Origin: Pocillopora damicornis
Lineage: Eukaryota
DNA: 64,000 bases
Reading direction: 5' to 3'
Assembly: GCF_003704095.1 (NCBI RefSeq)
Contig: NW_020847208.1
Span: forward strand, 186,001-250,000
Part shown: positions 1 through 64,000 of the stretch, one piece after another
How the letters are laid out: each line of letters begins with the position of its first letter
How positions within the stretch are numbered: position 1 is the stretch's first letter
The notes under the pieces: model-generated
What the model was told of the DNA's origin: nothing
The model's database searches: none
What the model saw: the letters and a program-made list of their open reading frames with translations, nothing else
Made by a program: the position numbers and the translations under genes

Positions 1-599
1 GAGAAAGAGCTAGTTCATCCTTTTCCCCTAAGATGAGAACGATCGGGAACTAAAATCTACCCCAGCAAAAACTTAACATCTAGAGAGTCTACTTTATTTA
101 ATAAACAACCAAAATTTGTCGATAAACTTGTCCCGTTGCCAAGATTAGAATATCTCTTAAACTTCATGCTTGGCTTGTGCAATTTTCAAGTCGTGTACAC
201 CAGATGATTTACCTTTTAGAAGTTTTTCTTTGACAAGACCCACTGTTTAAAAACTAGAAAGACTTTTTTTTCAAATTGGTCTTGAATGTGAAGGATAACC
301 TTAAAATTTTCGATTAGAAATAGTCAAAATGAACCTCATGAGGAAAGTTTACAAGAGTAAAAGAAACCTGGTGTAGCAGTAAGTGGGTTACATCGGCACT
401 CAAATCACTTCTTCTGCTTTAAAATCTACACAGAACATTCAGGCACCCTTACAGCTTGTCGAGCCCCGACACTTTGTTGGAATGTTGCGAAAAAAAAGAA
501 AAACATTCGGGGATTCATATAAAAGATTGTTCGTATTCAGTGTCTATGTAACTTCTGATGGAATGTATAGTAAAGTATGCAACACATATTGACCATTAC

Positions 600-3500
600 C
601 TCTATCTTTTCTTGGATTTTGGTTTCCTTCTCAGGGTCACTTTGTAATCGAATAAATTTGATTAATTTTTCGGCCTCGTCCATCCAGGCTCGAACTTCTT
701 TCATCAAGTCCCCCATCTGTTTCACCTTACTTTGGGTATCTTGAAGCTAGAATGTGTATTTTCAATAACGACAATGTTATTAGTTGTATCATAATTATCA
801 TACAACAGAAGTTCCTGTTGAAATTCACACTTACATGTAATATTTAAGGGAATTGCTAATAATTTTTTACTCTAAACTCACCAGCGCCATCGATTATTCT
901 TGCAACAATGCCATTTTTGGTTGGATTTATTTTGAAAGGGAAAAACAGAGGGATAAAATATAAGCGCTGCAAAGAAAACGCAACGGTAAGTTTCGTCTGG
1001 TTTTACTTTCAATGCTCACCACTGCTTTCCTCTCCTTGACTGAGTTGCTAATCGCTTTCCAGCATTCATCAAAGTCTTCCAATTGGTCCCAGATTGCTTT
1101 AGCGGTAGAATTGTGGTAGTCAGCATCTCTTATGAGTTCTTCTCCAATTTGGTGGAGAGATTCCAGTCGCGTGCCTTGTGCATCCATTTCGCGCTCTAAT
1201 GTCTGTTGAAAAAAAAAAAATACTGAAAAGGTGAACGATTGTGCAGCTGGGCCTAGAGCTGCTGTAAAACAGAACTGAACGAGGGTTTCTGTGCTTTTAA
1301 TTACTGATCAGCCCTTTTCGTACCTCTAGCAAATTCAAGTGCATTTTCACTTGTGCCTCATCTGTGATATCCGTTTGGCCAATAACATCCATGGTTTGCT
1401 CTTTACTTGACAACCAGGACAATAGAACAGTCTCTTCTTCGCGAAGTTTATTCCAGTCGATAAGGGCTTTGTAAAGCTTCTCTTTCCATTCTTCTGCCCA
1501 CGTCCACACTGCAGCCCAACGTTCACTCAAAACCTGCTTCCGAGAAAAAGAGGAGGGCTGGTGAATTAGAAATAGAGGCCCAATTTGTCCGTCCTAATTG
1601 CTCCAAATGATAATTGGTGATTACCATTCTCTTTCATCTTTAATCGGGAACAGTGTTTTCTATCATTTACACCAAAACATTACCCTAGCTGTTTTTTTTT
1701 CATGAACAGACAGGATTTCACACCTATTTTTTTCATACTTAATAGATGCGCCGCCTACTGATGAGATTTCATAAAATATTCCGTTCACACCACTCATTTA
1801 ACTCCTAAAAGATAAGTTTATTTGAAGGGGGATCTCGATGTAAGTATACATCTCCTGGTTTTTGTGTTTATTCACACTGAGAAGAGGGTCTCAATGGGGT
1901 GATGGGTAACGGATGGTTTCTTTCTGTTTAAGTTAACAAAAAATTATATGGTTAATTTTTTCATGACTTAAGTTTAAAATTTGTCGTTTTTCACGCCTCA
2001 AGGCTGAACTTTTTGCCGTTGTTCGACTAAAGGTTAACCCCATTGAGATTTTCCTAGAAAGATTATCACTCACTTTGACCCAGTCCCGAATGGTTTCATC
2101 TATAGCAGGATCTTCCATGTCCATATCAAGTATCATATTCACCATGGAATGATTAGACAAGTCTTCCTGGAATGTCTAGGATAAGATCGAGTCTTTAGAA
2201 AATGAAACAGTAGGAGGGGCATGGTGAAGTTAAGAGACTATTTCACTTTGAGACGAGAGAAGATTGAAGATAAAGGAATTCATCTTACTTATTTTATGCA
2301 AGAAAGATAAAAAGACCAGCTTTTCCATATTGTTACAAATCGAAAGCTTTGAAAAATTTAATGGATCTTATTGAGTAGGGCGACGTTTCTAGCAGTTTTA
2401 TTCTATATATAGAACCCTAAATAGGAGGGTAAGCTAACTACAAGCTCAACTTATCTAAATGCATCAGCCACAGTGGAAGGTTGAAAAATGTCTGACTTAT
2501 CAGTGGCTTTTAAAGACAAACGGTGGACGCAAAGTACGTTAGTTATTGAGTTCATTGAAAACCTTATGATTGACGATTTGAAGGTTTACTCCTTCGTATG
2601 TTGGCTCCACGTCATCATCTAAGGCCATCCGGGACTCGGCACGGACAAGCCAATCATTCATCCGCTCCAAGTGCTGATTGAGCAAAATTACATACAGGTC
2701 GAACAACCTACGGAGGAAGGAAGAATCAGTAAATAATGAATGAGTCTGCAATTTAATAAGTCAGCTTATCAACTATCTTAAGGTTAAGCCAGGATAGAAT
2801 CATTAGCCAAGAGACTGGACCCTATTCTAAAGGAAATTCCTTACAAGTATTTTCAGACTCAAGCTCTCTGGACTCCCGGGAATACTGTTACATTTTCTTC
2901 GCGAGTTGCTTAAAAGTCTTGGTAGGGTACAAGAGAGCATAATAAAATGCTCTGTTGGTGAAGAATGAACGAAGGTGTTTAAAATTCCCAGTGACATAAC
3001 TTTTTGGCTCAGGGTTGGTTATTCTTAGATCCCAAAATGCGATATCTTTAAGAAACACAATTAAGAAACTAGCGCGTCACGAGGGGTTCAGACAGGATGC
3101 AGTTTCATCCTATCCTGTTTAAAGAGAACAGAAAAACAATTACCTTTGATGCTCCTTATTCACGACTTCCTCAGTCCTCTTCAGTTTTCCTTCTGTTGCC
3201 TCCATTCTATCACTAAAGTATTCCTCATGCGAACTATCAAAGCATTTTTCGTTGACCAGATTTTTACCCTCCTCTAGAACATCATAAGTATGGGCCTCAA
3301 CCGACTCCAACTCAAGCAGAACGTCCTTTTCGAGACAATGTGAAATCATCCCAAACGTTAGTTTAGTTTCAAGTACGTTTGATCTTTCGTGTAGTTAAGC
3401 AGGAAGTAACTCAACAAATTAATGTAAAACGCGGTTTACAAGCCATTCTTTGGTGGGGTAAAACTATGCAAAAATGTGTCTTTTTTTGCTTTGCGAATAA

Positions 3501-6500
3501 CTGGGACTTCTAGTTCAGAAATTCGGGAAGCGTATTTCTCTTTCATTTATTTGAATATATGTATTCATAGTGATCAACGTAGAGACAACTTCTGGGGCTA
3601 AACGGATAACACACGCAAACTCATTAAACGTCAAACATCAGGGCTACAGATAATAAGAGTAACCTTGTGTTGGTCCAACGCTTTTTTCGTGGTCTGTAAG
3701 TCCATTGATTCTTTGTCCGACTGTCCTGCACCGTACTCGATGTCAAATAAATCTCGATCAACGGCGTCTAATTTCCTCTTCAGGTAGTCCACAAAGTTGA
3801 TTGAGCCAGCTGTGGAGCTGTTGTGAATGAGAAGATCAAGTATACGCATTTTGAATCATACCTTCATTAGGAAAAATCCCCCACAACTTCTCCGAAATAT
3901 CGTTTAATCTATTGAGTTATGGCTTTGCTTACCAAGGTGCATATGATCTCCCTATAATACTGTAAAATTGGAATAAACAAATAACAACAGCAACAATGAC
4001 TGCTTCTACTTTGATTTGTTAGTTTCATTCTCATTATAAAATACTATCTATCTCGGCATGGTCTTTGCAAGATTACAGTTAAGTTTGCATCATTAGAAAT
4101 TACGTTGTAAAGTAAAATATTAAATTAGGTGCTTTGTTAGGTTTAGTTTGTAATCTCAAATTTTGCAGAAAGAAAGGAATTTATTGGCTGTGTAAAAAAG
4201 ATAATCCGTGACCAGTGTTTCCACTCGTGTTTCAGGAAAGAAGAAAAGCCATTATTTCTTACTCATTTTATTCTAAGACCTTGGGGATTTAAATCATATC
4301 GTCTTGTAGACTTCTCTTCATGCTTACAAGACTTGGGTACAATCAGTGGTTCTATCAATCGCAGACAGGTTTCGAATATCTCAACACCTGATCAGGAAAA
4401 CTCGGATTAGAAAAAGTTTAAGAAAATGTCTTTTTTACAAATGATCTTTTTCTTTGATGCGATCTGTACTTGACTCTCATCGATCTTAACTATCGATAAA
4501 AGTTTCATAGGAGGGACCAGCAGAAAAAAAAATTAATCGCCATAGAAGAGAAACTGATAAATCAAGAAAGAGAACGGATGGAAAAAATTGTAACGGAGGT
4601 CATCCTAGATCGTTACAGATAGCGATCAAGAGGTTAGATTTAAGTTGCAGGATCAGAATTAATAAATGATAATCTCACCAAATGATAGTATTTGCCTTCG
4701 ATTCAAAGATGATCCACATGCATTAGTGTTCAATTAGTAATGCGTGTTTCAATGGATGTAATTTGGTGAGAAAATTGAAACAAAATCGCTCCTTACCCGA
4801 CGTTATTTTCTCTTTGTCCTCCCAAATTGATCTGAATTTGGGTCAGGTATCTATAAACACAACGTCAGCTTCGCAGGTTGAGATTTGTACTTGTATTGGA
4901 ACTGGACAATGCTTTTTGTTCCCTCAAACTTTTGACTTGACTCTTCTCCAATTTCAAGAACAAAAGTAATCTCACCCATAGCTTAATTCTCGCAATGCAG
5001 CAATGGGCTAATCTTAGCATTTTCGTTTACTTTAATTCGGATATTGAAGCAGCCGGCCTTTTTGGAATCCTTAGGCGTGTACATGTTGTATTTTTATGAC
5101 ATTCCTGGGACGCAAGATTGACCTCGCAATTTTTAAGGAAAGGAGAACGGAAGCCTAGAGAGAAGGCCTTCATTAAATAGAGTAGTTGAGAAAGTAGAAT
5201 ATGTGGCTTTTATTTAACGTAGTACCAAACGATAGGGCGATATTGCGTACCTTCTACGTTATACCGCAGTTTTACGCTGTCGCTTTGCAAAATTAATGTT
5301 TCTTTACCTGGGAGGACTGGACTCATCCTTGTCATATCTAAAATAATGAACCAGGCTAGCATCAGAAGACTGTTCGCCATCATCTTCAGTGCTAACGGAG
5401 AGCCAAGACGCCCGTCCATCGGGTTCTGTTTTCTTTGGATTTTCCTCACCAGAGATACGTGCAGTAGATACCAACAAAACCTCTCTGGTTTTATTTGTTC
5501 TGCCGTCAGGCTAAGGGGCGTACAATTGAATGACATTAGTTCCCGATACTTATTGCGAAGTGCAAATAACAAAGGGGCCTCGTAATTTGTAACGAATGTT
5601 TTATTAGGCTGTCTTGGTTTTCTTTATGATTATTCAATTACGTACCAGTGTTGTGTTTTCGTGGAGCGCCTCTCCCTTTCTATCTTTCTCAGGAGTAGCT
5701 GCGACCTTGTTGGAGCCATCACCTTCTTTTGCATCAATCTCGGCGTCACTTTTACCACTTCTCTCTCTTTCTTGTTCATCCTCTACCGTGCCAATTGTCT
5801 TTTTCACTATCTCATCAACAACTGTCTCTTCAGTTTCTATGTTCACAACTGGAGCTCGCTCTGTCTGTAAATTTAATTGAGATTCAAACATAAGGCTGCT
5901 CCAGTTAGAAACAAGAAAAATCTTAAATATTTGGTCATTCTATTATTATTATGACTTAATAGCAAACTGGAGATGGAGTATGATACCTTATTTGTGCTGT
6001 AACGCGACCTTTTTTTGTAATCACGAAACTGAGGAGACTCGATTTAATGCCGACTGACTATTCTTGATAAGGATATTTCAAGTCGACATCATTTTTTGTC
6101 TGAACATATTTTAAGATTCAAATCTGATATCTTTTGAAAAGGGCCATGGTAGTGTTCCCTTTACTAGGGACTAATGTCATGAACGTCTGTTTCTTAAGTT
6201 CACTGCGGCGGTGTATCTCATGTTATCAACTATTTACTTTGTCGTCAACTAAACATTTTAGCTGCCCACCAATGCAGCATATATCTTTGATCATTTACCC
6301 TCTTCTCTACTGTATAGGTAATACGCTTCTCTGAGTCGCTTTTGACATCGCCAGGTACCACCTATTAGAGGAATGTAGGTTTTAGTTTTCAGTTGTGATG
6401 TATCTTTATGGTAATGATAAACCCTTCTCTTCCTTTCAACACTCAAATCTCTCTATTTCAAAGAAACTTCAAAATTACCTCTTTATGGTTTTCATGCGTT

Positions 6501-9500
6501 TGACCATTCTGAACCATGCTGATTAATTTATCCACTCTGGCAGAATCATCTTCGCTACTTTGAGACGATAACTATATGGGAAAGAAACGATCATTTATTT
6601 TGTTTGTAGGACTTTTGATCCTGTTGGGATTAACAAACGACTACTTTATTTAACCACAGAATATAAGCTTATATCCATTACCTAGAACTTGTTAAAATAA
6701 AGCCATACCAGAAAGATTCCTTACTTTGTCCTAACCGGAGAACGTCTGTTTTAAGATATCACAAGCCAAAATGCATTCATTTATCTTGTACCGAAGATAA
6801 GCTCAAGAGCAAGATTTTTTCATTCTGCTTTATCATTATCTGCACTTTTATTGGACAGTTTTCTGCGTAAATCTTTTCTCGTAAATCACTGCTGGAGAAG
6901 TGTCGTCGATGTGTGTACAATGGGAATGTCTTTAACGAACAATCAATCGAAAGCATGCTCGTGTAAATGCACAAACGAGTATATACCATGTTAGTGCTGG
7001 AAGTGGATGTTACGTGACTATCTGATGTGACATTTCTGGTGGCGACCTTGTACTCGTATGATTCATTCCATGACATTTGAGGTGACGATGTGAACGTTAG
7101 AGGTTCGTCTTTGAGCTCCTGTAATAGTGAAATAATTCATCAAATGATGATAAAGACGAAATTGTTTGTTATCAATCTCCTTCTGAAACCTTAACTTAGA
7201 AGGCAATTTCAAGCCATCACTACTTTTGAGGATGTCATTACACAATTCCGTTGCCCAAAGGTTGTCCAAAATTCGTTTTGCTCCTCGACCGCTAAAGCAA
7301 AGCAAAGATGACTTCTTAGTTTAGTTCACTTTTAGGAGCTGCCGAGAACCACACATAAGCAATACAGGGTCTAAGGGTCATTTTGGTCATATGCTTTTGC
7401 CCGAGTGTCGGTATTATATGCATTTCTAAATTTTCCTATCCGGTGATGTAGCAAATATTCACGTTATCCTCGTTCTAATCGGCGGTTAGGAGCAAATCAA
7501 ACAAACCCAAATAAAACCAGACCACACCATACTACATTAAGTCATCTCCTCGTAACAAGCATTTAAAATTTGAATTACAGCGTATGAAAAGAGGCAGACT
7601 AGTAGGATGTTGATGCATCACTCGATGCACACAGTTCACTGGCGACACCGCAATTTATGTTCGTAACTTTTTTACTTCACTGGTTTGTCAAAAACGAATG
7701 TTCGTTGGACGGAATGGAATGTTCAACCGATTCGTAGTACAGGGTTGGTTCTACCGAGTTTCCCAGGGAGCTGGGAAAAGAAGTGATCTAAATATTACCA
7801 GAAAGAACTCCCCCCTAGGAATAAGGCCTGCAAGAGTAATGCAATCTACCAGCTTAAATCTATCGAATTTTCTTATCAATACCTTAGAGTCTGGACTTGA
7901 GGCTCTCGATGAATTTCTGGATGAACTGCCCGAGGGTTTTCGAAACGGTGACACAACAAAACCTTTTCGCTGAAAACAAAAAAAGTGAATGTCATTAACT
8001 TTGGCAGATCGGCCTTTGAGCATTTTACTAAGTCACTCCCTAAGATCATAAGCCTAACATGGAGGAAAATTACATCAACTTTTCACAAGAGATTATAAAC
8101 TCAGATTATCTTATCTTTCATCATCCTGTACTTTTAACTATTGAACGACTGTAAAATTTAGCATCACATAATTGACTGCAGACTAATAAATTAAGATGAG
8201 AGTGATCTTCCCAGTAACGAACATGCACTTACTGCTTGAAAATATAGCCTAAAAAAATCACCACTGCTTTACTAGTGTTTATTGGAGCGAGGATCACTTT
8301 CATCTTCATTTTAATTAATGTCAGCATTATTAGCGTTGTACGATTTTGAGTATAATTGTTATCATCACGAAACTCTACTTCGCAGCTTTTATTTGAAACA
8401 CTTGGGCGGTGTTAGAGGGGCAGTGTTCCGCGAACAAAACTGAACGAACTCGATGGACAGTCAGGTTACGGCTTGCAAAAAAGATCGGTTGCGACATAGA
8501 CTGGTATCACGAGAGGGAAAATAAGAACTGAATCATCGTACCCCTTGTATCTGAATCGATGAAGGGAAACCAGTCACATGAAGAACTCGTTCATTTCCCA
8601 CAGATTGGTTTTCATAGAAGACACTATCATTCTTTCCTTGATGAGTAGTGCTTGTCGTTCTGACATCATAAGTTGTAGCACGCGAACTTGACGTTTCATA
8701 CCGTGTGGAAAAGGTCTGTACTTTGTATTCCTGTAAAAGGAAGTCCAGAAATTAAAACCCGTCTGATACCTTATTTGTTTGCTTAATTTTTGGCAGATAA
8801 CGAATAACATTTTTATGCATGTATACTCACCGTTTTTACTTCAGATGATGTTTGTTTCCTGAATGTTTCAAAACTCTCGACCGATAATGCTCCGCTCCTC
8901 GTGAATTGATACAAATATGATAAGAAAAGCGTTATCATATTTTTATCTGGTGTTTCGATTCCAAAATCTGTAAGAATTTAGATAAAAAATTAAATTACTT
9001 ATCTATCACAGAGAATATACTGGACGTTATCGGTCAAAAACTAAACAGCAAAACCCCACTTCTAGACAAACTGAGTAAAACTAGCTTTTGGTAAATTACT
9101 TACATGTGGAAAACATTTTGTGGCTTAAAATACAAAAGGAGTTTGCCCATACGAAATTCTCATTGAAAGATTTTCTTGCATAGGCTTAAGGCTAGAGTAC
9201 TTGCATTATAGATGCCAAGTAATAACTTTACCTTCCAAGTCAAAAATGGGAGGTACTCCATAATTTTCAGTGGCCAGGTTAAGGGCATTTGCAAGACGTT
9301 TCTCCCCGTCACTTGCTGATATTGCATCAAAGTTAAAGTGAGATGGGCTATAAGATGACAGAAAACAAGCAACGATTACTAATATCTAAAGCAGACCTAT
9401 TATAGAGACGCAATCTTGCGATCGTTGAACACTGCCATGAAGATGAGGAATTTCTCTCATATTTGGTTTCTTCAGTTAAAGATATGAGGTGTTTTGGCCA

Positions 9501-12500
9501 GGTCGTAAGTAAAATATACTTATGTTCCACTCGCAGATTGGGCACCAAGGCGACGAGATAAGTGACCCTCGATAACGTTTAATGCTATGCATAAGTATGT
9601 TTACCATATCAGCCTGAATGGATACCAACACGAAAGGCTTACTTGAAAGAGTGAAGGAGCGCATTAAATGCTAAACCATCCATCCAGCTCGTGGTTAGGT
9701 TAGTCACTTCTACTTTACTTTTGTATCTGTTGGAGATCAAAGGAGTAAAGCAAAGCTATGTTAACTCATCATTAGAATTAGTCAACCTTATTGATTGCGA
9801 ATTCGTGAGAGATACAAACCCTTTCAGCTGATATTGACACCATCCTAGAAGCTTTTGATCGACTCCATAATCTGTTTGAGAGGGTTGAATCGCCTTGATT
9901 ACCTTTTCAAGGGACATAGTTTGAAACAAAAATTATTTAAGAGATAACGTAACAAAAATCATTACGATGTGGGCCGAAACGTTTATAGTGATAACGAACT
10001 TTGGAAAGCAGAAAAGAATAAGGAAAAAATAACTGGGAAAGAAGGTCAAGAAAGAAAAGACTTATACGGCTTCGAAGGAGGACACTGAAAGCTGAAAAAA
10101 TATTAAATTATCAGAACTATGTTAGACATAAAAAAATAAGTTGCCTCTGCATCCAAATCAAAATTTTAACAACCTGAAATTGAAAGATGATACTCCACAC
10201 CAAGCTTATCGTAGCCCGCTGAACACCGGATACAATCTCGCTGGCTGTAACGCTTCCTGTTCGGACCTAGGAATAAACAAGACATTAGTTGCGCATAACT
10301 AAACATAGCATTGGTGATTGACTTCCTGTTTTTCTCAGTGCTCAGGTGATCATGGAGCTGTGCAATCTCTGATTGGTCGATACAGGGCTTCATTACAATT
10401 AACAGCTATTTGACGAATTCAGTAACGCTATTATTTGACAACATTCATTATTAAGCTTGACTCAGTTGCCTCAGGTTTGGCTCAAATTGTCTTGTCTGAA
10501 GAGATTTATCTTCTTATTTCAATTACACACGAGTCAATTCGAGGAGCAAGAAATGACAGTCATGGAATAACTCGATCGAATATTTCAAGCTTGTTTTAGG
10601 ATGCATACCTTGTTTCTAGCCAAGTGTCCCATAGCCTCCTGGATACTTTTAATGTTAGCTATGCGGCTGTTTTTCGTGTCTCTCAAAACTTTGATTCCAA
10701 GAAGTACTTCAACAAGTGTGAGTAAAACTTTCCCATCTTTCGATCCGTTGACAAGGTTAGAGACTCTTACCGGAGGATTCGCCTGTAGAAAATGTTTCGT
10801 GAAGTTTAGAATCATCAAGGGTAGCTAAACTGTTTTTGGTGTTGTGAACAAAAACAAAATTAAATTGACGGAAAGAAAACTGAGATTATTAACATGATAG
10901 AGAGGATATATACCGTAAGAAAAAAGTAAATAGTTCAAAATCTTAGCTTTACCTTGAATGATTGGGAAACTCACCCAAAAGCTATACATTAGTGAAACTA
11001 ATTCGGCTTAAAGCTGGACTCTTATATCTACTTTCCTAGTTTTTTTCTTTATAGCCCTACCACTCCAAAGCCTCCACATGTACTGAGTATGTCCACTAAA
11101 AGCAAAAATGTTAAAGTGCTATACTGGTCAAAGAGAGAAAGCAATCAAGTCGAATTCAATCGAGCAAAAAAGAGAGAATCTTAAATCTAAGACGACCTTC
11201 AACTATTACCCTCTGACGCCATAAATCCCAAGGTCATGGCGGCTTACACTCTTTCAAGTGACTCTTACTTTTGCTAATTGAAGATTAATCCATCGAGTAA
11301 AAACCCTCTCATGCCTGTCCAATTGACTGTCTGTGGAGAGAGCAAAATTCCTTTAGTGTAACCAGTCATGATCATAATTTATACCGGTCTGATGTAAAAA
11401 TAAGCGAGCACCTTCTCTCAGGACACCAGGAATCGAGACTCTCACCTGCTTGGACTTCTCGTTCCTAGCTCATCCCGCATCACGCTGATTGATTCTTTTT
11501 CAAAAAGTCAGATGTTTGAGCGAGGGTGCTAATATTGCCGAGATGGTCACAATATGCATAATGACAAGAAGATTTTTAAATAGTGTTTATTAGACATGAT
11601 AAAAAAGGCGTTTTGCATAGTTGAAGATCACGGTCGTTTGAAGACTCCCCCTCATCTAATTGAATTTGCAACGATGCCCTTTTTTCTTGAATCCACAGCT
11701 TTTTCCGAACTTCAAGGGCGAGTAAAAACTCTTGGAAACCGAAGTGTGCATATGTCCATTAAGGATTGCTATTAAACCTTGTTGCATAAAAATTTGATTG
11801 GGTAATTGTAACGCAAAGCAATCGTTCGTGCTTGCATCAATGTACCGAAAATCTCTTAATAATTCGATTTTTTCCGAGACGTTTTTTCCCCTTTTGGAGG
11901 CCTGTTGACAATGAAATGCTAAACAAAGATTCAGTTTATATAATTTACTGTTGACGGTGAGAAAGAGATTACTTAGGGTCTTAGTGGATAAATTTGGTAC
12001 GCGAAGTGTCGCTTCAGTTGTCTCGTACAGCTGAAGCTCTCGAAAGAACAAAAGAAATTGTTTGGGCGCGTTAAACCCGACAAAGAAGCGGTATCAACCG
12101 CCAAAAAAAATATGCATATTAATGCGCGTTATGAGCTTGCAAAGCACGTAAATCGACTGAATTGCACATTTCTATACGTTGAAGTTTTCAGTAATAAGTT
12201 TGCAAACAAACTTATGTTTAGCTGCGATGTAGCCTAGAATAATTTGTCTAAATCCACTTAACATAAGTTTCTTGATTACGCACCATTGGTTTCTGCTCTC
12301 TGAGTACGTATGTGCTCTACGAAGCAACACTTAAAAGTCCTACTGATACGTTCACTGCTTTTTAGGCTATAGTCGGATATAATCCTTAATAATTGGCATT
12401 CCACCTTCTTGGGTGAGAGCTTGAGATGCTGCTGTTATCTGCTGTTATCGCATGTAAATTATTACAATTAATGGGTATTCAAAACAAACGATATTCTTTA

Positions 12501-12578
12501 AACGCTAACTTACAGCTTATTTTTCTTCATGGTACCGCGATCTCTCTTACCTTTCATTAAGATGTATTCTGTGTTCAT
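600..12578 (-). CDS. Dystrophin/utrophin-like paralog 1 (CH1-CH2 actin-binding domain, long low-complexity hinge, spectrin repeats); 3' end runs off the left edge of the window
   Basis: Phase-consistent GT-AG exons in transcript order: 12551-12578 (MNTEYILMK, tentative), 11269-11330 (SQLDRHERVFTRWINLQLAK), 10609-10782, 10174-10266 (..SLVWSIIFQFQ), 9820-9902 (..QKLLGWCQ..), 9643-9726 (..TTSWMDGLAFNALLHSF), 9232-9347, 8831-8967 (..PDKNMITLFLSYLY..), hinge exons 8542-8730, 7883-7969, 6987-7118, 6479-6571, 5646-5864, 5308-5510, 4797-4850, then spectrin-repeat exons 3664-3817, 3144-3325, 2563-2707, 2074-2175, 1324-1533, 1020-1202, 600-746. This is about 959 codons in the window. CH motifs and the W-rich R2/R3 segment (ERWAAVWTWAEEWKEKL..DWNKLREEETVLLSWLSSKE) are dystrophin-type. 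The hinge exons and first exon are less certain. Confidence 0.88.
8193..8306. repeat. Short degenerate element with terminal inverted repeats (MITE-like remnant)
   Basis: Ends aagatgagagtgatctt ... aggatcactttcatctt are near-perfect reverse complements. Confidence 0.5.
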
Positions 12579-13704
12579 TGTCGATTGCGTTTGGGAGCGA
12601 TATTGAAGATTCTCAAAGGAATTTCTTCCAAAAAAGTGGTCTTTCAGCGAACTTCGAGTTAGTCAGAGAGTTGTTTGACTAGGGAAAATTGTTTGAAGGC
12701 TGTTGATAATCGGTTCAACTTGCCAGATCTCAGTCCATCGGCGGTTTTGCGATCGGGAACTCAGATGAAATCCCCTTGTACACTTCAGGTGAATATTTTT
12801 TAATCTTAGCTCGAAGATCTTATGTCATTCTCTTGCCATTATGGACAAAATGTCACGCAACACTGCCTTTCCTGTTGTTGATTATCTGTCATGTAAAGAA
12901 AAATTTATTACATGTCACATGCAAATTAAAGTAAATATTTTGTTCTAATGTATAAATAGATTTTTAAGATCATGGCTCCTCGGTATTTTGAAATTCGTTT
13001 CAAATACTACCGTTTCTGACAGGTTTTAATCTTCTCCTTATGAAGGGGAAGTAGGATCGAATTGGTACCACCAAAATCATGAGCGGAATGTCATAGGATT
13101 CTTTTTTTAAGAAAATTCCACCTCATTCGAAGCAGAACGGGATTGATGTCGATCGAAAGAGTCCACCAGTTGAACAACGCAATATCTTAATTTATCAAAA
13201 GAGGAAAAAATAAACGCTATTCAGGGGTATCGGTGGCGCAATCAAGATTTGTTAATGAAGCTTATATAGGTAGAAAAATTTCCAGGGATTTTAACCACTC
13301 CTACTCCTAAAAGGGAAGCATAACATAACATAAGCTTAAACAGATGTTAATGAAGCTCTGATAAGCAGGTAAGGTTACTTATGGCTTGAATTTTCCTTTT
13401 TTCACATTCGAGTAGGGAATAGTGTGAGTAGTAATAAGTATAAATCTCGAAACTTTCTTTTTGTGAACCGTGATTTATGATGACATATAATAATTCATTC
13501 GAACGCAAGTGAGTTATGTGCATAATGAGCAAAGCTCGGACAAAATAAAAAGTCTCATTAAATCGATGAATACTATAAATAGCTTTTGAGTGAACAGATA
13601 AAAGTTTTGATGCATATGTAAATTTCTTTTCATTTAATGCAACCTTAACATTAGAAAGAGAAAAAAAACTTACCAACTACCAACAAACTGAAATATATTT
13701 AAGT

Positions 13705-13875
13705 AAAGAAATGATCCTCGCAAATGGACCGTAATTTTGGCAAATACGAAAAGAAGCCTGAAACATTCAGGCTTCGACGGGATTCGAACCCATGCCTCCC
13801 AGGTACTAGCTGGTCCAACTGAGCTACGAAGCAAGACAATGGGAGCGACAAATATTTGCTTGACTTTCATCCGCA
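13705..13875 (-). mobile_element. tRNA-derived SINE-like repeat between the two dystrophin-like genes
   Basis: Minus strand has the Pol III A-box TAGCTCAGTTGG (13815-13826) and B-box GGTTCGAATCC (13780-13790), followed by a hairpin aagcctgaa-aca-ttcaggctt. No complete cloverleaf. Confidence 0.65.
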
Positions 13876-14056
13876 GGTCAAATAAAAATTAATTTCATTG
13901 CAGTTTTAAATATAAGGTCAGTATGTTATTAACACATCGCAAAGTGAATGAAACAGTAATTCCCCTGACAACACTTTTGTTCATCTCTTTGTCGATTCCT
14001 CTACATTACCATTGGCCTATAGTTAAGTTTTGTAGGGGAGCACATTCAGCTTAGGG

Positions 14057-14236
14057 CTAACCCTTTTATACCCTCACACCAGTATGCATATTCTCAAACA
14101 AGGAGAATTGGTTTGTCAATCAACAACTTCTTTAGTTGGTGATCATTTCTTTTATTCTTGTGACCTTCAAGTTTGATTCTGGAGTGATTTGGTAAGGAGA
14201 AAATAGATGCAAGTCAATCTTAGGGGTAAAAAGGTA
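14057..14236. mobile_element. Degenerate MITE with (T)TAACCCTTT...AAAGG(G)TAA-type ends
   Basis: Ends ctaacccttttataccc ... aggggtaaaaaggtaa; same end style as the element at 41522-41721; non-coding interior. Confidence 0.45.
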
Positions 14237-14937
14237 AAAAAAAAATGATTTAATTTCCTTAGCAATAACGCTACAATATGCTACAGAAAGGTTTAGGGTT
14301 CAGAGACAACTGTTATCTTAATGGTACAGAATGGCCTGATAAAAGACCCGACCCATGTGGTAAAGTAAAAGCATAGAGCCGCATTTCATAATAAGTAAGG
14401 TTTATCTCCGAAGTTTACTTTAATTTGTAAACGACAGCTGAGTTGCCTTCAGTTTCGCTTTTTGCACATCATTCATAATGACTGAGTTGATATTTACTTA
14501 ATTAAGAGGTCTAAAATTAATACCATCCATTGTCATTTTTCAAGAATGTAATCTTTTAAAAGCAATTAATGCATAATACTGCTAGTAGGCTGTTATGGCA
14601 GACTTGCAGCTGGCAGACCCGTTCCTCCTGGAAGCCTCAGAAAAAAGCAATTTCTTCACTGTCTGAGGTATGTTTGATGTCTATGTGTGAACACTAAACT
14701 AGAGACTTTGCATAAGTTCACTATCCCGCCTAGCATTCCAGTAAAATAAGTGTGGAAATTACTGATAAAAATCAAGCTCTACATTAGCATCTGAGCTAAA
14801 AAAATCATTCAAGACAAAGAACGGTTTCTAGAGAACAGGTCGGTGACAAAAAAATTGTATTGTTGTTCTTTTTAAGTCAGCTGCATTTTGCATAAACGTT
14901 TTTGAAAGTTAAAACCGGGGTTACATTCCATGTGAAT

Positions 14938-15052
14938 ATGGAAGCAAAGAAAGTCGCTGCTGTTGCCCGACCCAAGCTTAAATTGTTTCAGCGAGCTGCT
15001 AAAGATATCAAAGCTGGAGTTCGACACACGTCAGCAATTGCCCACTCACGGA
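14938..15052 (+). CDS. Candidate alternative first coding exon (1a) of dystrophin-like paralog 2
   Basis: ATG-initiated open frame MEAKKVAAVARPKLKLFQRAAKDIKAGVRHTSAIAHSR ending at a strong GTAAGT donor in phase 1, compatible with the 62-nt exon at 21576. Confidence 0.6.
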
Positions 15053-17028
15053 GTAAGTACACAGGTATAGAATGTATATAATTTACATACTTTGAATTTG
15101 GACTGGACGTTCGCAATTAGAGGGCGTCTCTTAACTTAAACGGGTGTCAAGTTAAGATCCTTCCCTATAAACTCTATCTCTGTTACTCACCAGTAGCCTT
15201 CAAATTTAATGATGAGATGGATGTTGCGAAGGGTACTAAGATGTATTGTGATGGTAGCCCAGACTTTAGTGTCATGCAGTGGTTGTTGATTTTAAATTCT
15301 TTAAGATTGCTATTTTTCTGGGCTAACAAAATTCATCAGAATAGAACTCGTTTCATATTCTTTTTCATTAGTAAATATATTACAAAAAAAGAAAAAAAAT
15401 ACATATTTGCTTCTAGTGCACAGTAAGCTCTGCTACAGTTTATACTACGTCAATGCATATCATTCTGTCCATGACCCGACGTTACAAAATGTTACAACTC
15501 GTCTTCAATTTTTTCCGAGTTTCGGCCGAAAATGCTGATCGCATACGGGTAAACTGTTCGGCGGGTCAAACACCTGTAACTTCTTTCAAAATAAATGCAT
15601 TCAACAATTTAACAAAGGATAAGAAAACAGGCTCTGGAAGACCAACAAACAAACGAGTAGATAAACAGCAAAGATTATCAAACAAACCAACAAGGCAGGG
15701 TCAAAAGGATTTACTTTTCGCTGCTTATTTTCAAGTGGTTATATTGACAAAAAGCTGGATGTTTTGGTCTGTTTTAAAGCAAACGTTAATCAACGATATG
15801 TATACCAGCTACATTTGTATAACATATTCATGTTGGCACTCAGTCTCTCAGCTGATCTGTGTGGAACTCCTTCAGTTCATCCTCTTTGGGTGAAAATACA
15901 TAGCAACTGATTTATTTCTCTATGAGATAGCATAAGGCAAGCTGATTGGTGTATTTCTGTATATTAAGTTTTTGGCAATTCTTAAAAATGTATATAGCTC
16001 TTTATCTTCATTTTTCTAACCAAACCATGAAAAAATCTGTCAATTTCACTTGGTAATTCTACGAGCACATTCAACATTTTTGGAATCGTAAAAATGTGGA
16101 ATTTCCACAATATATATTCCAATGGAAAAGAGTTGGTTGAATGATTTAAATTTCAGATATCACAGTTCTCAGTTAGGAACTTATTTAAGGAAATTTTCCT
16201 GTCAGTTTAGTACTTCGGTTCAACAGACTTTCATAAAAATATCTTCATTACTAAAAATAGAGGCCTTTTTTAGTTACTACCGCGGTTACAAAGCCATCAG
16301 ACTTTTCTTTTGTATTGACTGATATCTCCATGTTTGCTCAGCCTGTTGAAACTTTCTGTCAAATCAGGGTCAATAACTAACCTTATACTTCAACTTTTCG
16401 AACAAATCCACTAAACCCACTTAATATCTGTAAACTAAACAGACGAAGTTTTTTAGAAAGTTATTCTGTACATGGTATTTCGACGGCAAAATTTACCAAA
16501 ATTACATCTTATTTCGTAATCATAATGAAGTGGACACTTCGATGTTTCATTTAAAAGCGCAAGGTTGTTTCCAACAATATATCAACGTACTAATGTAAAT
16601 GATGTTTATTTTGCCTTCTCGGTTTACAAACGTAGCTGCCGATCCCATGAAAATTTTCACTGAATATTTCCAACGATACCTTTTTGCTTTGCAGCCTCAA
16701 TAAAAGTTTTGCCCAGCTGCCTTTTTAACTAAAAATTGTAATGAGCTTTTCAAAGTTTCTTCATAAGATTTCGATTCTGAAGAAGTCGAGTGTTACTAGA
16801 GAGAAAAAAAAAGCAGTCAGTTACTTTTCTTGCAGTACGTACGCTAGCATTTCAAAGAAAATGATTGTTTTAACTCGGCGCTGTATTACGGTATCTAGAG
16901 AACCGTCTGATGGCCCAAATATGTCATTGTGCAGGGATAATCTTTCTAGAATCAAATTTTCGACATAAATTATTTTGACAGTGGACTAAGTGTTTTCTCC
17001 GGGAATCGATAAGACTTTTGCTTCAAAG

Positions 17029-20000
17029 ATGGCGTCTGAAAACACATCTCGCAAGTCATCTTTAAGAAAATTTCAAGCAGCAGCGACAACCGTTCAGCGG
17101 AATACACAGTACACTAGGAAATTTACTCAGTTGGTTGGTAAGTAGGTAGCGAGTTGAACAAAATGATTTCCATACTTAGAGACACTAATCAAAGCAAATA
17201 TTCAATTATATCAACTGGCTACAGGTGAAACTATAACAAATATATTACTCGGGTGTTATTCGACGATTTAAGCAATTTTTTTGGTTTAACATTGTGTTCA
17301 CTATAATGATTTATATAACATGATGTCGAAAGCTAGCAATAATAAGGAAAAATCGTAACCTGTTTGCGTAGTGATCCAGCAAAGCACAAATAAATTTGAT
17401 CCTCATGAAACACATTCAATTTACTCATGTGTGCTTCGACTGTAAAGTTGAAAAGAAGAAGGGAAAACATAATCATCTTCTCAGATATTATGAGCGTTTA
17501 AGGAAAAAATGGTCGAAAATTGAGAATTAGAGCACGAGTGAATCATTATACGTGACCGTTCATGCAAAAAAAAGTGCTGATTCGTATGTTTATTATAATC
17601 ATAAATCATGAATTTTGGCGGGAAACTAGCTGAGTGCATATTACATGGCCAAGTTCGGCCCAAAAATCTAACAATAATAAAATACAAATAAAAAAGCCTT
17701 GAGACTCTTTTGGTGTATCGCCAATTCGGAAAACTGAGAAGGAATACTGGAGCCATTAGTACAATGTGCCCATGCTATGGGCAGATGAAGTGACAACACG
17801 TCAGACCTATGTAAATGTATCTCTAGTTAGGGTCTACTGCTGTCTTCATATTTCAACTGTAAATTGTTTTAACTTCTTGAGTACAAAAGGCCAAAAATAA
17901 ATGCAAATAACACATGGTTTGCAAATTTTGTCACAGCATTTCTCAGCCAAGCTCTCGTGAATAATACTAAAAGAACATCCATTTAGTAATTGCGCGTGAG
18001 TAATAGTACCGGTCTTATCGCTTTTAATTTGCAGTCCTGAGAAGGCTACAGCTAATGTTGGTTTTTTTTTCTAGAGGAAATCCTCCGTATATCTTTTGCA
18101 AAATAGTCTTTGCTTCACTGAGCCTCTGTGTGGCCCTTTTTGTTCATATGGAACGAATCATAACAAATTTGGAGAAACTTGAACTTGTGCAGAGTACAAG
18201 TCTCGTAAACACACAAAGAGCTTTCCGTATAGTCTTTGGTATAAAGGGAAAGGAAGTTTGCAAAAATCGTTATTATGTTTCAAAATTTTTTCTGTTGAAT
18301 GATCTCGTAACGGATAGCAATATTGCACAAATGTTCTCCCAGAGACATTAGTGTTGTGTAGCCATCTAATACACTTGTTGGGGTTTTTATTAGCTATTCC
18401 CTCCGACAATTAGATTTACAAGATTCCAAGGTTCTTGCTCGTCAAAAAGAAACAATCCGTTCTCGTGGACAACAACTTCTCTCCAAGACGTAAACTCAGT
18501 TCTAATATATAAAAGCTATGCGTGTGTCAATAAACACGCCTTTTGATAAGATAAGCAGTATTCGGTTTCATGCTAGGTTCTAATCAAAAATTAACATAAA
18601 TGTTCGCTGTGTTTAGTTCTTAAGGTACGCAAGTTTCAATTCCTAAGGTTCAATTCTTAAGGTTCGCAAGGTTCAGTTCTGGGATTGCTTTCTTCACAAC
18701 ACGTCGCGTTTTTTTCTAATCACAATTAGATAATACGCTTCTAGGATGTTTATATCTGTTCTCACTACTCTTTTGTTCAAAATGTGCAATTATAGCAGAA
18801 TCGGGTCCTTGCAAGTCTGAAAACGTGAGGTCATTCACCAAATAGCCAACCACTTCAATCACCTCCACGGACCGGAATCGGACCTAACCGACCACTCACT
18901 TGCTCTGTTTACCTGGCATCAATTTTTCTTTTTTAGTGATAATCTGACGTGAACGCTTAATTTTCCCAAAATATTGTCTGTTTGTTGTAAGGTGTTAATC
19001 ATTATAACATGCAACATTAAAGCTGTTAGAGAACAAAGTCACTCATAGATTTCGCGAAAACGCACAAAACGGATCTTCACGTGCAAGCATTCATATTCAA
19101 ATCAGTTGACCCTTTGGGCCTGGGGGTCATCTCAAAGACAAGTCTTGAATATAAATTTGCATACCTACACTAAATTGAACAACACTATTTGAGCAGAATC
19201 TTGGAGAGCTGACCTCGCTTTTAAACATGAACGGCCAAGAAGCTGAAGTCGCTCGCCAAAACTCCATGAAAATCAAGAGAATGATTTCGGACCGCTCAGG
19301 TAAAGACAATCTTGAAGCTTTTTTCATCTGCGTCATGCTATCTCTGCAGTAGCTCTCGGAAAATGTTTATAAGATTTTACCCTCTGTGATTCGTTCAATC
19401 AGCGCAATTTGACGCCCCTGACACAATTAGCGCAACTTTTCGCTCCTTCCCTGAAGTTCCAGTGCTCTTATAGACAAGTTTGCTCATTGCTTTCAGCACT
19501 CGCATTTAGAAATTCAGGGCTTGATGTTCTTAATCTGGGCAAAAAAGATCACAACTTGCAATTCTTATAAGTTGTAAACAATCAAGGACACATTACAATG
19601 CGTATCTCATCATTCTTTATTATTTCCTAACTTTTAATTCACAGGCTCGTTGCCTTTACGTCAACAAGTTTTAACGAGAAGGCTCCTGCTAAGTTGTTAA
19701 ACTTTAAACAACATTTCACAATTAAGGACCAATAACTTTGTGGTGTTCAAGAGGGAAAAATAATAAGATCTATTTAGTACTTTGAAACTTGACACTCTTG
19801 TGTTCTTTACCATATTCAACCTTAAATTTAAATAAGTTTGCTACATCCTTTAAAACTAGTACTGAACATTTAAAGGATCAAAGGATGTGAGCATGTTTTC
19901 AGATTTCAACCGAAATGTTTACTGGGTAGACAGTTGACTCAGGTATTCATAGAGCAGTAATTAGCACAAATTTTCGCCGTGTTTAACTGTCTACGCTGCA

Positions 20001-23000
20001 AGATATGCATGGAATGCTACGTATGGCTATTTCGATAAACAAATCTTATCAGGTGGTTAAATTTTACTCATAAAACGTTACCAGCTAAAGAAGAAGCGAG
20101 TAAATCAAAGCTTCACCTTTTCTTGGAACGGTATTCTTGATGGCTGTATATGTAGATTTTAATTTGGACAAATATGGATTCACTTCATCAATATATACGA
20201 ATATTAAAATACTAACCTGTGTAATGAAGTGAGACGACTGTTCATCTAATTACTCTTGATATTTGCATTTTTACTCAATGAAGGGTTTAAAAGAAAAGCA
20301 AATCAATCGAAAATCATTTTACAAGGCAAATAGAAAAAAAAGGATTCGATATAGTCTGTTAATAAGGAGGAAAACGATCATGAAGATTTGTCAAAACTGT
20401 TAACGTAAATCTAAATTTGCTTTTAGTTGAAAAATATTTCAGTGTGTGTAGATCTAAAATCGTCGCCGACGAAAATTTTTTTATCAAAAAACGCTAGAAT
20501 ACTGACGGAAACTTATCATAACATATTTGACGTAACATCATTCCAGTTCTGTAAATTTTCCGTGTTTGCCCTGAATGGAATAATCACAATAATGAAAGGG
20601 GCACTTGAGACGACTTAACTCTGGTTTCTTTCCATTATTCTATCATGGCGTAAGCTGATCTACTTGAAAATAAAATAATGTTAACCTGGAGTGAAAATTA
20701 AGAGATAACATCGGTTATATTTAGAAAGTGATACTGAAAATCAAGGAAGTTCAACAACAACTCTTTAAATCTTAATAATATCATAATAACGGTATGAAGG
20801 GGCGATATGTTCTGTTAATGGAAAAATTAACTTCTAGATTTTTCTAACACTTTGCGACTTCCCATAAAGACAATTTGTTATCAATGCAATGTCTTCTAGT
20901 CTCCAATCGATATTGGACGTAATCACAATTATCTTATTAAGCAAAAGTCTTTTTTCATGTTTGTTTGCCAAAAAAAAGAAGAACACTATAACGTTGAGCT
21001 TTTACCTTTCTACTTTCCTATTATGACGAGGCCTTCTTTATGTAAAGTTTGGATAGCGATGGAAACGCGGAGGCTGGGATATCGAGGTCTTACAAAAAAT
21101 CTCACTTGACATTCGCGTGGAGAATAGAATGGTAAATTCGAGATTTTCGTAAAGGGCACGCCTACTAAATAATGCGTAGGACATCCTTCTTTTTCTTAAT
21201 GAAACACAGACTCAAATACGTCTTCTAACAGACAAAGAGACTGCGAACATAAAAGTTAATTTAAACAAAATTCTTTGGAAAAAAGCATATTTCAAATTAG
21301 GTCATGAGCAAATTTAAAAATTAAATGAAGCAACGCAGCTTTCTTGAATGATAAAACAAACAAACAAACAGACGAAAGCAAACACAAAAGAGAAAACAAA
21401 AAGCAAAGTCAAAAACCAAGCAAAAAACAAATAAACGAAACATTTCTTAAAAAAACACACACACACACACGCACACATTCACTAGCACTTTTTTAATGCG
21501 ACCCAATATCGTTGGGACCATCTTAGAATTCCAAAATCCTAATATTGATATCTTAAATAACTGCTTTTACTGAAGGTGAGAGGGAAACACTTCATAGGAA
21601 AACTTTTACAAAATGGGTAAACGCAAGACTCGCTCAGGTAAGGCAAACTCTATCTTACTTTCAGAAATATATTTGCTTGTTGAAATAAATTCAATTTTCA
21701 CTGAGCTAGCCTCTAGTTATTGTATCATTTTGTTTGAGCACATTGAGTAAAATGTCGCAAGGATGCTGTGGCAAACTTGCGTTCAAATTGCTTGAATTAA
21801 CTCAAGTGTAGGAAAATGTAATGTCAAAGACGGCACTGCATGTAGCTGTGAATCTGAGTTGACGCGAAGACGGATTTTCTCAGCCAGATTCGAAGTGTAG
21901 TGGGCCACAGTCTGCTAATTATTTTTCACTATATTTCATTGTATTTACTTACCATGCTCTCACCCTTATCTTCCCACAGCACGATCCTCCCATGGAAATC
22001 AAAGATGTTGTGATAGATTTTATGGACGGGAAGATGTTGCTGAACATGATGGAGGTTCTTTGTAACACAAAATTGGTAAACGCAAGCGAAAGTTGTCTGT
22101 CTTTAGGATCTAACCCGTTTAAAATCACCACTCAATTCGTCAAATAGTATGACTAAGATTTGTTATTGGCAGTTCATTTTCAGGAAATTTTATGAATTTT
22201 GAAAAATTCTGTCATCACCCTTGTTGTTCCACGCTTGATACAGTTTTCTATAGATTTTTGTAACAGTCTAGCTGACAAAGGTCAAAAGAAGGACTGAAAT
22301 ATATTTTACACTTCTTGATCGTGTAGTCTAATCTTCCGGATGAGGGTAGTCCTGAGAGGGACTTTTGTCGGTAGTGGGGACGGACGTTTCGAAATTCGAC
22401 AACCTAAGGGAATGTCATCGTCAGCGTCCAGTGAGAAGTTTTTGTCAGTCGATTGTTGTAAGTCCGGTTCGTGTACATTGATTGTTCAGTTTGGCCAGGA
22501 TGTTATTAGCTGTGAGACTCAAGTGGTGTACTTCGATCGTGATTGGTCAGTTTTGATCCGTCGGAAATAATTTTTGACAAACCAAAACTGAGTCTTAGTG
22601 GCTACGACCTGACCTCAGTATACGCTTTTGTTTCAATGTTGCTGTTTCAGAAAAAAGAGAAAGGAAACTTGCGTGTCCATAAGTTGAACAATGTTGAACA
22701 AGCTATGAAATTGCTGGAGAAGCAGAAGGTAACGAGACCGTGCATTTCTTTTGTTTATGCTCTTGCTCCTTTTCAGTCTAGTTCTTATCTGTGAGTCATT
22801 AACGTATTTAGCTCATGATGTGCTGCAACAGCTGTGATAGGTTCGCTGGAAAGGGTAGTTGGAGCATTTCTGCCAAGCTGCGTTTTCTTCCTTTTTTTAA
22901 TGTGACAGTCAGTTGGCCATTGCATGTACGTGAACTACTAACTTCACTATGATATTATGATTCTTAAGGTTAAACTGGTTGGAATCAATGCCTTCGACAT

Positions 23001-26000
23001 TGTGGATGGAAAACCTCGTGTAATTCTTGGTCTTATGTGGAGTGTAATTCTTAGATTCCAAGTAAGAACCTCATATGCAACTTAATATTACCACTGAATC
23101 ACTTAGTAGATAGAATGTGAGAGCAGGTTACATTGACTTTTTTTTTAGTCCGTTGTAAGAGCTAAGTACGCTTTATGCGTTATTTCTTCATCAAGATATT
23201 ACGAATATTTGCATAATGAAGAAGACTGTGGGAATGACAAATATGGCTTATTTTGAATCACCGGTAGCATAGTAGTTGTGGAAATGTGGAGGTCACCTCT
23301 GGTTTAATCGATAATGATGAGGGCAATTAATTAATTGTTCCCAAGAGGATTGCTCGTTTCTAACTAAGCCTGAGGAAAGCCTGCACAATCTTATCTAAGA
23401 AAGGTAAAGTGCATGTCAGATGGATAATAATTGATTAGTTTTTGAAGGTCGGTAACACGCGTGCCTTCCTAAAAACAGAAAGAAAGTAATAAATTTTATT
23501 TTTGACTTGTTAGGTCCAAGAGGTTATGCAGGAAACGGTAACGGAGGAGACAGCGAAATCATTCAATGTCGAAAAGAAACTTCTTGATTGGTGCAAAGAA
23601 CGCTTGAAAGGGTGAGTAGGATGCAATTGAACAAGTTCCTTGTATATTCTCAGTAATCCTCGATGTTTTTAAACCTTTTCTTTTTAACTAAACGATCTTT
23701 TCGAATTTAGGTATGAGGAATACGTCACTATCTCTGATTTTTCTTCAAGCTGGAGGGATGGCCTGGCATTCAACGCTCTTGTTCATTCATACGGGTACGA
23801 AAAAATTGTGATGCGACTTAATCAACACACACATAAAAAAACAATTACTTTGTATCTGGAAATAACGAAATTTACTGTTCTCTCAGACCTGGATTGTTTG
23901 ACTTTAATGCCATCGCGCAGTCATCAACTCGAACCAGACTGGACAACTCCTTTAAGATGGCAGAGAAGCACTTCGGAGTTCCACGCTACTTAGACTCGAC
24001 AGGTTTGTGATGTTTTCTGAAAGTTCCGCGTGGGCCTTTCCTACTAGTGTCGTCTTTTTGTGCGAAGCTTGCGATATGAAATCGGCGTGGTGATATGGAT
24101 CATTTCGCTGCAAAATTTGAACGTAAGGCCTGGTTCAACCCTAGAGGGTTCGAATCTTATAAAAAGAACAAACAAACAAAAAACGGTTGAAATTCTTTAC
24201 TTCATGTCACACTCGCGATGCAATGAAATTTATTGTAACGTAAACTGTAACATCTTATCATTGAAAAGTAGCCTTCTTGGCCAAAAAAACTTGTTTTGAA
24301 GTTTTAGATTTAAAGTAAGGACATTCAAAAATATATTGTTTGGTTTACTTATTAACTGATTGAACGATATTGTTTTATCAAAAGGCTAAAAACCTTTTGT
24401 GAATGATATCATTCCTTACGGTTACCTAGACGATAGGTTGACTCAAAGTAGGAATACATTTAGTGAGTTAGTTGATTGAATCGATGTCATAAATTAAAAG
24501 AAATGTAATCACAAACTGTAATCTCTTACCTGTCAGCATGTTAGCCTGTAATAGTTTTAAAACTTCACAGATATTGACGTTGAAAAGCCGGACAAGAAGC
24601 TAATTATCATGTACTTAACTGAGATGTATAACTATCTTGAGGGAAACAAGGCCAAAGAAAGGGTAAGAGGAAAGAGAATTATTAGAAGATCGAATTTCTT
24701 TCTCGGGAAGGTGGTAAAACAAAGTAACACTTAAAATCTCAGGCTTAAATTGGCTGTTTGATATATTATCTTTAATTTGCAGAACGTTTCGGTAATGATG
24801 GAGAATCCTTGCATAGTCGATAACGTGGAAGCTGTGGAGGGAGCCTTGAACGACAGCTTTGATAATTTGGACTCTAAACCAGCCTTCAGGTATGGTTACG
24901 AATACACCCTATGATGAAATTGAGGGAAGAGAAAAACAATATTTGGAAACTTGCAGACTGAAGCAGGACATAAAAAGCGCAGTTGTAACATATTGGTTGA
25001 TAAATCTAACTGACGAAAGATGCCGAAGGAGTGGGAAAAACAAAAACACCAGCCTCCATTTCCATGCTCTCCACTAGCAGAGGATACAGTAGGTGTATAA
25101 AGAAAGAAGCGACTTTGATAAACTTTGGCTACTAGCGAGGAGATCTTTGCCGAATAGTTGCTTTCAATCTTCCTCCCATGGGAACATTCCGATATTTAAG
25201 ACATTCACTTCAAAATTTAATCGCACAAAATGTTTTCTACTATAACTAATAACTAATAGTTTCGTTTTCTTAGCCAATCAGAACACGATAAAGCAGTTGC
25301 AGATCTTGGCAAGAAATTGAATGAGGTGGAAAGTGGATTGTCTGACGCGGAGCATACCAAACCAGTTTACGATGAAAATGATTCAGTTAATTTGGAGGAA
25401 GTAACTAAACAGCTGGAGGAACAAAAGGTTGAAAAATTGTTTTCCTGTAAGGCATGATTTGCTGACCATTCATCGTGGCATCTCTCTCGTAAAGGTTCTT
25501 AAGATGGAGAGATGAGCTATCTATTTTTAGTAACTAATCCTAGAGTTTCATCACATCAGTTATTGTTGTAGGGCTATCTGAGTTTGAGTAGTAACGTAAT
25601 GGACGCCTTTTTGCCAAAACTGGAAATGTTGAAGGTGCTTTTCCTCAACAATAACTAAAGATAAATCCTTGTACAGATGAGGGTCTTAAAGGGGTTAACT
25701 TTAAGCTGTAGAAAGACCAAATAATTTAGCCATTAAACATACAAAATTATCGTATTATAACCATTAGTCGTCAAAAAAGTTATCCGTGAAAATGTTTCCC
25801 TCCTTAAATGTGTCATTTAGGTCAACCGTTAGCTGTAATATGGCCAAGATTTTAACCGTTGCCGCAATGCGATCACCCCATTGAGAACCTCACAGAAGTG
25901 AACTGTAATTTTTAACGAACTATTTTTTTTTGCTCATTCATACACAGAAATTTCGTCAAGACCTCGAGCCACTTAAGTCTCACACTTATGAAGTTTTGAA

Positions 26001-28783
26001 TGAAGGACGGTCCATGATAGGGGAAGGATACTTTGATTTAGGTGAAAAGGAGCACTTCCAAGACCGGATGGATAATGTCGATAAAAGGTTGCAAAACCTT
26101 CTAGAGCAATCTAAGAGAGATCAGGACAAGTGAGTTGTTTAGGGATATCATTTTTAGAACACACGAATGACATTGGTTATATATGTTTTACTGTTCATTA
26201 GAATTGATCGAAGGGCTGAGTTGACAGTTATTTTCGAAAACGATTAGGCAACACCACCTTGACATAGAATACGTTAGAAATGAATCAAACAAGCTAAATT
26301 TTTAACTCAGTTGTTTGTTGGTATTCTTTGCCATAGGCTTTCACAGCAGAGATCTGTTCTTTTGAAACAACAATTAAACAAAATGACCATATGGTTGAAA
26401 AAGGCCGAGCAAAAAAAAGACACAGGAGACGACATTGGCCCTACCTACGAAACTGTTAAAGAGCAGTTGGAGGAACATCAGGTAATTGTCAAATGTCATC
26501 GTGTTTCACGGTGGTATTCATATCCTTGCGAGATAGCAAATAACACTCCTGTACTCTTCTAGGAGTGTGTAACGTGGGAAAGAGTAAGGTATCGATAGTA
26601 AAGACAAGATCGCTGCTGGAAACACGTAATTTTGTTGATAGAAATATGTTGAGCATGTCGTTTCTTCATGACCTTAGAAATTTCAAGAGGGAGTTGGTGA
26701 CATGTCTTTAGTGGCTTCAGTACTAAGGAGTGATTTAACCGACCCAGATTTGGATGACAAAACTCGAGAACAAATCAAAAATGTGAACGAAAAGTGGGCG
26801 ACGGCCTGGAACTGGAGTGAGGATCGAAACCAGAAGCTAACCAAAGCAATGATCGATTGGCAGAAGTTTCGAGATGAAGAACTTATACTTCTAAACTGGC
26901 TCAGCCAGAAAGAAAAAACTCTCAAAGAAGTATCGAACACTGATGTTGCCGACGAACAACAAGTTAAGGAAAGCCTTGAACTTCTCGAGGTAAGGATTAC
27001 ACCTAGTTAAAAGTGTTCAATGGTAGTGCGATTTATGAACACCCAGTTGGTTTTTGAGAGATATGATTTTCCTTCGGAGGATACTCCTTTGCCACCAATT
27101 TTTCCTAACTTGTATTTCCTCTTCCCCAAGCAGCAAAATACTGAACGCGATTGTATCAGTCACCTGTTTACTTTGAAATAATTTTGGGAGTCAGTCCCTA
27201 GAGGTGTAAAATGCTACCCCATGAATAATGATCCAGTTTTATCAATTTTACGAATGTACCAACAGGCAACTCAAAAGGAGCTTGAGGAACAGGAGGAAAG
27301 ACTGCAAAGGCTCCGCCAACTGGGGAAAGACCTCATTGAGGATTCTGGTCGCGACGAAGAAACAACCAAGGAAATTGAAGCCCAGTTACAAGACTTTGAC
27401 GACTGCTGGAATCATGTTGCCAAGAGAGTCATTGATGAGAAAGAAAAGGTGCGTAAAACGTATATATTTTACTTATTGCTAGTCAGTCTTCTAATATTTT
27501 AGCCACATTGTGTGGAACCTTGTTGTACCTAGTTTAACCATGATGATGTGATCGCAACAACTCTGGGATTAAATCTCTTTGCCGGAGTTCCCCGATATCT
27601 CTACTGGTATTATCACAGATTTATTCAGAGTTCAGATGAAATTTTGCAGTTCACGTATCAGAGTTAGTTATAAGTTATTTGCACCTTCTGGAATCAACAG
27701 AAGGGCTAAGGAGATCATAGGGTAAAATTTCTATATTGTGAAAGGCACAACAACAGACGGATTAAACTAGCTATCTAAATTGGCCACGGTGAAAAAAAGG
27801 TTAATAAATGAACTCTAGTCGGGCACATGAGAAAAAATGCCCCGATTGATGGGGGTGAGTCACTATGTCCCCTCCCACCCACCCGCCGTTTACTTATTGA
27901 TCTATTTATATTCTCCTCCGCCTAGTTGATAAATACTCAAAACAAAATGAAGGAGATGTATGACCTAGTGGATTCTGTAAATCAGTGGGTGGATGACGGT
28001 CAAGCATTGATAAATGGATACAAAGAAGATTTGCCTTCTGACGAGCAAGAGAATCTTAAGAAAAGAGCTCAGGTACTTCACAAATTGTGTCACATTTCAT
28101 GCGAGGTACTTAATAGGATAACGACTCCTCACTCCTCACTCGATTATGCGGACTTACTTCTCTGGTTTAATTTTTTTTCACGAATACTAATTAGTCACAT
28201 TCGAGATCATCGAAAATTTTTTTCCCATCAAACAGAGAGGATGTACTGAAACATTATTGACGCTATGCTATTAACGCAGCTTCAAATAATGATAGATCAG
28301 AGACGTGCAACTTTGTAGCTACTTGAACTAGACCGATTTATCTTTGGCAAAAAAATATCTGAAACTTCGGAAATGGAATGCAAAAATAATCTCCAGCAGT
28401 TTTTGGACCGCTCTATCCATATTTTTTCCTTTTTGCTCTTTTCAAAGATGACTTTAAGCTTTAATTATTAATATCATCATTTTTTCTTTCACTATTATTT
28501 TTCCGATATTTACCTTTCTTCTTCGTTCTAGATTAAACTAGAGGAAAAGACAGCTATGCAAGTCAAAGTAGATCGTGTCAACCGGCTTGGAAAAGACGTA
28601 TGTGAAATTCTTGACGGACCTTCACAGAAAGCCGTCAAAGGAGAACTGCAACAATTCAATGACCGCTGGCAGGATGTGTGTGCAGCATTGGAAAGCTACA
28701 ACGACAAAGGATACCCAGATGTTAATGGAAATGAGTGCTGTATTGTCAGAATCATCAAAAGAAAGGTTAAATCTCTCTCATAG
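17029..28783 (+). CDS. Dystrophin/utrophin-like paralog 2, short form (~769 aa: CH1-CH2, short hinge, four spectrin repeats, Cys-Cys/basic C-terminus)
   Basis: Exons: 17029-17137 (alternatives 14938-15052, 19227-19299), 21576-21637 (ERETLHRKTFTKWVNARLAQ), 21980-22075, 22651-22728 (..LRVHKLNNVEQAM..), 22969-23061 (VKLVGINAFDIVDGKPRVILGLMWSVILRFQ), 23514-23611, 23711-23794 (DFSSSWRDGLAFNALVHSY), 23887-24002, 24571-24662 (DIDVEKPDKKLIIMYL), 24783-24889, 25274-25427, 25948-26129, 26337-26481, 26678-26989, 27266-27448, 27926-28072, 28532-28783 (stop). Total 2310 nt, in frame throughout. AATAAA at 29564-29569. Confidence 0.92.
19227..19299 (+). CDS. Candidate alternative first coding exon (1c) of dystrophin-like paralog 2
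   Basis: AAACATG start, MNGQEAEVARQNSMKIKRMISDRS, CAG|GTAAAG donor in phase 1, compatible with the exon at 21576. Confidence 0.5.
21455..21478. repeat. (CA)n microsatellite preceded by an A-rich (CAAA)n-like tract
   Basis: acacacacacacacacgcacaca seen directly. Confidence 0.8.
22310..22565 (-). mobile_element. Penelope-like element fragment with a degenerate hammerhead ribozyme core
   Basis: Minus strand of ~22380-22428 reads gacgCTGACGAtgacattcccttaggttgtcgaatttcGAAAcgtcc, i.e. a CUGANGA...GAAA core with an apparent insertion; lies in an intron of paralog 2. Confidence 0.45.
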
Positions 28784-29958
28784 AATGATAAAGAAAGCTA
28801 AAGCTAATGGATAGCTGCAGCAATTTAATCACATTAGGTTAGATTAAGAAAATTATATGGAGCATCATCGGATAGAATGTAAACTTGAACAACCGTAATG
28901 CAATTTTTCTCAGTGTGAAACAGATGTTAGTCAATTGAAAAATGCAGAAAATATACAGTAGCAAAATTCCGACAAAAATTTAGGAAAACGAATTACGGGA
29001 AAGGGGAAACGTGTTCTCTCAGACCTTCATCACGGGATGGACATGATGAGTCACTAGGAATGAAAAAGCTTTGTTCTAGCGCGTTTAGCCTCGTAGAGGA
29101 AAATCATTTAAATTTGTTCAAAAGTTTAAAAGGGTCAACGGGTGAAAAGGGCCTTCTTTCCCTGAACCGCATAATATAACATGGATAAACAGAACTCTGG
29201 GAAACGAAACTGTGACCCTGATTTGTTTTACCTTTCAACGACACTAAGATTCAAATGCATGTAGGCAGGGCTTCATAGTCATGTGTGAGGGAGTAAGTTG
29301 CAATGTCAGCTAATATAATCACAAGTGTCTCTGTCTCATTATACTGAAAGAGTTGTTTCAGTAAATGGATTCAAAAGATGTATAGATACGCCACGCATTT
29401 GTTTGTTTCTAATTAAATATGGGATAATAAGAATATACAGATGTATACGCCTTAAATGCTAAAATTGATTAATCTTATTGAAAACATCGCAGGGCCGCTG
29501 CACAGACAATTGCGTTAAAAGCATGGAGCTAATCAAACGGTTGTAACAATCCAATTTTGAGCGAATAAAAGGTTTCTTTATTGTATCATATATTCCATTT
29601 TTTTTCGAACTCTGTATTTTATCGTGCAAAACCTTAACCATGAGTATGTAAAGCATGTATACTCAAGGGTCGATGATGGCGCAGTCAAATGAAAAGTTTG
29701 GGATATTTACATATTTTCCTCCACACGATCTCATTTTTACTTAGAATGTGGGAAACAAATTTTTGTCCTGGACATATTTCCAGATCCCGAAAGATGCCTG
29801 CTAGTGAGCTCTAATCTGCGCTGCAGCACAAGCGGCTGAGCGCACGAGATTCGCGCAGGTGAGCGAAATCAAACCGCAACTGAAGTCGGTTTTGAAGAGT
29901 CTTTATTTGTTCAGGTTTTGACAAATACGTTACATACCGAGAATACAACAATAAATTC

Positions 29959-32900
29959 TTAGGCAGCCTGTGTTGGCCCACCATTTGACAAACACACACT
30001 GAAGTCAATGGCACACTTTGCTTTGTCCTTAAGCCCTGTGGCATTTTCGTAACATTTATCGGCCTCTTTCTTGCATGTTGCCTAAAAGAAAATTCAGAAT
30101 AGGATAATGTTGAGCAATGGGTAATTAGAGCACAACTTTGGTTCCGACTCTCAAGAGCTCACTTCTCTTGCTTATACCATTGATGAAAGTTGAGACTTCT
30201 TTCACGTGCTTAAAGGCATTACACCCTGCTTTCTACCTCGTACACAAATAATCACTTAAAAGATATTTACCACATAGGGTGGAATGAGCTGAGCCATGCA
30301 ATCCTTGTAGTCTACCAGACATTCCATAACAGTCTTATCTGGGTTGTTATTACAGTTATACAGGTCGATTTGGCATTGCTGCAAGGAAACCGGATTATTA
30401 AATAAAACAAAAACTGCTTTGAATGGGGCGAGGGACTTTATTTACCAATTCTGTACCACCTTGATACGCTCAATACGACTAATAGCATATATAACCATGT
30501 TTACAGGTTCTAACTTTTAAACATCAATCTTGAACAAAAAGAAGAAACTAAAACCACTGTGGATGTGTGATTAGTGATTCCTACCGCCAATGGACCATGA
30601 GTTGGAGCCAGAGTTGGAGGCATACGTTTCTCAGGGGCATAAGTCACAGGAGTAGGTCCCCCATCCTTCAAACATTTGCCGTAGTCATAGAAACAGACAG
30701 CTTGTGCTTTAATTCCGTTAGCGTGGCTAACACACCAACTTAGGTCTTTGTTACACAGAGTCTGAGAACAAGGGATTAATATAATATGTAATTAGATTAA
30801 TCTATTAATAATTGAGGACAATTTTCTCTAGTTACCAAGGTGTCTATTTTTGGATATCAGTTTTCCTTGCACAAAGACAATAACTGAAAACTTATACTTA
30901 GTTAGAGAACGCTATAACTACGTAATCATTGCGAACGAAACCTTGTGTCATTAAATACTTGTACGAAGGAGAAATATATATAATGGCGGGATATGGTTTG
31001 GGCGAAAGAGAAATATATCTTATTGGACGTTTTGGTATGTATCGCTAAGTATTTTTACGAGTGCTGCCGTATTTTGGCGAGCCCGCAAAGCAGGTCAAAA
31101 TACAAACTACGAGTGAAAATACTCAGCAATACTACACATCAAATTGTCTAACATGTTATTTATTTTTTAATTGCTTTGTTCATACACATTTCTCATACGC
31201 TTATCTAATGAAGATGGAAAAACGAAGCAGGCAGAGGAGTGTAGCGCACGCAGTCGTTTGATTAAAAAGTTTTTTTTTACGGTACAAAATAACCAACTGT
31301 CCAATAACGCAGGTATTTGTTTTCGGTTCGCGCGTTATTTGTACTCTACTCAGAACAATCAGATAATGATAGTTATTCTTACCACATAATACGGCATTGT
31401 AGGGACTAGAGCTGCCATGCAGTCTTTGTATTTGATCAAACATTCCTTTGCGCTGCTGTTTTCAGCTTTGTAGCAGTTATACAGTTCTTTATGACAATCC
31501 TGAGGCAAAAGTGATTTTAGGAAACGATGTTTATTTATACAATATACATGTGGGTAGCGAAAGCAGTTTTCAAGTAACAAACATCGGAGGGAAACTTCTT
31601 TCCGATCTCTCATGCTCTTGACAAAGCAGAAAAACACCTTCCTCTACATAGTTAATAACTTTGTAAAGAAGTAATGAAGCGAAATATTTGAATTTTTCAT
31701 CTCAATTGCAAAAGGCTCACGTGTGCGAACGTACCGTAAACTGACCGGTACTGCTGTCGTCCATTGCATGGTGGGAAGGGGAATAGGTGACAGGGGTAGG
31801 ACCTCCATTCTTTAAACATTTGCCGTATTCAATATAACAGTCAGCCTTCGCTTTTATGCCTTGTGCATGGCTTGTGCAAAAGGTCAGGTCTTTTTTACAT
31901 AAGGTCTGCAAACAAAAAAAGATAAAATCCGACAAAAATTAAGGCTGAAAATTGCCAGGTTTGCATGGTGTGCTTAAACACTTTTTGTGTGTGACATAAA
32001 GGATGAAATTTCAATTTAAAAAAATCTGCAATCTACGAATGTTACATTCAGGCTAATAGCAAACCAATATATATCACTTCAACTTAAACAAAACGAGCGC
32101 AAACTCTAAAACGCTTATCTATTATTTAAGTGAAAGATGGGTGAACTTTCTTGGAAAGTTCATTCATTTTAGTTCAACCCGGCTGACAAAGGATATCCAG
32201 CCTGCAAATGAGAAATATCGTTAATCCTCAAGCTAAATTAGATTAGAGTAAGTGGCGAATGCATTTAATTTCCGAGATTCTTGCTTAGGGTTAGAAAGAA
32301 AGAAAACAACAAAAAAAGCGGGGGAGTGGGGGGGAGGAGGGGTTTCAACTGAAACTTGTGCTCGATTACACTGTCTGAAATCAACACAAATAAATGAAAG
32401 AAAATCACAAATGACGAAAAAAAGGAAACTAAACAAAAATGACGTATTAACGTAGAGCTTACCATAAAGTAAGGCATAGTAGGTATAAGCGCGGCCATAC
32501 AATCTTTGTATTTCACCAAGCATTCCTTTGCGGTGTTGGTTTCCTGTTTGTAGCAGCTGTAGAGATCTTTGTGGCATTGCTATAACAATAATGCAAAAAA
32601 GATGTGTATCTCAGAGCATCTTAAAATGCATTGTTAGATGTTTCGCACCAAAACATTAGTTTTTCTTTCTGACGTTTCCATTGTGGTTGCGGGGAGAAAA
32701 GAATTTCATAAGGTAGAGCTAATAATATTTCGATTTGCAATTGTATAAATAAACAAGGATGAGAGTTAAGAAAGTCCAGAATCCGATATAAAAAGAAACT
32801 TTATTTAAAGAATTCTTCAGAGTTCACGATTTGATAGGGCCCTCGAGGTACCAAATTTCCTGCTTCATACATTGGAAAGTAGCTCACACCAAAAGCTGTC

Positions 32901-33015
32901 TCACAAAAGAAAAAAAAGTGCTCACCGTGAATGCTCCTTTTTCGTCGTTTAGTTCATCAGCACAAACCATAGCCATGAAGGCCACAATAAGTGAAACAGT
33001 GAGGAAAAACTTCAT
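29959..33015 (-). CDS. Secreted cysteine-rich repeat protein A (~300 aa; signal peptide plus three tandem A+B units, 24 module Cys); family not recognised
   Basis: All introns phase 0. Exons: 32926-33015 (MKFFLTVSLIVAFMAMVCADELNDEKGAFT), 32463-32579 (QCHKDLYSCYKQETNTAKECLVKYKDCMAALIPTMPYFM), 31735-31905 (TLCKKDLTFCTSHAQGIKAKADCYIEYGKCLKNGGPTP..), 31383-31499, 30585-30761, 30271-30378, 29959-30081 (ATCKKEADKCYENATGLKDKAKCAIDFSVCLSNGGPTQAA*). Minus-strand AATAAA at 29902-29907. Confidence 0.88.
31018..31370. mobile_element. Imperfect palindromic MITE-like insertion in intron 4 of gene A
   Basis: Arms ~31018-31080 and ~31092-31155 are imperfect reverse complements (e.g. taagtattttt / aaaatactcag; tattttggc / gtcaaaata). 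Confidence 0.45.
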
Positions 33016-35261
33016 GTTGAAGTGACTTCGTTTCCTGAGATAAATGTGCTTTTTTACCTCTGGGTGATTGCTTTTAAAGACACCGGGCAGATTCAAAGTT
33101 TATTGAGATTTCTTTACAGCATAAAAGGTTAGCGTTTGTGGAGTCAAAGAGGTGTTACTTTGTAAAAGAGGATATCTGCAGCTGTTTAATCTTTTATTTG
33201 AGTGTTGGTGTTAAATAGAGACAAAAGAATCTGAGTGAGAACGTTTGTTCTGACTAAAATTGCGATTTTCTTTGAATTTATTTTCTCTTTTCTTCCTCCC
33301 GTCCTTTTTTCACGAAATAGAACGCTTGGTGCTTCCTCTTCCTTTTCTTAATACTAAGAGAAAATGATACGTACCGAAAAAGAGAGAAAAAAAATTTATG
33401 TATATATCGCTTTCACGAGCTTCCATGAATAACTACTTCGCCTATCTATAGTGCAAAGTTAACATACATACTAAACAAATCAACCAGAACTAAAATCTGT
33501 GTTATTTGCTCATCAATCACTCTTTACTTCAGCCCTCTTTGTATTATTATTCACCAACAGTTTACCTTCGCACAGGTGTAATTGTGCATCTGTTTGGCTG
33601 ATAAGCATTCTTAAGAATGAAACTGTGAAATCCAACAAAGGTTAGCGCAGTTAGGGTAGTTCTACTTCCATTGTTGCATTTATGCCTTTTATGATCTTTG
33701 TAATCCGATACTTATCACTTCTATAACTAATTGTTTCATCCTGCTCATTTGGAATTGTTGACAATCATTGTTGTTTGCATCTCCTACCTACGTGGAATTA
33801 TTTTATCCAAGACCGGTTTTTTGAAGCCCCATAATTTTGAATGTCGAATGGGAGATGAGTTATAGTTATAATCACATAAAATAGAGCTTCCCAAAACGTC
33901 TTTTGTTAGATAACTGAATTAATATGTGAACTTTAGGTGGAGCATTATGTTAGCATAACAGCCAACAGCATACTATATTCAAATAAAAAATATTGTAGCT
34001 TTTAAAATCAAGATCCATCTTTATTTTTATCTTTATGACAGATAGCAGATATTTTATCATTGGGCGCGAGTGTGATTACAATGAAAAGCTGTTTTCCTTT
34101 TGTGAAACGTTTAGAGGTTACTTCAGCTCCTGCAGAAATGGGTAGTGATGAGTTCATCTTTAAAACGAATTGTCATCGAAAAAGAAACTCATGCTCGGTC
34201 TGATCGCTGATATAAAATAAAAAAAAAATGTCATCCCAGTTTATCGAGAAATACTTCTCGTCACAATTATGTTGTTTTGGGTTATTAATGGGAGAGAGTA
34301 TCTCGCCATTCCCACCGAAGAATCATCTGCAGTTATTTCAAGCAAATGTTATGTCATGATTATATGGCCTTCTCATGCGCTTGTCAATCACTTTTGATTT
34401 TCAATCGCTTCTTCCGTCCAATTTTTGTTCTTGGAAGTCTCAAAGGGAAAATTAATTTGATCCAAACGATAGTGACTTCGATATTAACCCGACATCTCGA
34501 AAAGGCATTCCTGGTTTTCATGAAGCGAAATGGTAACAGATTGCAAAGTAAAGGACGTTCACATCCACGCTGTTTCTTTTTGACAACTGTATCGGTGGTC
34601 CGCTGCGCACGTCGAAAGTTATTGTGGTCTTAGATGGCAGACATCCATGCTCATTAAATTTGAAGTTAATTTTACAATGTTTTTATCGTTGCAAACATTG
34701 CTACTATCATGGTGTCGTACTCAATTATTGAACGTGAGTGTCTCCGTCTTTATTATTATCTAATTATGTTTTTGTAGTCTCGTCAGCGTTATTTTCATTA
34801 GGATTACAAAGAATCCTATTTAAGTTGGCGCTGTTTTATTGGTTTTCCGATTTTCAGAACCCCCAATGTCTCCCTGCAAATTCAGATGTTGGGACGAATT
34901 GGTGAGTGACTTCTGAGACCATGGGCGATATATACTTAAACCTCGGCAGATCATAGAAAAGATACTTTCCATGCGGTAACGTCGAACTATGTGATAAAGC
35001 TTGGAAGAACATGGCGGAACGACATTTTCAACCATCGCCCATATCGCTTACGTCGCTCGCGATATTTAGTGGCACAAAAATGTTCATAAATGTGTGGTGT
35101 TATGAGACTTTGCAAATCTTAAATGTTTGCAGTGGGGAGCAATACGGTTCAAAAACAATCTAAGAAAATTCAACAACAAACCAACTTCACATTTCTCATG
35201 TTCTTATATTTGTACTCTAATTAAGTACATCTACTTCCAGTTATGTCCAGCACAATTCAAA

Positions 35262-37760
35262 TCATTTTTCGGTTGGTAATGGTGGAGAAGTAGTTGGTGC
35301 ACCATTTTGGAGACATTTTCCGAGTTGTTTAGCGCAGTTGAACTTTTCTTTAAGAGACTGAGCATCGCCAAAACACTCCTTAGCCTCGGCATAGCACTTT
35401 TTCTGTAGATTCAAATCGTAAGAAAAAAAACTCAGCAATAACACGAGTGATATAAAACGAATAAAAATTGAACTTTTCTTAGTTCGCTATCTCAACACAG
35501 ATAGTAGATAATTTTCAATTTGCCACATAGGTTTAAAGAGCATATCAAGCACGAAAGTTAATAATTTCATAGAGAACTTCAATTTATGCAACTTTCTTGA
35601 ATTTGTATAGACCTTTGAACGCAAATAAAGCAACTTTCCAGCATTTAAAGAGCATGCACAATAGGGACAGGCCTAAACCAATATCTTAATCTCAATTCTT
35701 CTCTCTGTCCTTTATATATTTTTACTACTTTTAGCTTCGAGAGTTTCGTGTTTAATCTCATTATATACCATGGCTGATATCTTTATTTTATTTTATCACT
35801 AAGACACGACGACAGAAGCAGCAAAATTTAAATCATAAATTATACTTGTCCTTTTCTCACCACATATGCCGGTATCAGTGCCTCCATACATGCTTTGTAA
35901 TTAGCTGAACATATCTTTCCGTCGTTTCCGTCCTTGAAGCATTGGTATAAATCTTTTTGGCATTTCTATGTTTAGTTAAAAAAATAAAAATTAAACAAAA
36001 AACGAGTAAGTACGGAATTGCAACGCATGAATATCTCAAACGCATTAGGAAAATGGGAAAAAAAATTCTTAGAGGGCTGTGTTTGGAGANNNNNNNNNNN
36101 NNNNNNNNNNNNNNNNNNNNNNNNNNNNNNNNNNNNNNNNNNNNNNNNNNNNNNNNNNNNNNNNNNNNNNNNNNNNNNNNNNNNNNNNNNNNNNNNNNNN
36201 NNNNNNNNNNNNNNNNNNNNNNNNNNNNNNNNNNNNNNNNNNNNNNNNNNNNNNNNNNNNNNNNNNNNNNNNNNNNNNNNNNNNNNNNNNNNNNNNTTTC
36301 CGTGGGTACCCTTGGAAACCTTCTTTACCTCCTCGCTATACCCCTGAGTCTCATCCTCTCCTGTTAACTGTTGTTTCGATAATTTCCAAAGGTTGTTACC
36401 ACCTATGGTATTAATCCAAGTCAAAGCATGACCATTAACAGAAATTCTCTCATCTCCAATCTATAAATAGCCACGACAAGAGTTAGTGACTACTGAAGTG
36501 CTTCCAAATCTTGGACACGAACTTACTCTGAAACCGTTCGAGTTTTCCATCTGTCCCATGTCTTCGATCGCATCGAAAACAACTTCTTCGGGCCCTTTGT
36601 CTTTTATACACACGAAAAGTTCCTTGAGACACCCAGCTTTCATGGCTAAGTTTTTCTTATCTTTCACGCACTGTATGGCGTTGTTAAAACAGGTTTCCTG
36701 GCAAAAGAAACTTTAGGCAATGAAATATATAACTTTAACATAGGTTTTTTGAGTATCTCTTCCATTAGAACAACATTCCAATGAGAAAAATTATCGATAA
36801 TAGCCGTCAATTGAATAAATCAAAACGGTTTATTTCCCAGATTATCGCTCTCAGTGGCCATAGGATCTCTTGAATCCTCAAGGCTACGGCAACGTATAAC
36901 TGTGTGTCATCGTTAAGGTTTAAAACGAACTGATAAGAAGCTATTACTTACCACGTATGGAGGCACTGTCGGCATCAGCGCCGAAATGCAGGTTTTGTAA
37001 TCCTTGAGACATTCGAGTTTATCCTTGTTTCCCTGTTTGACACACTTCAATAGATCTATTTTGCATTGCTAGATGTGCAATACAGAATATAATCATTAGA
37101 AAAACAAAATAGAATAATATGGAATTTGAAAGAATATACATAATCAACTAAATTATTTCTGTGCTTATCTGTGGCAACATTCTGGGGGGAAATTTGGCAG
37201 ATCATATGATTCGAAAGTGGCACTCAGCTAGTGCATATCTTTTAAAACCAAACTAAAGAGCATTTATAGGAAATAAGGGAAGAATAGCTAACAATCACGA
37301 AATTAAATGACTACATTTTTGCCTTTGATATCAAGTCTGCCAAAATGGAAAATCCCATCGATCTTTTAGCCGTTGAGGTATTTTCTTCTCCTTAAAGACA
37401 CAATCCTTTAATAGTAAGTTTTCGATTGTATGTTGACCGAGAAACGACTCACACCTCATGGAGGTGTCTGTCATCACGTGAAAGTGATCTGACTAATGCC
37501 TTTTCCTATTGGAGGGGATCACGTGCCCCCCCAAAAACCTATTCCCCTTGGGGTAATTTAGTGTTATAAACTGCGTTGATAACGTAAATTGGCCACCGTA
37601 AAGGGTTTAAAAGCTGACGTTTCGAGCGTTAACCCTTCGTCAGAGCGATTGGGCTAACAAAGGGCTAACGCTCGAAACGTCAGCTTTTAAACTCTTTACA
37701 GTGGTCAATTTACGTTATCAACTCAGTTTATAATACTAAATAACCCTGTTCTTCCACTGA

Positions 37761-37793
<33 letters not shown>

Positions 37794-48600: not shown

Positions 48601-51600
48601 GAAGAGGACAATGTAAACTGAATTTCAAAAACGAAAGATATTTTCTACAGCTCTTTGGCCAGCACATAGGGCTTACCTTTATTTACTAGGTCCTTGAGTG
48701 CAATGTGTTTATTATTGGATTCTGTAGTGCTCTCTAAAATGAAAAACGGGATAGAGAAATTCAGAGTGGTTTCACTACTTTCAAAATTGAATTTCAAAAA
48801 TAAAAACACTTTGAGGTGATGTCTTCATTTGTGAAGTGAAAACTACAGATTACAAATGCCTAAGGTACTTTTTCATTAAAAAAATCAGAAAGACTTGCAA
48901 CGCCATAGATTTTTTAATAATTTGGCCACCTAAAAATTTATCTTTTTAAGTTGATTCGAAAAAATTAACACCTCCTTTACGAACAGTTATTGAAAACCAA
49001 GCCTGTTTAGATTACAATATGCAACTGCCTCCAGCAAAGGTTCGAGTCGCCAGAGTCGCGTAATGGAGTGGATTCCTCCTCTACCATTCATGCCACGCAT
49101 TATCGTTCACTAGTGCCTGATTTTCAGGCTAATTAAAAGCCAAAAGTTATTTTTATGCTGGTATCATTTGCCATCACGTATCTGCAGGGTATATAGTTTA
49201 TAACTTTCTATCCCACATATAGAAAGTTTGCGTCCGTCTCGATATTTTCGGAAAGTATGGAAGCACCAAGATGGCAGAGGGCAACAGAATGTCGATCATA
49301 GACCATCTGAATTATGCAAACATTTCGGTTGATTTCTTTCGTCCGTACTTTTTTTTCTCTTCGGTTATTGAAAAAAAAAGGGGAATAGAATGGTACCTGT
49401 TGTCATGTTAGCACTGCTGCTGTCATTTGTAGTTGACTCATCTCTTTCATCATGGTCATGGTATGGGGACGTCCCATTTTGAGGGATTGAGTTTGGTTCT
49501 GTCTTGTACATTTTAGATGTTTCTCTGAATGGTTCTATTGTTCTGTTGTCTCGGTAGCTGCTCTCGAACAGCGCATCTAAGATGTTAGAGTGATTTGACG
49601 GAGGATTAACCATCGCGTCCTCGAAGGTGTCATCATCGCTTGAGGTGCTTTCCACTTGTGCTTCTTTTCTATTTGTAGCATCATGGCTGGGGATGGGCTT
49701 GCGAATTGCATGCACTGCAAATAAAGATACGAGGCATATGTTCCATACTTTATAGATGAAAAATTCATACCGATTCATATACATGGATATCAGTGGCAAA
49801 TCATGAGGCATGGTGTAGGTGTAACCTCGCTTATCAGCTTTTGGGGCATATGTGATCACAAAAAAATAATATTTCATGTGAAAGACGTAATGCAGAAATA
49901 TGAATAGATCGTTGCTACACATGTTCTGTTATCCTGTCGATTTCTCTTTTAACCTAGCTATTAGGATAGGAGTAGTGCAATGAAGGGCTTTTTGATTCAA
50001 ATTCTTAAAGTGAAAAGAGTCGAATCGTGCCAGCTGCACTTAGCATCAAGCGTCAACATTTTTTTCGGATAACGCGTAATTTCTTAGCCCTGTTGTCGAC
50101 CTTCTTCATTGTTGGTTTGTTTGTTTTTCGTTCGTGTTTCATCTCTAATAAGAGAGAGATGAGGCAGAGCTTGAAAGAAAGAAAAGGAAAAAGATATCCT
50201 TCTATTAGGTCCATTTTTACCATATGTCCACTCAAGAGCAACAGATGGATTTAACTAGTGACCCAGTATGAAAACCGTACCACGCTCAGCAGGTTCATTT
50301 ATGTGTCGACAATAATTTGCCATCAAAGCCGCATATTAGGCTTCTTAAAAGATGGAGAAAAGAAAAACAATGAAGATTCCCACACAAAGAATGAAGCCAT
50401 TATCTACCATCGGCATTCTTCTTTTTTCCTGATTTCCTTGCTTTTCTGAGTAAAAGCTTTTTCAAAAGAGCGTCCAATCCACCGCAAAAATTTTTCTCGT
50501 AAATTTGAGCAACTATTTTGCTTGCAAGTTTCACGGCCTCCTTAAAGTCACCGTGGAATACATGTGTTGAACTCGGATAACTAGCAATTTTTTCCAATTG
50601 ACCAAGTGAAATCTTGTTTCCGAACCCAACGGCAAATATTTCCACGCCACTTTTCTCAAGCGACTTCAAAGGTTGTGTTACGTCATCTGAAGACTTTCCA
50701 TCTGTTACCACAATCAAAATATGAGGGACGTTATGTCGGCCACTAGGATTCAAGACAAGTTCTCTCACGTCGGTCAAGCCTTGGCCTATTTTCTGATCAC
50801 CAAATGGAAGCGGTATCAGGCCAATAGCACTAAGTAAAAGTTTCTTTTTAGTGATTCTGTTGAAGTCTACAACAACGTGAAACGTTCTTCCCTCCACGAC
50901 AAGACCAAGCCTTGATTCCAATTTTGAGACATCAAAAGCATCAGCCACATATTTCATAAACAAAACAGTGCGAATCCAGTTAGGAACACCCATCTTCCCG
51001 GAGCTCTGAACAAGAAACACGAGATCCACCTTGTTAGCCCGTGGACCTGCGAGGCAATAGATTTGGTTGGATTCCTCACTCAGGGACATTTGGCTTCCTA
51101 TCTCTACACTGGCAGGGAAAAACAACGTCATGTGTTGGATAAACTGATCCAGTTGTATATCTGATATATTGACATTTTTGATTAATTGATTATAGTTCTA
51201 TGAACAAAAAATGATGTGTTACCTTTGTTTTCGTCAATATTTGGCTTCTTCGGCGAATTTATTGCTGATGAGACAATTTTCATGATTTTGAGTTAAGTTT
51301 CTCAAGTTTTTCCGTGTCAGGGGTTAGGAGTCGGCCTTATTTTTAATCCAGACGTTGTCCTTACATGCATTTTGTACAGTCGAGTACTCAAGTGGTCAAA
51401 GTTTCAAAGAAATTTTAAATGAAATGCGCAAACGAGAAGAGTTTTTTTTAAAATAGTCTTCTACAAAAATTTTGTTAAACCTAAACCTCAAAATTTTTCC
51501 TCGCAAATTACACGATTCTACGAGATCGAAAGCTTCAATTTTCATGTTAAACGGCGGATAAACTCGAAATATTATTAGAAAAAGATCGACTCCGCGCTCG

Positions 51601-54600
51601 CAAAGCTAAACATCTCAAACTAGAGAACTTTGTTCCAAAGTGTGGACCAACTCTAATTCCACCTTTTGTATTAAACCCTTAAATCTTGCAACATTTTCTC
51701 ATGACTCGAAAAAATGGAATACCTCTTACTAATCTATCAAGAAAACCTACCATTTGGAGAGTTCGAGATGGCTCCTGTATCGGTTTCTTCGCTTGGAGTC
51801 TCTAAAACAGATTAAAAAAATTATTCGTTGGAATTTTTTTGGAGAATTTGCGACAACACTTAGTAAGTAAGCTATTAAAGTTATCAACAAAATTTCCAGT
51901 TTGCCCCCTGAAAAACATTTTGCTCATCGACTCTAATATAACTCTCGTATAAGTTATTACCATCTGGCGTTACAGTGATAACTTCAGGATCTGGCTCCTC
52001 GCTTGGGTTCACTTAAATAATTTGAAAGAAAAAGAAAACGTCAGTCAACACTCAGTTACTTTACTCACTTATTATTTTAGGATTTGACAAGGTCTGCAAG
52101 GTGGGAAGTGGAGGAAGGGGGGGGGGAATCAAAACTTGTGAACATCGTGATAAAATAGTCAGGTTTTGATACTTGTAACATAGGATAAGATAGTAATTGC
52201 GTTCTCTATTGCTCTCTTTGAAATTAGTACCATTTTTGCCTTGAAAGAAAAGCAAAATCACAGTGCAGTTAAAGTATTTAAGCTATTCCTGTGACCTTTC
52301 TGGGACTACTTCTGTAGGTGCAAGGATTTCAATAGATACTTGGCACAGGATTTCAGTGCGTGGCTAAGGAATCAAGGACTAAATGGCAATTTAATCGATA
52401 GTGCGATAGTGTATGTAAGACAACCCGGGAAATTAGTTTGCTCTATATATTATTAATTCTTGATGGGCATTGACGGAAGCTTGCAATTGGAAGGTAGAGG
52501 AGTAAAGTCAAAATATTTTATAACGATTGACTGAGTCTATACTTACTCGCTGCTTCAGAGTCACCCAATGTCACTTCTGTTTGCACTTTGGTTCATAAGA
52601 AAAAAAAAAGACGTTAATTTTAACATTTTAGAGAGATAAATGTTGCAGAATACTGCGTCTCTGTCAAGTTTATTACTTATATTTTATGATTCTCACTTCC
52701 TGATTTGTCAAATTTGCCATTATATTCTGTTCTGTAACTTCAGATTTTGAGCGTAAACCGGCAGCTCGCATATTTGAGAAATCAAGTCATATGGCTCATC
52801 AAAAATGATCGTTTCCATACTCACTCGCAGAGTCTGAGTCATCTGGTGTCACTTCTTCCAATTGCACCATGTAAAGTAAGAAGAGAAACGTGAACATTTA
52901 CTTTTGATATTACAAAGCGATCAATGTGACAGAAAATTGAGGTAAAGCTTCATTCTCGACATTATATTTTTTGACGGTATTTCAACGATTTCTCCATGTT
53001 ATATTTCAATACATTCCTCTTCTACCCACATTGATGTATGCTGGGACTAACATGTGTGCACCGTGGTCAACATAACAAAATTAACCGATCTAAAGAGAGA
53101 ACAACTCCGATTACGGTGCAAGGTGACTTTTGCTATCTTTGAGTTCCAATAGCCCTCAAAGGAAAAAATAATGATATAAACAATTACTTGTCACATCAGC
53201 CTTCAAGCAACGTTTAATATTAAAAAAGGGTAACTGAGAGTAACAAACCTTGGGAGCTACTTCCTTCAATTACATCTGGCAGGGAACAAAAAGATAAAAG
53301 CAAAATGAAGAAATTTCTGATTTTGTAAAAGGAACTATTTAGCGTATAAATGTAAAAGCAAATATATCATTAATTAAGGGCTATTGATTACTAAAGCAAA
53401 TAGTACTCAAAACATTAAGTTCGAATAAGCTCTTGTAAACATGTTCATATTTACTTCAATAGTGCAAGGGGCCTCAATTTCAAGGTAAGAAATAATGAAC
53501 ATTAGAGAGAAACTCGAGCATGGAGATCATAAGAAAACTAGAAAACCGCTCAAGATGGAGTAAATAAGGACTATAGATCGAAATTTCAACAACATGTTCT
53601 TGCTTGACATTAATTCAAAAATAGAAATATTTACCTCGGCATAGTTTTGGGGCTAATTTTGTCTCCAAAGTGTCCAAATGATTTTCATCTGATATCAAAG
53701 TATTCTGAATATCTGAAGCTGAGTCACTCATTTCTAAAGGATCGTTTTCACCACCAATCCCCACTGTAAGAATTTTCACTCCAGCATCCTTCAGATCCTT
53801 CACAGCGTGACCAATGGCGTCTTCCGATCTTTTGGATAAAAGAACAATTAACGTCTTTGGAATATTTGGACGCGCGCTTTTATCGTATAGCTGGTTCTTG
53901 GTAAACGAAAGGGCCTCTCCAAGGTTGCTCCCAGCAATGGGCGTTTTCACTTCTTCAATGGCTTGCGAGAGACTCGATATTTCAAAGTATTGGTTGAAGT
54001 CAAACGCCAAATAAGGCTTCTTGCCATACACGACGAGGCCAATATGGGTTCCCGAATCGGAAACCTTTGCCTTTTGTGCCATATTTCTTACAAAGCGTAA
54101 TGCTTTTCTGAACGTCATTTCACTCTTGTCCTTTGATTCTTTATAGCTGCCTGATACAAGGAAGCCGAGTTCCATAGTAGGGGTGTTGCACGCTTTGCTA
54201 TCATCAAAGAGTTGACCTGTATATATAACATAAGAAATTGAGTTCCGTTTTTCACCAAATTAACGAACTATGATTGCTGAATTTGAATGAATTGCGTTGA
54301 GCTTTTAAAATATAGTATGATTTTTACCATTTGCGCTTCACACGAGGCAAACAATTCCCCTCTCCATAAATTAGCCAAAAACAAAAATTAAGTTTTTTGG
54401 ATGGCAGACTTAACACAAATTATTTTATTTTGTTCCAACCGCTGATTTTGTTCCCTGCATGAGCTTACCTTCACTCAACAAAATGGCTCTGCTACGGCTG
54501 GACCTTGGAGCTTTCGATTCGAAGAGAAGTTAAGTGCATTAACCAATCGACATTGCGTCCACCTTAATTCAATTAGCGTGATACATGTTTATCTTACCCA

Positions 54601-55423
54601 TTAAATTCGCCACCTCCTGAGTGTCATTGACTTTTGACCCTAAAAGAAAATAAATACATTTCCTTTGAGATGGTGTGTGCGAACAGCAGCTCAGGTGGAA
54701 GCCTTATGTTGTAGCGCATAGTTTGCTTAAAATAAAAGATCTTTGAAATCATATCGCAAATTGGTATTTAAGCACGACTCACACGAATGTTCACTTTCTT
54801 TAAGCAATTGATGAAAAATTTTTCGAAATGTGATCTGACGATGACCAACTTCTACCGCTATACTACATTCTATGGACGGAGAAGCACTACTTTTTCTTTG
54901 TATAAGCGGATATTAGTTATTGAAGGCCACTGTTTTATATCCTGGTTGATTTTCTATGTTGGCAAGATATTACCGTCAGCTGATAACCACCCTACAAGCT
55001 ACGCTGTGTCAATTCTATTATGAAAATTCGCGCGTCGTGGGAATCTTAATGACTCTTAATAATGTTCAGATGAAACGATGCGATGGATAAGATTAAAAAT
55101 GTTGATGTTCATCTCCTCAGGGGCTTGGAGAAAGGATAATACATCTATACTATAGTTCGCATACTGGACTAATGAAGACCGTGATATATTCACAATGTTC
55201 ATCTTTTACTGGGGATTTTGTCCAATTGGGAACGAAAGTTTAAGTTTTCAGGGCACCTATTCACTGAATATTCATTATGGCCATTATAGAAATTATAAAC
55301 ATTCCAGCCTCTTTAAAGAAGAGACGCATATGCCAAACCTGACGACAAAATGGCGATCCAATGAATCGTAAACACGAAGTAACCAAGTGATCGGAAAGAC
55401 GATCCTTTTTCATGCAAAAACAT
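45487..55423 (-). CDS. Secreted multi-VWA (von Willebrand factor A; collagen VI/matrilin-like) protein with three VWA domains and a C-terminal ShKT domain
   Basis: Mostly phase-1 exons: 55339-55423 (MFLHEKGSSFRSLGYFVFTIHWIAILSS, tentative signal exon), 54598-54639, 54469-54510, VWA1 53635-54216, microexons 53249-53275, 52825-52854, 52547-52576, 51961-52011, 51751-51801, 51223-51264, VWA2 50408-51103, 49397-49714, 48677-48733, VWA3 47751-48008 plus 47142-47435 (ADIGILIDGSSSV), 46750-46785, 46238-46563, 46000-46108, 45487-45620 (ShKT, stop). The VWA exons are secure; the microexons and first exon are inferred from splice signals and phase. Confidence 0.82.
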
Positions 55424-55937
55424 GGTTGATATAGTTTTACAGGCACTTGAAATGGCAAGTGTTATCTCGAAGATGGCACGCTTAATCACATTGTCTCCTC
55501 CCAATTTGTATAACATTCAATCCTTTCGGTCTTTCTTGGGAGAACCTTAAACAAAGGCTTCAGAAAAGTGCACCAGTCGCTTTGTTAAAATTTTTTAGGG
55601 TTAGCGAAATTTGATATTTTGATTTGTGATCAATCTAATTGGTAGTCATGGGATGGCACCTAACTGACATCTGTCAATAACCTGTTGTAGCTTTTAAAAC
55701 AACTTAATTCCTTTCAAAAAGCTAAATGAAAACTAATGTGTATACACTGGGGAGAAAATCATTAGGGACAATTTCAAATCTGCTTTCTTGAGAATTTTTA
55801 TTCCTGATTCACACAGCATGTGGAAGACAACCAGCTAGAATTCTGTTTCGTATAGTTAAAGCATATCGATTTGAACCACTCAGCGCTCAGTAACTGGCCT
55901 ATCTTAAAAACAAAGGTAATCCAAAAATAAGGAAATT

Positions 55938-56087
55938 AAAATAAATGAAGTAAATAGATGTGCCGATTTAAGAAGAGTTCTTAGCAAATGTTTGGACTTG
56001 ATTTGCAAGAAAATAAATGAAATACAAAGATATGCCTATTCAAGAAGAGTTCTTAGCGAAGGTTTGCATTGATATGCAAAAAAATAA
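55938..56087. repeat. Two-copy ~72-bp tandem duplication between the divergent VWA genes
   Basis: aaaataaatgaa..agat(g/a)tgcc..att(t/c)aagaagagttcttagc..a..gtttg..ttgat(t/a)tgcaa repeated at ~55938 and ~56010. Confidence 0.75.
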
Positions 56088-56931
56088 TTCGAGATGGTAA
56101 CGTTCTTTTAGTGAAACAAACAAAACCCATAATGAACGCAGCAGCGCATTCTAAAAATAATGCAACATCTTAAAATCACCCACTTGAAAGCGAAAATTTG
56201 TGAATAATCAATCATCATGCACAGCGGTGGCCATCTAAAAGTCTGAATAAGTTTACAAAGAGATGAATTCAGAAATTGTTCTAGACACTACACCAGCAAA
56301 AAAAGGGGGGTCGAACTCAGTTGAAAGAAAAAAGCAACGAAAACAAAGCAAGTAAATTAACAAAAACAAACTAAGTTTCAATCGGTCCCCCGCTACCCCC
56401 TACAAGTTGGATGTAGTTCAGTATGCAAGGGTCCAACGAGTGTGAAACCGGTTTTTAGTCGTTGGCTAAACTTTGACTCAATTTGAACTGCTTGTATCAC
56501 GCAATTTTCATATTAGAGTTTCCACAGACTCTTCTGGCGTTTCGTTAGTACAAAAAAGCTGATTTTACACCTTTGTAAATGAGTTTAAGTAGTAAGCTCC
56601 AGAGAAAAGCAGCGAATGAAATCTCCTCGTTTCATTTTAGAGTCGTTGTAGTGCATGTGTAGGGGTGGAATCTAACTTCACGCCTGAATAATTATTTGCA
56701 AATCATGGTCTTTTGCGATCTGTAATTGGCCAAAGCTTTCTGCTCTGCTCTGGTTCGCTATTGTGCCGACCAGTGTCATTATCAGGTAACGTTCTCAGCA
56801 ATATCGTGGTCTCTTAAGCAAAGTTACAGGTACCAGAAAAATAACTGGTTGTAATGATTCAACAAAATGATCGTCCCCAAAACGTTAACCACACCACAAA
56901 ATGACTTCCAAAAAGTCATATGCAAGAAATT

Positions 56932-59900
56932 ATGTCTATGGGTGAGATTGATCCTTTCTTCTTAATTGTACGTGGTTAAATATGGAATAATTTGCTTTCA
57001 TCTCCTCCGACAGGTCGGCTCTTGAGAATCATCTTGACCTTGATTGCATTTTGCTTTCCTGCTGCTCTCTGTCAGTTAAATAACATTATAAAAGGTCAAG
57101 TATGATACTTATGTACTTAAACAGCGCAAAAGTAGCAACATACAGAATTGGATGTGTAGAATAGAAAGTTGGTTTATTACTGTTGCTGAAAGAAACGTAA
57201 ATAAACAATTTCCATGCTACCTGCATCGGAAAGATATATTATGCGGGAGCTCCAATTTGTAACGAAACTTCGAGAGGTTAATGAGATTAATTGTTTTAAA
57301 CATGTCGAGTACGCCACTTGCCAGCCGATTGTACATCCAGCAATAGATGCCATAACTGATCCAGTCAAGACAATTGTGATAATTGACATATTTAGTCACA
57401 ATACAGCTCGTGTCGAGTTTCTTTAAGCGAGTCCATGAAATGATATTCATATTCTAGTGTAATACTACTACTTATCTGCCATTTAGTGGTCAAAGATAAG
57501 TTCAAAATGTTAATGTAGCTAAGAGACAACTTCTCTCTTCTCTATCACTGCCGTGTGAAGACTCCCGTACAAATTTGACCACCACAGATTTCAATATAGG
57601 ACCCAGATAATCATCACAAAAACTACACGATACCGGGGATTTAATTGACTACATATTGGTGTCTGTTTTCACATCTGCAAAGAAAAATCGTACGAACGCA
57701 ACTGCATGTCGTGACATATAAGCACCTGCAAAATTTAGACGTAAAGAAAATCCCTTGTTACCCTCTATGCATGACCTATTTGTCTATTCGCCATTAAGCA
57801 GTCAGAGACGACATATGTTGTAATTAAATATGCTTAAGGAAGTCTACCAAAGAACTGCTTTTCATGATTACTGCGATCAAATATGCTATTATAATTATCA
57901 CTGGAATAGCAGTGAGGATAGATGTATCATACCTCCAATGTCACTAAAATGCAATTATATTTTCCTTTAAAGCAGATAGAAAAAACGTCAGACTCCTTCC
58001 AATCAGCCAAGATGGAAAGTTTATGCGTCTTCCTCTACAGTTCCGCCTTAAAACCAAACACAGCAGGGAGCTGACGTCAAACGATAAAATCAGAAAATTT
58101 CCTTCGACCAAAAAACAAGTTAACAGAGCAAGGTTTAAACGCTCAATTTCACAAAACGCAGACGATCCCTCCTTAAGTCGGCTCACAGACGACTTAGAGC
58201 AACTAACAGAGCTATTGAAATCAAGGGAAGAAAAGCCTCAACATGTTACCGTCATTAATAACAGTGACAAAAGAGCCAACACTGCAGAGGGTAAAGTTAG
58301 TTAAAATTGTCATGTACGAAAGCTTACAACTTTTGTAGACTGATACAGAATGTTCCGTCCGATGCAAAGGTTTTTTCGCACTGTAAGTGTTCAAACCATG
58401 CTGATCTCATAACTATATGATTTTCTAAGGGAGGATACTTCATCAGAGTGGCCGGCATGTCATTTTCCTCTTTTAACAATTGATAGCAATTTGACAAAGG
58501 TTGTTTTTTTTTCAAAGGCAAGACATCTTCCATCTTTGTTTGATTCATCATGTTCAGCTTTAATCTTAAAGGAGTGTGCGCCGTAAGGTAAAAAATGCAA
58601 TTATTTCTAAGATACACCTCCATTTCATTTTCCTTATGATTTAGGTAACGTTCTTGCTTTTGACCTCGTATTTGTGGTGGATGGGTCCAAGGATATAGAT
58701 GATCAAGGAACCGGAAATTTTAGGAAATGCCTTGAGTTTACGAAGGAAATTCTCCGTTCATTTCCAGTTTCAAAACAGGGTGTACATACTGGAATAATAA
58801 CGTACGGCAGAAAAGCGCTCGTGGATATTAATCTCGACACATCTTTGGATCAAACGGGTATAGAAAGCGCTATTGATGCGATTCCATATTCTGGTGATGA
58901 GTCATATACTGGTAATGCACTTGATACAGCCATGGGGAAACTCTTCCCACACAGTGGCCGCGAAAAAGTGGCACACATCTTAGTGGTAGTTAAAGGAAGC
59001 ATCTCACAGGATGAAGTGCAGTCGTCTGCGCAAGAACTGAGGGACTCTGGTGTACGGATCTTTTGCATCGGCGTTGGAAAAAGGTTTGACCAATCGCAGC
59101 TGGACTTAATTGCTAGTTCACCATCTGGTACTTATGTGATAACAACTGAATTTAACACCCTGCGAAATGTGGTGCCGACTCTTTCATCGCGAATTTTGTC
59201 AGGTAAGATGCCCTTTCCCCCCACAGGACGCATGTTGCTGAGAACATGGAAGTTAGTTCCTCTAGTGGGAGGGCCGAACGGGAAAATATTTCGCTGGAGG
59301 TCCGTGTGTGATGACCAATGGCCAAATATATTCCCTTCCTACATGACAGAATTGAGCAATAATTATTTTATCGTTTATCCACCAGATTTATTAATTTTTA
59401 AAGTACGTTTGAGCCTACTAAATAGGGCATTTATATAACGGACGAACGCTGGCCACAAAAAAAAGATTCAAGACAGAGCAAAAAAAAAAAATCTTCGAAA
59501 AACGCGACTTATTTCTCAATTCTGTTTTATTTTAAATTGGAAATATACGTTGTTATAATAAATCACTCGCAATAGACCACTATGTGAATGGTTGTATTGT
59601 TTAGTACTTTACCAAGCAAATTTACAGTTCTCAGCGAACCGACTGGAAAACAGACTCCAGCAACCACTGGGAGCCTATGGACAGATGGAGGAATTGTTGG
59701 TAAGAAAGACCGTAAAGTGTAAATTTTGTAGATAATGGTACAACTTTCTTCTCCTTTTTTCGCGACCTTACTATATTCGCGGCAATGAGATCAAACTTTT
59801 CGTTGATGATTAAAAAGCATTCAAGAATTCAACTCAACGAATTAAAGGGAAAAACATCACAAGACAGGTCAATTTCGATAGGTGACTGACCTCTGGGTTG

Positions 59901-62900
59901 TAGGGCATTCTTTTACGCCCTCAAACTTGCTCAATTGTGTATGATCATCGAGATCTAGTAGGTATGTTCAGCGAAAGTTATTTAGTTTATTCCACTAATC
60001 CTAAGCTAATGAGAAATAACAAAAAAGGAAACTGATGCTAAGAAGAATTCAAAATTCCCTCACATTTCACATTTTCATCATTTCTAGAGACAAAACATGA
60101 ATTGCAAACCTAATTAATTTACAAAGGTTTTTTCAATACTTTCCTCTGTTATAGTTAGGTTGCTCTGCAGATATTTATCATTGGATTGACCTTTAATTTT
60201 TTTGTTTTCAAGAGGCCAAGATCGACTTAGCCTTTTTAATTGATGGTTCAGACACTGTTGGGGAAAGAAACTTTCGCATTTCACTTGACTTTGCGAAAAC
60301 CATTGGCGACTCGTTTTGGACTCAATTTGGCAGCCTTCATCTTGGGCTCGTGGTGTTTGGAGCGGATGCGAGTGTCATTTTCGATTTTGATAACAGTTAT
60401 AAGGACATTACAGATATAAACAATGCCATAAGTAATGCAGCATTTCCAGGTGGAGGAAAAGTTATGGTTGGAGATGCTCTAAAATGGACTGAAACACATT
60501 TGTTTGGTAGCAAACACCAGGATTCCTATAAAAGGATTCTTGTCGTAATAATTGGAAGTAGCTCTGGGGACGACGTATTCCTTGGAGCAGAAATGCTTAA
60601 AGAAAACTCAGTAACTACATTTTGTATTGGTGTAGGCAGCAATTTTGAGAAGACGCAAATAGATGGAATAGCGTCTTCACCAAGCTCTGATAACGTTTTG
60701 ACAGTTTCCACCTACCCAGGTCTTGCATTTTTAAAACAACCTCTTATTCACAAAATCGAGCAAGGTAAGATTATCCTAGCTATCCCCCTAAGTTTGAATT
60801 GTATAATGTCTTCTTAATTCTGTCTCTTTAAGAACTTCAGTTGATTATCATTTTGTTCATTCTGAAAGTACACAGGCGGAAAACTCGTAATTTTTTTCTT
60901 TTAATGTCTAATAATATACACTTTACCTACGTTAGCAGCTCAAGGTGGCCACCTGCTTTGAGCATGAGCATTTGCAGCTCTTGAAGAAGAAATATTTCCC
61001 AGAATCTAAGCTAATTGTGGGGATTTGATTTGACAATTTCAGCACGCACGACATACATTCCACCGAAAGATCCCAATGGGAGATTTCAACGTTATATACC
61101 TGGACAGGCAGGGGCAGAAGCAGTTTTACTTCAAGGGAGGATGCCGCCAGGAGGTGTTACTGGGTTTCCGCTAGCAGCACGAGTGCCACAAGCAGGAGTA
61201 CCACCAGGAACGATATCACCAGTTGGTGTACCACAAACTGGAGTACCGCCACCTGGGATACAGCCAGCAGCTGTTATCCCACCCAGTATTCCACCAGTAG
61301 GATCCCCCCCAGGGAGACTACCTCCAGTTGGACCATCATTAGTTTTACCTACTGCTCCAGTGGCCTTGCCAGGGGGACAAGAACCCGGAAATGAGGCTCT
61401 GAGTAAAAGGCCCCTGCACCCGAATCCAGTAGTTCCTTCTCTTGTACCCGTCGAAGGTATGTAACAGTTGCTAATTAAAGTGAAATAAACAGGGAGACAT
61501 AATTAATCACACTTCTGTATTAAATCTCATATTCTACGAGTTACTTCTTCTATTACAACCAAAAAAACGCTCTCTCATTTGAAATAAAATTCTAAACGAA
61601 ACTTTATCGTATTGGAGTTAAGGTTTGAAAATTAGGGGATATCAGATGGTGAATATCTTCGTAAATTCCACAGTTTTAGCCGAGGCATATTTGGTAATGA
61701 TATGTGTCATACCAATCGTGCGTGAGCAAAATTATGTTATGGATTGTAAAATCAATTATTCCTGGATGGACTATCACATAAGCATTTTTGGTTTTTTCAG
61801 ATGCAATTATCATGCTTTTGTTAATATCATTTCAGATGAGAAGCTGGACCTTGTGTTCTTGCTTGATGGATCGACCTCTATCACAAATGCCGGTTTTCAG
61901 GATGCTAAGCTGTTCATCAAAAAACTGTACAGCAATTTTCCTATTGGGGAATATTCAACTCATGTTGGTCTTGTTGTCTTTGGTGAAGAATCGAAAACAA
62001 TTTTCGACTTAATCGAATACACCGACAAACAAACGCTTGATATGAAGCTTCCTTCACTTCTGAAATATGATTCTTCCGGGAACTTTCTGGGTAGGGGACT
62101 GCAAACTGTTAAGAAAAATGTTTATGACGTTAGTGCACGACCGGGAGGACATCAAGTACTTGTGATCATCGCGGCAGGAAGCTCACAGGATGATGTGAAA
62201 GCACCTTCGCGCGACTTGAGAGACGAGGGTGTCAGGATTTTCTGCGTAGGAATTGGTAATAACGTAGATGTTAATCAACTTCAAAATGTTGTAACAGCTC
62301 CTGAAAGGGAACATTTAGCTACGGTGAGTTCAGATAAGCTGGATACACTGCTGGGACCTGTGGTGCAGAATATCAGAAAAGGTAAGAACAAATTTGACTT
62401 TTAGTCGTGTGGGAGGATTCCACTTTTCAAAATAGTTCCTATTTCGTCCCAAACTGAATCAACGTGCTCCGGACTTTGTTTTCTGTTCTCACCTCTTTGA
62501 GTTGACCCATTGATTAATTGTGGTTATGTTTTTAAAATCCCAGATATCACAGAAACTGTGGTTCCATTAAGACTTGCTGGTAAGTAATTTTTTTTTTGTT
62601 TTTGTTTTCTTGATTGATAGATTTTGATAGTGAAGTAGAAGATGAAAGAGGAAAAATTATAAATGATGAGGGAAAGAGTCAAGGCCAGATTTCGGCAGTA
62701 AATTGTTTGAATGCAAGGGTTTTAGGGGTGATCTTTGGAGTATTGTGATTGTTTTCCATCTTAGTTTTAATTTACTAATATAACTTACTTTTCTTTCTCT
62801 TACTTTTCCTTTTTATTTTCAGACGTCAAAATGGATCTGGGTTTCTTGTTGGATGTCAATTCCAACAACTTCAGGCGTGATGAATTTAGTAACGTTTTAA

Positions 62901-63374
62901 ACTCGATAAAATCAACATATGCGCCGTTTGTTATTGGTGACGAAAAGACACGGATCGGTCTTCTGGCGTACGACGAGCACATTCACACAATGATTGCCAT
63001 GGGTCAGTATTCTTCACAACAGTCACTCGACATTGCGCTGGATAAGGTAGTAACGTCCACAACATCAGGAGACAATCTCCTCGGACGAGGTCTAGCTGCT
63101 GTAAAAAGTCAGCTGTTTTATGGTAAACCTCGTCCGGAAGTTCCCAAAATACTTGTGGTCATTTCGGGAGGAAAGTCTAAAGATGACGTATTGAGCCCAT
63201 CAAAAGAGCTGAAAGGACTTAATGTAACGATATTTTGTATCGGAGTTGGACAGAATGTAGACAGAAGCGAACTTGAAGCCATAGCAACTCTACCAGCAGT
63301 GAGTCACGTAGTAATGGCAACTATATCACACCGAGAAACTGCTGGAGGAAATCTAGCGTCGAGGATTGAAAAAG
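56932..63374 (+). CDS. Secreted multi-VWA protein (at least four VWA domains plus a Pro-rich linker; collagen VI/matrilin-like); continues beyond the window
   Basis: Phase-1 exons: 56932-56941 plus 57014-57094 (MSMGRLLRIILTLIAFCFPAALCQLNNIIK, signal peptide), 57976-58290, VWA1 58645-59202 (FDLVFVVDGSKD), 59628-59699, VWA2 60213-60764 (IDLAFLIDGSDT), Pro-rich 61043-61456, VWA3 61836-62381 (LDLVFLLDGSTS), 62544-62579, VWA4 62823-63374. The last exon ends at a GT donor and no terminal exon is seen in the window. Confidence 0.87.
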
Positions 63375-63729
63375 GTAAAAACAAAAACAAAAAAACAGTT
63401 TCCCCCTTGTGGCTTGTAGTAGCCTCAGATTTTTTAGGCATGATCCCCAAAATAACAAGGTTCCTTTCAATTATCGCCTAGTAATAGACAAACTGACCCT
63501 TCACATTACCCTGCTTTCTATTGCAACGATGAAGCATCAAAAATTGTTCCTTAAAGAATGATTTAATTCCTTACTCATTAAGCGCTGATTGGTGTCATGG
63601 GATATCAGGAGCACAATAAGGGAGTAACGATGACGCATCCAATAGAACACTCTGCTCTGATTGTCAAAACTAGGTTTCGCTCTATGACTATGGCGTCATT
63701 TGCAAGTTCATTTTACTTCAATAGATTAA

Positions 63730-64000
63730 GAGAGACGTAAAGTTTTGAGCTCGATAAAGAAATATAGAGAGATTTTTTTCGTCTCGTCACGAGCGTGGGA
63801 CAAGTAAACATTTCTAAGTCCCCATAAGAATCCATTCCACGCTCCGATGCTTTACCACTGAGCCACAGAGACTCGACGGCGAGCGAGGTCTATTACGGAG
63901 TTTATAAGACGCACGTCCTGCATATTGCTAAGATCAGCAATGTGGATAGCATAATTTTGTGAATAGAATTATAAAGATGGTAAGTTTTGAGCCAAGTAAA
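63730..64000 (-). mobile_element. tRNA-related SINE-like repeat, probably tandemly arranged, in an intron of the plus-strand VWA gene
   Basis: Minus-strand A-box-like TGGCTCAGTGGT (63854-63865); B-box region degenerate; the motif (g)taa(a)gttttgagc recurs at ~63738 and ~63980, suggesting a ~240-bp unit. Confidence 0.5.

Follow-up and report, generated by a model that had tools for sequence, protein, structure and literature searches.

The dystrophin-like gene on the forward strand of this stretch of the Pocillopora damicornis genome (64,000 nucleotides, here called the window) raises the question of how a protein that ends shortly after its fourth spectrin repeat may be held at the membrane. 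The gene is here called gene 2, and positions 28700-28783, translated in frame with its last coding exon, encode N-D-K-G-Y-P...E-C-C-I-V-R-I-I-K-R-K-V-K-S-L-S-stop. A sequence-only reading had proposed that this cysteine pair with its polybasic tail may take the place of dystroglycan binding as a lipid anchor. The answer depends on whether the tail belongs to the expressed protein, whether it is conserved, where the gene comes from and what the tail might do.

The last exon of gene 2 and its tail

The structure of gene 2 was supported by several kinds of evidence (Table 1). RNA evidence came from contigs of four RNA-type runs, belonging to four studies, on positions 11500-31400; one of these runs is RNA by guess. 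At least 15 gene 2 splice joints were found among those listed; one of them was seen in three runs and the other 14 in every run. The joint that matters most here, 28072/28532, was present in 4/4. With the exons placed by coordinates, a single open frame leads from the first CH domain to the stop of the tail, which itself lies in an 83-codon open frame after the AG acceptor at 28532 (stop 28781-28783). Past 28532 the RNA contigs continue unbroken into the 3' UTR, to 29406-29643. Furthermore, the protein P0002 (757 aa), which comes from an independent transcript assembly, is 100% identical over the last exon and has the same stop; the named members of its cluster are Pocillopora and Stylophora proteins. 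A further candidate exon in our first model of gene 2 (25572-25634) was rejected, as it is not in P0002 and is skipped in all four RNA-type runs. The exon that begins at 28532 is the true terminal exon of an expressed gene, spliced and polyadenylated, and the short dystrophin does end in two cysteines and a polybasic tail, as had been read from the sequence.

Table 1. Positions of gene 2 features and of the neighbouring paralog 1 in the window
Feature	Position	Strand	Remarks
Paralog 1, head-to-head with gene 2	597..11331	-	tblastn of P0166 on the window
Alternative first coding exon, gene 2	14938..15057	+	N-terminus of database isoform P0198
Alternative first coding exon, gene 2	17029..17142	+	N-terminus of database isoform P0197
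Alternative first coding exon, gene 2	19227..19299	+	Used by P0002
Tandem CH actin-binding domain, gene 2, 8 exons	21576..24662	+	Exon model, RNA joints, Pfam CH x2
CH-encoding exons 1-4, gene 2	21576-21637, 21980-22075, 22651-22728, 22969-23061	+	
CH-encoding exons 5-8, gene 2	23514-23611, 23711-23794, 23887-24002, 24571-24662	+	
Gene 2 exons for short hinge, repeats matching dystrophin R1-R3 and start of 4th repeat	24783..28072	+	
Hinge/repeat exons of gene 2	24783-24889, 25274-25427, 25948-26129, 26337-26481	+	
Hinge/repeat exons of gene 2, continued	26678-26989, 27266-27448, 27926-28072	+	
Terminal exon, gene 2	28532..29585	+	Second half of 4th repeat, tail, 3' UTR
Linker, last spectrin repeat to cysteines	28700..28735	+	Conserved Tyr-Pro, acidic residue before Cys743; predicted flexible
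Cys743-Cys744, candidate S-acylation sites	28736..28741	+	C743 = 28736-28738, C744 = 28739-28741
Hydrophobic-basic C-terminal segment, residues 745-757, and stop	28742..28783	+	Predicted short helix, low confidence
Poly(A) signal hexamer	29564	+	Gene 2 terminal exon
Poly(A) site	~29585	+	Gene 2 terminal exon; loose poly(A) end in one RNA-type run

The gene 2 protein ends about 24 residues past its last repeat, and the segment from Cys743 to the end has a net charge of +5. One residue of the tail is allelic: G>T at 28766, in 3/4 RNA-type runs, changes V753 to Phe, which is the residue of most orthologs. The cysteine pair stands 14-15 residues before the C-terminus and is not a CaaX box, so that prenylation, which had already been discounted, is not expected. 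Across the aligned family sequences the first cysteine lies 14-26 residues from the end, and CaaX prenylation was rejected, a cysteine four residues from the end occurring in none of six family proteins tested. No hydrophobic stretch was found near the end of the gene 2 protein, where the best 19-residue hydropathy within the last 60 residues is 0.13. In the sequence atlas the tail matched no known family (best score 0.89, threshold 0.9), and residues 620-757 matched generic spectrin clusters only.

Could such an ending be an artefact of annotation, the product of a longer, canonical dystrophin gene read on into one of its introns, or what is left of the KASH or transmembrane anchor of a nesprin? 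Several automatic gene models do have different ends, and no cnidarian dystrophin with WW, EF-hand and ZZ domains was recognised among the matches with which the locus could be compared. However, the terminal exon is spliced and polyadenylated, and the approximately 35 kb of the window downstream of gene 2 hold other genes, with no match to three family proteins. The low hydropathy of the last 60 residues speaks against a decayed membrane-spanning segment, while the phylogenetic tree and the register of the rod, described below, are dystrophin-like. We consider this explanation hardly credible.

Conservation of the tail in three paralogs

Three related genes carry the tail. Paralog 1 has a CH-CH domain, a Ser/Thr-rich spacer of about 350 aa and the same four-repeat module as gene 2. 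Its last exon is off the window, and its tail was taken from the matching database protein P0166 (1045 aa), 99% identical over the query exon. P0166 ends in Asp-Asp-Cys-Phe and then a hydrophobic-basic run; paralog 1 has a modified tail, in which the first cysteine and the run that follows are kept while Cys-Cys becomes Cys-Phe. Among 15 matches in a search with paralog 1, 11 have the Cys-Phe tail; the other four are an internal fragment, a sequence that breaks off directly behind the cysteine and two Acropora models that end four residues past it, without the basic run. The Nematostella protein P0015 groups with paralog 1 (75.2/96); Cys-Cys and the basic run are both present in it, and 11 further residues follow. 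The third paralog is a giant of 4234-4281 aa, which databases name utrophin or dystonin-like. It too has the four-repeat module and finishes with Cys-Cys and a basic tail, so the tail is not peculiar to the short protein: the 4281-aa giant ends alike. Deviating database models, besides the two from Acropora, are a partial Porites model that stops at once, a 4398-aa Pocillopora giant with an unrelated end and one older Nematostella model that runs on differently at the tail. The deviant ends of the Acropora, Porites, Pocillopora and Nematostella models may be annotation errors.

The paralogs are about 25-45% identical to one another in the tail region. Their actin-binding domain and terminal module are separated by spacers of about 40 (gene 2), 350 (paralog 1) and 3550 (giant) residues. 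When 20 windows of 300 residues of the giant were compared with 12 reference proteins, 9 matched best the R1-R3 region of dystrophin/utrophin, 3 matched MACF-like proteins, 2 matched other dystrophin parts, 4 gave noise and 2 gave nothing. These scores are weak but point to a giant rod that would have been re-elongated from R1-R2-like units and would not be a retained dystrophin rod. The database names of the family genes (utrophin, dystonin or dystonin-like, spectrin beta) are automatic, and the present analysis corrects them. The label 'WW domain-containing' on the giant fragment P0184 was rejected, being unsupported by Pfam or by the WW pattern.

The tail is kept between stony corals and anemones. 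In a search with the last exon, all ten coral matches, which include Oculina, Orbicella, Acropora and Porites, share the ending Cys-Cys-Φ-Φ-Arg-Φ-Φ-Lys-Arg-Lys, where Φ is a hydrophobic residue. Anemone orthologs of gene 2 with the same ending are present in Actinostola (P0014) and Nematostella (P0238). An alignment of 22 chosen sequences of the three paralogs, which excludes the deviant Acropora, Porites, Pocillopora giant and older Nematostella models, shows Cys743 in 22/22, whereas at position 744 thirteen have Cys and nine have Phe; six of the nine with Phe744 have another Cys five residues further. The conserved unit is therefore the first cysteine followed by a hydrophobic-basic helix, and not the vicinal pair on which the initial proposal had been built. 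Also frequent are Lys or Arg at position 750 (22/22), Asp or Glu at 742 (21/22), Tyr735 (21/22) and Pro736 (20/22). Finally, the terminal exon is present in 15 of 28 metagenome loci, and each of these 15 retains the cysteine and the basic tail (8 with Cys-Cys, 7 with Cys-Phe). All these tails are related by descent and are not independent observations.

Within nine gene 2 orthologs, 7 of the 12 positions of residues 743-754 are invariant, compared with 19/108 in the adjoining repeat, 94/436 in the rod and 77/233 in the actin-binding domain. Cys161 and Cys611 of gene 2 are likewise invariant among orthologs, so an invariant cysteine does not by itself imply acylation. We also searched for a loose motif, defined as Cys-Cys within the last 26 residues with at least four Lys/Arg and no Asp/Glu within the next 12 residues. 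Among 1220 stop-ended frames of the window it was found three times, gene 2 included, and among 150 related actin-binding proteins once, in P0015, itself a member of the family. Since the motif was defined after the tail had been seen, conservation is a stronger argument than rarity. Judged by these comparisons, the tail is real, it is conserved between stony corals and anemones, and it is under selection. Loss of the tail from orthologs had been set beforehand as the finding that would count against the proposed lipid anchor, and the opposite was observed.

The basic run might also be taken for a nuclear localisation signal. The monopartite consensus of such signals is K-(K/R)-x-(K/R), and K750-R751-K752-x-K754 of gene 2 fits it. 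However, the pattern fails in paralog 1 and in the giant, where the cysteine is still kept, and among the 22 aligned sequences position 754 is Lys in only 11/22 and position 752 is basic in 13/22. A nuclear role for the run is very improbable.

Dystrophin ancestry without the dystroglycan-binding end

Two CH domains and spectrin repeats were found in the gene 2 protein, with nothing further above the Pfam cut-offs. WW, EF-hand and ZZ domains are absent by Pfam from P0002, P0011, P0166, P0185, P0015 and P0238, and no KASH domain was detected by Pfam in gene 2, its two paralogs and those anemone members that the scan covered. As a control for the scan, bilaterian dystrophins do show EF/ZZ, and mostly WW too. 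The solved structure closest to the gene 2 protein is that of dystrophin (9c3c, E 2e-78). Against snake, horseshoe-crab and crinoid dystrophins, P0002 gives a single collinear alignment that covers their first 630-760 residues at 29-32% identity. Six dystrophins/utrophins were compared by single-repeat profiles, and in most of them repeats a, b and c fall on the three repeats that directly follow the actin-binding domain; the exceptions are one protein without a match for repeat a and one insect protein with repeats b and c off register. The fourth repeat (d) has no clear counterpart in these six proteins. We number the first three repeats R1-R3 on the assumption that their position after the actin-binding domain, together with the usual domain limits, identifies them.

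When 41 selected actin-binding domains were compared in a maximum-likelihood tree, the coral and anemone family fell into one clade (100/100), which joins the bilaterian dystrophins/utrophins with support of 98.5/100 (0.987 in a tree of 161 sequences). The nesprin-calmin clade (99.3/100) leaves the family outside, and a split uniting the family with nesprins is not present in the actin-binding-domain tree. Supports were recomputed for each split, since re-rooting can displace the printed values. Some outgroup labels in the 41-sequence tree were assigned from tree position and Pfam and are not database names; the tree holds no cnidarian WW/EF/ZZ dystrophin, none having been recognised among the matches. 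A nesprin ancestry was rejected, as both the tree and the rod register are dystrophin-like. The cluster of WW, EF-hand and ZZ domains is described as the signature of the dystrophin family (PMC1790709). By the signature given there, the gene 2 protein is dystrophin-derived, not a full member.

This bears directly on the idea that the tail replaced dystroglycan binding. The WW/EF/ZZ region is reported to be necessary and sufficient for binding dystroglycan (PMC10293626), and the gene 2 protein has none of it. To that extent the idea stands, for these proteins only, as cnidarians reportedly keep dystroglycan and a complete dystrophin. Hydra, Nematostella and Acropora digitifera have listed entries for both (PMC4582122), and the completeness of the cnidarian dystrophin is likewise reported (PMC10293626). 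Because of these reports, the coral and anemone family most probably works alongside the dystroglycan complex as a linker and does not take its place. A 2023 review describes invertebrates as without a dystrophin paralog (PMC10293626); corals have three dystrophin-derived genes that lack the dystroglycan-binding end, and two of these are also found in anemones.

Probable membrane attachment and comparison with known systems

A structure was predicted for the last 175 residues of P0003, which is a close ortholog, from a 22-sequence alignment (mean pLDDT 84). In this model the spectrin helices end about 15 residues before the second cysteine and are followed by a low-confidence linker (pLDDT < 50). 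A 10-residue helix then begins at the second cysteine (pLDDT ~50), apart from the repeat. The full-length model of the gene 2 protein is poor (mean pLDDT 64; CH domains and tail < 50), and the tail helix has a pLDDT of about 35-55 in both models, full-length and C-terminal; a packed or partner-bound state of the tail is possible on this modelling. A fold search with the C-terminal model found nothing at E 0.001 or better, its top rows being utrophin/dystrophin and spectrin repeats. The helical hydrophobic moment of the 11 residues from the first cysteine is not above that of shuffled sequences (p 0.21-0.55, 25 sequences). When the 11-residue span is started behind the pair instead, a choice made after the fact, the moment is borderline at best, with p 0.056-0.077 in seven gene 2 sequences and 0.03-0.33 in seven others. 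The tail cysteines lie about 130 degrees off the hydrophobic face, and Phe, the substitute for Cys744, is a membrane-compatible residue. By alignment and model, the tail presents a conserved, exposed cytosolic cysteine flanked by hydrophobic and basic residues.

We favour a reading in which S-acylation, together with a basic helix, would fix an actin tether at the membrane independently of dystroglycan. Both the acylation and the localisation are predicted, and we regard this reading as reasonably probable. It is proposed because the tail combines an invariant cytosolic thiol, a hydrophobic-basic helix and a free linker in the place of dystrophin's membrane attachment. The gene 2 product would be a cytosolic, dystrophin-derived tether between actin and membrane. 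Its tandem CH domain would, by homology, bind F-actin, and its four spectrin repeats would form a short rod of which R1-R3 may touch anionic lipids, as vertebrate data suggest. Past the flexible linker, the short hydrophobic-basic helix would adsorb to the acidic inner leaflet, making Cys743 (together with Cys744 in proteins that have it) accessible to a zDHHC acyltransferase. The C-terminus would then be locked in the bilayer, reversibly, by S-acylation. In the gene 2 protein the acyl anchor would stand in for the grip of WW/EF/ZZ on beta-dystroglycan. The terminal module is common to the three paralogs, which differ mainly in spacer length. As far as sequence can tell, the cysteine-basic tail of the family probably hooks these proteins straight onto the cell membrane. 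Two reports on dystrophin are consistent with this: R1-R3 is said to bind sarcolemmal phospholipids in vertebrates (PMC9515174), and a palmitoylation motif is reported to be sufficient for targeting dystrophin repeats to the membrane of muscle (PMC6251231). By analogy, R1-R3 may share membrane anchoring with the tail.

The tail may bind acidic membranes without any acyl group, through charge and hydrophobic insertion with R1-R3 assisting. The family tails, with a net charge of +2 to +5 from the first cysteine to the end and 4-6 large hydrophobic residues, would suit such binding, as would the exchange of Cys744 for Phe and the lipid binding reported for R1-R3 in vertebrates (PMC9515174). However, this leaves the invariance of Cys743 (22/22 sequences, 15/15 terminal-exon loci) unexplained, and we hold it to be improbable. 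The tail might instead be a protein-docking motif, for calmodulin, for the cytoplasmic face of a membrane protein or for its own copy, with the cysteine kept for packing. Tyr735 and Pro736 are conserved beyond the needs of a plain lipid anchor, short basic-hydrophobic helices are described as typical of calmodulin targets (PMC7216078), and a tail helix of low confidence is what fold-on-binding motifs give. However, the hydrophobic residues interchange among I/L/F/M/V and the basic ones between K and R while the cysteine is fixed, which is how a reactive thiol looks when it is surrounded by a membrane motif that depends on physical-chemical properties. Moreover, the last four residues vary between paralogs, making a PDZ ligand unlikely, and the atlas score of the tail falls below threshold for every known family. 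Docking is an unlikely reading, one that still deserves consideration beside the acyl anchor.

A broader proposal can be built on the acyl anchor, and we offer it tentatively, as a serious possibility just short of probable. In it, hexacorals would have a second, dystroglycan-free dystrophin system, in which a duplicate kept the actin-binding domain and the lipid-binding R1-R3 while a reversible S-acyl anchor replaced the whole dystroglycan/syntrophin end, giving three tethers. Their reach would be graded by the three spacers (~40, 350 and 3550 residues), and the longest would have regrown a rod longer than that of dystrophin largely by R1-R2-like duplication, not from R4-R24. If this is true, the three are natural, long-selected 'micro-dystrophins' that test whether coupling of actin to the bilayer is by itself a viable function of dystrophin. 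How much of dystrophin's job is done by direct binding of the rod to lipid, and how much by the dystroglycan link, is a question for muscular dystrophy and for micro-dystrophin design. Nematostella, which is genetically tractable, has in P0238 and P0015 a natural combination of actin-binding domain, R1-R3 and probable lipid anchor that makes this question testable.

Gene 2 resembles dystrophin/utrophin of the Dp427 type in the ancestry of its actin-binding domain and in the register of R1-R3. It differs in having four repeats only and in being without WW, EF-hand, ZZ and the C-terminal syntrophin/dystrobrevin region, while the cysteine-basic tail is absent from the dystrophins/utrophins among the matches. 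Nesprin-1/2 and calmin have an N-terminal CH-CH, a rod or spacer and a C-terminal membrane anchor (transmembrane/KASH). They are functional analogues, above all of the giant, but the coral family is without a transmembrane/KASH end. N-terminal dystrophin isoforms of the Dpm234 type are described as having, like gene 2, the actin-binding domain and a partial rod without the dystroglycan-binding end, and as arising by intronic polyadenylation of dystrophin gene transcripts, with an intron-derived end (PMC7278912). The coral family differs in being made up of genes in their own right, whose end comes from a spliced exon dedicated to that role and conserved from corals to anemones.

The closest parallel to the tail itself is NCX1, an unrelated protein in which Cys739 and an amphipathic helix on its C-terminal side are reported to direct palmitoylation, the signal being transplantable (PMC5481580). 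There, as in gene 2, the cysteine directly precedes a hydrophobic-basic helical segment (PMC5481580, PMC7296346), but the NCX1 helix is described as longer and aromatic-rich, while the amphipathy of the gene 2 tail is borderline against shuffles and its acylation is predicted. Among cytoskeletal linkers, dystonin is reported to have N-terminal myristoylation/palmitoylation sites (10.1101/122010) and ankyrin-G to be palmitoylated at Cys70 (PMC3527982), so that lipid modification is used, or proposed, to bring both to the membrane. The sites described are N-terminal or internal, and neither is a C-terminal anchor at the place where dystrophin binds dystroglycan. In the open-access literature, the matches listed contained no description of the family or of its tail. 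The principle is not new, as lipid-modified linkers and N-terminal dystrophin isoforms are already known from the reports cited; what appears to be new is a cysteine anchor that forms the dedicated C-terminal ending of dystrophin-derived genes.

Arrangement and relatives of the paralogs

Gene 2, the short dystrophin-derived gene, and the neighbouring paralog 1 are arranged head-to-head, with a gap of about 3.6 kb between them. According to database records, gene 2, paralog 1 and the giant paralog of P. verrucosa each lie on equally long contigs, and both Nematostella members of the family (coral and anemone dystrophin-derived proteins with a Cys-basic tail) likewise lie on equally long contigs, hinting at an old linkage of the family paralogs. 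At ~14050-14230, a short repeat element stood out in each of the four RNA-type sequencing runs by its very high depth of contigs and its numerous loose ends; it is probably a dispersed, intergenic repeat.

The giant paralog (P0185, 4281 aa) lies outside the window. Its long rod seems to have been rebuilt from repeats like R1-R2, the first dystrophin spectrin repeats, and near residue 2700 there is a low-complexity stretch rich in Lys, Glu and Arg. A divergent family member with a Cys-Cys basic tail was found at a metagenome locus (L027:3801-4070), sharing 35-48% identity with the three paralogs; it perhaps comes from a different group of anthozoans or represents a fourth paralog. In the larger tree, the octocoral (Xenia) protein P0039, of 468 aa and with four CH domains, sits on a long branch within the clade of the family, a placement that may be due to long-branch attraction.

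Other genes in the window

Small, apparently secreted peptide genes (open frames) are clustered on both strands at ~30300-38200, and their products have a Cys pattern that recurs and linkers rich in Pro. The region ~45400-63500 contains numerous von Willebrand A-like domains, each in a single exon and named by eye.

Features of the window
Feature	Position	Strand	Remark
Paralog 1	597-11331	-	
Gene 2	14938-29585	+	
Gene 2 alternative first coding exon	14938-15057	+	
Gene 2 alternative first coding exon	17029-17142	+	
Gene 2 alternative first coding exon	19227-19299	+	
Short Cys-rich ShK-like frame	45487-45681		named by eye
von Willebrand A-like single-exon domains	47056-54259	-	named by eye
von Willebrand A-like single-exon domains	58611-63481	+	named by eye

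Coding sequence and first exons of gene 2

At 26415-26418, three of the four bases differed from the window in all four runs. The codon there encodes Met in P0002, the transcript-derived protein of gene 2, and in the orthologs, whereas the window has Lys; a misassembled run of A may account for this difference.

Two of the three alternative first exons encode basic N-termini that are related to each other, each carrying a Lys/Arg-Ser run followed by the pattern Phe-Gln-x-Ala, and that have counterparts among Oculina and Acropora isoforms. Judged by resemblance, these basic N-termini could be regulatory, as a kinase or calmodulin site.
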